The notes under the pieces were generated by a model, which did not search any database, was not told the origin of the DNA, and saw only the letters and a program-made list of their open reading frames with translations. Both the position numbers and the translations under genes were made by a program. A stretch of DNA of 63,674 nt, counting the filler, from Hausera hauseri (lineage: Eukaryota), in NCBI GenBank assembly GCA_046269625.1. It is 11 parts of 11 records of this genome, joined end to end, with 100 filler letters (N's around TTAATTAATTAA, not from the genome) between each part and the next. Parts side by side here need not be neighbours in the genome. Positions count along the whole stretch, not along the records: positions 1 to 9,647 come from JBJURY010322161.1; 10 more parts are not named here. The stretch is one strand, 5' to 3'. The number at the start of each line of letters is the position of its first letter. Positions within the stretch are counted from its first letter, which is position 1. This document shows, piece after piece, positions 1 through 63,674 of this stretch.

Positions 1-1
1 C

Positions 2-883
2 GCTCCCAACAAGTTAACAGGGACAAATCTTGCAAAAGGAATTACAGACGATAAATTTCAAGACACCTCGTCGAAAGATATATACAGGCCAAAGGAAATC
101 GAGGCCTTCAGACAATTCCTTGCCTTTCCACGACAACGAACACATGAGCTAAATCGAGCTATGGCGTCTGTAGTAGACGATACACGATATCAGGCTAAAT
201 GGGAATCATTACTTGGTGTGAACCACTATCAGAGAGTGACTACCGAAATACTCTACAAAATCTGGGGAAGATTTCTGGTTTTCGGACAAGCAGCATCCGG
301 ATTCTTAGCGATATATTTTTTGATACAAATGATTAAGGCAGTCATCCAAACAGTAATAAACGGATACGAAATATTTACACTGACCGGATTCTCATGTAAA
401 ATTCTGACCGCAATCATAACGCCCTTTGGAAAATTTTTAAAGGCATACGAAGAGAGTAGGTGGAAATCAGACGTAGAACGTCATGTCGGATGTCACAACC
501 GTAAACGAAGAAAAAAGCCTATATTCTTACGAAAGCAAAAATTTACAAAACCTATTACAAAAAGGAATGATTCAGATGACGACGAGCCTAAGGGAGGAGA
601 AGCATTTTCAGGGATGAATAGACACAAGGTGTACTCTGTAGTTAAAGCGCCATTACCCATGTTAACCCCTACCGCTCCATTCTACGAAGATTGTGACAAA
701 CGATCTATGAGCTCATACCAGACAGAAATTTATAAAAGGACAATTAATGTAGAAGACCCTTATGAAGGAACGAAACGATACGGGATTTTACGGAAAATGT
801 GTTACCGTCAATCCGCGGATGACCTTAAGATGATATATTCACCAAGCGAACCTAAGAATATTGAAACAAGATCGTCAGTTTGA
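2..883 (+). CDS. Env-like glycoprotein C-terminal part (chuvirus G / class III-like), 5'-truncated
   Basis: Frame is open from base 2. It reads DIYRPKEIEAFRQFLAFPRQR..LN, then WGRFLVFGQAASGFLAIYFLIQMIKAVIQTVINGYEIFTLTGFS (TM region), then a basic tail. This resembles the C-terminus of chuvirus-derived glycoproteins. Confidence 0.65.
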   Translation, partial: APNKLTGTNLAKGITDDKFQDTSSKDIYRPKEIEAFRQFLAFPRQRTHELNRAMASVVDDTRYQAKWESLLGVNHYQRVTTEILYKIWGRFLVFGQAASGFLAIYFLIQMIKAVIQTVINGYEIFTLTGFSCKILTAIITPFGKFLKAYEESRWKSDVERHVGCHNRKRRKKPIFLRKQKFTKPITKRNDSDDDEPKGGEAFSGMNRHKVYSVVKAPLPMLTPTAPFYEDCDKRSMSSYQTEIYKRTINVEDPYEGTKRYGILRKMCYRQSADDLKMIYSPSEPKNIETRSSV

Positions 884-961
884 GACAACCCAAGGCTAAA
901 AATCTTCCAACATACTGAACTACATACTAACAATCGGTAACCGCTAATTAGTACTCATGAA

Positions 962-1858
962 ATGGAAGAATTGCACGTGGAAAACAATGAATTATATCCA
1001 AACGTGGAGTTAAGGCAGTTGTCGGGAAACATAATATCCGCCCCAGAAGTAAGAATAAACGGACACAAAATATCAGTGACTAAACATTCGAAAGTGGCAT
1101 CAAACTGTTTTGGAACCGTGATCGAAGAAAGACCCTTTACCAAAATTATTATTGAAGACTGCAGAGTTTATGCGTTAATCGATACGGGTTCCGAGATGTC
1201 TTACATAAAAAATAATTCAATATCTCAAGCGCTAAGAGAACAATTATATCCGCCGTCTACGAAAGATCCAGGTAGTACATGAGCTTTTGGCCAAATGTCG
1301 AAACCAATATTTAAATGGAACCCACAAGTCTAATTGATTGGACCAACATTTCGGCACGAATTTGCAATCATGGAGCAATTACCTGATGATGTCGTTCTAG
1401 GATGCGATTTACTGAAAAGGCTACCAAATATAGCAGTCGACTTACAAACAGGAAAGCTAATTGAAATTAGACCAAACAACGGCGTGAAAAATGCTAAGAA
1501 TAGAAAATTCGGAGAAGTGTGGATACCAGTAGACGAGAACATCCCACCGAGAACAGAGATAACAATTTACGCACAGATTCAGCAAGATGACGATCAACCA
1601 GTATACTTTGAACCAAAGGAAACATTAAATCCAAATATAATACTCAGTAACGTACTTACGAGAGTACACTACGGTCGTGTGCCGATCAGAATAGCGAATA
1701 ATGCACCAACTCCTATCAAACTTTATGCTTATATCACTTTAGGGGGCACGTATAGAGTATCGTCGATAACTATTGAAGAGAAACCTTATAAATATGCTGA
1801 ATTTCCGTCTCACGTTGAAACCAAGTTTTCACCTGAGTCTTACTGTCGGTTCTATTAA
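962..1858 (+). pseudogene. Retropepsin aspartic protease plus spacer domain
   Basis: ALIDTGSEMSYI and VVLGCDLL motifs. Same frame throughout, with stops at 1280, 1331 and 1856. Confidence 0.85.
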
Positions 1859-3240
1859 CTATTATGTCGATATAAATCGATTATTGCTAAGGATGAAGAA
1901 GATATTGGTAGAGCGAAAGCATTAAAGTTGACTATTCCGCTCAAGAAAAAACCTGGTTCAAATGAAGAAATAGATCTAGAGGATCAGAAGATGCCGAAAT
2001 GGTACCCTCCACCGCATTCGCTAAGACCCGAGATAACAAAGGAAGTAGAACGAATGCTAAAAGCCGATATAATTAGGCCTAGTTATAGATCCTGGTGCTC
2101 GCCTATCCTTATGGTTAAAAAGAAAGGCACTACGAAACACCGATTTTGTATCGATTACAGAGCTCTAAATAATCTTATGATAAAAGATTCCTTCCCATTG
2201 CCTTCAGTAAAAGAGGCCTTAGACAGACTTTCAGGACCAAAATGGTTTACCACTCTGGACTTACAATCCGGATATTGGCAAGTGGAAATAGAGGACGAAG
2301 ACCGTTATAAGGCAGCATTTAAGACTCACGAAGGTGTTTACGAATTCAATGTTATGCCGTTCGGTATTACTACCGGGCCAGCCATATTTACAAGAACGAT
2401 GAACAAAATGTTAATGGGACTGGATCATGCCTTTGCATATTTAGATTATGTGATGATAGCATCAAGAAGGGAGGAAGAACACTTAAAGGATATTGAACAT
2501 ACGCTGATGCGTTTGGAACAGGTCGGATTGAAATTAAATCCAAAGAAATGCAAATGGGGTCAAAATGCAATATCCTACCTTGGCCATATAGTTGGAGAAG
2601 GAGGATCGAAACCAGATAAATCGCTGTTGAACAAAATATCAGACTGCATGGAACTACAAAATCAGCAAGAATTAAGGCACTGGTTAGGACTTTGTGGGTA
2701 TTATGCAACTTATGTGCCGGATAATTCGAAAATCAATGCACCTTTATATCGCTTACTTAAAAAAGGAATCAAGTGGAAATGGACAGACGTCGAACAGAAA
2801 GCCTTCGACGAAATGAAGAAGATATTGACGAGTGAACCTGTTTTGCAATACCCAGACTTTAACTTACCCTTCGTAATTAAGACCGACGCCAGTAAAGAAG
2901 GCATAGGGTATGAATTAGCACAAAAAAGAGAAGGTGAAGAATTAGAACATCCAATTGCCTACGGAGGACGTTCCTTTGAAGAAGGCCGAGAAAAATTATT
3001 ATGTTACCGAATTAGAAACTCTTGCTGTAAAAGAAGCACTTCGACATTTTAACGTTTATGTTTACGGGCAGAAAATCATAATTGTCACTGACCACAAGGC
3101 CGTTACGACTTTAAAGGGTCGAGCAAATAACCCAACATGCAGACTAAATAGATGGATTGAAGAAATCTCCAGATATAATATTGAATTTCAGTATAATCCA
3201 GGAAACAAACATGTAGACGCAGATGCACTATCAAGATTAA
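1859..3240 (+). pseudogene. Reverse transcriptase / RNase H
   Basis: Motifs RFCIDYRALN, LDLQSGYWQ, MPFG, YLDY (mutated YxDD), TDAS, ELETLAV and VTDH. Frameshift near 2975. Confidence 0.95.
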
Positions 3241-4724
3241 AGACTAAAACAAGCACCATTACCGTAATGAAGAAAAGTCAACTTGAGGAAATAATAGACC
3301 GCCAACGCACGTTAGCGATAGATAGGACAATCAAGATCTCAACAGAACAGAGAAAGGATAGAGTTATCCAGCAGATTATAGAATTTGCTAAAAAGGATAT
3401 TATACCAAAAGGACGACAATTAAAGAAACATTTACACAGACACGGACACAAGTACTGCGTCTTAAATGACGGAAATGAAAGAGACATTTTATTTTACGAA
3501 CGGAAAGGAAAGAAACTGATAGTTATTCCGAAGAGTTTACGAACCGAAGTATTGATGTCAGAACATGATTCATATTTGGCCGGACACATGTCCTGGAAGA
3601 AAACCTTAGAAAGAATAATGAATAAATACTTCTGGCCTAGCATCTATATTGATGTAAAAAATTGGGTAAATGCTTGTGAAGTGTGTGCAACCAAACAGAA
3701 AAAGACGAAAAACTACATGGCCGAGTTAAAACCAATTGACGTGCCCGATAGGCCCATGCAGGCCATGTCGATGGATATCGTAGGACCTCTTCCTACGACT
3801 CATAAGAACAATAAATATATCTTAACATGTATTGATCGCTTAACTCATTTTGTCGAATTGATCGCACTGATAGATCAAAAGGCCGAAACTTTGGCAGAAG
3901 CCGTTGTAAGGAGAATTATTTGTCGATATGGGCCTCCAGATCAGATACTCACGGATCGAGGAAGAAATTTTACCAGTGAATTATTTGAGAAAATCACTAA
4001 AATATTCGAAATCGAGAGATTAACCACTACTGCATATCATCCTCAATGTAATGGAATGGTCGAACGGATGAATGCTACCGTCATACGTATACTGTCGACA
4101 GTAGTGGCTAAGGACCAAAAAGATTGGGACGAATTTTTGGAAGGAACTCAATTTGCAATTAATACCACACCACATCCAGCGACAGGATTCACACCATTTT
4201 TCATGATGTATGGACGTGAAGCTGTGTTGCCCACGGACTTAGGAATGACGCCATACACAGTTAATCCCGAGGACTTAGAACAGAATTTTGCAGAAGTGTT
4301 ACAAACGCGATTGCAAAAGTGTTGGGAAATCGCTAAGGAACTATCCCGAGAATATCAAGAACAGTTCAAGAAGCAATATGATACGAGAGCAAAACCGCAT
4401 GATATAGAACAAGGAAATTGGGTTTATGTGCATTACCCAGCCGCTAAGAAAGGCACCTCACTAAAATTGACTCGTACGGGTAGAGGACCGTACGAAGTTA
4501 CAAAGGTTACTTCAACTACAGTGTATATCAACAGGAATGGAAAAGAAGAAGTTATGTCAGTACAAAGGGTTGTCAGTACAGAAATACGACCCAGAAAACA
4601 TTATAATCTACGCCAACGGGAGATAAAATCTTCGTCGATAGTTACTAGACCAATATTATATGTTCAGATAGTCTTAGCATTATCGTTGATTGCCTCCTAC
4701 CTCCCGAGAACACAAACCCAATAG
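3241..4724 (+). CDS. Integrase with a hydrophobic signal-peptide-like C-terminal extension
   Basis: HHCC zinc finger (H..GH..CEVC), catalytic motifs MDIVGP, TDRGRNF and NGMVER, and GPY. Ends YVQIVLALSLIASYLP. Confidence 0.93.
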
Positions 4725-6062
4725 TAGCACGATAAATCATTGTTAGGAGACATATACGGAATTCGGAAGAGTGGATCGAAATAGGAAACTACCAAGACGG
4801 AAGAAGCCAACAGCTGAAGAAATTCAAAAACAAGAAGATACGAAATTATTACAATTGATGACAATTTACTATTACATGCCAAACGCAGTATGCGTTGGAT
4901 TTAAAGCTTGGAAATCGCATCACGATTTCGGAAGATTTCAATTTTTCTTACTTGGCACAGTCACAAGAAGAACGAAAAATTGAGATTTCGAGCCTGGAGA
5001 AAATACGCAATGTTGCGATATAGATTTGGACACACTTATAATCTCACCTACCGTCTATACTTGCCAGACTCAACTGAAGTTTACGTTGAAGTAAAACCAC
5101 ATTCTCAATTAGTCGTTCCTGCATGGAACAGACATCATGGAGTAAAACTGAATGAAATATTACGGTCTACTGACCCAGATATAAGGATATTAGACGAAAA
5201 TATCCAGGGAATCTCTGTGGATAAGGAAAATCAATGCATTCAAGTAGACGCTAAAATAGGATTGGCTTTCAGCCAGGAAATTAATATCACATTTGAAGCC
5301 ACAGTCGGACCGACATCGAAAATAGAATATTGTTCTATTCAAGCAGGTGTGCAAAAACCATGCTGCAAAATACCCACAAACTAAGAATTCAAAATCAGAT
5401 TTGATTTATATGAAGTACGGCCAAATAAACCAAGTATACAATTAAGAACTTACTATCCAGAAAATAGAATTTGGAAAAATTCAGTGGAGATGACCACCAG
5501 AAGACCAGCTACTCAAATTAATGCTAATACGTCAACCATTACGTCGGCCACTGTGCCTAAAAAAGAATTAGGGAGTATCACTGTTAAATGTTCGGCATAT
5601 CGATCTAAGATTGTGTTCTTCGTGGAAGAGAAACAAAATTACGATATATACATAAGTTGTCGGACAACGTATAATAATCAAGTTGTGACGTTATTTAAAA
5701 GTACTTATCAAACAGAGTGCAACTTATTGAAACCACAAACCGAATATATAGTACAAATGCATGCGGAGAATAAACAGAACCAAACTATTACATTGAGTAC
5801 CTTAGGCGAAATTCGTGCCGAGTCGCATGTATATGAAGATATGGATGAGGAAATCACAGTTCTAGTTACCACACAAGTGCCAGTGAGATTAACTACACTA
5901 CCGATTATATCCATCTCTGTACTGTCTGTGTTCATTCTCATTATATTAATTGCAATTTTTAGGCTAGTTACCATAAACTGCTATTCTAAGCGTTCTAAAA
6001 ACTCAGAGTGGGAATTAAGGGAACTGAAAACCTCTGTTGACCCGTATGATAAAATAACCTGA
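4640..6062 (+). pseudogene. Putative type I membrane protein (Cys-rich domain, Thr-rich stalk, FN3-like domain, TM)
   Basis: ORFs 4908 and 5484 are in the integrase frame. Contains NQCI, EYC, CC, the FN3-like LKPQTEYIVQMHAEN, and TM ISISVLSVFILIILIAIF. Homolog at 23440-24736. Confidence 0.6.
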
Positions 6063-6129
6063 CAACTACAGAGCGGGTTATTTTATCATTTAACAAAGAA
6101 TTGGTTTAATTTTAAAACCATCCTTTGTC

Positions 6130-6163
6130 GTAAGATTAACCCTTACTGTTTATTTTTAGACAG
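6130..6163 (+). promoter_or_regulatory. Putative splice acceptor before the cargo ORF
   Basis: TTAAC...TTATTTTTAG directly before the ATG at 6164. Conserved in copy 2 (24848-24869). Confidence 0.5.
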
Positions 6164-8770
6164 ATGAGTAAAGAAAGAAATACGAAAACGAACACCGGAC
6201 AACCTAGGATCGACAGATCACAATCTACCCACAAGCCGGAACACTGTAGTACCGATGAATCGCCAAAACGCCGAATTAGTATCGACAAATTCTTGCAGAA
6301 TTATGCTACCGTCTTCCTCCCAAATTCTAAATCAATATATAGAGAAATACATAACGTATTACTTGAGAAAACCACCGTAAAGTATGATCGAACCTGTCAA
6401 ATTCCTAACAACCTAAAGGGTATAAGGGAAGAAAATAGGATTGTTTACCTCTACGCCATAAGAGAAGACAAAGATCTTCGAGGATACTTACTTAAACAGA
6501 TGATCACATACGCGAATAGACAGACTATTTATATCCATCTGACAGACAGTGAGATATATTATCGATTTAAAGACCAAGAATGGAACACAAACGAAGGAAG
6601 ACAATATAGATTCAGTACACTTAGCTTCCGTAGCCAAGATTTGCAACATTATGAGTTAAAATTCAGAGTAGCCGCCCTTCCCGTAAAAATAATGTTCGAG
6701 GTGACGCACGACGGTTACCAATATGTCAAATTACCACCCCTGAAGTTTTACCAACAACCGTCAGAAAAGGATTTGGACACATTCCTACAATCGTATAGAC
6801 TAGTGAAGGATGACAGAAATACCAGGATCATAGCAATTAATTGTGGAGAAGCAGACAATGCACAGAAAATCCCAATGGAAGTGTCAGTCCGAGAAACGAA
6901 CGGAACGGAGGTATATTGTACAGTCATCAGCCCAAGAAAACAAGTACGTGAGACGTATTATGATACGACAGGAATTCTCAAGGAAACACTCTCGAGAGGC
7001 AGAAACATGAAGCTTGTTCAATCCGAATTAGAACATTGTTTATATTGATATATTATAACAGGGTATCGCATTGATAACATTGTTGAACTATTAGAAATAC
7101 CCGTATCAAGCATCGCAGGAATGCGGGAAATAGGATCACACCCAGTAGTCGCCGAACAAAGTAAACGAATACTACGAGAAAGAAATTACCCCGCACCAAA
7201 AGTTATGGACTCCTATTTCAAATTAATGGTCGATGCCATGAACAGCGAACATGTTAAGATTAGCAAACTATTAACAGCAAGTCAGCGCACTCGCTACCTG
7301 CGCGACATATATGTAGCCTTAAAATGGGACCATGAGTAGACACCCAATAATCCAGAACAAAACCTACGAAGTATAACCGAACCGGAAAATATAAATAAAA
7401 GGTATGGGAAGCAGTATCGTTCATATTCCCCATGGAGAATTGTGGAACCGATGGGACGCGATAATATCAAAATAATTATTGAAAAACCAAGTCAACTGTG
7501 TACAGAAGTACCAAGTACCAGTTATAGTTCCTACGTCAAACCAATTCCAGAAATCAAATCCATAAGCAAAAAAATACAAACAGCCGAGATATTCAAAGTG
7601 CCCAAAATTCCACCGAAGAAGCAGAAAACTGAAACACAAATTTCTTCGATCAAAAGAAAATTATCCCTCTACGATTACTTGTTCAGAAAGAAAAATAAAG
7701 GAACAAACCCGAACCAAGTTTAAGAGAATCGACCCGATAAAACAAACAAAGAACCCGAAAGGTCAACAACGTCCGCCGACAACCAGGTAACAAGTCTAGA
7801 AAAACCCAGGAGATCGACATACAAACATAAGAACCCAGAAAGTGGATTTCAACAACTGTTTACGGAAGTTAACATTCTCAGAAAACGGAACTCCCAAGAA
7901 GATGTTCATTTTGCGACAACCAAAGATAATCCAAGGATATTAATAACAACTGAGTATTATAGTCGCCAGACGATCAAAGAAGCAACGTTTTTTGTAAAGA
8001 CCACGCCAGCTCGAGAAGTATATAAAAATACCTACATTTGGGAAAACCCTAAAATAGGGAAATACATCGTGCCAGTTTTCCTATCAAAGAGAAACGGCAA
8101 GCTAACAGTGCCAGTAGATAAACAAATGAAACCTTTGTTGAAAAGACAGTATCAAAAGTATAAAACGGATGGCGAAATTCCCGATTTAGATCGAGATACC
8201 ATTGCCAATTGGATATTAGTACCAGTAGGTTGTGACCCCAGGAAGAGTTCTGTAAATCCCAAACAAAAAAGAATCCATGGTTACCTATATTAGGATAAAG
8301 ATGGTCTCATATTCGAACCCATAGAGCTTGTAATAAAGGTAGATTTAGATGACGAGAGATGGGATAAAGAGGAAAACGAATGCCCATTATGTGAAGCAAA
8401 TCTCAGTCAAGGATACGTTATTTTGGATAACCGCGATTGTCGACATAAATATTGCAGAGATTGCTTGGAAAAATAGACCCTAGATAATGGCAAAACTACC
8501 TGTCCGGTGTGTAGAGCCGAGGAAACTGAACTTAAATATTTTTCAAACGGTAGTTATACCCGTGTAGTTCGCATAAGGCCCCATTACAGTTATGAATTAG
8601 AAACGAATACTAGAGAAGAAGATCAAACTAGTACCAGTTCTGGGCCCAGTTTAAGACAACGAATGGAATTACTACGAGACCCTCGTCGCCGCTGCACCTC
8701 TCCTGACGCAATGGGCACATCCGAGGATGCCGTTCAGGCTGAGAAATGTTGTAAAGACGTCTATAATTAA
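6164..8770 (+). pseudogene. Cargo ORF: DEDDh/REX4-ISG20-like exonuclease fold plus C-terminal C3HC4 RING
   Basis: ORFs 6164, 7121, 7442, 8069 and 8507 share one frame and are broken by single stops. Exonuclease-like part: RIIAINC..EVSV..NG..VISP..TTGI..VQSELEHCL..IITG. RING (8381-8512): CPLC..CRHKYCRDC..CPVC. Confidence 0.7.
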
Positions 8771-9562
8771 GAAGACGTCCAAGTTATAAATAGCGTTATA
8801 ATCAGAATATTGTAGATATTTATTATTTTACGATATTTGCTACTATTGTACGAAATTAGGAATTTGTACAAAATTAAAGAAGAAATTTAGCAATAAATTG
8901 ATATATTTTTAGAATTTTTGAAGAAAAGGTTGAATTTGTATTAATTTTTAAACCAGAAAATACCGAAAATTCAGTTAAAATTGATTATAATTCCAAGAAT
9001 AAATCAGTCACGTACACAGTCGTATTACTGTATAAACTAGCAGGTTTTAGAACAATGTGAGTTTTTGTGAAGCCACTGAGCTTTAAACCTGCGAAAAGTT
9101 GTCTTGATTAGATTGAAGCTATTGGAGACTATTGTACTTCCTTAGAGACGTGAAGCCGAAATACTATATTGCCGAAAAGAAGAGGATTCTAGAAGCTGCC
9201 AAGGAGCACAAATTCAGAAAACTAGTTGTTGATTTCGATTTGATACGTGGAGCATTGTGTAATTGTTTGGTATAAATATATTGTTTATTGTAAAATTCTT
9301 ATATAGTTTTTCATTGCCCCTTAAGGGTAATTTGACGACATTAAGGTCTTATAATTCACTGTAAATTATATAGGTAAGAGGAGAATTTATAATCATTTGC
9401 AAAGGATCGCAAGCAGTACACGCACTACTGATTAGTTAAATTGATTTAAGGTACATTCTGTCTACGCGATTACGGTAGACCTCACCTGTGTAAAATATTA
9501 CCTTCAAGTGTAACTATTGTTATATAGATGGAGTTGTATAAGGGCCACCCCAGTATATAACA
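8747..9562 (+). repeat. 3' LTR of copy 1 (~816 bp)
   Basis: TG...CA ends with an imperfect inverted repeat, preceded by a short purine tract. Shares motifs with the copy 2 LTR (GCAGTACACGCA, ACATTAAGG, AGGGCC). Unrelated RT sequence follows immediately. Confidence 0.75.
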
Positions 9563-9647
9563 AATAGCATCGTCGAATGTTCAACAACATTTGAACGATT
9601 TACAAGATTTATTCGACAGATGCAAAATAATGGGTTTAAAAATAAAT
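9563..9647 (+). pseudogene. RT fragment of another LTR element (insertion target)
   Basis: Translates IASSNVQQHLNDLQDLFDRCKIMGLKIN, the segment that follows YxDD in RT. Confidence 0.7.
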
Positions 9648-9747
9648 NNNNNNNNNNNNNNNNNNNNNNNNNNNNNNNNNNNNNNNNNNNNTTAATTAAT
9701 TAANNNNNNNNNNNNNNNNNNNNNNNNNNNNNNNNNNNNNNNNNNNN
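9648..9747. other. Artificial contig spacer (also 14289-14388, 22071-22170, 28149-28248, 34276-34375, 41527-41626, 45711-45810, 49809-49908, 55105-55204, 59276-59375)
   Basis: Identical 100-nt N runs with a central TTAATTAATTAA, which gives stops in all six frames. Confidence 0.97.
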
Positions 9748-10968
9748 ATTCAAACGGAAATCGGACATCGATAATTTGATGATTGAAGAACCCTTTGGGT
9801 GAAAGAATTAAATAAAGAGAAATATTCTGATCACGATTAGAGACTTAATCGTCAATATCGGATAATGGGGTATATGTTACATCTGCAACATCAAGAAATA
9901 GCACAGTTCTATTGCAGAATTTAATAAATTGTGACGCGTATTCTGCCATTTGCTGGGCAGTTGGTTTGGATGATTTGTCTGATATACGTAATCTTCCTTT
10001 TCCATCAATGCTGGCATTGTACCAAAATGACTACTTAAGGACGCATCAGTTTTTGATAACTGGTAAAATCGTCCTGAACACATTTCTAGTAATTGTTAAT
10101 AATAGAAAAGTTATTTTGAGCAAAAATCAGAAATTTTCGAGGCGGAAGATCTGGCCCGACTATGGTCTCAACGCGGCGGCAATGGACGTCCGGCCGCGTC
10201 CGACCAAACAGACCAAAGGGCACCGGCCGCCGTGGGCACCACATCACCCCCGTGGCAAAATGAAAACTATAAAGAACAAAATAGACGGAAAGAAAAATCG
10301 CCAAACGAAAAGTGTATGTATCAGTTGGTCTTAGTGTGAACAAGACGTTGGGTGTCTTCTGTAGTGCCTTGAATGTGGTTGCACTGGTTGGTGGATCGAT
10401 GAGGAGATCTTCCCCGCCAGGTGACTGTGCTTTCGTTCCAGTGCTGAAAGTGAAAGAATGGCTTTGAAATATACAAACAAATTCTCTGCATTTATCTCCT
10501 ACAATCTGAGTATTATCACTCACTCAGCAAAAAAATTCTCAATAGAACATTTTATACGGGTTAAAGAATCAGACTTCTCGCAAACGACGAAATCAGTGAA
10601 ATGACGTATGTCGTACAGCTCTTTTCAACCAAAATCGTTACGTCATTCCATACTCTTACAACTTTCCCTTCTAACAGGCAGAAGAATATAGGCAAGTTTG
10701 GATACATGGTGGATACAATTCGTGCAGCTCGTCTTAGGTTTTATTACATGATCGGACTATAAACAAATTCTGTAAATAAAATTGTAAAAACGGATTAATG
10801 ATTTTGAAATTTCAAGAGTTTAAAAAAATATAAAGAATTATTCTAATGTGGACTTCTTGATTTGGATTTAACTAATCTATTCATGGGTTCATCATCAAGG
10901 AAATCATCAAATATCTTTTTATCATCTTCGGAATTAAATCATGCATCTTTGATGTGGAAACTACATTC

Positions 10969-10983
10969 TGGTGTCAGAAGTGG
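10969..10983 (+). promoter_or_regulatory. Primer-binding site (tRNA-Leu-like)
   Basis: TGGTGTCAGAAGTGG lies 3 nt after ...CTACA and upstream of a gag relic. Confidence 0.65.
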
Positions 10984-13900
10984 AATTTTTTCATTGATTT
11001 GCGCCCACCAGTGTGACCATTTTTTGCGCATATGCAGACCCTTCCTGGCTCAAACCATTTTTCATTTTAAAGGGTTTTTAAGCTTAACATCTTTGGATAT
11101 TCCTTTATCCCAATCATCACGTGCCACCGCTAGCCCGGCTATGCACTCGAACCGCTTTTTAACCCAAAAGGTAATCGCCCAAGCCCCCAGCTCATTTCAT
11201 CGCTCCCCTGGGATGACCTCATTACATTTATCTTTCCTGGTCTTTAGCTACAATCAACACATTAAAACCTTACAAGCTCCACTCAACGAGACAGCACAGT
11301 TCTTATATAATGCTTTATCCGCATCACATAACACTTCTGATTTTTATTTCACATATCAAAGGCTTATAATACATCCTTCAGACTCCTTTTTGTCTTTCGT
11401 ATTCCACGAGCTTTCAGACACCTGTCTCATGCTCCATTCTGGCCTACGGGTGGATCGGACTCCGATCCTTCATATGCGGAAAACCTCATTAAGACCAGAT
11501 CTGGTCGTCGTCCTGCCGACCCCACACTAATTACATCTCCAAATCTCTCTTGCACAGATTTATTTCTCGAAAAGACAAATTCGAGTCGTACCTGGTTACA
11601 ATTCCATTTGCAATGGCTTAAGGCCAATCATATCACAGATTCCTTCTTGTGGACGAACAGTTTGTTGCTACTACTTACAGTTAATATCAAGCAGCAAATC
11701 AATAATCTCGCCGACATACTAACCACTACAAATCCTATATGATATGCTTTATGAATCAGTTCTGCACATTACCGACCTATTATTGAAAGCATAATTCAGA
11801 AATACTTTAATGAACATGCCATCGAAAATCAAAAACCATCGGATTTCCTTAAAACTGCAATGTTTCAACTGAGTTCGTTAGGCATCACTCCTATAAACAA
11901 TGACAATCTTCTTCGTCAGTATTTTCTTTCATCCTTGCCGACCTCCATCAGAGCGCTGCTCACTGTAGTAAACGAGTCAACAGCCTTGAAAAGCTCGCCT
12001 TATTGGCAGACAAAAGCTTTGACATTTTGCAGTCTAATAGGTCGCAATTAGTAGCTGCAGCAACCGCTTACACACCTTCACACACAGATAGCACTTCATT
12101 TTCACAACAATTGCAAATGATGCAGCAACAGTTTGACGAGTTACAGTCGATTTTGGCCATTACTACCCAACTAAATAATCTTAATGGGCCTCGACAAAGT
12201 GAAACCAGGCCTTTAAGGAAGAGAAGCATTTCCAGACACTTTGCTCGATTCATGTCACCTGGCGGACGCATGGCTTGTTTCTATCACATGCGATTTCGAA
12301 GGGATACTAGGAAGTGCTTTTTGGGTTGTCGGTTCTATAGAGAACGGTACGCTGTGGACAACCCTATTTGTGTCTACCACAATAAGTTCCAGTCACAGGC
12401 TAGATCATGCGTGTCTGGTTGTAAACATTACAACGATAAATCTCCTCGCTTTTCTTCGTCTTCTTCCTTTTCTCCAAAACATTCAAAAACTAATAATGCC
12501 GCCAGATTTTACGGCACATTCTGGCGCAGGCAATATCGCTCAATCTTCTAGCCGTTTCAACACCGCCTCCGCAGTCTTTCTATTGAAAGCTGTACTGTTA
12601 TGCAGAGATACTTCACATATCAACTTCCTTATAGACCCAGGAGCTGCCTTTTCGCTCCTTCCCTTGTCCTTCGTTCTTACATCGACTATGATTTCCTGTC
12701 CACCGCTTTTCACTGCCAGTGGTCAACGGTTGCACGTTGCAGGAACCACGGAATTGACTTTTACATTCACCAACTTGCCAGATAAGTTTATCTGGAAGTT
12801 CCACGTGGCCAACATTAAATCTCCCATTATAGGCTCAGATTTTCTTGCGCCCCCATGATCTATTGGTCGATTGCAAATACAGCTGTCTTTTAAGCAGGAA
12901 CGCAATTGCAACTCCAAACATGTGGCTGGTAGAAAACTTAGCGAGCAATTCATTGCACTCATCTGTGAACATGTTGAACGCTTCGTCATCTATAAAAACG
13001 TCCGATAAAGTCGGTAATATTTCAATTAACAACAATCATAAATCTATTCTAAAACAAAAATCCAAATTAGCCGTCGACAGTCGCGATGCCAGTTGCTTTT
13101 CGTCAACCACTGGAGCTGTTCTCTCTAATGATATGCCTCATGCATTCTTATCTCTACACTCCGACCTTAAATCATATGTCACAACGTCTTTCTTTCGCAT
13201 AGTTAAAAGGGACGTCAACTTCTAGCCTCCATCCACAACTTATCATCACATAGTAACAGAGCATCAGAGGCCGATCAAACAAAAGGTCAGATCTTTGTCA
13301 CCACGCAGACGTAAAGCTGTTGAACAGGAATTTAATGAACTGGAAAGGTCTGGCATTATTCGGAGATCGAATTCACCGTGGGCCTCTCCTCTTCATATAG
13401 TGGTAAAGAAAGATTGTACCTATAGGCCATGTGGCGACTACCGACAATTAAACAATCTAAATATTACAGATACCTATCCACTACCACTCGTTAAAGATAG
13501 TCTTCATAGCCTCAACAACACCAATGCCTATTCTACCATTGATCTGAACAAGGCCTACCATCAAATTCCTGTTTCCCCTGATGACATTCCAAAAACTGCT
13601 GTCATCACACCATTTAACCTTTACGAATACATCTTCATGCAATTCGGCCTACGTAGTGCATTTCAGACCTTTCAGCGCCACGTTGACACCGTTCTTTCTT
13701 GACTAAATTTTGCTCACCCATACATAGATGACACATTAGTCGCTTCCAGCTCCAGCAAAAAACATCATGAGCACCTTAGAATCATTTTCCACAGATTACA
13801 TCAAAACAACCTGCAAATTAATTTCGCTAAATGTAATTTCTTCCAGAAACGCGTTAACTTCTTAGGCCACATAATTACTCCCGAAGGGCATTCGCCCCAG

Positions 13901-14288
13901 CCTGATCGCTTGCAACAATTAACAAATGTGACGTTGCCAACTATTACTACCGATATGATGAGTTTTCTAGGGTCATCGCATTTCGTACACAAATACGTGC
14001 CACAGTGCTCCGAACTAACGGCACCTTTCGCACATCTCTCATCTGGGAAGAAAAGATAATAAATCCATTGGACTCCCGATCTAGTAAACCAATTTGATCG
14101 CCTTTGTGAAGGTCTGAAAACTGTGGAAATCTTGGCCTTTCCAAAGCCAAAAGCTGAACTAATATTAACTACCGATGCCTAAACCACAGCAACTGGTGCG
14201 ATATTACACCAAATATACAATCGCGTCAATGAACCATTAGAATTCTAATCCCGAAAGCTCACTCAATCGGAAAGCCGATACTGAATAT
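10969..14288 (+). mobile_element. Degenerate Ty3/Gypsy element (gag-pro-RT-RNaseH start)
   Basis: gag: KPSDFL..YFLSSLPTSIRALL and two CxYHxxF..CxxGC motifs. Protease: FLIDPGA, IIGSDFL. RT: SPWASPL, RPCGDYRQLN, YIDD. RNase H start: TTDA. Many stops and frameshifts. Confidence 0.9.
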
Positions 14289-15358
14289 NNNNNNNNNNNN
14301 NNNNNNNNNNNNNNNNNNNNNNNNNNNNNNNNTTAATTAATTAANNNNNNNNNNNNNNNNNNNNNNNNNNNNNNNNNNNNNNNNNNNNGGGAGAAAACAA
14401 AACCTTGTAATGCAGACGAGACACATCCTGTGACAGATGAAATCTGATCCGTCCTTCTCTGAGGACGTCTTTGTCTCCCTGGACCCGTCTTGCAAAATGT
14501 GGATCCTGAGACTCTGACACCTCAACCCCTTCGTGGACCCGATACAGGACTGCCTCTGACAGAGTCTAACAAACTGCAGAGAATAAACAGGTCTGTCCAG
14601 GATCTGTCAGGTCTGCTAGTGAAGGTTCATTCCAGGGTGATGTTCTGGTTCTCCTCTGCCTGATAGGAGCTCTGGCTCACATTCACTACAAATGTTGCTG
14701 CTGGAGAGACGAATAGGGAAAGAGAGGATCAGAAACACTAAGAATTGGAACTCGTCTACAGAGACCAAAATACCACAAGAACTGAATATTTCTTTGGAGT
14801 GAAACTGAAGGTCCAAACTGCCCACAGATATGAGGGGAGGATGAGGAGCAGCAGCAGCTTCATCCTGGGAGAGGAGACACGACACATCAGGTCAAAGATC
14901 TGCTGGACTCTCACAGTTTTTATTGATTGTTTTGACGCAGCCTTCAACTCAAAATCCACATTTTCAAAACAGTTAACGCAGAGCCTGGAACAGTGCCACA
15001 GTGGTCAAAACACAACATTTTGTTTGCAAAAGGCACTAACTCTGGCAAAACATTTAAAATATGGAACAAAGGCAAATTTTGCCTTCAACCACTCAACTTT
15101 GACACAACTTTATGAGCACCTCCAATCAGTCATTACACACCGGGCAACAAAATACAAAACGTTGGTTACGTATTGTAACCCCAGATTCTATGAGTGTAAG
15201 CGTAGCCCTCTAAGGCTGTCGCTGATGGGTACCCCCCGCGCTCGCGCGCATTCTGAAGAACCAATAGTCTACGCCCACGTACCGTGTGGCCCCACCTACG
15301 GTCCCCTTAAAAAGGCAGACCGGACCGGAGGTCAGCTCCCTCAATTTTCTTCAGCTTC

Positions 15359-16795
15359 GTGACCAGTAGCTACGAAACCACAAGAAGGATGTCAACGAGG
15401 ATCTGCTCCGCCTGCGGCGTCGGCTTTATGCTGGCCAGCGACCTGCATGTGGTGTGCGAAGGCTGCCTCGGCGCCGACCACGCCAACCAGGCTTTGGCAG
15501 CGGACGCTGCCTGCCGGGCTTGCAGGAAGCTCTCTTTGGAAGAGAAGCAGCGGCGAGTGGAGTTCTTCGCGGGTCAAGACGAAGGCTTCGACCTTGGTGA
15601 CGTCGACGAAGACCTCTTCTGTTTCGAACCGGAATCGGATGATCCCGCTTCGGACAGAGAGGACGAGGAGAGTGGCGGTCCGGTCCCCCCCTCTCAGGCG
15701 GGAGCGCGGGATGCGGGCCCCCGAGCGGAGAACGAACCTAGGGAGCTAGGTCTTCCCCGTTCCACCACCACCTCCTTACCTTCCATCGGTGCGCTTGTCG
15801 GCGCCCTCCCGGACATCATCCAGCGGGCAGCGGACGCCAGAGGCCTGGCGGTCCCTGAAGTATTGGCTCCCCCACCGGACGAGCTGGCGGGCCAGTTCGC
15901 GTCTCCCCTTGCTGGTCGTCGGATGGCGGTCTGGCCGCAGTTCCCCGTGGTCCAGACCTACTTGGCCTCCGCCAACACCGACCCCACCAAACTCCGGGCT
16001 CCGGTGTCGACCTACGCGGACATAACAAAGGTGGAAGGGATGACCAACTCCGGTTTCCCGCCGGTTCCAGGATTGGAACCCGCGTTGTCCAGAGTGTTCG
16101 GCGTGGAAGCGGTCAGGTCCGCCGGACGGCGGCCTGTCCCTCAGAACCCGGCGGACCAACAACTTGTCAACTGGACGGACAGGTCCCACCAGTGTGCGGC
16201 GCAGTCGGCGGCCGCTACCAACAACATCGCTCTCCTGGCCTTCAGCATTTCTAAAAGAGCGGCGGAGAGCGACGCCCGGCAGGAGGAGAAGATGGAGCTC
16301 TGTGCGGCGGCGGACACCATTTTGAACCTGTGTGCTGCACAGGCAGTGTGTGCCTCCCGCATTATGGCATGGATGAATCTGGTCCAGAGGCAGATGTGGC
16401 TGCGCCAGGCTCCGTCCATCTCAACCGCCATCCAGAAGCAAATGTTGGAGGGCCCTATCACTCCTGACGGTCTCTTCGGCCCTCAGTACCAACAGCTCCT
16501 GGAACACATCAACACCTCGCAGACGGTGCAGGAACAGTTCCAGCAGTCGCGGTCCAGACCGGCTCATCGTCAGGCTCCGGCCGCTGGGAATTGGAAGGAT
16601 CGCCGTGGACACCGGCAGCAGAACCGGCGGGTTCATTCCTCTGCGCCTCGGCCTCCTTCAGCTCCGGCACCGGCGACGGTGACTGCGACTCAACCCCGCC
16701 CACAGCAGCAGCGAGCCCCCCGGCGTGCGTCCGGGCAGCTGGCGTGCACTTGGTCCAACCCCTCTCCTCCACCACAGAAGAGGCAGAGGAAATGA
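15359..16795 (+). CDS. DIRS ORF1 (gag-like)
   Basis: N-terminal CSACG..H..C..CLG..H..CRAC, plus GLFGP. Typical ORF1 position. Confidence 0.8.
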   Translation: MTSSYETTRRMSTRICSACGVGFMLASDLHVVCEGCLGADHANQALAADAACRACRKLSLEEKQRRVEFFAGQDEGFDLGDVDEDLFCFEPESDDPASDREDEESGGPVPPSQAGARDAGPRAENEPRELGLPRSTTTSLPSIGALVGALPDIIQRAADARGLAVPEVLAPPPDELAGQFASPLAGRRMAVWPQFPVVQTYLASANTDPTKLRAPVSTYADITKVEGMTNSGFPPVPGLEPALSRVFGVEAVRSAGRRPVPQNPADQQLVNWTDRSHQCAAQSAAATNNIALLAFSISKRAAESDARQEEKMELCAAADTILNLCAAQAVCASRIMAWMNLVQRQMWLRQAPSISTAIQKQMLEGPITPDGLFGPQYQQLLEHINTSQTVQEQFQQSRSRPAHRQAPAAGNWKDRRGHRQQNRRVHSSAPRPPSAPAPATVTATQPRPQQQRAPRRASGQLACTWSNPSPPPQKRQRK

Positions 16796-16810
16796 CTGGC
16801 GGGGGGGGAA

Positions 16811-19800
16811 ATGTGTGACAAATGTGATTTTGTGACTTGTGTTAATAAAAATAAACATCTTCCCCTAAAGAGCTTATTCCTTACACAAGTGCCGTCTTCA
16901 GTCAGGTCATCGGACTCTGTCTGTCACACACATGTTTCCCCCACTATGCGTGAGGCTAAGCCCGCTAAGCTAATGCTTAGCCGGCACCTGAGTTTCACCA
17001 AACACGATCATAAAAGGTTTTCACCTTCAAATTTGGTTTGTCAGAGCCACTCCGCCTCCGGGCGGCCGGCGTACCCGCCGGATGATCCTTTTTCACTTCA
17101 CCGTCAATCAGCGGACGTAAGTGAAGACAGGTGGCACAAGCCTTGTCACGAACAAGGCCGCTCTGACCCCGCCCACCCGCAACTTGAATCCGCCAATCAC
17201 GGCAGTGCGATGGACACTGTGCCTTTTTCGGCGGAAACAAGCGCGGGTTCGGCTCCGCTCTTTCACCCGAAACAGTTTGCTCTGTTTTCCGGACCAAATC
17301 AGCAGAAGTCCTGTGGCACTTCTGCACAGCCCTTTCGGGAACAGCCTCCCATGGGTCACAGGAGAGAGCGTGACGGCGGCAGAGGCTTACAGTGTTGTTG
17401 CACCATCCACCCAGCAGGCGGCGCATGCGCGTGCTCTCTCAGAGCGCAGCGCGGTCTGGGAAAACACCTGTTCTATGAACAAGTGGATGAAAGGTTTAAT
17501 AAGGGCTGGTTACAGACTGCAGTTTGCGACCACGCCTCCCCGGTTCCGCGGGATCCTGGAGACCCGGCTCTCGTCTACACGACAGGAGCTCGCTCTTCAG
17601 GCAGAGATTCAGGAACTGCTGGACAAGGAAGTTGTCTCCAGAGTTCCTGCCGGAGAGGAATGCGAGGGTTTTTATTCCCGGTATTTCCTTGTTCCAAAAA
17701 AATCGGGTGCAATGAGACCGATTCTGGACCTTTCCCTCTTCAACAAATGCATAATGAAGAGGCCGTTTCACATGTTAACAACCAAACAAGTGCTTACATG
17801 TGTGCGGGAAGGCGATTGGTTCACATCAATCGACCTGAAAGACGCATATTTTCATGTCCCGATCATTCCGGCGCACAGAAAATATCTGCGTTTCTCTTTT
17901 CAGAGGATTCAGTACCAGTACAACCGACTTCCTTTCGGTTACGCTCTGGCACCACGCACTTTTTCCAAATGCGTAGAGACTGCTCTGCAGCCTCTGCGCT
18001 CAGCAGGAATAAGAGTGCTGTTTTATCTGGACGACCTGCTCCTGCTGGCCCCGTCCAGACAGGATGCGGTGTCACAGACGGAGAAACTGCTAGCACACCT
18101 AAGGATGCTGGGGTTCTCCATAAACTGGGAAAAAAGTTCCCTCGTCCCGGCCCAAGTCATCACGTACTTGGGGGTGGACCTGGACTCAGTCTCCATGACA
18201 GCGAGACTGACCCAACACAGAAAACAGACTCTGATGACTCTGTTAAATCATGTCAGACCCCGCAGATCGGTGACGGCCCTAACCATCATGCGCCTGCTGG
18301 GCATGATGGCAGCAGCCCACACCGTGGTCCCGCTGGGCCTCCTACACACCAGAAGACTGCAGCGGTGGTTTGTGCGGCAAAAGATCGATCCAATTCGCCA
18401 CAAGCGCAGGATTGTAACGATCCCTTCCTCAGTGGAGGCGGATCTGCGCCACTGGAGGAAGCCGCACACATTGTCAGTGGGAGTCCCTCTGAGGAGCGTG
18501 ACGCATCACGTGCCGGTTTTCACGGACGCGTCACTGACGGGTTGGGGGGGGACGTGTCTATCTCAGACAGTGGGAGATCGTTGGTCTCTCCACCCCCTCC
18601 CTCACATAAACGTTCTGGAGTTACTGACAGTGGGAAAAGTACTCATGCATTTCGTCCACCTGGTTCGGGGCCAACATGTTCTGGTCCATACGGACAACAA
18701 GGTGGCGGCTGCTTACATCAACCGCCAGGGGGGGGTGCGCTCCCGTCAGCTGTTGGACGCAGCCAGACAGCTTCATCTCTGGGCACACACTCACCTGCGC
18801 TCAATCCGAGCGGTGTACATCCCCGGTGTGTTGAACAGGGGAGCGGACATCATGTCCAGAGGGGGTCCTCAGGATGGGGACTGGGCCTTACACACGACCA
18901 CAGTTACGCTAATCTGGGACAGATTCGGGGAAGCGGAAGTGGACTTGTTCGCCAGCAGAGAAAACGCACAGTGCAGCCTGTGGTTCTCTCTGAGTTCTCG
19001 GGACAATCCTCCTCTGGGAGTGGACGCCTTTGCGCACCGTCCTTGGCCGAACAAGGTGCTTTATGCTTTTCCACCAGTCCCACTGATTCCGCGTCTGCTG
19101 GACCGGATCAGAGAAGACCGGCACCTGGTGATTCTGGTGGCTCCAAGGCGCACGGGTGCGCACTGGTTTCCAGCTCTCCAGTCCTTGCTGTCGGGGTCGC
19201 CTCTGCAGCTTCCCTGGCGGAGGAACGCCCTCCTACAGGCGGGGGGAGCGATCACGAGCTTCCCGGTGCTGGGTCAGCCCCTCTGGGTCTGGCCGCTGAA
19301 CGGGAACGTCTGGTGAACCTGGGTTTGTCCGCTGCGGTGGTGCGCACCATTCAGGATGCGCGCGCAGCCTCCACGGTTTCTTCTTACGCAGCCAAGTGGT
19401 CATCTTTCCAGCATTGGTGTGCGGGAAAAAACACAGACCCAGTGTCATGTCCTTTGTCCTGCATTTTGTCTTTTTTACAGACTTTAATGGACAGAGGTTT
19501 AGCTTTCAGCACCGTTAAAACGTATGCTGCAGCAATTTCCTCCTGTCACGAAGGTTTTGGTGACAGGACGGTTTTCAATCATCCGTTGGTGAAACGTTTT
19601 CTGAAGGGCGTGCGCAGGCATAGACCTGTTACGCGCACGCTCGTGCCACAATGGGATCTGACACTGGTGTTACGCGCTCTGACAAAGGCTCCCTTTGAAC
19701 CTTTAGAGCAAGTGTCACTTAAGTTTCTGTCACAGAAAACGGCGCTGCTGCTAGCATTAACATCAGCGAAAAGAGTGAGTGAGCTTTCTGCTTTGTCGGT

Positions 19801-20338
19801 CTCTCCCTCCTGTCTCAGGATACGGGAGGACGGTGGTTCGGCCGTTTTACGTCCCAACCCGGCTTTTACGCCAAAAAGCATCACAAGCTCTTACAGTTCC
19901 AGAGTCATAACTCTGGAGGGGTTTTTTCCTCCTCCTCATAGTTCAGAGGAAGAGGCTTCTTCGCACCGTTTATGTCCGGTGCGCGCGCTCTCGTGTTATG
20001 TGGCGCGCACTGCGGAAATAAGACGCTCTCAGTGTCTGTTTGTGCACTACAGGGAACAGTCTGCAGGACAAGCTCTGTCTTCACAGAGGCTGTCACATTG
20101 GATCTGTGAGGCAATATCGCAGGCTTATTCCTCGTCAGGTGTGCAGCCTCCAGCTGTACTGTCAGCTCACTCCACAAGGGGCATCTCTTCTTCCTCCGCT
20201 CTGTACAGCGGACTGTCAGTCCAGGAAATCTGCTCCGCAGCTTCCTGGTCATCCCCTTGTCCTTTTATCCGTTTTTATCTGCGGGATGTCTCAAGTTCCT
20301 CTCTGACTCACTCTGTTCTCAGGAGTTTGTCAGATTAA
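16811..20338 (+). CDS. DIRS tyrosine recombinase ORF (catalytic domain ~19300-20338)
   Basis: Motifs SAKRVSEL, LCPVRAL, HSTRG and W...F.RFY. Overlaps the RT ORF in another frame. Confidence 0.88.
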   Translation: MCDKCDFVTCVNKNKHLPLKSLFLTQVPSSVRSSDSVCHTHVSPTMREAKPAKLMLSRHLSFTKHDHKRFSPSNLVCQSHSASGRPAYPPDDPFSLHRQSADVSEDRWHKPCHEQGRSDPAHPQLESANHGSAMDTVPFSAETSAGSAPLFHPKQFALFSGPNQQKSCGTSAQPFREQPPMGHRRERDGGRGLQCCCTIHPAGGACACSLRAQRGLGKHLFYEQVDERFNKGWLQTAVCDHASPVPRDPGDPALVYTTGARSSGRDSGTAGQGSCLQSSCRRGMRGFLFPVFPCSKKIGCNETDSGPFPLQQMHNEEAVSHVNNQTSAYMCAGRRLVHINRPERRIFSCPDHSGAQKISAFLFSEDSVPVQPTSFRLRSGTTHFFQMRRDCSAASALSRNKSAVLSGRPAPAGPVQTGCGVTDGETASTPKDAGVLHKLGKKFPRPGPSHHVLGGGPGLSLHDSETDPTQKTDSDDSVKSCQTPQIGDGPNHHAPAGHDGSSPHRGPAGPPTHQKTAAVVCAAKDRSNSPQAQDCNDPFLSGGGSAPLEEAAHIVSGSPSEERDASRAGFHGRVTDGLGGDVSISDSGRSLVSPPPPSHKRSGVTDSGKSTHAFRPPGSGPTCSGPYGQQGGGCLHQPPGGGALPSAVGRSQTASSLGTHSPALNPSGVHPRCVEQGSGHHVQRGSSGWGLGLTHDHSYANLGQIRGSGSGLVRQQRKRTVQPVVLSEFSGQSSSGSGRLCAPSLAEQGALCFSTSPTDSASAGPDQRRPAPGDSGGSKAHGCALVSSSPVLAVGVASAASLAEERPPTGGGSDHELPGAGSAPLGLAAERERLVNLGLSAAVVRTIQDARAASTVSSYAAKWSSFQHWCAGKNTDPVSCPLSCILSFLQTLMDRGLAFSTVKTYAAAISSCHEGFGDRTVFNHPLVKRFLKGVRRHRPVTRTLVPQWDLTLVLRALTKAPFEPLEQVSLKFLSQKTALLLALTSAKRVSELSALSVSPSCLRIREDGGSAVLRPNPAFTPKSITSSYSSRVITLEGFFPPPHSSEEEASSHRLCPVRALSCYVARTAEIRRSQCLFVHYREQSAGQALSSQRLSHWICEAISQAYSSSGVQPPAVLSAHSTRGISSSSALYSGLSVQEICSAASWSSPCPFIRFYLRDVSSSSLTHSVLRSLSD
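17121..19316 (+). CDS. DIRS RT-RNase H-methyltransferase-like ORF
   Basis: Motifs RPILDL, IDLKDAYFH, LPFG, YLDD, TDAS, HINVLEL, DLFAS and YAFPP. Confidence 0.93.
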   Translation: MKTGGTSLVTNKAALTPPTRNLNPPITAVRWTLCLFRRKQARVRLRSFTRNSLLCFPDQISRSPVALLHSPFGNSLPWVTGESVTAAEAYSVVAPSTQQAAHARALSERSAVWENTCSMNKWMKGLIRAGYRLQFATTPPRFRGILETRLSSTRQELALQAEIQELLDKEVVSRVPAGEECEGFYSRYFLVPKKSGAMRPILDLSLFNKCIMKRPFHMLTTKQVLTCVREGDWFTSIDLKDAYFHVPIIPAHRKYLRFSFQRIQYQYNRLPFGYALAPRTFSKCVETALQPLRSAGIRVLFYLDDLLLLAPSRQDAVSQTEKLLAHLRMLGFSINWEKSSLVPAQVITYLGVDLDSVSMTARLTQHRKQTLMTLLNHVRPRRSVTALTIMRLLGMMAAAHTVVPLGLLHTRRLQRWFVRQKIDPIRHKRRIVTIPSSVEADLRHWRKPHTLSVGVPLRSVTHHVPVFTDASLTGWGGTCLSQTVGDRWSLHPLPHINVLELLTVGKVLMHFVHLVRGQHVLVHTDNKVAAAYINRQGGVRSRQLLDAARQLHLWAHTHLRSIRAVYIPGVLNRGADIMSRGGPQDGDWALHTTTVTLIWDRFGEAEVDLFASRENAQCSLWFSLSSRDNPPLGVDAFAHRPWPNKVLYAFPPVPLIPRLLDRIREDRHLVILVAPRRTGAHWFPALQSLLSGSPLQLPWRRNALLQAGGAITSFPVLGQPLWVWPLNGNVW

Positions 20339-20860
20339 TGCATTGTGTTTGAAAAGGAAGATGAGACAACAGCAGACAACCCCCGGAACAATTATTCATG
20401 CATAATAAGTTCCTTACACACTGGGGTTTTTTCGTTTATTATGGATTCATGAGATGTCACAGAGATCTATGTGTAACAAGCTGATTTGTTCAAACAGAAT
20501 CTACTGTGATCATCATGTGGTGTGATACATCACTGGGGGTGTAGAGCGGAATTCTGTTAAGCCGGCGAGGCGCGGACTACATCGGGCTCCGCCTCTATAC
20601 CCATCAGCGACAGCCTTAGAGGGCGGAGCTTACACGAAATAGAACGTTGGTTACGTATTGTAACCCCAGATTCTATGAGTGTAAGCGTAGCCCTCTAAGC
20701 GCTTGGCCTCACCGGCTTCCAAAGCTGAAGAAAAAGCTTTTTCGGGAGCTGATCTCCGGTCCGGTCTGCCTTTATGGGGACCATAGGTGGGGCCACACGG
20801 TACGTGGGCGTAGACTATTGGTTCTTCAGAATGATTGTTCCGTTTCTTCTTCTTCTTTAG

Positions 20861-21683
20861 CCGCCAAAGACTAAAAAGAAAGGCAGGAGAGGACAGCTGT
20901 CCGTGGCGACAGGCAGCTTCTCCACAGAGGAGATGTCAAAGGATCAGGTGAGACTGCTCAGGATGCTAACAGCTAATTCAGGTTATAATCAATTCACTCA
21001 GTACATAAACCACATGTGGGCCCCTGAGACCTGACCCGTGACCCCTGAGACTTTAGAGTTCTGTGACCCAGGACCGACCCGTCCTTCAGAATACTGATGT
21101 AATCTGGTGTCCCTGCACCTGGAGGGGCAGATCGTTCTCCTCCGGGAGGAGCTGGAGCAGGTGCGCGAGGAGAGGCGACACTTCCAGCTGGAGCAAGACC
21201 GGTTCCGGGCCTTCTGGGAGGTCTCCAAGAGGAAACTGGAGGAGGCCAAGGCCCAGCTGAGCAACCGGGTCAGGGAGAGGGAGGAGGCTGAGGAGCGCTA
21301 CAGAGTGAGTCTCCTCCTCCTCACTGACCTCTCCTTCTCCTCAGAATAAGGTGGTGGAGATGATGAAGATGGGCAGAGAGTACGAGCACAAACTCAAAGG
21401 TTGGTTTTGGTTCTGGTCCTCCTGGTCCAGTGGACCCGTTAAGCTGACCTGCTGGTTCTGATGGATTTCCTCAGAGATGGAGCAGAAGTTCCACCGCAGG
21501 ATGTGGACCCTGACTGAGGAAGAGGAAAAGAGGAGGAGGAGCGCTGTCATGGAGGTGGAGGACAGGATGAGGAGCCGGGAGGAGTCTCTGATCCAGGACC
21601 AGGACCGAGCGCTGAGACGAGCCCAAGAGTTCTACTCTGGAGTCCAGGACAAGCAGCTGAAGGACCTGAACCAGCTGAAGAAG
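20861..21683 (+). CDS. gas8: GAS8/DRC4-like exons (20861-20947, 21119-21304, ~21345-21399, ~21475-21683), possibly a pseudogene
   Basis: EEMSKDQ, LREELEQVREERRHFQLEQDRFRAFWEVSKRKLEE and EMEQKF..RRRSAVMEVEDR align by eye with GAS8. One acceptor reads CAC instead of CAG. Confidence 0.75.
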
Positions 21684-22170
21684 CTGAATGACTTCGTTAA
21701 CGACTTAACCTTCATCCGCGACGTTGCTAAAATCAAACAGGTGGGTCTGAAGGGGGAGGGGGGATCTGCTGACATTTTCTCATCCAGTTTGAGCTGAGCT
21801 GGTTCAGAAGAACTTAGAGAAACGGGAAAAATCCCATCATAGGATCACCAATTAAAGGGGCAGTGTTTTAGCGTCACATCATCTTATGTTGTTCCCTCAT
21901 CAAAAACAAAACCTGGAGCGTTGATGTGATTCTTTCACGCTAGTTTGTGAAATCCTTTAATCTCCATGGCAACCATTCAGCTGTGCAAAACGCCTGGGAG
22001 AAGCGAGCCCCGCCTTCGAGACGCAGCTCCTCCTCAGAGAGGCGGCTTCAGCCTCACAGAGCAGCGCTCANNNNNNNNNNNNNNNNNNNNNNNNNNNNNN
22101 NNNNNNNNNNNNNNTTAATTAATTAANNNNNNNNNNNNNNNNNNNNNNNNNNNNNNNNNNNNNNNNNNNN

Positions 22171-23618
22171 TACAACAAATTATGAAGTTCGTTGATACTA
22201 ACAAAACGCCAAAGGGTCATCAGTTACGGAAACATCTACGACGATATGGTCACAAATACTACGTTGCTGGAGATTTGAACCACGGAAACGTGTTATAATA
22301 CGAACGAAAGGGACGAAAGTTGGTAGACATACCAAAAGGATTGAGTACAGAAGTACTAATGGCCGAGCACGATTCGTATTTAGCCGGACACATGTCGTGG
22401 AAAAAGACCATAGAAAGAATCTCGAATAAATACTATTGGCCGAGCATTTACATCGACGTGAAAAATTAGGTGAGTACTTGTGAAGTGTGTGCAACCAAAC
22501 AAAGAAAAGTGAAAAACTATATCGCCAAACTTAAACCTACCAACGTGACCGATAGACCAATGCAAGCAATGTCTGTGGATATTGTATGACCGTTACCTAC
22601 GACCCACAAAAGCAACAAATATATTTTGACCTGTGTAGACCGATTGACTCATTTCGTCGAGCTTATAGCGTTATTAGACCAAAAGGCCGAAACCTTAGCA
22701 GAAGCGGTAGTCCGGAAAATTATTTGCAGATATGGGCCACCCGAACAAATCTTGACAGACCGAGAAAGGGACTTTACGAGTGAATTGTTCGATAGAATTA
22801 CCAAAATTTTTGAGATTGAACGACTAACTACCACAGCTTATCATCCCAATGTAATGGAATGGTCGAGCGGATGAACGCGACCATTATACAAATCCTATCG
22901 ACAGTAGTCGCAAATGACCAGAATGATTGGGATGAGTTCTTAGAAGGGACACAATTCGCCATCAATACTACCACGCATCCTGGACAGGATTTACTCCGTT
23001 TTTCATAATGTATGGCAGAGAAGCTGTACTAACTACAGATTTAGGATTGATTCCTTACACAAAGAAAATGGAAGATTTGGAACAGAATTTTGTCGAGGTA
23101 TTACAAGTGAGATTACACAAATGTTGGAAAATAGCCAAGGAAGTATCTAAAAAACACCAAGAACAGTTTAAGAGGCAATACGACAAAAGGTTAAGCCACA
23201 CGACCTGGAACCAGGGAACTGGGTCTACGTGCACTATCCTGTAGCAAAGAAAGGCACATCTCTTAAACTCACCCGGACAGGCAGAGAACCTTACGAAGTT
23301 ACCAAAGTAACATCAACCACAGTTTATATAAATAAAAACGGCAAAGAAGAGGTCATATCGATTCAGCGAGTAGTCAAAACGAAAATAAAACCAAACAAAT
23401 GCTATATTTTGCGTTCGAACAAAACAAATGAAGAAAAGAAAACGTCGTCGATAGTAACCAGACTAATATCGTATGTACAAATAGTCCTCACCTTATCGTT
23501 AACCGCTTCATATATGCCCAAGGCAAAGTTGACAACTCAAAGAGAGAAATTGCAATATGCGGCGAAACGAAAAGATATCCAAAACTTACAGTCACTTAGA
23601 GTAAACGATATGGATTGA
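22171..23618 (+). pseudogene. Integrase (frameshifted)
   Basis: CVDRLTHFVELIALLDQKAETLAEAVV, MYGREA and YVQIVLTLSLTASY are nearly identical to copy 1. Confidence 0.92.
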
Positions 23619-24736
23619 AGCAAACCATGTGCGTGGATCGAAGCAAGTGAACCCGTTCAGAGCTACGTAAAATTTCAAATAATATTTGTAACTAGATATA
23701 TGATGAGAACATGTGATTTCCGTACGGATATCACAAAAGATGTTGGTATTTGTATTTTGGACAAGCCTACGGATACAGGTTTCAAATGTTTTATTCCAAT
23801 CAGTTTGGAGCTCAAGCTTATATAATTACAGAACTCGTAATAAGAACGCCCCAACGAAAGGACGCAAACCAAACCAAGACGGACGAAATAATCCGAAGCA
23901 CTGACCCGTTTAAAAGACTCTTAGATTATAATATTATGGGGATTTACAAGGACTTAAAGAATCAATGTATACGAATTGAGACCAGAATAGAGCTGCCTGG
24001 AGACAGACAAATATCTGTCCGATTTATACCACTGAATGCTTCGATCCCTACTCCAGAGTATTGTTATCTGGCCAAACGCCGATCTACTACGTGCTGTGTA
24101 ATACAACTAGGACAGGATTATCAGTTACAATTTGACTTGTACAATACGTACTCTGGAGAACAAAGCACTTATTTAAGAGGATACCGTCCGAAAATCGGAA
24201 GATGAAAGCTTTCCTTCTCAGCCACTACGAGAAGACCATCTACAGTTCCAAGCACAACTCTCACTACCACGATCGTCACTTCAGACGACATGCCAGAAAG
24301 CATACCAGTTAAGATTTTGTCAAAAAGCAATAGAATTCTATTTTACGCTGAAGAGACGTTTAATCGAGACGTCAAGATCGAATGTCCCACCCTGCACACC
24401 AACCAAGTTGTGATCCTGAGAAAGAATAGTCAGGAAACTAAATGCAAGTCATTACGGCCGCAACATGACTACATAGTCAGAATCACCGCAAAGGGTAAGA
24501 ATCCTAAAACTTATACAGTGCGGACTCTAGACAACCAGATCGAAGTAATGCAGTATAGAGATCTGAGTATGCAAAATGTTTTGACCACAAAGGGGTCCGT
24601 TGAGCCAAACAATTTACCGACGATCGCTATATTAAGTTTGTCAATTTTCGTTCTTGTCATATTAATGGCGATAATTTTTCTAGTTTCCAAAAATTGTAGT
24701 AAGCGCTGTAAAAATCGGAAGGGAGATAAAGGATAA
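23440..24736 (+). pseudogene. Type I membrane protein homolog of 4640-6062
   Basis: RSTDP, NQCI, EYC, CC, FDLY, a Thr-rich stalk, LRPQHDYIVRI, and TM IAILSLSIFVLVILMAIIFLV. Confidence 0.6.
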
Positions 24737-24879
24737 AAGGGCACCGAGACGGACCTTATAATAGCATAACCTGACAACTACAGATCGGGTTATCCTATCA
24801 TCAGACAGAGAAAATGTTTTGCTTTAAAACGATGATCTGTCTTAGGATTAACCTTTATTTTTATTTTAGCAAAGTAAGT

Positions 24880-27309
24880 ATGGCCGAGAAGGCGAAGAAT
24901 TCAGCAGTCAGTCCCAATTTCGATATCGATGATTTCCTACAGCAGCACGTCACTGTTCTCAAGCCACTGTCCAAAAGTCTATACCGACAAATTGGAGAAA
25001 ACATAAAAAACCGGAACTATTTAGAATTTGACCAAGAGAGTAAAATACCAAATGGACTAAAATGGGGCTTAGAAGAGAATCGACTGGTTTGATTATATGC
25101 CATGCGAAATCCAAAGAATGCACGGGCATACCTTTTAAGAGACCTGATTCCATATGAGCCGACACATCAGCAATTGCACGCACATGTCGCTGATGGAGAA
25201 ATTCAGTACAGGATCGTAGGACAGTCCTGGAGTACACAAAAGGGACAGAAATGAAAGTTTAGTACCTACGAGCTATGTTGCTATAGCCTCATGAATTACG
25301 CTCTAGAATTTCGGATCGCGGACCTTCCGACCAAAATCATGATCGAGATGACGTTGCGAACGGAGGTAATGAAGCCACTACCACCGTTACCATATATACA
25401 GAAGCCATCAGAAGATGAGATAGAACAAAATGGGGAATCCTACAGATTAGTTCCAGACGGTAGAAACACCCGGATATTAGCCGTAAACTATAGAGAAAAG
25501 GATGACGGATGGTATGTTCAGATTGAGGTCTTTATCAGAAATACTAATGGAGAAAAGATTATAAATAAAATAATCGCACCTCGAGCTAGGATAAAGGATA
25601 CTTTCCCCGACGTTACAGGAATTACGAAAGTACAGCTCGAAAAAGGAAAAGATTTCTTGGAGATCCAAGAAGACATAAGCCACTGTTTCTATGGATATAT
25701 TGTCACCGGATTCCGAGTGCACAAAGCGTTGGAGCGACTATGAATTAGGCAAGAGTACATAGCCGGAATACGAGAATTGAGCCGAAACCCAGCCGTTGTG
25801 AGCCAAGTAGAAAATACCTTGATGTGGAAAAGAGGCTGCCTGCTTCCGTCAGCATCGCGCGAATCCCAATTTAAGATGACAATAGAAGCCATGAATGGCG
25901 AACGATTCAAATTTCCTCAGCTGATGTCAGCTAATCAACGGACCAAATTTATAAAAGATATTTATGACTCGTTACGATGGGACCACGAGTGGAAAGCCAG
26001 AAACCACATGCAAAATGCAACATCCGACAACAACCCCAAAGTCCTGATACAAAAATTCCGAAAAGGGTTTAGTGAATACCCTGGTTATCGACAAATCGAA
26101 CCCCGAGAACATAACCGATTCCGAGTAACAGTTCCGAATAATCCAATAGAAGCCCCTAACAGCCGACAAAAACCGACGACCAGTCAAATTCAAAAATAAT
26201 CAATATCAGATAACCTGGACAATTCAAGAAAGCAGAAGACAAAAACTTCCTTCCTGGAATATATTAGTAAAAAAAGAAGCAAATCTAGTAAAAATCAAAC
26301 AGACGAGAATAAACGAACATCCGGCAGCCAAACCCCGAAGGAACCGATAAATGACCCAAAGGAAATATCATACCAACGAGAATCTAAAGAAAATAACGAA
26401 AGTTGATTAAGAATTACCAAAACAGGAACCTTTAAGACAGAAGTCAACGTTCTTTGGAAGAACTGGGAGGAAGATACCCCAATTATAGTTACAGAATTCG
26501 GCCAAGTGAAAGAATACAAAAGAATCCTCGTCATGGCCGAATATTATAGCAAGGGAAAAATCAAAGAGGCTATATTTTACGTATCTACCGTTCCTAGAAG
26601 AATAGTAAGCGGAAATGCATATGTCAGAGAAGATACCACTATTGGCAGATATCTAGCCGCAATATTCCAGTCGAAGAGCGGCACTAACAGATTGACGATT
26701 CCCGTGGATACCCAAGTTAGAATTCAATTAAAAAGACAATACAAGAAGACTGGAGTACTCGATTTGGATAAACAAGAAATAGTCGAATGGACCCTAGTCG
26801 CGGTATCCGACGATCCGAGAAAAAGCTCAATAGACCTCAATCAAAAGAGATTGTACGAATACTTGTACCAAGACAAAAAAGGACTGGTATTTGAGAGAAT
26901 AGAAGTGGACAAAAACTTTGTGGACATTAATGCATCTGAAAAAGAAAAATGTCCCGTTTGCGATGCGGATCTCTATCAAGGATTCGTAGTATTGGACAAC
27001 AAAAATTGCAGTCACAAATATTGTCGGTACTGCTTAAAAACGTGGACACTGAAAAATGGGAAAACGACCTGCCCAATATGCAGAGCCGAAGCTACCAGGC
27101 TAAGATACTACTCAAATAGAGAAAATAAGAAGATAGTAGAGATACTACCCGAACAGGCCACTACGTCCTATCCTTTTGACTTACAATCGCCGTCGAACGA
27201 ATCGGATTCAGAAGTGGACTTACGCGGACGAATGGACCGATTGCGCGGCACCTCTACTGACGCACTGGGCACATCCGAGAGTGCCGTTCAGAGAGGAGAA
27301 ATGTTATGA
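24880..27309 (+). pseudogene. Exonuclease-fold plus C3HC4 RING cargo ORF, copy 2
   Basis: ORFs 24814, 25291, 25777 and 26506 share one frame. Exonuclease-like part: RILAVNY..IIAP..VTGI..IQEDISHCFYGYIVTG. RING (26950-27081): CPVC..CSHKYCRYC..CPIC. Confidence 0.72.
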
Positions 27310-28086
27310 GATGGCAGTAAAACAGAATTATACATATGTAAATAATAGCGAAACTGAAAAACGAAACCGAAAGTGAAACCGAAACTAACTAAAAATGAAA
27401 AATTAATATTATTTAGAATTAACCAGTGAATCTGTAAATATGAAAATAGTTTATTGGAACGCAAAATTATTTATTATTCTTGAAATACGGAAAGAATTAA
27501 ATGAAAATAGCAGAAAATTATTTGTAAATAATAATGGGAAAATAATTGCTTATGACTGCCAATTATATAAGGCAGTACAAAATCAGTTACCCGAACATTA
27601 GTGAAGTTGTAAGTTGGCATTGATCGAGCTGTTGGAAAAGCTCAGAGATTTAATTACTTTTCGAATTATTGAAACGATATTGCAGTTGCCGAGCTAGCAG
27701 AAGCTCCGAGATATCCGACATTTGTGAAGAAGATCTCAGTTAACATTGAACTTGAACGATTGTAGAAACCTTCTTGACGACTGTATCGTCTGGTATATAT
27801 TTGTTTATTGTCAATAAATTTGTATTCTAAAATATTCTTATAGTTTTCTGTCGCTCCTTACTAGGACCTTGTACCACATTAAGGATTAAAATCACATTAA
27901 ACTTCATAATTAAGTTGAGAATTTGTAAACTATGCAAGGCACCGCTCGCAGTACACGCATTTTAAAATAGTGCAAACATTCTAACGAGAACGTTAGGACT
28001 TATCTGCTTATAATCACTGTTTTAAACTTAAGTTTCAATATTGTTATAGTTGGGTGTTGGATAGGGCCCACCTTAAACTACTAACA
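27302..28086 (+). repeat. 3' LTR of copy 2 (~785 bp)
   Basis: Preceded by the PPT AGAGAGGAGAAA. Ends TGTTA...TAACA. Contains TATA-like and AATAAA motifs, and motifs shared with the copy 1 LTR. Confidence 0.75.
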
Positions 28087-28846
28087 TACCTTTTGATATA
28101 TCATTTTCATCACCCAACTGACAATTTTATCATAATTATTTCTGCTAGNNNNNNNNNNNNNNNNNNNNNNNNNNNNNNNNNNNNNNNNNNNNTTAATTAA
28201 TTAANNNNNNNNNNNNNNNNNNNNNNNNNNNNNNNNNNNNNNNNNNNNATAATGCCAGTGAATAATGTTTCAGCCACTGCATTACGCATTTGCGTAAGTA
28301 AATTTTAGTATAGTACATGTGATTTATGCTATTTTTAGGCATACACTACATTGTTGTACAAACAAGGCTCAAGCAACAAATGCTTATTTGACAAACCATC
28401 ATCATAAACTGACTTGGGAAGAATATAATACCTAGTTTTGCAGAGATTGCCTTATGCGGGATATTGGGAATATATGTGATATAAATGAATCCATGTTCTA
28501 TGTCAAAGATCATGCCGATGGGCAAAAGAAGATATTTAATAGCATAATTCCAGAATTGCAAATATATGCATATGAATGTACCAAATTGGTAAGTATACCA
28601 AAGGACATTACATGCATTTATAGTGAACATGGTTCACATTTTGCTTATAAAAAAGTGTTTAGCGTTATGTCAAAGTTATATTGTTACTAAATAAATCTGT
28701 TATGAAATTAGTTGATCTTAACCTATATAGTAGTTACTTAGTTTTATTTGGCCTTATTCTATATTTCACATTACCTGATCAAGAAGACAACACAATATTT
28801 TCATACAACATTTATTAAACAAAAGAATAACAATGAATATCAATAT

Positions 28847-31800
28847 TTACAATACCACATGTCCGTGAGGAAGTGTGTGTATCCCATCGCTGAGGATCTG
28901 ACTCTTGTCATCCATCTTATCTAGGCTTTTATTCTGTGAGATTACAGTTTGGATGTTATGATACCTAGATTGAATCCGTCTCATCTGTGAAATGATGTGA
29001 GTTTTCTCCTGCAGAAGTCGCACATAGTTATTGAATCCAATCTTCTTGGCTAAGGTAGCCCTTTTAAACCTTTTGCCCGCTTCTTTACTTTGCCGCATAC
29101 ACTTAGGGCGCACATTTTAGATCTGAGTGCTACAAATCTCGATATTCTTGCCCCATTCACCTCGTCTTTAAATTTCCCAAGGACTTTCTTACTGCAGTTA
29201 AATAATTTGCATGGTCATTTGGATAATCCGAGGTATGCATGTGTTGGGCCAAATGAACAAAGTCCTCAGAAATGTCCTCTGTATGGATCTGATACATGAA
29301 ATAATCAGTATCCATATACATGAGCTGCATGGACTTGAACTTGGGGACCATGATGTCGTAGTGAAAATAATACAACAAGGTCATTGATAGGTCGGGGATT
29401 GCCATACTCACATATATGGGCTTGTTAAATACCAGGGATGTTTTCAGCATATGGATGCTGACCAAGTTCTCAATATATATGATGTTGCGGTGTAAGTTAG
29501 GCTTGGCAATAAGCTTCTTTGCTCGCTTCCAGTCAGAGACCAGTTCGATGTTGATCCTGTTCCGGATATTCTCTATGGTCTTGCCAAAGACCGAGTTGTT
29601 GTAAAGCTTGAACTGGTCCTTCTCAAAGTCGTTCTTGGAATTAGTCCGCAACTTGCTATTGAGATCTATGTAGGGCTGCAGCCACATGGACTGGCTGAAC
29701 TGCAGTGCTCTATGGATCTTGGTAATACAAAGTCCATGTCTAACTGCATCCTGGAAATTGATGTAGTGAACTACATACCTCTCCCTATTACCCAGATGAC
29801 AGAGCAGCTTTCTATGCTTTCCATGGGGAGGAGGCCTGCTCTCAGGGAGGAAAGACAGCTATTGATGCCTTGCGTGGATGGATACTGGATATTCCATATC
29901 CACCTCCAGTATGTATCCCGTATCTCCAGTGGGATCCAGGTCCAATATAGGGATGGCTTCAGGATTCTCGACCAATTTGAAGTTATCATACGGCAATGGG
30001 TTGCTCATTGCATATCCATACAAGTTGTTGGAATGCAGGTCTGATATATGAGGATTCCTTAGATGAATCATACTAGGCCACATACTTGTTGCTGGCCTCG
30101 CTATACCGGTGAATGGCCTGGCATATTCCGCCTCTAATGCCTCTCTCGATCATAAGGATCATATCATAATCCTTAATGATCTGCAGCCTTATACCTGTAT
30201 ATCTCAGCATTGCTATCAAGCTTATCCCCGGAGCCGTAAAGAAATGAGCCTGGTCTAATGCATGGCTCTTCATTGTAACATCCATGAAGCTCTCAAAGGC
30301 ATCTGTCAGCAGCAGCACTTTTGTACTGAGGTATATGTCGCTGTATTCCCCTAATGTTCGGCATTGGAATACATGCCAGACGTTCTGTGCATGCTGGTAG
30401 TCAGCATCACTGATATCGCAATCAGAGAGGATACTGTAAAAGTCCTTGTCCGGCAATGCGGTCTCATCCAGTGTTTCCCATGAGGTTATGTAGTCATAAG
30501 GAAACACGCCTTTCCCCTTGACGAGGTCAAATGCAGTGGGGAAGAACCGCTTCGTCTTCTTGAGTTCTTCGGCAGGCAGGTTCTTCACTAAACTGTCCAG
30601 TAACGAGCTCATGAAGCGGAAACTGTATATGAAGCGAAGTCTGATGCGGCCCACATGCTTCGTGAAAGTGATGTATTTTTCCTCACTGTTTTGGATAACA
30701 TCTATATTACCATCAATGTTGCCTAATTCTCAGACTATGAAATGGGAATTATAGCCACTGAGATTATGGAACAATACAGGCACATGTGCATGTTTTGCTA
30801 CGAGGTTACAGTTATTGCATGCTGCGCTCCGATATGCACCTGTAAAATGGCAATAATCCTTCACTTTATGATTATCCTTGGTAAAGGACTTGTCGCACAC
30901 GTAACATGTTGCCCTATGCCATTCTTCAGCTTGTTTCCACGACATGCTCATTGTATCCTTATGCTGCTGAAGCATGTTTTCAAGCTTATGAGCCATATCT
31001 TTTAATCTCTTCATAAAATGTGCTGCTGCGTTTGGCCCTTGGAATAGAAATGGTTCAATGTCCAGTCCTTTGGCACACATACAATACGATGAGAGTTTAT
31101 GATACCGGTATGCCGTTATGCTGTGAACTGGGCTGATGATGGCCTCAAAATCACGATGGATAACTACTGGGACCTTCTACATCTTCTCGAACTCCTTGAA
31201 TTCCAGGTAATCCTCCTTAAGGAATTCTACTCGGATGCAATAGTTTGCAAAACAGTAGGTCTTGTGCTCCTTCAGCTTTTCTGCGGATGTGTCCCCATTA
31301 AAATGGGTAAAGCTTCTCTTTCATATCTCCATCCTTGATATATGATTGGATATTTGGGATCCTACGAGGGGCTCAAAGTTCTTGATCCAGATGAAATGCC
31401 TCTTTTCTCCATCATATATCAGGAGTAGATCCCTATGATCCTCCAATTCCTCCTTGCGCACATGATATGGATAAAATTTTTCGTCATCCAGTCCGAAGAT
31501 GTTGATTGAGATGTTGTTCACGCTTTCAAATTTCACGATTTCATCTAGGCTGGGCGGGAATAAAATACAGCTGAAGTCGTATGTGTGCTTCACTTTGTCA
31601 TAAATCCAAACTTGGGAAGCATTATGTTGATCCTGGACTAGTTTTTATAAAATAGCATACATGAAATACATGTTGTCATTATTATGGACATTGACGCATA
31701 CCTTTTTCTCATCTATCCATTCAGGAAGCGGTATGTAGAACTTGCCTCTCATGGGAGAAGACTTGTGCACATGTACAAGTAACCCTTTTATTGTTGCAAA

Positions 31801-32540
31801 AGTCCAACCGCTCTTCTTATCCTGCCTTTCTTCGGCTTCGCGGATGAGCCTTGTATAGTCTTCAGTAATGAAATCCTTAATGTTAAAGGATTTCAATAGT
31901 GACCTGTTCTTTGTCTTGAAGGCTCTATTAGACAACTCTCCTTTGACGTTGATAAAGGTGGCTTCCAATTTTAAGTTCACTTTAAGGGTCTTCAGCTCCA
32001 ATAAGTTGTCCCGGAGAATTCCTGATGCCTCCTCCTTTGAATATTTCAGCAATTCTTGGAGCGGTGTCTGCCCCACTGTGGCTATGAAGTATCGCCGCAC
32101 TTTGCACTTCACTGCATCTGCTTCAACCGGCCGCCATCATTGGCTTTTGAGGGATCATTTGCTGCTACTTCTGATAGGTGTTTTGGTCCTGAATCTGGCT
32201 GTGGTACTGCAGGCAGTGGTACTGAAAGCTGTGGTACTGCAGGCTGTGGTACTGTAGGCTGTGCTGTCAGAGCAGGAAGCTGCTCATTAAATATGACCTT
32301 CTTTGGCTTTGAATTGAAGTCTGTCAAATGGGCAATATGATCTTTATAAAACTGCCTGTATTCCCTATTATATACAGTCTCACATCCTGGGCAAATATAA
32401 TACAGGACTCTATTAAATTTGTATCCATAATATCTCCTCAAAGTATTATGACAGTTCTGAGGCTTGTGTATTGCACATGTGCAATACACATATGAACTGC
32501 ATCCTTGATTTTGCTTAGGTACGAAAGTCGTTATTGACAT
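28847..32540 (-). pseudogene. Polinton/adintovirus-type protein-primed DNA polymerase B relic with an endonuclease VII-like domain
   Basis: CYVC..HFTGAYRSAACNNCN, FHNLSGY, KGVFPYDY, GIRGG, NNLYGYAMS, KLYNNSVFGKT and YMDTD. Fragmented. The Cys-rich ORF 32109-32540 may be its N-terminus. Confidence 0.88.
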
Positions 32541-33429
32541 ATTAGTACTGATAATTTGGTTTTTCTACTTGGTGAAGGAAATCAAGTGCTCTTTATGGAC
32601 ATTGTAAAAGTCTTCATAATTGGTTTGGCACACTACCTCACGTGTAGGGCATATAATTCAGAGCCCTGTTGTACATATGACCAAAGTACTTCGACATAAC
32701 ACTGTGGCAATTTTTCGGCTCGTGGATTTGAGCCAAACATTCGCTCTAAAGTTTGCTCATCTAAACTCAACCAATTATTTGAGTAGCACAATTAAAAAAC
32801 TCACCACTTGTTGAAGTGATTTTGGAAATAATGAACAATATTGCCATATCTACATGTACTGCCTCGCTTATTAATTGGTTTTAATGCGCTTTTGTTTTAA
32901 TGCATCAATTAAATTAAATACGTGGCGGCGCCAAATTCAAATAGGTTTTCGACCATGGGTAATCGAATGATGTCATTCGGTTCTTCGAATAATGCATACT
33001 TGACCAAGCTTTTGAGTTCGAATACCTAAGTATTCGACTTGTAAGCTGGAATTCGAATATATAACATCATATTCCAATTTAAAATATATGTCTTCTTATC
33101 CCGCCCTGCTATTAGATTTATTGATTTCCGCTTCACTGGGCTTTAAATGCACATTTTCTTAATTAGAAATATTGATTTTGTGCCTATATAGCATATTTTC
33201 ATGGAATAATTTTTATGAATAAGCGGTTTTTCATATGTGCGGAATCGATTGCCGCTGTTACATTTTTTGAATAGTTCGATATTCGATATTCGAGTCAAAA
33301 ATATTCGAATTTCGAATATCTGACTCGAGATTCGAGATCGCCATACTCAATTTCCTCTCTGTTCCCGCTAATTAAAATATTGAATTTGCTTTCTTAGGGC
33401 CTAAAACCCCATGCGGGTTCTCCCTTGGT

Positions 33430-34260
33430 TGCACTTTGGATCGATATTATTTGAAATAAACTCGATAAATTTAAATTATAACTGCAAATTCTTATACTTC
33501 ACCATGTTTCCAGTCGATCCCACCCAATCACATGTCCTAATCATCAATATTGGAAATATCGGAAATTTGATATTATTGATTTTTGCACACTTGCACATGT
33601 GTTTTTGCATTGTAGAGTATATATCAATGTGCATCACTATGTGCTCTATCTACCTGCACTTGACCCGATCAATTCCATCAATCCTACGCTGCACAATGGC
33701 CAAAATGTGAAAAGTGAAAAAGTGCCTTGGCAACCGTATCCAAGAGCACCTCCACCTTGAGAATTTCCATATTGGTTGTGCACCGTATATGCTACCTACC
33801 ACTACGTGTCCCGGATCGATATTATCGATTTTTATTTTATACCGCAAAGGCCTATGCGGATTTTTCCTCAGTTTAAAATTATTCGAAAACCAATCAACAT
33901 ATTTAAATTCTATCTGCATATGCACACAGTCCACCATGTGTGCTTTTGATTGTTGCCGGTGTCGTGCCCCAATAATCAATATTAGGAATATCGGAAATCC
34001 GATATCATTCATTTTTTCACACTTGCGCATGTGCTGCACGTGTCCACCAATGGATGCGCACTGATGTGCACTATCGATTAGCAGTTTGTTGTGATCGATT
34101 CGATCAATACTCCACTGTGCAGCGATCGATGTGCAAAAGTGTCCTTAGCAACGGTGCCTAGCGGCACCGTCGCCTCGCACTCTACCAATCGATAGTGCTC
34201 CGTGTGCACTATCGATTAGCACATGTACACTATCAAGTGAGTACTGGCATTTTTCTCCTA
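33430..34260. repeat. Diverged local duplication (~400-bp period), non-coding
   Basis: ATCAATATT..AATATCGGAAAT..CACACTTGC.CATGTG occurs at ~33540 and ~33975. Confidence 0.5.
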
Positions 34261-34375
34261 CTCGGGTGTGTTCGANNNNNNNNNNNNNNNNNNNNNNNNN
34301 NNNNNNNNNNNNNNNNNNNTTAATTAATTAANNNNNNNNNNNNNNNNNNNNNNNNNNNNNNNNNNNNNNNNNNNN

Positions 34376-36060
34376 TCCTTTTACAACCCAGGCTTTCTGC
34401 CTCATTCTTAGCACGGTTCCAGCAACTCCATCATGTGCAGCATTCTGAGCTTTTCAAGTCTTGACTTGTAGTTGCAGTTTTAGATGCCTGGTGTTGGATG
34501 GAGACCTGACACATCAATGCTGGATGCTGTAAGGTTTCATGGGTGAGCTTCTCATATCTCATGGCAGCTGTCCTCATTGACCTTGCAAAATGTGTTTTGG
34601 TCATGTGAACTGTCATGGTAAGCTCCTCAAACAATTTTGGATGAGTTCCTCCAACCACTTTTCCCAGGGGGCCATCCCACAGTACAAGGTTCCCCACAAC
34701 TCTGATTCTTTGTGGTGCCAACTGACCCTCCCTGTGGCTTATGAGTAGGCTTATTTCTCTGGGTCTTGCAAGCTCATCTGGTGGTACATCTGGGAAATAT
34801 CTGTGGAGTTGGTTTGCTTTCACATGCTTGTGAATGTATGCAATACTAAGTCCATAACAAACAAGCTGACAGGGTTTAAAGGTGCCTTTGGAGGTTTTCA
34901 CACAAATCTTCAGGAGGTAACGGTTTGTCTAAACACAAACTTTCATTCCTCCAACTCCATAGACAATGAGCGTGATCTCCTCACTTCTGAGCTTTAGTCT
35001 GTTTGCAGCTTTGTGTATTATGTAATTTGTATCTGAGGCCAAATCAATTAATGTCCCAATCTTTTGTCCAGCATTTGCAGTTACTTCAAGAAGCATCATC
35101 AACACTGGCAGTTCCTGCAGTACACTATCCATTAAGAGACTAGACTGGTTCTTTGTGGCGTTGTAGACCCTGGATGTACTATTTGAATATACATCTCTAC
35201 AATGTTTGGCCAGTTCAGGTGACAATTTTTTAAGAAATTCCTCCTGATCCTCTGTGTACTTCCTGCTTATTCTGTCTTCTTCTGGACAAACTTGGCCCTT
35301 TCTCTGGGCTTTGTTGCTTTTCTTAGCATCAGCACTTAGGCATAGATGATAGTGGTGCTCCAGATTGTCCCCATTCCTGCAACTTTGATTCCAGCACAGT
35401 CAGGTTTGCAGTATGACTTGCCATCATGTACTTCCAGATACTTGGTGCATGCTCCTACCTTCTTGACAACAACTCTTCTCTCTGCTAGTGTTAGGGCTCT
35501 GAACTGTTTGCAATAGTATAGTGTTTTTCTGTGCTTTCCATCGCCACAGACAACACAGCGTACAGAGTCATCATCTGCTTGGTTCTGGCATGTCTTGGCT
35601 TCATTCGGGTCTCCCATCTACTTGATTCATCCTCTCTCAGTTGCTCCAACTGCTCATAAATAGTTTCTTGATTTTTCAGAAATGCAAGGAGGTGATCAAA
35701 ACGGTGCTCTGATACTCAGCATTCTTTTTGTCAGCTGCATAAACAAGCCACTCCTTCTTCAGAGCTTCCAGAAGCTTAGTTTCAATTGACTTTGTTATGA
35801 GGGGATTTTTAATGGTGCCAGTGTCACCAAGGTCACTTAGATCCTTCAGTGCCTTTTCAACAGCTTGAATTAACTCCACTATCCTTCTTGGCTGGTGACC
35901 TCTAACTGTAGGAATTCTCTGTAGCTCCTCCACGATTTCAATTGCAATGGCTGTCTGGTTTCCATAACGGTTCTCAAGGACATGAAAAATATCATCTGAA
36001 GTGCTATAAGAGGGTAAGCGAAGGTCTCCTGTGATTTTCTCATCTACACTATCCAGCAGA
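34376..36060 (-). mobile_element. BEL/Pao LTR retrotransposon relic (gag and protease)
   Basis: LENRYGNQTAIAIEIVEEL, Cys/His knuckles CVVCGDGKH..C, and LIDLASDTNYI. Confidence 0.8.
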
Positions 36061-36689
36061 GGAGTCAGGAGTCGGGGCTGTAGCAGGAGAACTGGGGACC
36101 ACAGCTGCTACTGCAGAGCCAGGGACCAGACGCGCAGGACAGCAGGAGAACTCCTTGGTGAAAATAATAATGATTTATTCAACAAAACAAAAAGGCTGAC
36201 GGGCAGCAAAACTTTTTACCTTCATGATGTCAGATAGGGAGGTCGAATAGGGACACACTTCTGTGTCTTCATGTTCAGAGGGGCTCTGAGAAACAAACAC
36301 ACTTTATGAACTTATCCCATCACTTCTACTGAAAACAAACATTTATTTAAAAAGAATGAAACAAGTTATCTCAGCTGAAAGACGTAAAGTGTTCCAACCT
36401 TCAGTGTCCACCGTTTATGGCCTCTTGTCTTTTCCTCACGTTAGAAAAACGTCCCCGTCTTCCTGCCTTTGTCAAGAAGTTTCTGGGAGAATAGTCGTCT
36501 TGTTTGAATCATAAGTTTGAGCTGCACACAGGGTCACAAAGTCAGTTTATATGTTTGTAGAGAGGTTATAAAAAGAGCAAATTAAAGTTATTTGTACATA
36601 TTGGAAAGTGATAAACATTTCTTTCTGACATGTGCATTAAAACTAAACATATTTCGACAGCTCCCATTTTGTTACTGTAAATTAATTCA

Positions 36690-36866
<177 letters not shown>

Positions 36867-38057
36867 TCAGAAGCATCTGTAATGTGGGGGGGACACACTG
36901 ATGTGTGTAGGTGTGTGCACGCGTAAGTACACGCGCATGTGCGTGTGTGCGCGTGCACAAAAAGGCAACATTTCATCTGGATTTCCTTATTTTAATTGCA
37001 CACATTTAAAGCATGTTTGTCACCAAGTTTATTCAGCTGTGGGTTTTAAAGACATTTGAACTTTAATGTACTTTAACACTCAGCATCAGGTCGGCACTAT
37101 TTGTGTTTATAGAGAAATAAAAAACATCACACTGGACTTTTTGACTTGTGTTCAACACTACTCATCTAAATGATGTTTCTCATGAAGCTTGAGGACAATA
37201 AGGTGTGGGGTTTTAAAGACATTTCAACTTTAAAGCATCTTAACACACAGCGTTTTTTCTTTACTTTATTAAACAAAATGTACAAAAAACAGGTATTGTA
37301 ATTAACAAACAGCACTTCCAAAACAGTGACAAGACTGGTAAATAGAGTCCGTTGTAAAACAAGTACAAATTATACAAGATCAACAGAGATGCTATTTATC
37401 TTAACACAGCGTCTCCTCCTCCTGCAGCGTCTTACAGCGTCACAGTTACTGCTAAGCTAAGACGCTACAGACGGAGCGCTCCTCTCAAGCATCCTCCTAA
37501 CCATGTATATATGTTTATGATCAACCCCCCGGTCAACAACTGTCCGCACTAAGCTCGCTAAACTGGTGAGCGTTCAACACAGAGGTGTCTCCACCTCCTC
37601 CACCTGTGTGCGTTTTCTGCGGAGGCAGGAGGAGACACACAGAAACACTGCAGGCAGCAAGCAGGCTGCTGACTTGTGCTGCTGTGTCTAGTGTTGGAGG
37701 TAACCAGGAAAACCTGGAGTGGAGTTTCAGTGGCTTGAGTATTCTATTAATCAAGTGGAATGGATTCATTCACGAAGAAAGAGAAACAGCGCCGACTGAA
37801 CTAATGTTTCATAGTAAAAGTGGTAAAAGTCCAAATGAACGTTTTTTGAATGTGGGCGGGACTTGTCCCCTTCACATATAATGGTTGTGACGCCTATGGG
37901 ATTACCTCTGGTGCTCTGAGAAGGACAAAAAACACAAGCATGTTGAACTGATTGAATGTTTCGCTGCTTATTTCAATCTGACGCCAGAGCTGTCATCCTG
38001 TCATTTAACAAAGGTTTGTAAGCTCAATCATCCAGGTAGATAACAACAAAAAAGTTC

Positions 38058-38342
38058 AATCATTTCATCTGGACCAGTTTCTTGAAGTGAGAAACGTTTC
38101 GTCCCCCATCCAGAGGACTTCGTCAGTCTACGGCCTGCCAACCACATCTGTCCCATAAGTAGCCTTCACTGCTGTGTTTCAAGCCAACCTCCTGTTGGAA
38201 TCTCAGAATTAGACTTTGAACACGTGCAAACAGGAGCCATCAGTCCAAAACAATCTGGTTGGCAGGCCGCAGACTGACTGAGTCTTCCAGATGGGAGACG
38301 AAACATTTCTCACTTGAAGAAACGGCTCCAGATCACATGATT
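38058..38342. repeat. ~85-bp inverted repeat pair of Penelope-like termini
   Basis: 38058-38144 is the approximate reverse complement of 38256-38342. Confidence 0.7.
38089..38129 (-). ncRNA. Minimal hammerhead ribozyme (Penelope-type)
   Basis: Minus strand reads AGA-CTGACGA-A-GTCCTC-tggatg-GGGGAC-GAAACGTT-TCT. Confidence 0.6.
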
Positions 38343-38361
38343 TATTTAGAGCCTGTCGTTT

Positions 38362-40217
38362 ACCTGTAAAAGCGTGGCTGGAGGTACTGGCACAGTTGTG
38401 GCTCCTTAACACTAAGAGCCAAACCAAAGTGAATCATCTTAACTTTCAGTGGCTGTTTCACGTGGTCCACCAGCATGATGTTATCAGGCTTCAGGTCTGT
38501 GTGAGCGAGACCTAGTCTGTCCAGAAGATCCAGGGCTGTGGCCATCTGAAGACAAACAAAAGATACTGTAGGTTAACCAGCAGACTGAGAACAGTTGAGT
38601 GAAATAACACTTTCATCTAAAAGGATCAGGTTTTAGGAGAGATGTGACACCATCAGTGCTCAAAGTGTGTGCTGGGGTTGACTCTGAGCTACAAACACCA
38701 GATTTTAGCTCTGGATCTGTAAGAATGACCAAGTTAGAATCATTCTTTTGTTGGATACGTTCAATTAGCTGTGGCAGCCATCTTTAATAGGGTTGACTTT
38801 AAAAGGTCATTAATTTTTAAATGGACATCCACGACTTTTTATCTATTCTGTCCACTGGCTAATGAATTATTTTGCTAACAAACACACAAACACCCACATG
38901 ATCACCTGCTTCCCATGGCAGCAGCTGAATATGATGACTGCTTTGAAACAGCTTGAAATATCAAACATCACTTCTATTGTTAGTTTTTATTGCTTTCTGT
39001 TAAAGGCAACAGGGTGATCATGTTGTTGCCTGTTTCTCTGAGCATGTGTGTGGTGTGCTTTTGTAGCTTTGGCTAAATATCTCATGAACCCTGAACGCTG
39101 CTTTAGCATAAATCTTAGAGCTTTTAGTGTATTGTTTAATATTTGTTTAGCGTATATCTTAGATCCTTATGTACTGGTTCTTTTTATATTTTATATTTTT
39201 GCTGTTTTTGGGTGTAACTGGGACCTTGAGTACACAATTTTGTTCCACCTCATGTGCCACATGTGATGCTAATGACAATAAAGAACCTTGAACTTGAACC
39301 ACTGGACAGATTTTGATGAACTCTCAGAAACTAATCAGTTAATATACATCTACAACTAATTATCTGTTGGAGATACTCAGTAAATGATGACCGCCCCACC
39401 TGATTACCCTTAAATAACACAAAAATACCTAAAACTCAGTCACATGTACAGAAATTGAGCATTGATTTGATGTGGTAGTAGCTGAAAGTCATCCTCAACA
39501 CCTGCCCTGACTGCCAACACATGTTGGAGAATCACACTCAGTGCTACTACTAAAATGAACAGAGTCATTCATTTGACATTTGAAAGCCATGTTTGTTACA
39601 AACAGAGCCTTGTTTTTATCAGCCCCAAGGTGAAACCTGTATGCAGACAGTTTAAGTGTGAACAGAAGTGGTGCAAACCTGGTGCAGGATTGGGCGGATT
39701 TCCTTCATGCTGAGCGACCGTGTCGGTTTTCCAAATAGAAAATGTATCAAACTGATGTCCAGCTTCTCAAACTGGATAAAAGCGTGCTGTCTGTAGATGA
39801 AAGCATCGTTGCATCTGTCCAGATCAAATTTCCTCATTATATTAAATACATCAACCTGGGGGGGACACGGGACGTTCATGAGGCTCAAACAGAACTTTGC
39901 TCTTTGGAGATTAGAAATGAGATTCAGGCACAAAAAGTTACCTCATTTTGGGCGTCGCCTATGTTGCATTTATCCATCATCTTCACAGCTACTGTTTCCT
40001 TTGTGGCTGTTTTGAAACATTTGCTTACTTTTCCATAGACACCTTCTCCTAAACAAGAGTGGATCAGGTAGTCGGAGGAGGAGGAGGAGAAGGTGCCCAG
40101 GATGGCTTGGGGTCCATCATCTGTAGAGGAGGAAGACGATGTTTCCTCCTCAGTTTCAGGTGAAGAAGGAAACTTCTGGTATTCCTGATCAAATGTGATG
40201 TGGAGAAAGAGTGGCAT
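38362..40217 (-). CDS. HIPK-like Ser/Thr kinase exons (~39942-40217, ~39677-39855, ~38362-38545), partial
   Basis: LGEGVYGKV, VAVK, FEKLD..L..F, IRPILHQ and HTDLKPDNIML. HFG replaces DFG. Confidence 0.78.
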
Positions 40218-40784
40218 TCACAATAAGTCATGAGTGGTTCAGTAAAACATCACAGGGACAATCAGGTACGGAAAGTTAACGTCCAGCATGAAACCATACA
40301 AACTGTTGTATGAAAACATTTCCATTTTTATTATTATTATTTTCTACTTTCAACCTTTAACCCTAATGTAAATAAAACAGCTGATAATATTATACTGGTC
40401 AGTGTAAACCAAACATTTGCTGTGAACTTTGAGCTGATCCACATTTCAAGCTCTGCTTCAATGGGAGTAAATGAGAGTTTTGGTGCTGCACGCTCGTGGG
40501 ATTTAGGAGAAAACCATAAGTCCTAGAGCCGCGACAGACGGGAAAATGTCGACTTTGTCATGTACATTTCTTAAGTAGGTGCAAAGATTGTGAGAGTAAA
40601 AATAGTTTGTTTGCAAACATGATGGAAATTTAGACAATAAAACAACATTTCTGTGGTAAAAGATAAAAAAAACAACTAAAAATAATATTTTCTGTCTGAA
40701 TGCAGCATGAATGCTGAAATTTGCAGCTGAGCTGTTAGGGGACATTAGCTAAAAGGATCAAACTACTGGCAGGAGCTAAAGTAG

Positions 40785-41526
40785 CAAATGGCTAGCTAAA
40801 ACCTAAAACAAGCAAAACATTAGCTATCAGGTTATTGAAGCTAACTGTAACTAAAAGCTAAACAAAGCAAGCACTAGCCAAACTAAAAATAACAATAGCC
40901 AAGCTAACATAGCAAAGGGCTAGCAAAAATTTTAACAAACAAAACATTAGCTATCAGGTCACTGAAGCTAACTGTAACTAAACGGGAAATGTAGCCAAGC
41001 AATAGTCAAACTAAAAATAGCACTAGTAAAGCTAACATAGCAAAGGGCTAGCTAAAACCTAAAACAAGCAAAACATTAGCTATCAGGTTATTGAAGCTAA
41101 CTGTAACTAAAAGCTAAACGTAGCAAGCACTAGCCAAACTAAAAATAACAATAGCCAAGCTAACATAGCAAAGGGCAAGCTAAAACCTAAAACAAGCAAA
41201 ACATTAGCTATCAGGTTACTGAAGCTAACTGTAACTAAAGGCTAAACGTAGCAAGCACTAGCCAAGCTAAAAATAACAATAGCCAACCTAACATAGCAAA
41301 GGGCTCGCTAAAACCTAAAACAAGCAAAACATTAGTTATTAGGTTATGGAAGCTAACTGTAACTAAAAGCTAAACTTAGCAAGCACTAGCCAAACTAAAA
41401 ATAACAATAGCCAAGCTAACATAGCAAAGGGCTAGCTAAAACCTAAAACAAGCAAAACATTAGCTATCAGGTTATTGAAGCTAACTGTAACTAAAAGCTA
41501 AACGTAGCAAGCACTAGCCAAACTAA
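40785..41526. repeat. Tandem satellite, 128-bp unit, ~6 copies
   Basis: CATTAG anchor recurs at 40818, 40945, 41074, 41202, 41330 and 41458. Confidence 0.92.
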
Positions 41527-41677
41527 NNNNNNNNNNNNNNNNNNNNNNNNNNNNNNNNNNNNNNNNNNNNTTAATTAATTAANNNNNNNNNNNNNNNNNN
41601 NNNNNNNNNNNNNNNNNNNNNNNNNNTAGATCTTAATACAATCGAATTAAATCTTAATTAATTTTGCTCATTTTTAG

Positions 41678-42958
41678 ATTTCCCGGAATGTATGAATTGC
41701 CGAGTAATCCTCAGTGTAATACACAGATTAACACCATGCATACATTTACTATGCTCGTATTGTATAAAAAGAATTCGATCCCAAGCAAACCCTATACCTC
41801 ATTGCCTAATTTGTAAATATGAAATCAAACATTACATCCAACACAATGCATTCCCATCCGATGCTGACCAATCCTTACTCGACTCTAGAACCCTCAACGT
41901 TATTGAACCTACTGATCATGTCACTCATTATTATACATGGGATGCGTCAACACCTTTTTCCATTCCATATTTCCAACTTCACACTTGTTGCCTATGTCAA
42001 AAGCCTAATAGAATAGCTTTCTAATTCAGCTGTTGTAATGCTGAATATTGTTCCCATTGTTACCAGTTAGAATTTCACCATCGATATCTAATCTGTAATA
42101 TGTTATTTTTGCCCGGAATACATATATTCTTACTTCCATCACACTAGATGTGCCTTACTTACCATTACTAACACATCAATTCCCCAATTACTGCCAACCA
42201 AATACTTTCGACTGGAACAACAACCTTCAGTCAGGATTGAATTTCTCATCAATCGTTTTAGTCCATCAACAATAACTCGACCCTCACCAACTGTATATCA
42301 AGTACCTTTACCACATATAAACATTATGTCTCTCTTACAACAGCCGTCTTCAACATCCCATCCACGTTATCATCCTGAAAGAGTCATTAGACCACTATCT
42401 GAATTACCAGTGCCTGCACCTTCGATAACTTCTACACCAACCATATCTCATAGTCCACCATTGCCAATATCATTGCAACAACATTGGTTTCCTGTACTCA
42501 GTAAATGTCGAATCGACCTCATCTCTGATTTAGCCCCACCTGATCTTTGGGCAACATTGCAAATCCTCTTCTACGATCAATTCCCGACATATGAATGTAC
42601 AATCTGTCTTACCGAGAGAATTACTGTGGTTCAGTTCCAGTGCAATCACACCATATGTGCCACATGTTTCAACAAACTTCGATCCCAATTCCTACAATCA
42701 ATCGATCCAAATGATGCACTCCAAATGACATTCCAAAACGGCATTTCCTGTCCTTATTGCCGTCAACCATCAGTCTACTACCATTTTTCCTTTACCTACA
42801 ATAACCAAATTCAGCGATTACGTCATTGGATGAATCCAGTTAACGATGCGACATTGACTATCAGACCCAGAAATTTTAGTTACATCGATGCCAGTACCCA
42901 GTGTGATCCACAGGACCGAATCCTTTTCAAAGGGGGAAGAAATGTTGGGGTTCCATGA
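41678..42958 (+). pseudogene. Multi-RING-finger ORF (two clear C3HC4 RINGs and one degenerate), probable LTR-element cargo
   Basis: RING1 CMNC..CIHLLCSYC..CLIC. Degenerate RING CCLC..CC..CSHC..C. RING3 CTIC..CNHTICATC..CPYC. The ORF runs through a PPT. Confidence 0.7.
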
Positions 42959-43178
42959 TCCAATCCTGCTACGTACAATATGCCATGTGACATTATTACA
43001 TTACAATTGACTGATATTGATGACATTATTGCATTGTATTTGACAATAGGAGACTTTGATAACGTGTTTATCTAAATTGTGCTTTGACATTTGATGTAGA
43101 ATAAATGAATTTCATATTTCTCTTTTTCATCTTTTTATTCTTACATTATTTTGTTAAACACGACTGATGGGCGTCACA
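42943..43178 (+). repeat. Putative 3' LTR
   Basis: PPT AAAGGGGGAAGAAA (42929-42942), then TGT, an internal AATAAA and a candidate end GTCACA. The right boundary is uncertain. Confidence 0.5.
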
Positions 43179-46100
43179 TTCCCACTGTTTTTGTACATAA
43201 TTGTTATCCAGTCGAGAAGCGATACTCGGGTTGCAAGTGGATAAAGATGTGAGTAAAAGGTTTTAGGTTATTAAGTATAAGAAATAACGAATTAGAAAAG
43301 TACTTTAGAAGGTCATTAATTTCAAAATAAAATGTTCAAACATCAGAATGACAAGATAATTGCCAATTCAAATCGTAGATTGTCAAGATAATTGGCGGCG
43401 CAGCAAAGAATCGATTTTTAAAATTGACGTTGCTAGATCAATTGCTTCAACTAACAATAGCATAATTGTAGATTAACAATATCATAATTGTAGATTAACA
43501 ATAGCATAATTGTAGATCAGAGATTTAAAAATTCAATTTTGATATATGGTAAGCTGCTAGTCACCACTATATAAGTGAGACGTAACAACTGAACATAACC
43601 ACACTTAACTTGAATTAACTTAATCTAATCTGAAACACAGTGAAACGGAAACCTTTGCAGATCCGTAATTAAAGTAAGCTCGTGTTTACGAGTCTTCCAT
43701 TGCTTTCATATCATTATTAGATTGTTTTCCAGTGTATAAAAAACCGTTCGATATGAATACTAGGATGGACCAAATGAATGGATCCGAGAATACTTCAACT
43801 CAGGCCAACGAAGAACTAGATGGTGAGTTGCAGTGAAATATCTTTATGGTTAAAGCTTAAAAACTTACTAGTGCTATAGCGAATTTAAAATTTAATTATA
43901 CTGACGACGGGATACCGCTTCGAATTGTCATCGTTTGTATTTTGTTGGAAATAAATATATGATTTTGATAATAATTTTCGATAAGCCATACCCTCTTACT
44001 TAGCATTCATGCTCTAATGGCAAGAGAGTAATGGTTATATTCCAATGTTACATGTTTAGACATTGATGTTTCTTATGATTGCTATGATATGGAGAATTCA
44101 AATGCTACAAGATAATGAAAGATAACCCAGATATGGTTGATTCATCAAAGGAGATAGATAATGAGTGTTATAAATCTTTGAATTCAGAAACTTGATTTTA
44201 GTGGAGGGTGTAAATCCAATCCGTTTTAGAAGATGACGATCATACGCATTCGAGCCAACAAATATAATTCCATTTGGGATATCAGATGACGATTCAAATG
44301 AGATAATCAATTATTCCTCAAATAGTAAGAAAAGATAGTGAAGTGGAGTATTCGATGTTCCAAGTGTACCATTATAAGGAATACGGAAATTCAATGATAT
44401 TCGATAATAACTTTCCATGTTGAAATTAATAATCCTATGAATGATATGTAAAGTATCGTTTATTTATTGACCTACAATTCGCGGAAACTATTTTTACTAA
44501 AACCTTTAGCAATATTTCTACATGCCGATTTTAACTGATGGTTATACCCTGTGCTTATAATTTGTGATTATAACCATATAAGAAAGTTTAAAGTATGTTA
44601 CAGCTACTTTTCTTTTTATTTTTATTCTGGATGAAAAGAAGCTACAGGGACCCATTTGATAAATGTTATCTGGGTAAAATCGTTTGAGTGACTCATAAAG
44701 ATGTTGAGCCCAATATTTAAAGACTAAGTCTCAAAGCCATTCAATTCATAACGACTAAATGGAATAACTAACAAATAGGATAACATAGATATGTTAAGAC
44801 AAAAATGGAAAACGAAAATTCATCGAAAAATTCATATAAACTAACTAGAATAGATGTAACATTGAATTTAATAAGACGAAGTTTAAGTGCAGCATGATTA
44901 TGTTAGTAGTCAAGGTAAATCAATTAGGGTAATTGTTTAAGAATACTTCAAGTTAGGATGTAAATCAGCGAATAATAATAATAATAATAATGAATTGATT
45001 GTCCATAGTTATTGAACCCAAACAATTTATGTAAGAATAAATTTCCCTTGTTTGCGGAACTTGTATATGTACACAAAATTTAAAGTTTTATTTAACGCAT
45101 TGACAATTGAACTATTTTGGGTTAAGAACAAGGCTTTCCTTGCGTCTTGCAGATCTTGAGAATCTAGAACATCTTTAGCATAACGAATTTGACAAAATGA
45201 GTATAATAAAAAGAAACAAAAATGATTATCATATCACAGATGATTTAATAAATGCTAATTATCTTGAGGCAAGCCTAATGAGAGGAAGAAAAACAATGGC
45301 TCTTATTAAGTCAGTTTAAGACAACAATTCAGAGTTGAAGCTCAGGAATAATGATGTTTCTCAGGAATTNNNNNNNNNNAGAAGCGATATCTACCAAGAA
45401 GAAAAGAATAACCTGGCCTAATCTGTATGGATCATTCAATGAGAAAAGGATATGTAAAGAGTATGACCCATAAGTAGGAAATAGTTTCGAAGAGGTATGA
45501 AGGAGAAATTGGGTAGTAGACGATATGTATCAGAATGTTGGATACATTAATTTTGAAACCAATTTCAAAATACAGGTGCAGATCATCTGACTTGGTCGGC
45601 CCGCTACCGAACGAACACGCCTTCAGGTTTTATATGTTGGGAATAATGGGTATAATAGAGAAGATTCAAACGATAAAAACAAGACACCTTATGGATAATA
45701 TATGTTTCATNNNNNNNNNNNNNNNNNNNNNNNNNNNNNNNNNNNNNNNNNNNNTTAATTAATTAANNNNNNNNNNNNNNNNNNNNNNNNNNNNNNNNNN
45801 NNNNNNNNNNAGAAAGCTGAGTAGTGACAAAATATGAAAATATTTTCTGCATACGCGATATTGAATTATTTCAGGTACTTCATATTCCGAAATAACTATT
45901 TCAAAATTATTATGCATTTTTTAAGTTTCCTAAAATATTTGTAAAATCGTTTAAATTAATTAAATACTTTATTTCTAGTAGCGCAAAGTATGTGTCGACT
46001 GAATGATTACCATCGACCAGACATTTTTAAAAAGCACTGTTAACAATATTGTTGTTCGAGATATCTTGATTATAATCCTTTAACCTTAAATGACCTTGAC

Positions 46101-46439
46101 TACACCGTCCATTAATTTTTCATTCTCTACCCATCGGTATGGCAAAAAGCAATACTTTACATTCTTCCAACTAGGATAATCATAACTTTGATGCGAACTG
46201 CTGCAATAACTCATTAAAATCCATTTCGTTTTCTTATAACGCATTGACACTTGTTCATATTATCGACAAAAAGTGTGACAATAAATGACCTCGTGACAAA
46301 TTCCGATTCACCCAATCGGGTATAATTAATAAGTACCAAGTCCGATTCGCCCCATAGTTAAATTGAATTGTTTTAACGCATCAGTTTATTCAAAAGGGTG
46401 GGGGTAGGGGTTTGTCCAGTGTCCATTTTTCCATTACTG

Positions 46440-48140
46440 ACAAGCATTAACACTACAGGTCAAGCTACAAATTTTTGCCAAGGTCAAGCAGGCAAACAAA
46501 ACGCGGAATTGGCCAAAGCGTGAAGAATGTGAAAGGTATTAAAATTGATTATCAATGTGGTATCGTAAGCAGCAGAAAGCGAGTCAAAAAGTCAACTCAC
46601 GAAGACGCTTCTTATTTGGCTTAAAAAAGCGCGTGATCAAGGACTTCCAATTACTGGCCCAGTCTTAAAGGAGAAAACCGAAGAACTTGCTGACGCTTTT
46701 GTAGTGAGTACCGGTTGGTTTGAATCGTGGAAAGTTCGGAACAATATTTCATTTTACAAAGTAGTCGATGAAGCTGTTTCTGTCGACGTCAGTGTAATTT
46801 TAGGTTGGCAGACTTCGGCTCTATTCCAGCTACTGCAAAAATACGAGCCTCGGAACATCTATAATGCTGACGAGACTGGGCCCTTTTGGAGACTGCTTCC
46901 AGATAAAAACTTTAAGGACTGCCCTGTATGGGATGAAAGGCAAGCAAAGAATGCGTAACTGTTTTACCCTGTGCGAATATGAATAGAAGTCACCAGCTGA
47001 AACCCTTCGTGATTGGTCGAAACAAGTCGCCTCGCTGTTTTAGAGGTTTTCACCACTTTCCCGCCGCTCACAAGGCCAATCTCAAGCCATGGATGACTAG
47101 TGCATTGTTTGAAGAATTGGTTAGGGCCTCCGACCTACAAATGCAATCTGAAAATAAGAAAGTGCTCCTCTTTCTCGACAACTGCCCTGTCCATTCGCCG
47201 AAGATTGAAGGAATCCGTCAGACGCGAGTAACACTTATTCCACACAACACGACTTCTAAATTGCAATCGTGTAACCAAGGAGTCATCCTTGCGTTCAAGA
47301 GATCTTATTGCAAACGCTTACTGAATAAGTATCTCGTGTCTATGAATATCGACATGCAATAGAGTATCAATCTACTCGATGCTCTGGAGTTAGTAAAGGT
47401 CAGTTGTTTGGATGTAAAAGAAACAAAGATTCAGTCGTACTTAAGGAAAGCTGGAATCTGAAAGACACAAGAAGCCCCTTCAACGTCAAAGACGAAGATT
47501 TTGATATATCTGCCATTTAAAACATTTTTCAGGAGTTGCAGGAATGGCTGGAAATACCAAATGACGTTCTTCCACATGCATAGGTCTCCGTGTATGACAT
47601 TTGAACATCTAGGCTGCTAAGTAACCATGATAATGCTTCTTCCTTGACGAAGACGCCTTCGAGTGGACTTGCAGATTCGAGGTCAAATGGAGAAGAATAG
47701 ACACCTGCGGTGGCTCTACCAATTGCCAAAGATGCACTTGAGGTGCTCAATCGAGTGCGTGTCTTCCTTCAAAGTTTGCAAATGAACTGAATGCTGTGAA
47801 CTCTATTGAAACATCCATTCAACGAAAGGTATGGGAAAAGTGCTAAAATCGATCCTTGACTATTTCCCCCGCCTTGTATAACCACATTGCAACAGTTGCT
47901 TTTAAATTTTCAATTGTTCACTGTGTTCTTGTGCATGTCTGTATGAAAATAAATGTTACTAATATAAGTTTTAATTATGAGTTTAGCGCAATGCTTCTAA
48001 ATAAGGCAAATGAAATATATCGCATGTGCACTTTTATTGTTTTTCCTTATTTCTTAATGAAATACGGTTATAACAAATAGCAGATATGACGAATTTACTT
48101 CTTGGTAAATGGCACTTCGCTATATGCGGAATCCACTGTA
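46440..48140 (+). mobile_element. Tigger/pogo-like DNA transposon relic
   Basis: STGWFESWK, IYNADETG, LFLDNCPVH and NTTSKLQSCNQGVI. 3' TIR-like end ...GCGGAATCCACTG-TA. Confidence 0.85.
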
Positions 48141-48311
48141 TGTAACATAATTTATGTTTATGAAATATTCGAGGGGATTGCGTCTTAATGTGAATTCAAA
48201 TTAGCCCATGAAGAAAATAAATAACAAATAAATATTGAACACGAGAGCAGAACATAGACGTATTAATAATTATCGTAATTATGATTGGTAATCAAATCAA
48301 TTTTGTATTTA

Positions 48312-49546
48312 CCTGTAACAATGGTTGGTTCAACATAGTTTCCTTCCCGCTCAATTACATTTCCACCACATTCAATTTTACCACCTTTCGATTTACATTG
48401 CTGCACCAAATTCCTGAACATCTCCAAAGCATTTTTGTTATGTAAAGGTCCCACAATTACACCAATATCAAGCGGGTCACCGATACGCATCTTTTTGTAC
48501 GCGTTAGTAAGTCTTGTCAATACCTTATCATAGATATTTTCATGAAGAAGCAGTCTTCTTGTTGTTGTGCATCTCTGACCAGTAGTACCTACTGCTGCAA
48601 ATAAAACAGACGTAACAACCATGTCCAAATTAGCAGATTTGTCCACAATTATGGCATTATTGCCTCCGAGTTCTAGTAAACACTTCCCGAATCGCTTTGT
48701 CACTATTTCTTGAACTTTAACACCAGCAGAGCAACTACCGGTAAACAAAACCATGGCAACAGAACGACTACCAGCTAACGTACTACCGACGTCAGCGTCT
48801 CCACACAACGACGTAACGATACCATTCGGTAGATCATTACGACGCAGCACGTTATTGATAATCTTTGTGACAGCGACTGTCGTCAGATTGGTCGACGGTC
48901 TCCTTTCCAAACAACAGTGTTGCCACACGTCAGTGCAATTGCCGCATTCCAACCGAACACGACCGCCGGGAAATTGAATGCCGTGATAACACCGACAACT
49001 CCCAGGGGATTTCACTGCTGTAGTAACAAGTGATTTTTCCGTTTTGATGGGAAAACAAATCCACTGAACGAACGAGACAGTCCCGTTGTCAATTCGCAGA
49101 TGTCGATAATTTCCTGAATTTCTCCGCCACTCTCAGCGAGATTTTTTCCGACTTCCAATGAAACTAATTTCGCCAATGGTTCTTTTATTCGTCTCATTTC
49201 GTCGCAGATTTGACGAACGATTTTCCCGCGAACTGGTGCCGGTAAATTTCCCACATTTTCCATGCTTTCTTTGATTCATCAACACATCTTTTCACATCAT
49301 CTGACTTGCCAAATCGTACTTTAGCAATCGGCCTGTTGTTTGACGGACAAATACTGTCGATCACTTCTCCACCGGCACACCATCAATGACCATCAATACA
49401 CCTGGGTTTTCTTCACTAATTCCTGTGTCTTTCAACCAAGAATATTCCGATGAATTGACAAGATACGACACTGATTGTGCACTTGAATGTTTTATTGAGG
49501 AAGAAAAATTGAATAATGTTAGAAATGACATACAATTATAAAACAA
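48312..49546 (-). pseudogene. ALDH7A1: Aldehyde dehydrogenase 7A1 (antiquitin), frameshifted and partial
   Basis: PAPVRGKIVRQI, LVSLEVGK, FTGS, LLELGGNNA, FAAVGTTGQRCTTTRRL and YVEPTIVTG followed by a GT donor. Confidence 0.85.
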
Positions 49547-49908
49547 TAGTTTTGTAAAGACTGTCTAACGACCTTCAACACTCGGTGAGCCATGGTCACT
49601 CTCGCTCTCACAGTTTTCCTAACCCTGCCAGGGATTATGTCACACTCACATCTATTTTGCACACTCATTCAACAATCTAACCTTTAACAACCTAATTTTT
49701 AATACTACCATCATGCACATCGCAACCAACTTATGAACACTCATACATTTATATACATACATACACATATATATACACTATATACATCCCCTACCCCTTT
49801 ATCTTTCTNNNNNNNNNNNNNNNNNNNNNNNNNNNNNNNNNNNNNNNNNNNNTTAATTAATTAANNNNNNNNNNNNNNNNNNNNNNNNNNNNNNNNNNNN
49901 NNNNNNNN

Positions 49909-52900
49909 TCCTTTATTCTATCCCATGTATGCGATTGTTTTCGAATGATCGACGAATTCAATCCGACAATTCTCTCCAATTTATGGATAGTCATTGTCAA
50001 ATGCTGCACGGTTTTTCCTGAACAATCGTGGAAATTCGTCAGTTTCAAAACAGTCTTTCTACCGAAATTCATCAAACTACTCGAACATGCTGCCGATGGG
50101 AATATCTCCAAAATTTGTTCGACAATCCTCCCAGTCATTGTCCAAATGCCATTGGATATAGTGAATGTGGAAAACAATGCAATTTACGAACAGATTTTCC
50201 AAGCACTGCATCGGGGAATGTCATGTCATCGTGTACTTACCAATGAGTTTGAGTCGAATTCCATGGTGAAATTGCTATTGGAATGCAGTGTTTTCGGGAT
50301 ATTTAAATCGAAATCAAGTGGCAATATCGAATTGCTGAACAAAGTCTACCAATTGGTCATTGAATTTATGGAAAATTATTTGATCGATATTAAATTCAAA
50401 AAAGCGTCTCGAGCAATTATCGAATTTTCTAATTGTGTTTTGAAGCCGATCATTTCGAAAAACATTTTCCCAGAATCAACAATCGAAGATGTAATCATTC
50501 AATGGGTCAATAAACACTGCCGGAATTTGTATTTCTGTGAGAATTTTGTTAGTTTACTTACCGCGCTGGAATGTACTCTGTATGCCAGTAATCTCCAATC
50601 GTTCCACCAGTCGTTATTAAAACAATTGCACGGTGTTCTCATTGACAAAATACTGAACGACGATCAGTCCCAATGTTTGATTCTGTATTTTTCCGTTTAC
50701 AATTCGTCAAATTTCCAAGTTGTCGACAACTGTACCCATCTGGATCTCGACATTCTCCATCGGTGCGGTAATGTTATCGATAAATTCAACTCGACGACGA
50801 CAACGGTCACCGTTAGCCAGGGAATTGCCAATATCATTAATCGAAAGAGTTGTGATCCATTGACCGATTACAGTCGATTTTTGCTGACACTCACTGATGA
50901 TAAAACGGAATTGTTTTTCCATGTTTTCTATTCGGAAATGTTCAATCATCTGACCGAACGAAACCAACCGGCAGTTATGACGAAATCAATCGATGTATGG
51001 CTGAAGTCGGTGTCACGAGTGTTTACGGATGATGAAAGTGACGTTCTGCCGGTATTGCGGCGGGTCTATGAGCATTGCGGTAGTTTGGCCGGTCACAAAG
51101 ATCATTTCTATCGGTTTGTGGATTTGCTGGACGGACTGGTGTCGAGTGCACTTAACGATACGGTATCCATTCAGAATTTGGAACAGTTCATTGCCGCTAT
51201 CAATTTATCCATCGAACAGTGTCAGCGAATGTTTTCCAATCTGTCGACGATTCCGTATGGATTGATGGACAAATTGATAAGGATGTCGTGTTGTATCGAT
51301 GACAATGTCGATTTGATCGGGTTTGACAAGTACGTGCAATACTGTGCCGATATTGGCGATATCGGCACATTGAACGAACTGGTCAATGGATTGATGCAAT
51401 CGTCATCATGTTGTCATAGTAATCGGTACGATGTGATCAGTCGATTTATCGGAACTATTGTTGACCAACGTCAGTCCGAATGTAACTCGGCGGTAATTCG
51501 TTACGTGGAATATCTGATGCGGTGCGCCATCGGGCAAATAGAAACATCGTTGTCGTCCCACTGCCGATATTGTACAACATACCCGTACAGTCGGCAACAT
51601 GATTTGCTCACCGTTTTGCACCAGCTCAATGCACTGCTGCCTCTCGTTAACGGTCCTGCTGCTCCGTTAGCATGCCTTGAACAAACGTTCAATTGCATTT
51701 GCCTGTTAGTCAGTCCCATCGTTCAGCCGGTATTGACCAACACACCGACTGCCAGCAGGACAATGGAACGCATGGAGTGCATTTATAAATACATCTCACA
51801 ACATCTCAAGGACACAATACCGCAGTTCATCGACGAGATCATCCAGTCAGTCCAATCGGAATCCAACTCAATCAGTACGTTCAGTCAATGGCCGACTCTC
51901 GTAACACAAGCATTACAGTCGTACATTCCGACGAATTACTCGCTCTGGTCTCCTTTACTCACCAACGCCATGGACTTCACCGTCAATTGCTGGACTGACA
52001 TGGACATTTCCAATCGTCAATTTAATTTCATCGTCGACACTCTCATTCCTGCATCTATCCGCGCCCGTTATCTTGTCCAGGAAGTCGTCATTTCAACAAT
52101 AGCATCTTATCTCAGTAGCGATTGTCAGCCAACAATCAGCAATGTCAATAGGGCTCTCAGAGTTGCTCTGTCTCTCTGCCGGACTGACGTATCATTTTTC
52201 CCTGTCTGCTATCCCCTTCTGATAGACGTCAAATATATGTTCGAGTCCTATATTGACTCATTGCGGCCAGTTTCCACCGACTTTTCAATACTGTCCGACA
52301 CTGAATTCGACTTGGCATCGTTGCTGGAGCTGCTGCAAATTGGAGTCGATTCGTCAGTTGAACTGACCACTGACCAATGGGAATTTATTCTCTGCCTTAT
52401 TGCAGCACTGGTCAGAGGCGAGAAGTTCGCCAATTGTATGAATTATCTGAAATCAGCGATCGAGAACGGTTTAGACCATTTACTCAATGGTTACTGGCTA
52501 TTGCGACTCATTTGCAGCATCACGGTGACATTGGCATCCGTTACCATCGTTTCTGTAATCGATGAATGGGATAACTTCTTCAGTGACTCTGTTTTTACAC
52601 CGATTCTCGATCAGTTTACCGTCGTGTCAGGTAATCAGGAGGCCGGCAAATTGGTCTATTGTGACTTGTTTCAACAGTATCTGGAGGCATTGGCTGAGTG
52701 TGTATCCGTCTGTCCAATCAACATTCTCGTCAATTACGAATTTTCTGGACAAGTCTACATTGACGATCCATTGAACATACCTCGACCATTGTTGGCCACA
52801 ATTAATCACCTTCTGCAGTCAATGACCAGCCATTCCCAATCGGTTCAATTAGCCGCCCACAACTGTCTCATCAACCTCACCGATCGACTAGCAGACGCAC

Positions 52901-54018
52901 TCGCCGATGTCGTCAATAAAGCGGAAACAACCGATTCGTTAGACTCGCCCACGTCGATTATTTCCCTGCCACACATTCTGCTGGAGTATTTGAACGTCAA
53001 CGAATTCACGGACATGGTCAATATGGACAATCCAGACAATCAGCGACTTGTCGTTCGTTCATTTCTATCGGCCAATGTTGTACTTCAATTGGTATCACAA
53101 TCAGTGCAAAAAGTACGAGCCGAACTCGCAATTCATCTCGCTCGTGGAAATCACAATTTCAATGAATTCCTCTCATTCTGTTTCGGACTGATGCCGAAAA
53201 ACCCAGTGATAACCAAACAGCAATTATCCATTTTGCCGTCGTCAACGGCAACGGCAACGGCAACGGACAACAGAACAACGTTCAATTTAATATCAGAGGA
53301 GCCAGTCGTATTGACGAGATGCACTGATTACCGTAGCAATTTCATAACGTATCATCTGGCATCATACATCTTCCGTCGGTCCATACAGGTCCTACCCAGT
53401 TTCTGTCGACATTGGTCCATGTCTGTGCAGAAAAATTCCCAGGAATTGGTCGACAGTTACGTTCGCCAATTTCTCACACCGTATTTACTGAAATTGGAAT
53501 TCGATCAATTGAAACAGATGGTCATTGCCGATAAGGACGACAAATTGCAGATCGACGGCAAACCGGTCATTGGGGAACTGACGATCAAATACAACGTAAC
53601 CGATGACCAAACTGTAGAGTTGGTTATCAGACTTCCAGCAAACTATCCGATCGGGACTGTCGATGTTCATTTCTCGTCGAAATTCTACACACGTGACACT
53701 CGCTGGAAATCGTGGATCATCCAGATGACGTCGATGATGCAGAATCAGAACGGATCGTTGTTGGATGGAGCCAAACTGTTGAAGAAAAATCTCGATTCGT
53801 ATTTCAGCGGTGTCGACGAATGTATGATCTGTTATGCAGTTCTCCACGGATCCAAATATACATTGCCATCGATGAAGTGCCGACAATGCAAGAAGAAATT
53901 CCACAAAGAGTGCATGTACAAATGGTTTCAGAATAGTCCTAATGCCACTTGTCCGAATTGCCGAAATACGTTTTTTGACGGCACTTACAAACGGACTGGT
54001 GTTGATGATCTGTACTGA
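49909..54018 (+). CDS. LTN1: E3 ubiquitin ligase listerin, 5'-truncated
   Basis: Long helical region, RWD-like ELVIRLPANYP, QNGSLLDG, and C-terminal RING ECMICYAVLH..CRQCKKKFH..CMYKWF..CPNCR. Confidence 0.92.
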   Translation, partial: SFILSHVCDCFRMIDEFNPTILSNLWIVIVKCCTVFPEQSWKFVSFKTVFLPKFIKLLEHAADGNISKICSTILPVIVQMPLDIVNVENNAIYEQIFQALHRGMSCHRVLTNEFESNSMVKLLLECSVFGIFKSKSSGNIELLNKVYQLVIEFMENYLIDIKFKKASRAIIEFSNCVLKPIISKNIFPESTIEDVIIQWVNKHCRNLYFCENFVSLLTALECTLYASNLQSFHQSLLKQLHGVLIDKILNDDQSQCLILYFSVYNSSNFQVVDNCTHLDLDILHRCGNVIDKFNSTTTTVTVSQGIANIINRKSCDPLTDYSRFLLTLTDDKTELFFHVFYSEMFNHLTERNQPAVMTKSIDVWLKSVSRVFTDDESDVLPVLRRVYEHCGSLAGHKDHFYRFVDLLDGLVSSALNDTVSIQNLEQFIAAINLSIEQCQRMFSNLSTIPYGLMDKLIRMSCCIDDNVDLIGFDKYVQYCADIGDIGTLNELVNGLMQSSSCCHSNRYDVISRFIGTIVDQRQSECNSAVIRYVEYLMRCAIGQIETSLSSHCRYCTTYPYSRQHDLLTVLHQLNALLPLVNGPAAPLACLEQTFNCICLLVSPIVQPVLTNTPTASRTMERMECIYKYISQHLKDTIPQFIDEIIQSVQSESNSISTFSQWPTLVTQALQSYIPTNYSLWSPLLTNAMDFTVNCWTDMDISNRQFNFIVDTLIPASIRARYLVQEVVISTIASYLSSDCQPTISNVNRALRVALSLCRTDVSFFPVCYPLLIDVKYMFESYIDSLRPVSTDFSILSDTEFDLASLLELLQIGVDSSVELTTDQWEFILCLIAALVRGEKFANCMNYLKSAIENGLDHLLNGYWLLRLICSITVTLASVTIVSVIDEWDNFFSDSVFTPILDQFTVVSGNQEAGKLVYCDLFQQYLEALAECVSVCPINILVNYEFSGQVYIDDPLNIPRPLLATINHLLQSMTSHSQSVQLAAHNCLINLTDRLADALADVVNKAETTDSLDSPTSIISLPHILLEYLNVNEFTDMVNMDNPDNQRLVVRSFLSANVVLQLVSQSVQKVRAELAIHLARGNHNFNEFLSFCFGLMPKNPVITKQQLSILPSSTATATATDNRTTFNLISEEPVVLTRCTDYRSNFITYHLASYIFRRSIQVLPSFCRHWSMSVQKNSQELVDSYVRQFLTPYLLKLEFDQLKQMVIADKDDKLQIDGKPVIGELTIKYNVTDDQTVELVIRLPANYPIGTVDVHFSSKFYTRDTRWKSWIIQMTSMMQNQNGSLLDGAKLLKKNLDSYFSGVDECMICYAVLHGSKYTLPSMKCRQCKKKFHKECMYKWFQNSPNATCPNCRNTFFDGTYKRTGVDDLY

Positions 54019-55228
54019 TCTGAAAATGACATTTCGGTGCTTTTTAGTGAGATAAAAAACTATCGAGATAGACCTGCCAATGATATGAAAACACGTAACA
54101 AAAAATGAATCAGTTTATTCTTGTAATAAAAATTAGTACACATAAAGTAACGCAATTCCCATTTATTCAGTCCCCCTCACTAGGTTTAGGATACAGCAAC
54201 CGATAATTATTAACATGGGACATCATAATTTTCTCTCTAATATTTCGTTGATCTTTAATAAGACTTTTTAAATTGAAACTCCTGGGATTTCATCAAAATT
54301 GCAAGGCTATAAATCGTCTGACATTTGTGGGTCCATGTGGGACCCATGCTTGTTTCAATAAATCATATAACAATCTATTCATTTACTTGCACCGTTGTCG
54401 CCCTGAACTAATTCGATGTTACCGTTCTGCCCAAATCTTTATTTAGATGAATCCCAATAAACTTCTGGCAACCTCCGAATATTTTTTATGTCAGTGAATC
54501 GCGATAGTTTCCGACAGAATTTTGAACATTTATGAATACCTTTGGCGATAGTGAAGGTTTCTAAGCGCAGGATAGTACTAGATCTCCTAGGGCAATCTGG
54601 AGTTGTAAAGTGTTCAAGTATTGTAGAATTTTTCGTGAACAAGCCGCTCAAACTTTTTTAAATGGACGGAAAGCCGTTCCTAACGGCTTCAAATATTTAT
54701 TGTCACTGTCTATTTTAACTATGAAGTTAGAAGGAAATTTGGCGGTGCATGCACTTTTTTTTCGAATTTTACCAAAAATAAGTCCGTCCAAACCTAATAT
54801 TTAATTCCACAGTGAAAGAGTTAATAANNNNNNNNNNTTAGGCCTTTATATATGCGATATATTAAGTTTGATAATCCGAATCGGTCCACGTTCAAATTAT
54901 CTAATCCAAACGATTATAACAAACACGAGAGTAAGGTCAGAAAAACTTTATTTATCAAACACAATATCGATTAGTTACTAGTGACGACCTGTGTGTCTGT
55001 AGTGATCTGAAGTTAACTCACTTTAACCTCGCGAGGTTTGTATTAATTCAAGTTTGAAAAATTAAAACAAGTCATGTTTAACTCACGTGTGAATATTGAA
55101 GTTTNNNNNNNNNNNNNNNNNNNNNNNNNNNNNNNNNNNNNNNNNNNNTTAATTAATTAANNNNNNNNNNNNNNNNNNNNNNNNNNNNNNNNNNNNNNNN
55201 NNNNCATCATCATCATCCATGTAAATGG

Positions 55229-55350
55229 GTTCGTTCGTTCGTTCGTTCTTTCCTTTGTTCGTTCGTTCGTTTATTCGTTCGTTCGTTCATTCGTTCGTTC
55301 GTTCGTTCGTTCTTCCGTTCGTTCGTTCGTTCGTTTGTTCGTTCGTTCGT
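55229..55350. repeat. (TTCG)n microsatellite
   Basis: Direct inspection. Confidence 0.95.
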
Positions 55351-56084
55351 TTTGTAAGAAGTTGTGTGAATTTTATTTGGCACGACGAACTCATAATTGA
55401 GTACTACTACTCACAAGGAGAATGATTGTGACATATCATTATTTCTCATGATTTGTTCGTTCAGCGATGAAGTGTGTGTGTTGACAATGAAGAAATGAAA
55501 CATAATGTGACACAGATTGCTAACCCATGCACACACGAACACTTAAGTTAATCGACGAATCGATTGGTCAGACAATGATAAGATGTATGGCAGACAGATT
55601 AATGAGATTAAAAGTAATTGTAATTCGATCAATGGCCAGAAACTATGTAAGTTTATATTTATTGCATATTAATTATTATTAATTCTTTTATCAATTCTTA
55701 TTTGCATTTGTTTTATTATTAATTATTATTTGCATTTGTTTTATTATTATTTACATTTATATATTTCTGAAACCCTGTTTGTCGTGTCAATCATGTATAC
55801 ACGAGTTAAGTAAAACCAAGCATAAAATCAATACACTGGCGTACATAGTGTACATAAAGTAATCCAGAAAATCTCTATAAATAGGCACTAACGATCGGCA
55901 ATTGTATTTAAATATTCTGTTCCATCAGAACAAGCGACCCTCTCTCCATGTGTATGTGGTATAGAATAATTGATTATTAACAGCTTTTATGTAACTATAC
56001 TCATGATCACCTTTGTTTTATTATTAAATAAATTGGACAGATGACTACATCATTACTGGTAAAGTGTTGGTATTGTTTGGCTTA

Positions 56085-56166
56085 CCACCACCACCACCAC
56101 CACCACAACCACCACCACCACCACTACCACCACCACCACAACCACCACCACCACCACCACCACCAT
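56085..56166. repeat. (CCA)n microsatellite
   Basis: Direct inspection. Confidence 0.95.
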
Positions 56167-56169
56167 CAA

Positions 56170-58904
56170 TTCCGGCTTTTGAACGACGTAATCCGACACT
56201 GACAATCAACGTGTTCCGGTACAACACAGTCGTAGAAATACCGGCGGATGAAGAAATTTACAAAAACCTTCATGTAGATATACTCTATCGAAGTCGGAAC
56301 CCAAATGGTCACTCAGTAGTAAATTTGTTGCTACTGGAGCAAGCAGATAAATTTCACTACGTGGCAGTAACGAACTTGGACAGACTACTTAACATGGTTC
56401 ACCATCAGTTTGTCCAAAAGCGTATACAATGTAAATGGTATTCTGTATGTCTGCATGGATTCAGGTCGGAAACATCAGGGGAGAAACATGTGACTCTGTG
56501 TAGACAAAATTCATTGGGAACCACAATGTATGTCATACCCGTCAAAAAGGAACACAGGTTCAGAGATTGGTCAAAAACAGACAGTCCAGCATATGTGGTA
56601 TATGCCCATATTGAGGCAATTCTACAACGGCACAACATGTATGATCAAAAACACGTTCCAATCGCCGTTGGTATGTTGATTGTCCGAATAAAAGCGGTCG
56701 ATCAGCTGCAGTATTACCCCTTTTACGACTGAATCTGTGTGCGTGATTTCCTGCAGCGTTTGGAAACGATAGTAGAAAAGGAAATCGAACCGTAGTATCT
56801 CAATAACAGCACAAAACTCCTGATTTGGACAGATGAAGATGAACGCTTGACGTTTGCAGCCACCGATGAATGTCACTTGTGCCACCACAAAATATTACCG
56901 GAACGGCTCGTACCGAATCACGACCATTTTACAGGTCGATACTTGGGAGCAGCATGCAATGCATGCAATTTGGCAAGACGCGTGCGGCCATTCCTGCCGG
57001 TGATATTTCGTAACTTCAGGGGTTATGACTGTTACCATATTCTGAAATGCGCTATAAACGGATTTCCATGCTGGGAGTTATCTATAATCCCAACAACGAT
57101 GAAGAAGTACCTGTCCCTATCTGCACGCATAAACCGGTTTCAGGTACGGTTTCTTGACTCATTGCAGTTCCTCAATAAGTCTCTAGCAAAGCTCGTAAAT
57201 GCCTTGTCCGATGTGCCGCTAACACTGACGCAGTTCCCCACACATATTGGACGTAGCAAAGGCATATTCCCGTATGACTTTGCCGTGTCATATGAGTGAC
57301 TCCGGACAACAGAGGAATTACTGTCCCGATGGACAGTTATCACAGAAGATGAATATCAGAGAAAACACAAATCTTTGATAGAGCTTGATTGTAGAAACAT
57401 GTTGGACTACATGCTTCAGTATCTAAAGCTCGACGTGTACCTATTAGCCTATGTGTTTCAGACATTTCGGGCTAAAGCGTTGGAGGAAGATAGGTTGGAA
57501 CCGCCCAACTTTTGCTCAATACAGGGAATGAATTGGGCATCGGCACTAATGTCACTGGATCGGGACATTGAGCTGCTACAAGACCCGGAAATGTACCGAC
57601 TTTTTGACGTTGGCATTTGTGGCGGCATGACATTTGTCAACAAGCATCACGTAACCAGTGATGACGATAATACAACGTCAATGTTGCACATTTATATTAA
57701 TAAACTGTACGGCTGGGCGCTTTAGCAACCCTTGCCGTAAGGTTCATTTGAATGAATAATGGGCAAACAAGAACTGGATACATTGCTGGACAGTCTGCCA
57801 GCAGCAAACATGACAAAGAGCAGCTCAGTCGGCTACATAATGGAAGTTGATCTCATGGTACCGGATAAGCTGCATGACTTTCTGGATGAATTGCCGGCGG
57901 CTCAAAAGTAAAGAAACTGCTCATGATACATGAACCCAAATCGAATTACGTGGTTCATTGGCGTCTGCTACAGTTTTACATGCAGCTCGGTGTACGCGTC
58001 ACAGCTGCATCGTGCAATCCGCTTCAATCAGGCGCCGATATTCAAGGTGTACATTGATGGAAATTGCGGGAAACGAGCTGCAACTTGTACAAAATTCGCA
58101 AAGGACTATTACAAGCTCAAAAACAATTCACTGTACGGGAAAACAGTGGAAAATCTGAATGTGTGCCTGTGCAGCAACGAAAAACGACTGGTTACGTACA
58201 CCAACAAAGCTCAGTTCAGGCGGTCAATGCACATTGCTGATGGCTTGGTCGCAGTGCTTCCAAACCGGGAAGAAATCGTACTGGACCGGTCAAGCTACAT
58301 CGGACAAATGGTATTAGACCTGAGCAACTTGCGAATGTACAAGCTCCAATATCGCGCCTTGACACGTTACCGGCAAATGTTCGGCGGCGGCGGTGGCTGT
58401 GAGATCTATATCGTTGCCGGTGACACAGACAGCTTCTTCCTTGAGCTGAAAAACATCATACGAAACCAGCTGCTCCGACAAATGATGTCAGATGAACTAC
58501 TAGACACGTCAAGCTACCCACCGGACCATCCACTGTACAGCAACGCGATAACAAACAAAAGCGGCTGCTTCAAGGACGAAAATGAAGGCCGGGTTCAATA
58601 CAGCGAATGGATATTTTTGCGCCCAAAGCGTTACAGTCTTCTGACAAACTGTGGGCTGAAAATGCGGACAAAAGGCATCCAGCTGAAACAGACGGAAATA
58701 AATCACGGTGATTATCGCCATGTCTATGATGGACAAAAAGACGGAGAAGACGGAGCAAAGGCTGTTGTGTCTCAAACGACTATACGATCGATTGAGCACC
58801 AGCTGTATACCATCACAAATAAAAAGTTGCTTTGTCATGCAAAGATAACAAGCGAAAGTGGGTGGGGCGAAATAAGCGTTGGGCGTACGGACATTGGCGT
58901 TTGA
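56170..58904 (+). pseudogene. Second Polinton/adintovirus-type protein-primed PolB relic
   Basis: CHLC..HDHFTGRYLGAACNACN, FLDSLQFL, KGIFPYD, GICGG, NKLYGWAL, KLKNNSLYGKT and GDTDS. Has stops and frameshifts. Confidence 0.88.
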
Positions 58905-59375
58905 GATAGCACACGGTCAGTAGCAAAACAGTTCAGTCAGTACAAAGATGCAATTTAGGCCAGTCAGATCATTGTGACATTTGTGATCTTTGTTTGTTTT
59001 ACATTCATCTGCTGTACATGAGATCAATAACGTATTTGTACACTAGTTTTGGTCTTCCGTTTTATAACAAGGAAATGGGGCTTAAGTTGGGCTATCGAAA
59101 AAAAATCTCATTACTCAAAATCTTAAATACTTTTTACAACACAACACAACACAAAAACTCAAATAAATTTTATTACAAATCATAAACTAAAAACACCAAA
59201 AACTAAAGTCAATTCATTAGGGTAAACTTCCCCAACTTCCACATTGGCGATTTAATACCACACAGTTCCTTATATNNNNNNNNNNNNNNNNNNNNNNNNN
59301 NNNNNNNNNNNNNNNNNNNTTAATTAATTAANNNNNNNNNNNNNNNNNNNNNNNNNNNNNNNNNNNNNNNNNNNN

Positions 59376-62300
59376 TTTTAGTTTCTATTTTGGAAATGTT
59401 TAGTAAATAAAAATGTGCTTTCGAGGGCTTGACCAGTGTTTCCCGGCTCTCCTATAATTCCTTGAAGTCCTTGGGGACCTTTAGAACCTTTCGGTCCCCG
59501 TTTGCCAACAGGACCTTGTGGTCCTTTTACACCCTTTTGACCTGTTGGTCCAGGCTCCTGACCAGTTGGGCCTGGTAAACCTTGATCACCCTTAACACCC
59601 TTTGGTCCTCTCATTGCGGGTTCACCGATATTTCCTTTAGGACCTGTTTTGCCTATGTCTCCTGGTTCACCTACGTCACCTTTATCTCCCTTTTTATCTG
59701 CACCTTGTTCTCCCTTAAAGCCTTTTTCGCCTGTAATACCTGTTTTACCTGTCTGTCCCTTTTCACCAAGTGTACCCTTATCACCTTGTTCACCTTTGTT
59801 CCCTTTTATGCCTTTTGGACCTATGAAACCAGTGTCTCCTTTAGCTCCTTTATTTCCTTTGTATCCTTTCATGCCAACATCACCATTGATTCCTTTACTT
59901 CCCTGTTGTCCTGTTGGTCCTTTTTCACCTTTATCTCCAACTGTTCCTTGCTCGCCTTTAGGTCCTTGCATTCCTGATTCCCCATCGTCTCCAGCTTCTC
60001 CCTTAACACCACGTTGTCCTGAATTACTAATAAAAACGAAAAATAAAGCATACAATTACCCTTTGGCCCTCTTTGACCTTTTCTTCCAACATCACCATCA
60101 GGACCAACTATTCCCATACCTGGACTTCCTTTGACTCCTTTTCTTCCCAGTTTGCCAGGAATTCCTGATCAAAGGTTAACAAATTTAATTTAAGATGATA
60201 AAACCTTGTAAGCCTTTCTCTCCTTTCTGTCCCCGCTCGCCAATTTCTCCGATGGTACCTCTTTCACCGGACCTTCCTTGAAGGCAATCACCTGGCATTC
60301 CCTTGCTACCCTGCTCTCCGAGATTACCTGCTGCACCTTGATCGCCAGTGTCGCCTATGGGTCCAATTTCACCCTTCATTCCTTTTTCTCCCTGTGGACC
60401 TGAAGAAAGAAATGTATATTTTCAAGAAATTTGGTAATTCACCTTGATTTCCTTGATTTCCTGTATCCCCTTTCCTTCCTTGAACACCTTTCTGGCCTTG
60501 ATCTCCCTTTTCACCTTGTTCTCCAGTTTTCCCCTGGGGTCCAGGGTATCCTAAGTGAATTGATCAGAATTATCATTTATATACTATATACCTTTAACTC
60601 CCTTGTCTCCATTTTCTCCCACTGGACCTGAATCACCAGGAAGTCCATTTTCACCAATAGACCCGGGTTCTCCTTTAACAGTCGGCCCAGGCATACCTTT
60701 GTCTCCTTTAATTCCTGCTGTTCCTTTCAATCCTTCGGGTCCAATTTTGCCTCTCTCGCCCTTACTACCGGATATTCCCTGTTTTCCAGGTCGACCAGTT
60801 TCACCCTTGCTACCTTGATCTCCTTTATCGCCCTATAATTTTAAATTAAATGAATAAATGACAAATTATTAATAACCTTTATTCCTTTTTCGCCATCCAA
60901 GCCTTTTGGACCTTGAAAACCGGTATTTCCCTTATCACCATTGAAACCTTTATCACCCTTTTCACCGATATCTCCTTTATCTCCTGAAAATCCTTTCTGT
61001 CCAATACCAGCATCTCCTTTATCTCCCTTTTGTCCTCTCTCACCGGGTTTTCCAACTTCTCCTTTGTTTCCAATAGGACCTTCAGGTCCAGTGTTTCCTT
61101 TCTGTCCTCTTGGACCTGTAGTGCTTTCGCCTTTGTCTCCTTGAACTCCTTTTAAACCTTGTTCCCCTTTGACGCCAATGGATCCTTATTTTAGTTAAAA
61201 ATATTTATAATACAATTAGTATACCTCGTTCTCCAGTGCTTCCGGGTAAACCTTGAGGACCTCGTTCGCCTTGAGGACCAGGTAATCCTTTATCACCTTG
61301 TTTTCCTATATCTCCACTTTCACCCTTATCACCTTTGTCGCCTTGTAATCCAGTATTTCCTCTTTCACCTTATTTTGTAATTAAAGCAATGTAATCAAAT
61401 ATTTTACCTTGTGATCCACTTCTGCCACTAATACCCGTTTCCCCTTTATCACCTTGTTGACCTTTAGGACCTTTATCTCCTTTATCTCCTTTTGGTCCAA
61501 TATCTCCCTTTTCACCAAATTCACCCCGTCCTGTACATTCTCCTTTATCCCCTTTTCTCCCAGATGGTCCTTGTGGGCCTATATGTCAGCATAAAATTAC
61601 GTTTGAAACAATATCCTTTACCAGTCAGTCCTGGTTCACCTTTATCTCCTTTGACACCCTTCACCGTTTGGTTCCCAACAGGACCAACCTTTCCTTTATT
61701 ACCCTTCTGCCCAGGAACACCTTTTGGTCCAATATCACCAATATTCCCTTGATTTCCTAAATTTTGTGTGAAATAAATAATAACCTTAATTTATTTACCT
61801 GGTGCGCCCATATTACCAATATCACCAATTTCTCCAGGTGCGCCCTGATTACCTGCATCGCCTGGTGTGCCTTTGTCGCCTGATAAACCAGGAATTCCGT
61901 CACCTGATGGACCTTGTTCTCCAATATCGCCTTTTACTCCTTTAGCTCCCATCTCACCCATTTCACCCGTTTCTCCTTTTCGTCCTCTGTCACCTTTTTC
62001 TCCATCTTCACCCATTTGACCTCTTTTACCAGGGCTTCCCGGTAAACCTAAATATCATATTTCATCTTTAATAATTATCATAAATATATACCGTTGTATC
62101 CTTTATCTCCTTTATCTCCTTTCTCTCCTGTTATGCCTGAAGATCCCTTTCTTCCAGGAAGGCCATTTTCACCAGGAAAACCTTTGTCACCTTTATTTCC
62201 AATTTTTCCAGAAGGGCCTTGTATCCCGGGAGTTCCAGGTTCACCTTTGTCTCCCAAATCTAAAGATTTCTTATTTAAATTATCGAAGAAAATCGCGCAC

Positions 62301-63581
62301 CTGTGGCATTCTGATTTCTGACAAACTCTATAGTGCAGTTGCCGGGTTCACCCTTTTCTCCAAGTTCTCCAGTACTTCCCTTTTCGCCTGTATCACCTTG
62401 ATAGCCCTTTGCACCTTGAACTGGTTTGGCATCTAACCCTTTTTGACCGTTTTCACCAATATCGCCCTTTGATCCTTTCATTCCAACGTCACCTTTATCT
62501 CCTTTAGCTCCCTTCAGAAATTGAGATTTGAAAATCTTATATGAGTCTTACTTTTAATCCATTATCTCCTGAATGTCCTGGCCTGCCATTACTACCCGGA
62601 GCACCTTTCATACCTTTAAGACCTTCAGCACCATCAGGACCTTTATCTCCTTTTACTCCTTTGGTAGATTGAAGGAAAACGTCCCTTGATTCACCCTTTT
62701 CACCTTTTAGTCCCTTTTCTCCTGCCGATCCTCTGTCACCAGGTTCACCCTATTTGAATATTACTAAATGAAAATAAACAATACACTTACATAAGATCCA
62801 TCACGGCCAACAGCTCCATCATTACCTGGTCGCCCTCTATCACCTCTTGGACCTGGATTACCATCACGACCAGGAAAGCCATCTCTTCCCTTTTCTCCTG
62901 GTTCACCTTTAATTCCCTTGGATCCAGCTTCTCCTTTCTTGCATAATTTGCATGCGGTACCTTGTTCTCCTTTCATACCCTTTGGGCCTTCTTTTCCTTG
63001 TTTTCCATCAAGTCCTGAAATACCCTTTTCGCCCTTCGGACCTTTTGCTCCGACGAGCCCTGCACTTGGTCTTCCCGGTGCACCTCGTTCACCTTTGACA
63101 CCCTTAGCTCCATTCTTACCTTTATAACAAAGTAATGCATCACATTACAAAGTAAAATACCTTTTTCTCCCTTTGGACCTTCGTCTCCTTTGTCACCTTT
63201 GAGACCTTTTACCGTTTTACCTTCACTACCCAAGTCTCCCTCATCTCCGTCATCGCCCTTAAACCCTATGTCACCTCTAGCGCCATCACTTCCAGGTTCA
63301 CCTAAAAGTTAAATAAAGTTATTAAAAATTTTATAATTATGGTGTTTAAATTTATATATCAACTTGAATACCTGTTGCCCCTTTAAATCCTTTTTCTCCT
63401 TTTTCACCAGTTGCGCAAATGGCACCCATATCTCCAACGGGACCGGGTGGACCACGATTGCCTTTGTAACCTTTTTCACCCTGTTCACCTTGGTATCCAG
63501 GCAGTCCTTGCTCACCACTGTCTCCTTTATCACCAAAAGGACCTTGAGGACCTTGGATGTTTCCTACACATTGCCCACTTC
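59376..63581 (-). CDS. Collagen, probably a type IV alpha chain; multi-exon and partial
   Basis: Interrupted Gly-X-Y repeats with Cys-containing interruptions (CKLC). Ends FLFTKHFQ, resembling the start of the NC1 domain. About 14-15 short AT-rich GT-AG introns. Confidence 0.85.
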
Positions 63582-63674
63582 CCTGTTAATTTTATTATAA
63601 AAATGCATATAAAATATTTGGGCATAGAAAAAATACATTTTGTACAAAAATATTTATATTAGCATGTCAAGATC

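Follow-up and report, generated by a model that had tools for sequence, protein, structure and literature searches.

Two decayed Ty3/gypsy elements in the Hausera hauseri assembly with a gB-type envelope, a second membrane protein and a predicted AlkB-like/ISG20-like/RING accessory protein

The locus raises the question of what a Ty3/gypsy element carries in some 4 kb between its integrase and its LTR, and whether this sequence belongs to the element at all. The window, i.e., the whole stretch of 63,674 nucleotides (filler included) that was analysed, consists of parts of 11 records of the assembly GCA_046269625.1 joined by N spacers, and on two of its contigs, 1-9562 (copy 1) and 22171-28086 (copy 2) are decayed Ty3/gypsy elements. 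The gene order given by the original prediction (glycoprotein, PR-RT-RH, IN, second membrane protein, exonuclease-fold/RING ORF, PPT, LTR) was recovered on the first contig by Pfam matches, hydropathy and the LTR junction, where it reads as a chuvirus-like envelope, PR-RT-RH-IN, a signal-like segment, an FN3-like membrane protein, the accessory ORF (cargo), the PPT and the 3′ LTR. The extra coding sequence, predicted at about 4 kb, measured about 4.0 kb from the integrase stop at 4724 to the LTR.

Layout of the two copies

The features, all on the + strand, are as follows.

2..883, +, envelope glycoprotein of chuvirus-like type (gB-type, class III), C-terminal part including the membrane anchor and cytoplasmic tail; the contig starts inside it
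941..1858, +, decayed aspartic protease and PR-RT spacer (stops at 1280, 1331 and 1856; weak RVP match, E 0.0034, below the Pfam cut-off)
1859..2971, +, reverse transcriptase and first half of RNase H (RVT_1 E 1.1e-35, RT_RNaseH_2 E 4.9e-20)
2946..4724, +, rest of RNase H and integrase (H2C2, core, GPY-type C-terminus) with a signal-peptide-like end (Integrase_H2C2 E 2.6e-19, rve E 1e-15)
4725..6062, +, second membrane protein, likely type I, copy 1
6041..6163, +, conserved non-coding spacer before the cargo ATG (101/129 aligned bases identical to copy 2)
6164..8770, +, whole accessory ORF, copy 1, one frame, 868 residues (internal stops 7046, 7337, 7721, 8291 and 8474)
8736..8746, +, polypurine tract, partly decayed, adjoining the TG at 8747
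8747..9562, +, 3′ LTR of copy 1, 816 bp, TGTT...AACA
22173..23528, +, copy 2 integrase in several frames, followed by the same signal-like segment
23529..24736, +, copy 2 second membrane protein, alignable from 23738
24880..27309, +, copy 2 accessory ORF with five internal stops, none common to copy 1
27290..28086, +, copy 2 PPT (27290-27301) and 3′ LTR (27302-28086, TGTT...AACA)

The predicted recurrence of the post-IN order in copy 2 held, the membrane proteins of the two copies being 36% and the cargoes 39% identical (the latter over 846 residues). The integrases, which had been taken for nearly identical, proved to be much more distant (69-77% at the amino acid level, 73% over 1302 bases at the nucleotide level, pS about 0.8). 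Because of this distance and the saturation of synonymous sites, the two copies represent separate families. Similarity between them extends through the PPT region (87% identity at 8690-8750; the copy 2 PPT is a purine-only 12-mer) and the junction 8746/8747, and ends with the LTR: the flanks beyond it gave a copy-to-copy score of 10 vs. a shuffled mean of 13.6, no better than the shuffles. Both contigs lack the 5′ end and bear the 3′ LTR alone; no second LTR copy was found within the window, and on the copy 1 side any gag and most of the envelope ectodomain would fall beyond the contig.

The order PR-RT-RH-IN with an H2C2 and DDE integrase, colinear with gypsy-type Pols, assigns the elements to Ty3/gypsy (Metaviridae), and its best RT relatives carry gypsy-type domain sets (identity 35-47% over the top 120). 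In translation, the catalytic motif of the copy 1 RT is devoid of the second Asp, and a frameshift lies near 2975. The envelope matches PF24664 (E 4.5e-21, residues 21-160, window 62-481) and is 32% identical to the env of the relative P0211 (E 1.7e-20). It shares one frame with PR, from which it is separated by stops at 881 and 938, and the PR motif lies near 1180; from about 1125 on, the PR-RT region follows P0211 and P0209 colinearly. A gB/chuvirus-type envelope stands immediately upstream of pol, just as in the GAG-ENV-POL errantiviruses with gB-type envelopes. Of this layout, function aside, we are highly confident.

The membrane protein behind the integrase

The integrase frame ends with a signal-like hydrophobic segment at about 4638-4694 (residues 565-583, hydropathy 1.95; 1.58 at the matching place in copy 2). 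The second membrane protein that follows is built in copy 1 of a Cys-containing N-terminal part, a Thr-rich linker, an FN3-like unit (about 5580-5760), a transmembrane segment (5904-5960, hydropathy 3.2) and a short tail, the region 4725-4988 being interrupted by stops and frameshifts. FN3 membrane proteins were its top Atlas matches (0.90-0.91, 165-169 shared features), at scores near the chance range. Copy 1 gave no Pfam match at E 1, the protein had no match in the PDB, and a search with the IN end plus membrane region returned no match at E 1e-15 among 4320 candidates.

Intact Pol relatives bear the same post-IN membrane protein. P0211 is an intact single gag-env-pol-membrane ORF of 3735 aa that contains a capsid-like domain (Ty3_capsid, weak at E 0.011), zf-CCHC (E 5.4e-6), PF24664, PR, RT, RH and IN, and its five hydrophobic segments are all where expected. 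P0209, an intact single ORF of 2226 aa, runs from env through pol and a signal to an Ig-like tail with a hydrophobic end; profile comparison detected no homology of this tail to the window membrane protein. The membrane-protein profile matched the tails of P0089, P0094 and P0095 above all 200 shuffles each, with weak profile scores, and in P0095 the module occurs a second time, upstream of PR. A hydrophobic post-IN tail was present in 4 of the 99 Pols screened (those with an IN match), and these four, together with the shorter P0092 from the cluster of P0209, make up the top five IN matches to the window. In RT+IN trees the tailed Pols group with the window (FastTree 0.989 with 90 sequences, UFBoot 89 with 27 of the 90); the latter value is moderate, and the window sits on a long branch. 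Three distant cargo loci (L001, L010, L014) also have a membrane-protein ORF upstream of the cargo, preceded directly by PR in L010 and scoring 1.8% in hhalign in L001.

The membrane protein had been regarded as an additional cargo gene. Its fusion to IN in the intact relatives suggests, at the level of sequence, that it is likely the end of the polyprotein instead.

Domains and conservation of the accessory protein

The accessory ORF extends over the PPT into the LTR in copy 1, and in copy 2 its stop codon lies within the first bases of the LTR. The spacer before it ends with a pyrimidine tract and AG just 5′ of the cargo ATG, a candidate splice acceptor; both copies have such a site, as do 8 of the 14 distant loci, vs. 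78 of 806 other ATGs. The junction motif of the window also stands behind the cargo in 5/14 distant loci (shuffled mean 0.044). Neither RT nor IN was found in any of the 14, so that among the records examined Pol and cargo stand together only on the two window contigs. Counts over these loci are not independent, because they come from two samples and about five subfamilies.

The structure model of the cargo (pLDDT 85, pTM 0.81) confidently contains AlkB-like and ISG20-like domains. The domains of copy 1 are the following.

6266..6715, +, domain 1, predicted AlkB/2-oxoglutarate-dioxygenase-like double-stranded beta-helix (model), metal ligands absent
6818..7336, +, domain 2, predicted ISG20/REX4-type DEDDh exonuclease fold (model), catalytic carboxylates and His absent
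7859..8353, +, domain 3, conserved, after a variable basic linker (51% amino acid identity between copies, pN/pS 0.34)
8375..8515, +, domain 4, C3HC4 RING finger (zf-RING_2 E 1.7e-6; zf-C3HC4 above cut-off)

Residues 1-150, taken from the whole cargo model rather than folded alone, matched Ofd2 (Z 10.4, rmsd 3.1, 136 aligned), ALKBH6 (Z 10.0), AlkB (9.2) and ALKBH5 (8.9), and Foldseek added vaccinia C16 (E 8.2e-4). The signature of AlkB/2OG-Fe(II) dioxygenases is an HxD...H iron triad with a 2OG-binding Arg. Both are absent at the equivalent strands, mapped by fold topology and not by residue-level superposition, in all A2 rows reaching them. Domain 2 matched human ISG20 (Z 19.1, rmsd 2.1, 156 aligned; the next row had 14.6; Foldseek E 6e-8), and the cargo family profile matched ISG20L2 (E 1.4e-23), while neither window copy gave a Pfam exonuclease match. 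The ExoI acids are absent in 4/4 close cargo sequences (both copies, P0003, P0004) and the ExoII and ExoIII residues in the three of three that reach them; in the wider cargo family, 9 of 23 rows keep the ExoI and ExoIII motifs. The predicted exonuclease fold is thus backed by structure prediction, whereas its catalytic residues are lost, and the domain is predicted to be a pseudo-nuclease of the ISG20/DEDDh type, not of the DEDDy type of rotifer ORF3, which was rejected for the window on these grounds. Domain 3 had no Pfam match, and its P0003 equivalent no Atlas match. In the RING (pN/pS 0.33; best PDB matches RNF4 and TRIM5), eight zinc ligands are kept in C3HC4 spacing in both copies and P0003. 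The RING and the third domain are confined to the window lineage, so the idea of an E3 ligase does not reach the wider cargo family.

With synonymous sites at or near saturation, pN/pS came out at 0.49 for the cargo, with purifying selection on every folded domain, and at 0.63 for the membrane protein, the fastest-evolving ORF, and not near 1, the value named beforehand as speaking against the prediction. An intact cargo homolog, P0003, exists (870 aa, 38% identical). These comparisons of sequences, together with the intact Pol relatives, support the proposal of a complex-retrovirus-like lineage whose accessory genes were kept by selection before the copies decayed. The AlkB-like domain, the loss of catalytic residues, the FN3-like unit and the in-frame fusion of the membrane protein to IN did not figure in that proposal.

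Proposed mechanism, rival readings and known relatives

We somewhat favour an envelope-before-pol Ty3/gypsy lineage that would combine a membrane-threaded polyprotein bearing two glycoproteins with a spliced accessory RING ligase, whose dead-enzyme binding module would act against host defence. Gag-env-PR-RT-RH-IN-membrane protein is one ORF in the relatives and presumably was in the window elements. Judging from hydropathy, internal signal segments would direct both glycoproteins into the ER, Pol would stay cytosolic between the envelope anchor and the second signal, and signal peptidase and the element's protease would free the parts. The chances are about even that fusion is the task of the gB-type protein, and attachment or a decoy function that of the FN3/Ig protein; such a division of labour is that of herpes- and paramyxoviruses. 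The accessory ORF is probably translated from a spliced RNA. A little less than evenly probable, as a joint proposal, is that RNA or a host partner is the target of the AlkB-like + ISG20-like module and that the RING, a predicted E3, ubiquitinates a silencing or restriction factor.

The candidate splice acceptor, the dead nucleic-acid-enzyme folds and the basic linker would also suit a regulator of the Rev type, which would bind unspliced RNA of the element to promote its export or packaging, comparable to CERV in the case of Cer1 of C. elegans (PMC10309623). This would leave the anatomy unchanged, but the folds differ, no similarity to CERV was shown, many cargo family members retain nuclease motifs, and a canonical C3HC4 RING under selection points to ubiquitination; we consider such a regulator improbable. 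Slightly less doubtful is a role of the second membrane protein outside the virion: as a captured mimic of a host receptor, it would be exposed on the host cell, either to exclude superinfection or to serve as a cytokine-receptor decoy. Its Atlas neighbours are FNDC and cytokine-receptor-like proteins, it evolves fastest, it differs among relatives (FN3-like vs. Ig), and it is duplicated upstream of PR in P0095; against this, the in-frame Pol fusion would couple its synthesis to that of Gag and Env, as would suit a virion component. Very improbable, and already largely refuted, is the view of the post-IN ORFs as neutrally decaying host genes or accidental neighbours of a gypsy fragment. No 5′ LTR or TSD is visible on the contigs, and host genes commonly contain RING and DEDDh domains, but the same order recurs in two families with saturated synonymous sites, the ORFs are intronless, the accessory ORF runs into the PPT and LTR, the copies cease to be similar where the LTR ends, and contigs of two public runs cover 30/30 bins including the cargo, mostly at <95% identity.

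The remaining rival concerns novelty. GAG-ENV-POL errantiviruses with an HSV/gB-type envelope are known from Nematoda, Bryozoa and Platyhelminthes (PMC13524379, citing Sacco et al. 2022); like the window elements, they have a glycoprotein of the gB/chuvirus type right before the PR of a Ty3/gypsy Pol, and this arrangement is therefore already described, env before pol being also known in Burro. The original prediction, which did not recognise the combination, falls in this part and stands for the post-IN membrane protein and for the AlkB-like + ISG20-like + RING protein, neither of which was found described in the literature searched; compared by description only, the errantiviruses of PMC13524379 have no such membrane protein or accessory ORF. 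The lineage may nevertheless already be catalogued, among the bryozoan/flatworm elements or in Repbase, with only the annotation of the extra parts being new, a reading to which we give roughly one chance in three. In its favour, PMC13524379 lists gB-type GAG-ENV-POL elements as such, and arithmetic on its table (3 kb flanks assumed) shows an unannotated stretch of 1.1-2.2 kb ahead of the downstream LTR in the six bryozoan rows, of ten, for which LTR coordinates are given; eight of the nine flatworm rows have no LTR within range. Against it, the main text never mentions exonuclease, fibronectin, RING, immunoglobulin or accessory, the seven supplementary files contain no exonuclease, fibronectin, AlkB, RING or ISG20, and the best 120 RT relatives are only 35-47% identical, none of them being named as a GAG-ENV-POL errantivirus.

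Other elements resemble the window in single parts. In the available sections of PMC6431247, the giant planarian Burro/GYPSM1 encodes a single huge polyprotein, in which env stands in frame with the gag and pol on either side of it, and carries ubiquitin- and apoptosis-related domains, including a RING-containing motif; unlike the window, its env is described as gypsy-Env/mononegavirus-like, the extras lie mostly upstream of pol, its size is 25-30 kb, and these sections mention no AlkB-like or ISG20-like gene. Rotifer Juno/Vesta elements have a DEDDy/RNase D-type ORF3 with intact catalytic residues in place of env (PMC5408684), whereas the window domain is dead, of the DEDDh/ISG20 type, fused to AlkB-like and RING domains, and present alongside env. 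Orchid Gypsy elements share a 2-oxoglutarate-dioxygenase-fold accessory ORF, there a recent ALKBH5-like capture with conserved cofactor residues (PMC9289625), in contrast to the remote fold match of the window, devoid of metal ligands and fused to a nuclease fold. Vaccinia C16/C4, viral counter-defence proteins with a 2-oxoglutarate-oxidase-like N-terminal domain (PMC9674614), share the fold only, their C-terminal domain being unrelated. Anakin elements, as far as the consulted parts of PMC7642597, PMC13524379 and PMC10084718 describe them, also captured a chuvirus glycoprotein but have a BEL/Pao Pol; this identity was rejected, the element ORFs having no BEL-specific Pfam family and gypsy-type best RT relatives. 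Troyka was rejected as well: in the description available it has CG...CG termini and no envelope vs. TG...CA termini and an envelope here.

Tentatively, and with less confidence than in the mechanism above, we suggest an undescribed, widespread clade of nearly retroviral invertebrate elements with two-glycoprotein entry (a gB-type fusogen and an FN3/Ig attachment protein in one gag-env-pol polyprotein) and its own AlkB-like/ISG20-like accessory family, the nuclease being active in some branches and the protein a pseudo-enzyme RING E3 directed at host defence here. The AlkB-like + ISG20-like module marks out a family of retroelement-borne proteins, some of them catalytically complete and others dead, and the intact natural homologs P0003, P0211 and P0209 make the activities testable in isolated proteins. 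The finding bears on two questions about invertebrate LTR elements with an envelope, namely whether they are genuine infectious viruses and how they cope with host silencing: a second surface protein and a conserved accessory gene are additions that a complex virus would be expected to have, and this lineage has both. If the suggested clade is real, a complex-retrovirus organisation would have arisen independently within Metaviridae.

Anatomy of the element and its diverged partner

The feature itself is real, and we consider its anatomy, as read here, to be highly probable. It lies on two contigs:

1-9647: copy 1, a decayed Ty3/gypsy element (1-9562), with the accessory (cargo) ORF at 6164-8770
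22171-28148: copy 2, its diverged partner (22171-28086)

Copy 1 starts inside a glycoprotein, the C-terminal part of which has a match (E 4.5e-21) to the chuvirus-type fusion family of the Monjiviricetes. The envelope is followed by PR, RT, RH and IN in the Ty3/gypsy order; stops are scattered over this Pol region, with a frameshift near 2975, and a single reading frame is common to the envelope, PR and RT. A hydrophobic segment closes the IN frame; the same frame then continues into a membrane protein, which contains a linker rich in Thr and a strong transmembrane (TM) segment. Beyond a conserved spacer comes the cargo ORF of 868 residues with five internal stops, and then a PPT and an 816-bp TG...CA LTR. 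Rfam gave no matches anywhere in the window.

The gene order of copy 1 is repeated in copy 2, which bears out the original prediction that the post-IN order recurs on a second contig. The accompanying claim that IN is nearly identical in the two copies turned out to be wrong: identity is 69-77% in IN, 36% in the membrane protein and 39% in the cargo, and synonymous sites, except in the short tail, are saturated or nearly so (pS 0.68-0.90), so that the copies represent two families. Since this saturation left the Jukes-Cantor dS uncomputable for most regions, we used uncorrected pN/pS (bootstrap intervals in brackets), in which the protein-guided alignment pushes pN down somewhat. The values were 0.18 (0.15-0.23) for IN, 0.63 (0.54-0.75) for the membrane protein and 0.77 (0.49-1.36) for the tail; the dN/dS comparison of the cargo ORFs proposed earlier took the same form and gave 0.49 (0.44-0.54), with 0.34 in the third cargo domain and 0.33 in the RING. 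Both cargo ORFs have kept one frame over ~2.5 kb. The results show that selection acted on the element ORFs. An alternative genetic code was rejected, as all three stop types are present and no cargo stop is common to the copies. The resemblance between the copies stops at the LTR end, the flanks beyond being unrelated.

The other contigs of the window are heterogeneous, and therefore those of copy 1 and copy 2 need not share one organism; the intronless LTN1 and the very different DIRS contig hint at a mix of organisms.

Features of the other contigs
9748-14288: second gypsy-type element, decayed and unrelated, with pieces of RT (33% to copy 1 RT) and PR-like pieces
14389-22070: GC-rich DIRS-like element that looks young; its ORFs are long, open and overlapping: gag-like (494 aa), RT/RH (731 aa) and a 1180-aa frame presumably ending in a tyrosine-recombinase-like part
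15249-15357 with 20722-20833, and 15158-15214 with 20643-20699: its terminal-type repeats, inverted and direct
28249-34275 (-): decayed Endonuclease_7 pieces, contig taken by us to be Maverick/Polinton-like
35676-36107: BEL/Pao DUF1759 fragment
40774-41526: 128-bp tandem array, about 6 copies
41662-42958: pair of adjacent ORFs rich in Cys, with a Pfam RING match in the second; neither matches the element cargo in tblastn
46569-47362: Tc5/pogo transposase
48263-49132: ALDH stretch
49909-54018: listerin/LTN1 E3 ligase, 1369 codons without introns
55205-59275 (+): decayed Endonuclease_7 pieces and type-B DNA polymerase matches, presumably also Maverick/Polinton-like
59378-63144: collagen exons

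The accessory protein

A HMMER scan of 1.84 billion proteins with the cargo returned 82 matches. Two of them are close: P0003, whose ORF of 870 aa is intact (E 6e-236), and the partial P0004. The remainder trail off into relatives that have the RING alone, the exonuclease alone or two domains. A word-index search with the N-terminal half of the cargo found no match among 2128 candidates, whereas the full HMMER scan did; scans of viral_contigs gave no matches.

The predicted fold depended on the depth of the input, with pLDDT 27 for two sequences and 85 for a 23-row alignment. In the latter model (window 6266-7336), two folds are predicted: residues 185-357 are ISG20-like (Z 19.1 against the human protein, 156 residues aligned at rmsd 2.1), and a fold like that of AlkB-type dioxygenases spans residues 1-150 (Ofd2, Z 10.4, rmsd 3.1, 136 aligned). 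C-terminal to the ISG20-like part lie a conserved domain of unknown fold, which has no match in the protein-similarity resource Atlas, and a C3HC4 RING, both limited to the window lineage. The ExoI acids are absent from both copies, P0003 and P0004, and 9 of the 23 alignment rows retain the ExoI and ExoIII motifs; the AlkB metal triad is missing at the equivalent strands, assigned by fold topology, from every row that spans them. The cargo lacks its catalytic residues, and its RING ligands are present. Vaccinia C16 (described in PMC9674614) was also among the structural matches.

Relatives of Pol, the second membrane protein and distant cargo loci

The RT search returned 861 proteins, the best 120 of which are 35-47% identical; together with P0209 these made up the Pol set screened (n=121). 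IN was matched in 99/121, and a post-IN hydrophobic tail was present in four of these 99 (P0089, P0094, P0095 and P0209), which along with P0092 are the top five IN matches among the 121. The window clusters with the tail-bearing relatives in RT+IN trees (FastTree 0.989, 90 sequences; UFBoot 89, 27 of the 90), a grouping that has moderate support and involves a long branch.

In the intact relatives, all of these parts are joined in one polyprotein. P0211, which falls in the same cluster as P0089, consists of a single 3735-aa ORF that encodes, in order, a Gag with capsid-like and CCHC parts, an unassigned region, a signal, a chuvirus-type envelope, an anchor, PR, RT, RH, IN, a signal, an ectodomain and a TM segment. 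From the envelope onward, P0209 follows this plan, with an Ig domain; a metagenome scan with P0209 gave no matches. P0211 apparently also carries a tandem pair of protease-like domains (~2018-2260), and P0095 has an additional signal-to-TM membrane module (1-235) 5′ of PR.

The profile of the window membrane protein scored the tails of P0089, P0094 and P0095 above 200/200 shuffles each (E 5e-7 to 7e-5); the P0209 tail was not above shuffles. Atlas neighbours of its C-terminal part are FN3 membrane proteins (0.90-0.91), an assignment that neither Pfam nor PDB confirmed. A search with the IN end plus the membrane-protein region gave no matches. As a lead, late-domain-like motifs occur in the envelope cytoplasmic tails of the window (about 665-680), P0209 and P0211 (against shuffles, p 0.054, <0.001 and 0.13, respectively), P0209 alone reaching significance.

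Metagenome scanning with the cargo yielded 15 loci; L015, a bacterial-looking DEDDh neighbourhood, was removed, leaving 14 that trace to two samples and fall into about five subfamilies. RT or IN was found in 0/14. A window-type PPT/LTR junction motif lies 3′ of the cargo in 5/14 (shuffled mean 0.044, maximum 1), an acceptor-like site lies 5′ of the first ATG in 8/14 vs. 78/806 other ATGs, and a membrane-protein ORF precedes the cargo in L001, L010 and L014. These 14 loci suggest that the cargo family is retroelement-borne, Pol and cargo not being together in any, and the cargo possibly also resides in internally deleted elements. In L010 (3-1679), a retroviral-type protease is fused directly to a signal/Cys-domain/Thr-rich/TM protein, with the cargo gene next and no RT or IN between; this locus is possibly a non-autonomous derivative. 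Short related coiled-coil ORFs between the membrane and cargo genes (two in L001, 1773-3058; L002, 588-1166) are read as further accessory genes.

Known systems and the proposed mechanism

The envelope-before-pol frame is already known: GAG-ENV-POL gB-type elements occur in nematodes, bryozoans and flatworms (PMC13524379), and Burro has env in frame between gag and pol (PMC6431247); chuvirus glycoprotein EVEs are covered by PMC10084718. Cargo-type features are not mentioned in the searched text or the 7 supplementary files of PMC13524379. Rotifer elements bear intact DEDDy ORF3s (PMC5408684) and orchid elements an active ALKBH5-like ORF (PMC9289625). Exonucleases in nematode LTR elements, cited in the original prediction, were not confirmed in PMC5408684, where the word "nematode" is absent. 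Troyka (PMC12440569) was rejected as the identity of the element. Our search of the open literature found no description of an IN-fused membrane protein or an AlkB-like/ISG20-like/RING gene, and neither the second glycoprotein nor the pseudo-enzyme RING gene seems to have been described so far. As the comparison covered open papers, the lineage may already be catalogued by its Pol, whether in Repbase, Dfam or GyDB, in subscription papers or among the GitHub sequences of the eLife paper.

The main rival explanation of the accessory protein is a role in RNA export like that in CERV (described in PMC10309623). We lean slightly towards the following mechanism as a whole. Pol would lie on the cytosolic side, flanked by two glycoproteins, of which the envelope may act as the fusogen and the second membrane protein as an attachment or decoy protein; the accessory protein would be translated from a spliced mRNA, and its binding module would steer a ubiquitin ligase onto host defence. 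Contigs from two public runs (29070 and 2104 contigs), one of which may be the source sample, cover 30/30 bins, their depth not being a copy number, mostly at <95% identity; the family is therefore diverse, and the cargo is part of it.

Follow-up and report, generated by a model that had tools for sequence, protein, structure and literature searches.

A decayed Ty3/gypsy-type copy in Hausera hauseri with a chuvirus-like envelope fragment in frame upstream of protease and reverse transcriptase

The stretch of Hausera hauseri DNA analysed here (63,674 nucleotides, filler included; hereafter the window) consists of several contigs joined by N-linkers. On the first of them, 1-9647, sequence resembling a viral fusion glycoprotein precedes the pol domains of a retroelement. 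The question raised by this locus is whether glycoprotein and pol were once parts of a single polyprotein and, if so, in what kind of element.

Envelope fragment, linker and pol domains

Between positions 2 and 3049, stop codons in frame +2 start only at 881, 938, 1280, 1331 and 1856, with dozens in each of frames +1 and +3; about 68 would be expected by composition in these 991 codons (P(<=5) = 6e-24). This count confirms what a preliminary description had noted, namely that the ORFs from 2 to 2975 share frame +2 and are interrupted by five point stops. Near 2975 the frame shifts from +2 to +3, in which the rest of RNase H and the integrase are read. The domain order in the window is thus the C-terminal part of env, a linker without gag, PR (protease), RT (reverse transcriptase), RH (RNase H) and IN (integrase), all on the plus strand. 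With its five stops, a shift of frame inside RNase H and an RT motif that has degenerated, the copy on 1-9647 is dead.

The C-terminal part of a chuvirus/gB-type envelope glycoprotein was located at 2..481 (+) by its match to PF24664, its likeness to the polyprotein P0126 and its hydropathy. The contig start falls inside env, its 5' end is lost there and what remains of the glycoprotein is roughly its final quarter; Gag, the start of env and the LTRs are absent from the window. The translation of 2-880 matches PF24664 (Monjiviricetes_fusion) with residues 21-160, covering profile positions 472-612 of 653, at E 4.5e-21 and 74.9 bits against a cut-off of 27. Hydropathy reveals a hydrophobic stretch at residues 91-119 of the same translation, the membrane anchor at about 272-358. 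Furthermore, the fragment shares 29% identity over 144 aa (E 2e-22) with the env of the intact polyprotein P0126, and both this homology to a full-length PF24664 env and the PF24664 match itself identify it as HSV gB/chuvirus-type. The proposal that a chuvirus-like fusion glycoprotein lies upstream of protease-RT in the same frame is therefore borne out by the profile match and the domain order. Two structure models, with pLDDT values of 34.5 and 34.8, were unusable, and the former, a mean for the env fragment of a relative, did not confirm a class III fold; the window lacks the greater part of the ectodomain. Weak matches to Borna disease virus G in P0122, P0126 and P0147 are no more than a lead toward mononegavirus glycoproteins.

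Env anchor and protease are connected by an in-frame linker of about 215 codons, a predicted cytosolic tail, at 482..1123 (+), which includes the stops at 881 and 938. Over 482-1160 frame +2 has two stops, where the remaining two frames have 14 and 21 (P = 1.7e-5), and since the linker is stop-poor in frame +2 only, it was coding too. Pfam assigns it to no family up to E 5, which agrees with the earlier remark that no gag lies between the transmembrane/tail region and the protease, and no CCHC knuckle is visible in its translation. A short gag escaping recognition in this linker would give the order env-gag-pol, and ENV-GAG-POL elements with a short GAG have been reported from two mites in the excerpted text of PMC13524379; the linker, measured between motifs, is also longer (302 aa) than in three relatives (195, 260 and 246 aa), that is, by roughly 40-110 aa. 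This order is nevertheless extremely improbable in view of the two negative results just given and of the CCHC knuckle found upstream of env in the relatives P0124-P0127, P0135 (with three knuckles) and P0147. As a separate observation, two or three protease-like stretches follow env in P0128, P0131, P0133, P0134, P0135 and P0147; in the window, a short stretch at the end of the linker (1040-1120) resembles a protease N-terminus by eye only.

The retroviral-type aspartic protease occupies 1124..1423 (+), with LIDTG at 1175 and the stops at 1280 and 1331; its RVP match (E 5.8e-5) was obtained with X read at stop codons. The following spacer, 1424..2113 (+), contains the stop at 1856 and aligns by BLASTP with the same region of P0008; the stretch 1334-1855 matches no Pfam family. 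Downstream are the RT core at 2114..2593 (+) (RVT_1 E 1.1e-35), with a degenerate catalytic YxDD motif at 2438, and RNase H at 2780..3176 (+), whose RT_RNaseH halves lie in two frames on either side of the shift. The integrase, 3525..4721 (+), comprises an H2C2 region at 3525-3701 (Integrase_H2C2 E 2.6e-19) and a core at 3747-4043 (rve E 1e-15), and is continued, with no change of frame, by a signal-like hydrophobic stretch at 4635-4709. Of 18 solved RT relatives, the best two are 4ol8 (E 2.4e-58), which we take to be Ty3 RT, and 7q5b, titled Ty3-G Gag-Pol (E 2.7e-57). The nearest proteins found are 33-48% identical to the window pol. Judged by its PR-RT-RH-IN order, its Pfam set and the presence of Ty3 among the best solved RT relatives, this pol classifies as Ty3/gypsy type. 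A BEL/Pao-type pol with env downstream was considered and ruled out by the gypsy-type Pfam set and the upstream env; Pao, the class with which the element had initially been compared, gives way to Ty3/gypsy on the strength of that Pfam set and the Ty3-G Gag-Pol match.

Stops in related contigs and intact relatives

Three coded sequencing runs (X1, X2 and X3) contain window sequence, and at 80% likeness 28,996, 2,098 and 347 of their contigs, respectively, were aligned, covering 30, 30 and 28 of 30 bins; 1%, 7% and 18% of these contigs run on into unlike sequence. X3 contains a small share of words only and was excluded from support, and the window itself may derive from X1. In depth units, which are not copy numbers, a sense codon was found at 881-883 in 429/440 of X1 (97%) and 19.8/19.8 of X2 (100%), at 938-940 in 2583/2655 of X1 (97%) and 42.6/45.3 of X2 (94%), and at 1280-1282 in 8193/8310 of X1 (99%) and 59.5/59.5 of X2 (100%). 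The codon readout covered these three of the five stops. Most related contigs do not share the stops at 881, 938 and 1280, and for most of them the query of the preliminary description whether 881 and 938 are absent in other copies is answered in the affirmative. No indel at >=60% occurs in the aligned contigs over 900-1345, and none lies before 2975 among the 12 listed of 66 indel rows, so that a common indel in 480-900 might have been missed. Linkage of env to protease in the sister copies rests on continuous tiling, as no single listed contig bridges the env anchor to the protease (the listed pieces there are shorter than 500 nt). Among the sequencing runs listed with window sequence there is no RNA run, and these data have no bearing on expression.

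Longer proteins related to the window were found by several routes. A search with the RT gave 984 matches, and among the 120 listed there was one protein with PF24664, P0008, which carries env-PR-RT-RH-IN in one ORF and is identical to the window at 26% of positions in env and 33% in pol. P0123, a member of the P0008 cluster, has a whole env from the signal peptide onward. Four proteins were retrieved with the env-protease region of P0008, including P0125 and P0126 and the gag-env part P0124. P0125 and P0126 begin with a region that bears a CCHC knuckle; a hydrophobic stretch, the full env with its anchor, and PR, RT, RH and IN come next, and after these another hydrophobic stretch and then an Ig domain. 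P0127 and P0131 are further intact env-PR-RT-RH-IN ORFs.

Searched by HMMER against 1.84 billion cluster representatives, the window env fragment yielded 206 matches at E up to 0.001, of which 150 are listed; 20 of these 150, picked for rank or length, were scanned with Pfam. Among the best 11 of the 206, an aspartic protease follows env in the same protein in 9 of the 10 scanned (P0136 was left out). The remaining one, P0132, stops after env, which is preceded by a weak Bcl-2 match (E 0.00096, below the cut-off). Additional env-protease fusions are P0145 and P0147. Free-standing glycoproteins of about 650 aa rank lower among the 150 listed matches, at E 1e-10 and above, one of them (P0237) with DUF5641 before env, and one protein of the 150, P0261, shows RT likeness before env, the usual order. 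P0138, a WD40 protein among the env matches, was discarded as spurious. A word-index search with the env ORF had found no such longer proteins among 851 candidates, and HMMER later did. The search for related loci found nothing in metagenome contigs and, with P0126, nothing in viral contigs; the phage contigs L001 and L002, whose ORFs are unrelated, were set aside because the hydrophobic stretch had matched them by chance.

These results bear on two other explanations of the locus. Env and pol might be adjacent in gag-env-pol order and yet be separate translation units, divided by a stop or frameshift that is conserved or expressed through splicing of a pol mRNA, with the shared frame incidental; the two stops between env and protease in the window copy fit such an arrangement, and the excerpted text of PMC13524379 treats GAG, ENV and POL as ORFs and allows ENV-POL gaps of up to 2000 nt. 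With both stops missing from 94-100% of depth in X1 and X2, a linker stop-poor in frame +2 only and a protease fused to env in nearly all of the closest env relatives scanned, we regard this as improbable. The glycoprotein could also be a separate nested insertion, either a chuvirus-derived EVE or the env of another element, beside an ordinary gypsy pol. Chuvirus-like glycoprotein genes do occur alone and in Pao elements (PMC7642597, excerpted text), many of the 150 listed env matches are free-standing homologues, and the window RT was unplaced in two trees. This reading is largely refuted and very unlikely to hold: one frame is kept across 991 codons, the best env relatives are env-protease fusions, the best relatives of the integrase are polyproteins of the same kind, and X1 and X2 each cover the full set of 30 bins, with only 1% of X1 contigs entering unlike sequence.

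As to kinship, the seven best of 100 integrase matches are P0008, P0123, P0005, P0125, P0126, P0009 and P0011. In an integrase tree of 35 rows, the two copies present in the window join the env-pol and FN3-tail polyproteins at 98/93; in one of 27 rows with P0127 and P0131 added, support is only 82/71. The RT trees (124 and 29 rows) leave the window as an unplaced long branch. The rows of the smaller trees were hand-picked to span the first tree. Kinship of the window pol with the env-pol polyproteins is likely but distant.

Altogether, the locus is very probably a decayed copy of a Ty3/gypsy LTR-type element with env in frame before PR-RT, the active form of which is likely to have been one gag-env-PR-RT-RH-IN polyprotein. 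The ancestral env-pro-pol polyprotein in a gag-env-pol element, as suggested at the outset, draws its support from the intact single-ORF relatives and from the three stops, both of those between env and protease among them, that most related contigs lack.

Predicted membrane protein, RING ORF and a possible two-glycoprotein design

Beyond the integrase, a predicted type I membrane protein extends over 4905..6059 (+), with an FN3-like domain at about 5583-5792 and an anchor at about 5877-5990; its frame is broken by stops and frame changes between 4722 and 4905 and by a stop at 5382. The post-integrase domain matches no Pfam family. A profile of the P0005/P0009/P0011 tails matches it in the two window copies (E 1.6e-4 and 1.4e-5, 381 targets) and has no significant match to P0127 or P0131, and in the ESM Atlas FN3 membrane proteins rank first (0.91, 169 shared features). 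In eight intact relatives a signal-like hydrophobic stretch follows the integrase and an anchor lies at the end, and in intact relatives this second membrane protein sits in the same ORF as pol. Its domain is Ig in P0123, P0125 and P0126, FN3-like in P0005, P0009 and P0011 (judged from the profile match with the window) and FN3-like by eye only in P0127 and P0131. In P0011, an FN3-like domain with signal and anchor was also observed before the protease (aa 36-237), where other members have env. A literature search found no mention of fibronectin type III domains in gypsy elements among the papers listed, a weak negative.

A separate ORF with five stops follows at 6140..8770 (+), with a weakly DEDD-exonuclease-like region at about 6737-7111 and a C3HC4-type RING finger at 8375-8515 (zf-RING_2 E 1.7e-6). 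With a two-copy profile, the former matches SDN1 at E 0.026 and ISG20L2 at E 0.57, and its first catalytic Asp is lost; for the ORF as a whole the ESM Atlas gave a best score of 0.89 and no usable lead. A second, diverged copy on another contig, 22171..28148 (+), comprises integrase, post-integrase membrane protein and RING ORF, without the 5' part. The integrases of the two copies are 73% identical over 1302 nt; the copies share 84% amino acid identity, with 27/12/95 differences at the codon positions, and only short 3' non-coding likeness. Because the second copy keeps the post-integrase protein and the RING ORF with differences biased to third positions, both were once coding parts of the family. 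The RING ORFs, with their possible inactive DEDD-exonuclease domain, are 42-53% identical between 6140-8770 and 24775-27309.

Other features were observed in the window. An ORF at 42092-42958, on an A-rich strand, has a RING-like motif and may belong to a related element as an accessory ORF; an unbroken ORF of 1385 aa at 49909-54018, with a RING finger at its end, presumably resembles listerin. By eye, 11750-14290 contains a different decayed gypsy-type element with gag-, protease- and RT-like frames, 15249-20833 a DIRS-type element with RT/RNase H and recombinase-like ORFs in overlapping frames and 63-nt inverted arms, and 29157-32136 (-) and 56028-58904 (+) fragments resembling Polinton-type protein-primed DNA polymerase B. 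The contig of the DIRS-type element has a GC content of 0.50-0.57, above the rest, and DNA from several organisms may be combined in the window. Besides, there are long collagen-type Gly-X-Y coding repeats at 59378-62700 and a tandem repeat with a 128-nt period at 40740-41507.

How the active element would have worked can be outlined from the topology predicted by the hydrophobic stretches of the intact relatives. With gag presumed upstream of the contig start, as in P0124-P0126, Gag would stay cytosolic, an internal signal sequence would send the env ectodomain into the ER lumen, and the env anchor would bring the linker and the pol enzymes back to the cytosolic side. A second signal after the integrase would then export the Ig- or FN3-like membrane protein to the luminal side, and the products would be cut apart by signal peptidase and by the protease that the element encodes. 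Env is predicted to let particles bud and fuse with other cells, providing cell-to-cell spread.

Fusogens of the gB type usually need an attachment or regulatory partner. It is tempting to speculate, though we think it rather unlikely, that this clade of gypsy elements encodes a two-glycoprotein polyprotein as in enveloped RNA viruses, in which a class III fusogen before pol would be partnered, for attachment or regulation, by the Ig/FN3-like type I membrane protein after the integrase. How gB-carrying errantiviruses enter cells is unknown according to the excerpted text of PMC13524379, and for this reason the post-integrase protein could matter more; if the proposal were true, this partner would be a candidate answer to that question.

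Comparison with known elements

Elements combining gypsy or Pao pol with such glycoproteins, or pol with accessory ORFs, are described in other animals. The mosquito Anakin elements are BEL/Pao elements with a chuvirus glycoprotein (PMC7642597, Dezordi et al. 2020); according to its excerpted text, they share with the window element the same Pfam glycoprotein family within an LTR element, but have a Pao pol, and envelope-like genes of BEL/Pao elements lie downstream of the polyprotein, whereas here env is upstream of a Ty3/gypsy pol. The LTR elements of bdelloid rotifers with an accessory ORF3 (PMC5408684, Rodriguez et al. 2017, in the portions excerpted) resemble ours in that pol is followed by accessory ORFs, some of which encode DEDD-type exonucleases or membrane proteins. 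However, their exonucleases keep the catalytic residues; in the window the likeness is weak (E 0.026), the first catalytic Asp is lost and a RING finger follows.

The layout itself has closer precedents. GAG-ENV-POL errantiviruses with a gB-type ENV were reportedly described by Sacco et al. in 2022, as cited by Chary and Hayashi in 2026. The latter authors' own article (PMC13524379, Chary and Hayashi 2026) places such errantiviruses, with HSV/gB-type ENV, in Nematoda, Bryozoa and Platyhelminthes, and they have in common with the window element a Ty3/gypsy pol, a gB/chuvirus-type env and the position of env upstream of pol. The main text of that article, as excerpted, makes no mention of an ENV-POL fusion or shared frame, of Ig or of fibronectin, and its figures and supplements may bear on ORF fusion. 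Unlike these published elements, the window copy is defective.

In the planarian Burro (GYPSM1) giant gypsy elements, env lies in frame between gag and protease (PMC6431247, Arkhipova and Yushenova 2019). By the excerpted account, the Burro env matches mononegavirus fusion glycoproteins and belongs to one polyprotein, and in the window env likewise precedes the protease in frame. Burro exceeds 30 kb, with an ORF1 of about 5000 aa carrying Bcl-2, BIR, MATH or ankyrin and with extra ubiquitin-related domains (PMC6431247). Among close env relatives of the window, P0132 with its weak Bcl-2 match and P0135 with its three knuckles show Burro-like traits; no Bcl-2, BIR, MATH or ankyrin family was found by Pfam in the window's downstream ORFs, its 5' part being absent. 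The window element differs in its membrane protein after the integrase and the RING ORF downstream, Burro being compared by description only, and is not assigned to Burro. The layout, which the preliminary description had called unusual, is uncommon indeed but was already published (PMC6431247, PMC13524379), and the window adds a divergent member. The single-ORF gag-env-pol form spans at least nine 50%-identity clusters and is not confined to Burro.

Follow-up and report, generated by a model that had tools for sequence, protein, structure and literature searches.

Predicted oxygenase-like and degenerate DEDDh folds fused to a RING in a probable 3' accessory gene of an envelope-carrying Ty3/gypsy element from Hausera hauseri

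Some Cer elements of C. elegans carry an exonuclease ORF, and the viral RING E3 ligases ICP0 and poxvirus p28 join a RING to a targeting domain. Ty3/gypsy errantiviruses with a gB-type env placed before pol (GAG-ENV-POL) have been described in Nematoda, Bryozoa and Platyhelminthes (PMC13524379), and in the giant planarian gypsy element Burro/GYPSM1 the env lies in frame between gag and pol (PMC6431247). In rotifers, the gypsy-like Juno/Vesta LTR elements and Terminons carry a DEDD exonuclease as an extra 3' ORF (PMC5408684). Phalaenopsis gypsy elements have a 2OG-oxygenase (2-ODD) accessory ORF, which was read as a defence against RNA-level surveillance (PMC9289625). In C. elegans, Cer1 produces CERV, a spliced accessory protein whose pseudo-GTPase domain is needed for genomic RNA export (PMC10309623). 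On the host side, human PML-I is a RING protein with a DEDDh-like C-terminus that promotes proteasomal loss of L1 ORF1p (PMC10123124). 

We looked at an accessory gene in a 63,674-nucleotide stretch of H. hauseri DNA (the window), which consists of 11 pieces joined by N-linkers. The gene lies on piece 1 (1-9647), and a second copy (copy 2) lies on piece 4 (22171-28148). Like the HSV gB-type errantiviruses, the element on piece 1 has a gB-like env ahead of PR-RT-RH-INT, but gag is not on this piece; moreover, the accessible text on errantiviruses makes no mention of an accessory gene on the 3' side: the words RING and nuclease do not occur in its main text, nor exonuclease, AlkB, RING or DEDD in seven supplements (PMC13524379). 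Burro resembles our elements by its in-frame env, its ubiquitin- and apoptosis-related extras and its ankyrin repeats, which are also found in a relative described below (L016). However, its extras (AIR1-type zinc finger, MATH, BIR, BCL2, SUMO-like, dUTPase) lie mostly within the polyprotein, and neither an exonuclease, an oxygenase nor a separate 3' RING gene is listed in the accessible text (PMC6431247). ORF3 of Juno/Vesta shares a D-to-E motif change with relatives of our gene, but it is described as an RNase D-like DEDDy protein with intact catalysis and without an oxygenase-like domain or RING (PMC5408684), whereas the fold found here is a degenerate DEDDh of the ISG20/REX4 type. Similarly, the Phalaenopsis AlkB is a recent capture and an active m6A demethylase in a plant host (PMC9289625), whereas our N-terminal domain resembles it at the fold level only, has an unconserved triad and is fused to a DEDDh fold. 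CERV is likewise a pseudoenzyme-bearing gypsy accessory protein, made from a spliced mRNA where our gene has an acceptor-like site, but it consists of H, M and pseudo-GTPase domains, shares exons with gag and, as far as it is described, lacks a RING E3 (PMC10309623). Finally, PML is a host-side precedent for coupling a RING to a DEDDh domain, but it is a host TRIM with an N-terminal RING that restricts retroelements (PMC10123124), whereas our RING stands at the C-terminus of a protein that the element itself encodes. We found no report of the oxygenase-like and DEDDh family or of its RING fusion in a literature search that stopped short of subscription papers, Repbase and bioRxiv supplements. 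The ingredients are already in print apart, as rotifer DEDDy ORF3, orchid AlkB, ubiquitin-related domains of Burro, CERV and PML.

The features are collected in Table 1. They indicate with high confidence (a probability of about 0.9) that the accessory gene lies on the 3' side of an endogenous Ty3/gypsy retroelement whose envelope gene precedes pol, that it encoded one five-part protein of about 870 aa in the active element, and that both copies in the window are now dead. The Pfam domain order PR-RT-RH-INT is that of Ty3/gypsy elements, an assignment made on a piece without gag that begins within env. A gB-type env stands upstream of pol in the window and is present as a full domain in a longer relative (L015, E 8e-95); the protease behind env shares its frame. 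An arrangement of this kind suggests, short of proof, a host from the groups named above, and thus probably an invertebrate. The integrase ORF is closed by a hydrophobic signal-like stretch. Behind it, the predicted membrane protein, which is additional to env, has a beta-rich ectodomain and a single hydrophobic helix near 5900-5975. No Pfam match was obtained for this ORF or for its counterpart in copy 2 (23600-24790), and BLAST of the polyprotein tails of L015 and L016, which also end in a hydrophobic helix, gave no match to it. A non-coding stretch at the membrane-protein stop (6055-6095 / 24767-24807) is strongly conserved, with 19 identical bases running. The conserved block downstream of the accessory gene is probably part of a 3' LTR, and the 5' LTR is absent from piece 1. 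Pol, too, is broken, by stops and a frameshift. At 85% identity or more, 24,905 contigs of run X1 and 1,709 of run X2 match piece 1; in each run they cover 30 of 30 bins of the piece, and the differences are chiefly transitions. The element is a decayed multicopy family. An earlier note had called the gene retroelement cargo, and this holds, as pol lies directly upstream in the window and in both long relative loci.

Table 1. Coordinates of the element and of its accessory gene in the window.
Feature	Position	Strand	Basis or remark
env, C-terminal part, gB-like Monjiviricetes fusion glycoprotein	2..883	+	Pfam PF24664, E 4.5e-21 at 2-880
Aspartic protease region, interrupted by stops	884..1858	+	Pfam RVP, E 5.8e-5
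Reverse transcriptase and start of RNase H	1859..3052	+	RVT_1, E 1.1e-35; RT_RNaseH_2, E 4.9e-20
Remainder of RNase H and integrase, past a frameshift	2946..4724	+	Integrase_H2C2, E 2.6e-19; rve, E 1e-15
Membrane-protein ORF, predicted type-I, broken, start uncertain	4905..6062	+	sequence
Acceptor-like site: branch-like GATTAAC, pyrimidine run, AG at 6158-6159, directly before ATG	6134..6163	+	
Accessory gene, 868 codons, stops at 7046, 7337, 7721, 8291, 8474	6164..8770	+	stop-free homolog P0003, E 1.2e-235
Double-stranded beta-helix, 2OG-Fe(II) oxygenase type (AlkB/prolyl-hydroxylase-like), residues 40-186	6281..6721	+	fold comparison
ISG20/REX4-type DEDDh fold, residues 219-391; catalytic columns A224, N226, I306, L370, R375	6818..7336	+	fold and alignment
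Basic linker, poorly conserved, predicted disordered, NLS-like K/R runs, residues 392-565	7337..7858	+	pLDDT <50
Conserved C-domain, residues 566-735	7859..8368	+	47-53% identity among three sequences
C3HC4 RING, spacing 2-15-1-2-2-12-2, cut by stop 8474 in copy 1	8381..8515	+	
61-nt block	8690..8750 / 27244-27305	+	87% identity between copies, above surrounding codons
Conserved non-coding block	9260..9424	+	copy comparison, 71% identity to copy 2 (27798-27959)
Copy 2, other contig of the window: integrase, broken membrane-protein ORF, same acceptor-like site	22173..24868	+	
Copy 2 accessory gene, stops at 25090, 25252, 25741, 26197, 26404, RING uninterrupted	24880..27309	+	

The pieces of the window are mixed in look, with a GC content of 28-60%, and therefore tell little about the host. 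A GC-rich stretch (15311-20338), whose frames resembling gag, RT and a tyrosine recombinase are almost unbroken, looks DIRS-like and stands between 68-nt direct repeats at 15147 and 20632. Fragments of a second LTR element with gag and protease lie at 11904-14059, and broken frames resembling protein-primed DNA polymerases of the Maverick/Polinton type lie at 29157-32136 (-) and 56028-58904 (+). The window also contains a second RING ORF with a Pro/Ser-rich N-terminus (42092-42958) near a 128-nt tandem array (40740-41507), an intron-free 1369-aa Ltn1/listerin frame (49909-54018; Pfam LTN1 HEAT, UBC-like, RING) and long Gly-X-Y collagen repeats (59376-63674, -); these repeats and the polymerase fragments may be the reason that pieces of the host were binned together.

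The earlier note had joined five ORFs into one frame of about 870 codons, with several stops that face sense codons in the other copy. Both points were borne out: P0003 is a stop-free homolog of 870 aa, and all ten breaks of the two window copies face sense codons in both of the other sequences. P0003 is a singleton on a 16-kb contig, and it has the same domain order, RING included, meaning that the fusion is no artefact of reading through stops; a reading as two genes, one for the exonuclease and one for the RING, is thereby rejected. In the active element, the order was a 2OG-oxygenase-like fold, a DEDDh fold, a disordered basic linker, a conserved domain and a C3HC4 RING. The two window copies are 39% identical over 846 columns. 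A protein search among 1.84 billion representatives gave 84 matches at E <=0.001, namely P0003, a 333-aa fragment (P0004), 22 matches that cover the N-terminal half and 60 in the RING region. Word-index protein searches retained none of 4439 candidates with the alignment of both copies as query, P0003 alone among 368 for the C-terminal region, and none of 96 shorter proteins. The ESM Atlas gave no usable match to P0003 residues 50-230, and its matches to residues 570-810 were confined to RING clusters (under 0.9). Of the IMG/VR scans, three were blank and one gave a RING-only locus, and a JGI scan with P0003 was blank. Pfam and PDB sequence searches with the window copies saw the RING alone, with a PolC exonuclease at E about 1. 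In PHROGs, P0003 matched an exonuclease weakly (E 1.1e-4), and a DnaC-like match of the C-terminal piece (E 0.003) was dismissed as chance.

The REX4/ISG20-type DEDDh fold proposed in the earlier note was recovered, residues 219-391 being modelled as DnaQ-like. By Foldseek and Z-scored comparison, the nearest folds to the two N-terminal domains (the head) are nucleic-acid enzymes: ISG20, ISG20L2, SDN1, DnaQ and AlkB homologs. None of the catalytic D, E, D, H and D residues is kept in P0001, P0002 or P0003; the five columns read A-N-I-L-R and A-N-A-M-R in the window copies and A-N-M-L-C in P0003. Hence, this is a member of the fold but not of the active-site group, and the nuclease motif is gone in all three full-length RING-bearing copies. 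That the other acidic and His residues are missing was correctly seen (I/L/R, A/M/R and M/L/C in the remaining columns), but the claim that the first catalytic Asp is Asn has to be corrected, since the Asn sits on the Glu column, as it also does in 4/4 sequences with a profile built without the clade, and the Asp column holds Ala. E229 is invariant among the four closest sequences. Both head domains are about neutral in charge (K+R 22 vs D+E 18; 24 vs 22), and a nucleic-acid surface is thus not evident from composition.

The note had considered a single dead fold. Its DEDDh part stands but its singleness does not, as two pseudoenzyme-like folds are present. The N-domain is predicted to be a double-stranded beta-helix with the flanking elements of 2OG oxygenases. 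AlkB-type and prolyl-hydroxylase-type fold matches were tied within 1 Z, cupins were also in the Foldseek list, and no match to oxygenases was found at the sequence level, the domain being detectable by fold only. As the oxygenase match is moderate and the subfamilies are tied, an RNA-binding origin is not established. The iron triad of 2OG-Fe(II) dioxygenases is His-x-Asp/Glu...His. In 28 aligned rows of the N-domain, we saw one His column (89%), and HxD/E in 7 rows with no shared column; the triad is therefore missing family-wide, even beside an intact nuclease motif. The conserved polar columns in these rows are R92 (93%), H125 (89%) and D/E179 (93%), which could form some other site.

Downstream of the head, the linker is 20-32% identical between sequences and rich in basic residues (K+R 34, D+E 18). 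Models of the C-domain are low in confidence (folded with 3 sequences, pLDDT <50 at residues 1-175) and the domain is missing from fold match lists, an absence that should not be taken to mean that its fold is new. In contrast to the linker, the RING is the best-conserved part (60-66% identity). The earlier claim of intact ligands was confirmed, with all eight in cross-brace spacing in 3/3 full-length sequences, and a dead DEDDh fold joined to a RING thus stands on the fused P0003, the fold and the 0/5 catalytic positions. The three points on which the note had said that it could fail came out as a DEDD fold, one fused ORF and no full tetrad. An Arg after the last RING Cys is known as the 'linchpin', and it is present in 3/3 sequences. 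Near the 3' end, codons are otherwise saturated between the copies, and P0003 ends with a peptide similar to that of the 61-nt block, which may act in cis or may encode a C-terminal peptide that is itself conserved; a hairpin there was unsupported (fold z 0.79 and -0.39).

Since synonymous sites are saturated between the copies (pS 0.72-0.87), only pN/pS could be stated. It is 0.51 for the N-domain, 0.49 for the DEDD domain, 0.70 for the linker, 0.37 for the C-domain, 0.24 for the RING and 0.15 for the integrase core, indicating that the folds were maintained after loss of the motif. The accessory gene diverges about three times faster than the integrase (pN 0.39 vs 0.12). The branch-like motif, pyrimidine run and AG before the ATG are conserved in copy 2. 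In 8/13 cargo ORFs, an acceptor-like site is found no more than 25 nt from the start, vs 70/1508 other ATGs (4.6%), a contrast that is suggestive only, because the rule was set after the sequences had been seen, one start is 3 nt off and near-copies are not independent. The pattern suggests that the accessory gene may be expressed from a spliced mRNA.

From the 121 pattern matches of a metagenome scan, 16 loci were obtained, 15 of them from two assemblies and several being near-copies. Only two loci exceed 6 kb, and both have RT and integrase upstream, 36-41% identical to those of the window; apart from L007 (below), the others are too short to show the upstream context. L015 (1-9645) has an open 3215-aa one-frame polyprotein with a gB-like env, two protease-like stretches, RT, integrase and a membrane-protein tail, directly followed by an oxygenase-like and DEDDh ORF. 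In L016, pol is extended by a second aspartic protease, ankyrin repeats and a Fn3-like part, and two tandem accessory paralogs follow (6861-8246 and 8592-9920), of which one has kept the DEDDh motif intact while in the other it is degenerate. L007 (3-1679) has an aspartic protease resembling the second one of L016 (E 3e-11), then a membrane-protein tail, directly before the accessory ORF, and may be the end of a similar polyprotein. The alignment comprised 34 rows, made up of 23 proteins together with 11 ORFs that come from 10/16 loci; P0005, P0039, P0066, P0087, L003, L005, L007, L008, L013 and L014 were omitted, most of them because they were duplicates or fragments. Of the 34 rows, 20 keep the complete DEDDh motif (D, E, D or E, H, D), three of them being plain REX4-like proteins, and the motif is degenerate in 14, two being fragments. 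The RING pattern occurs in three rows, the only full-length sequences known of this form. In a tree of 33 rows (L006, identical to P0031, was omitted), the four closest sequences group together with 100/100 support, nested within the family. Loss of the nuclease motif takes 1-3 changes, a single change being allowed by 24% of bootstrap trees, with long branches. These results support a history in which the elements have long carried the oxygenase-like and DEDDh core as an accessory module; in the window lineage the nuclease motif disappeared, and the gene there has the C-terminal domain and RING as well.

What the protein did is less certain. That it was an antagonist of host silencing or restriction, as the earlier note supposed, is no more than plausible. 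The reading that we favour, at somewhat less than even odds, is an RNA-bound adaptor aiming ubiquitination at host surveillance factors. The gene would be translated from a spliced subgenomic mRNA, and its two enzyme-like folds would form a nucleic-acid-binding head that sits on element RNA or RNA ends without cutting. The RING would recruit a host E2 and ubiquitinate the surveillance proteins (silencing, decay or restriction factors) arriving at the same RNP, so that element transcripts would be protected. The conserved C-domain beside the RING could instead be the substrate adaptor. Since the core occurs family-wide without the RING and often has an intact motif (20/34), its own job needs no ubiquitination. 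Handling of the element's own RNA fits this RING-less core and the acceptor-like site equally well. Such a Rev- or CERV-like regulator would bind unspliced genomic RNA and license its export or packaging, its RING remodelling or recycling the RNP or setting the protein's own level rather than attacking defence. The acceptor-like site adjoining the ATG in the cargo ORFs implies an export problem for unspliced RNA, neither the RING nor the nuclease motif is constant among proteins that have the core, the linker has NLS-like runs, and Cer1 CERV is a described precedent (PMC10309623). However, we saw no link to CERV in sequence or fold, a canonical RING is more than an export factor needs, and divergence faster than that of integrase is frequent in conflict genes, although CERV is also divergent. 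We regard this regulator as a serious alternative, though rather unlikely in itself, and it may overlap with the RNA-bound adaptor.

A slightly less probable but likewise serious proposal is that the folds are protein mimics, binding host proteins rather than nucleic acid, for example partners of REX4/ISG20-type nucleases or of 2OG-oxygenases, which the RING then degrades. The neutral charge of the domains agrees with it, as does a Foldseek match (E 1.5e-3) to the N-terminal domain of vaccinia C16, described as a prolyl-hydroxylase mimic binding PHD2 (bioRxiv 10.1101/2024.10.06.616852). But the C16 match is weak and reflects a common fold, and in relatives the N-domain is joined to a nuclease whose motif is intact, a sign of work on nucleic acids. 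Improbable, though suggested by the R92, H125 and D/E179 columns and the invariant E229, is an unusual catalytic or ligand site in the head, which would make 'pseudo' wrong for at least one domain; there is a single His column, HxD/E is unconserved and no DEDDh position is kept. A neutral passenger, or a PML-like restriction gene serving the host, is suggested by the broken window copies and by a domain content resembling host restriction factors. This explanation is largely refuted and very improbable, since purifying selection between copies (at saturated synonymous sites), a fixed position behind pol in distant elements and decay along with pol indicate that the gene is kept by the element and dies with it.

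Going further than the RNA-bound adaptor, one could tentatively see here, in one lineage of a widespread, undescribed family of invertebrate env-before-pol gypsy accessory genes that join a triad-less 2OG-oxygenase fold to an ISG20-like nuclease, a double-pseudoenzyme RNA-guided ubiquitin ligase. Doubtful as this is, such a ligase would be the retroelement mirror image of PML, removing silencing factors or factors that read RNA modifications from element RNA. Counter-defence proteins of animal LTR retroelements are little known. Here, one genomic slot offers a series (intact nuclease, dead nuclease, dead nuclease with RING, and the dead/intact pair of L016) which makes the change from enzyme to adaptor testable, and, thanks to P0003, whose RING-bearing sequence is naturally free of stops, the proposed E3 activity and RNA binding are open to direct assay.
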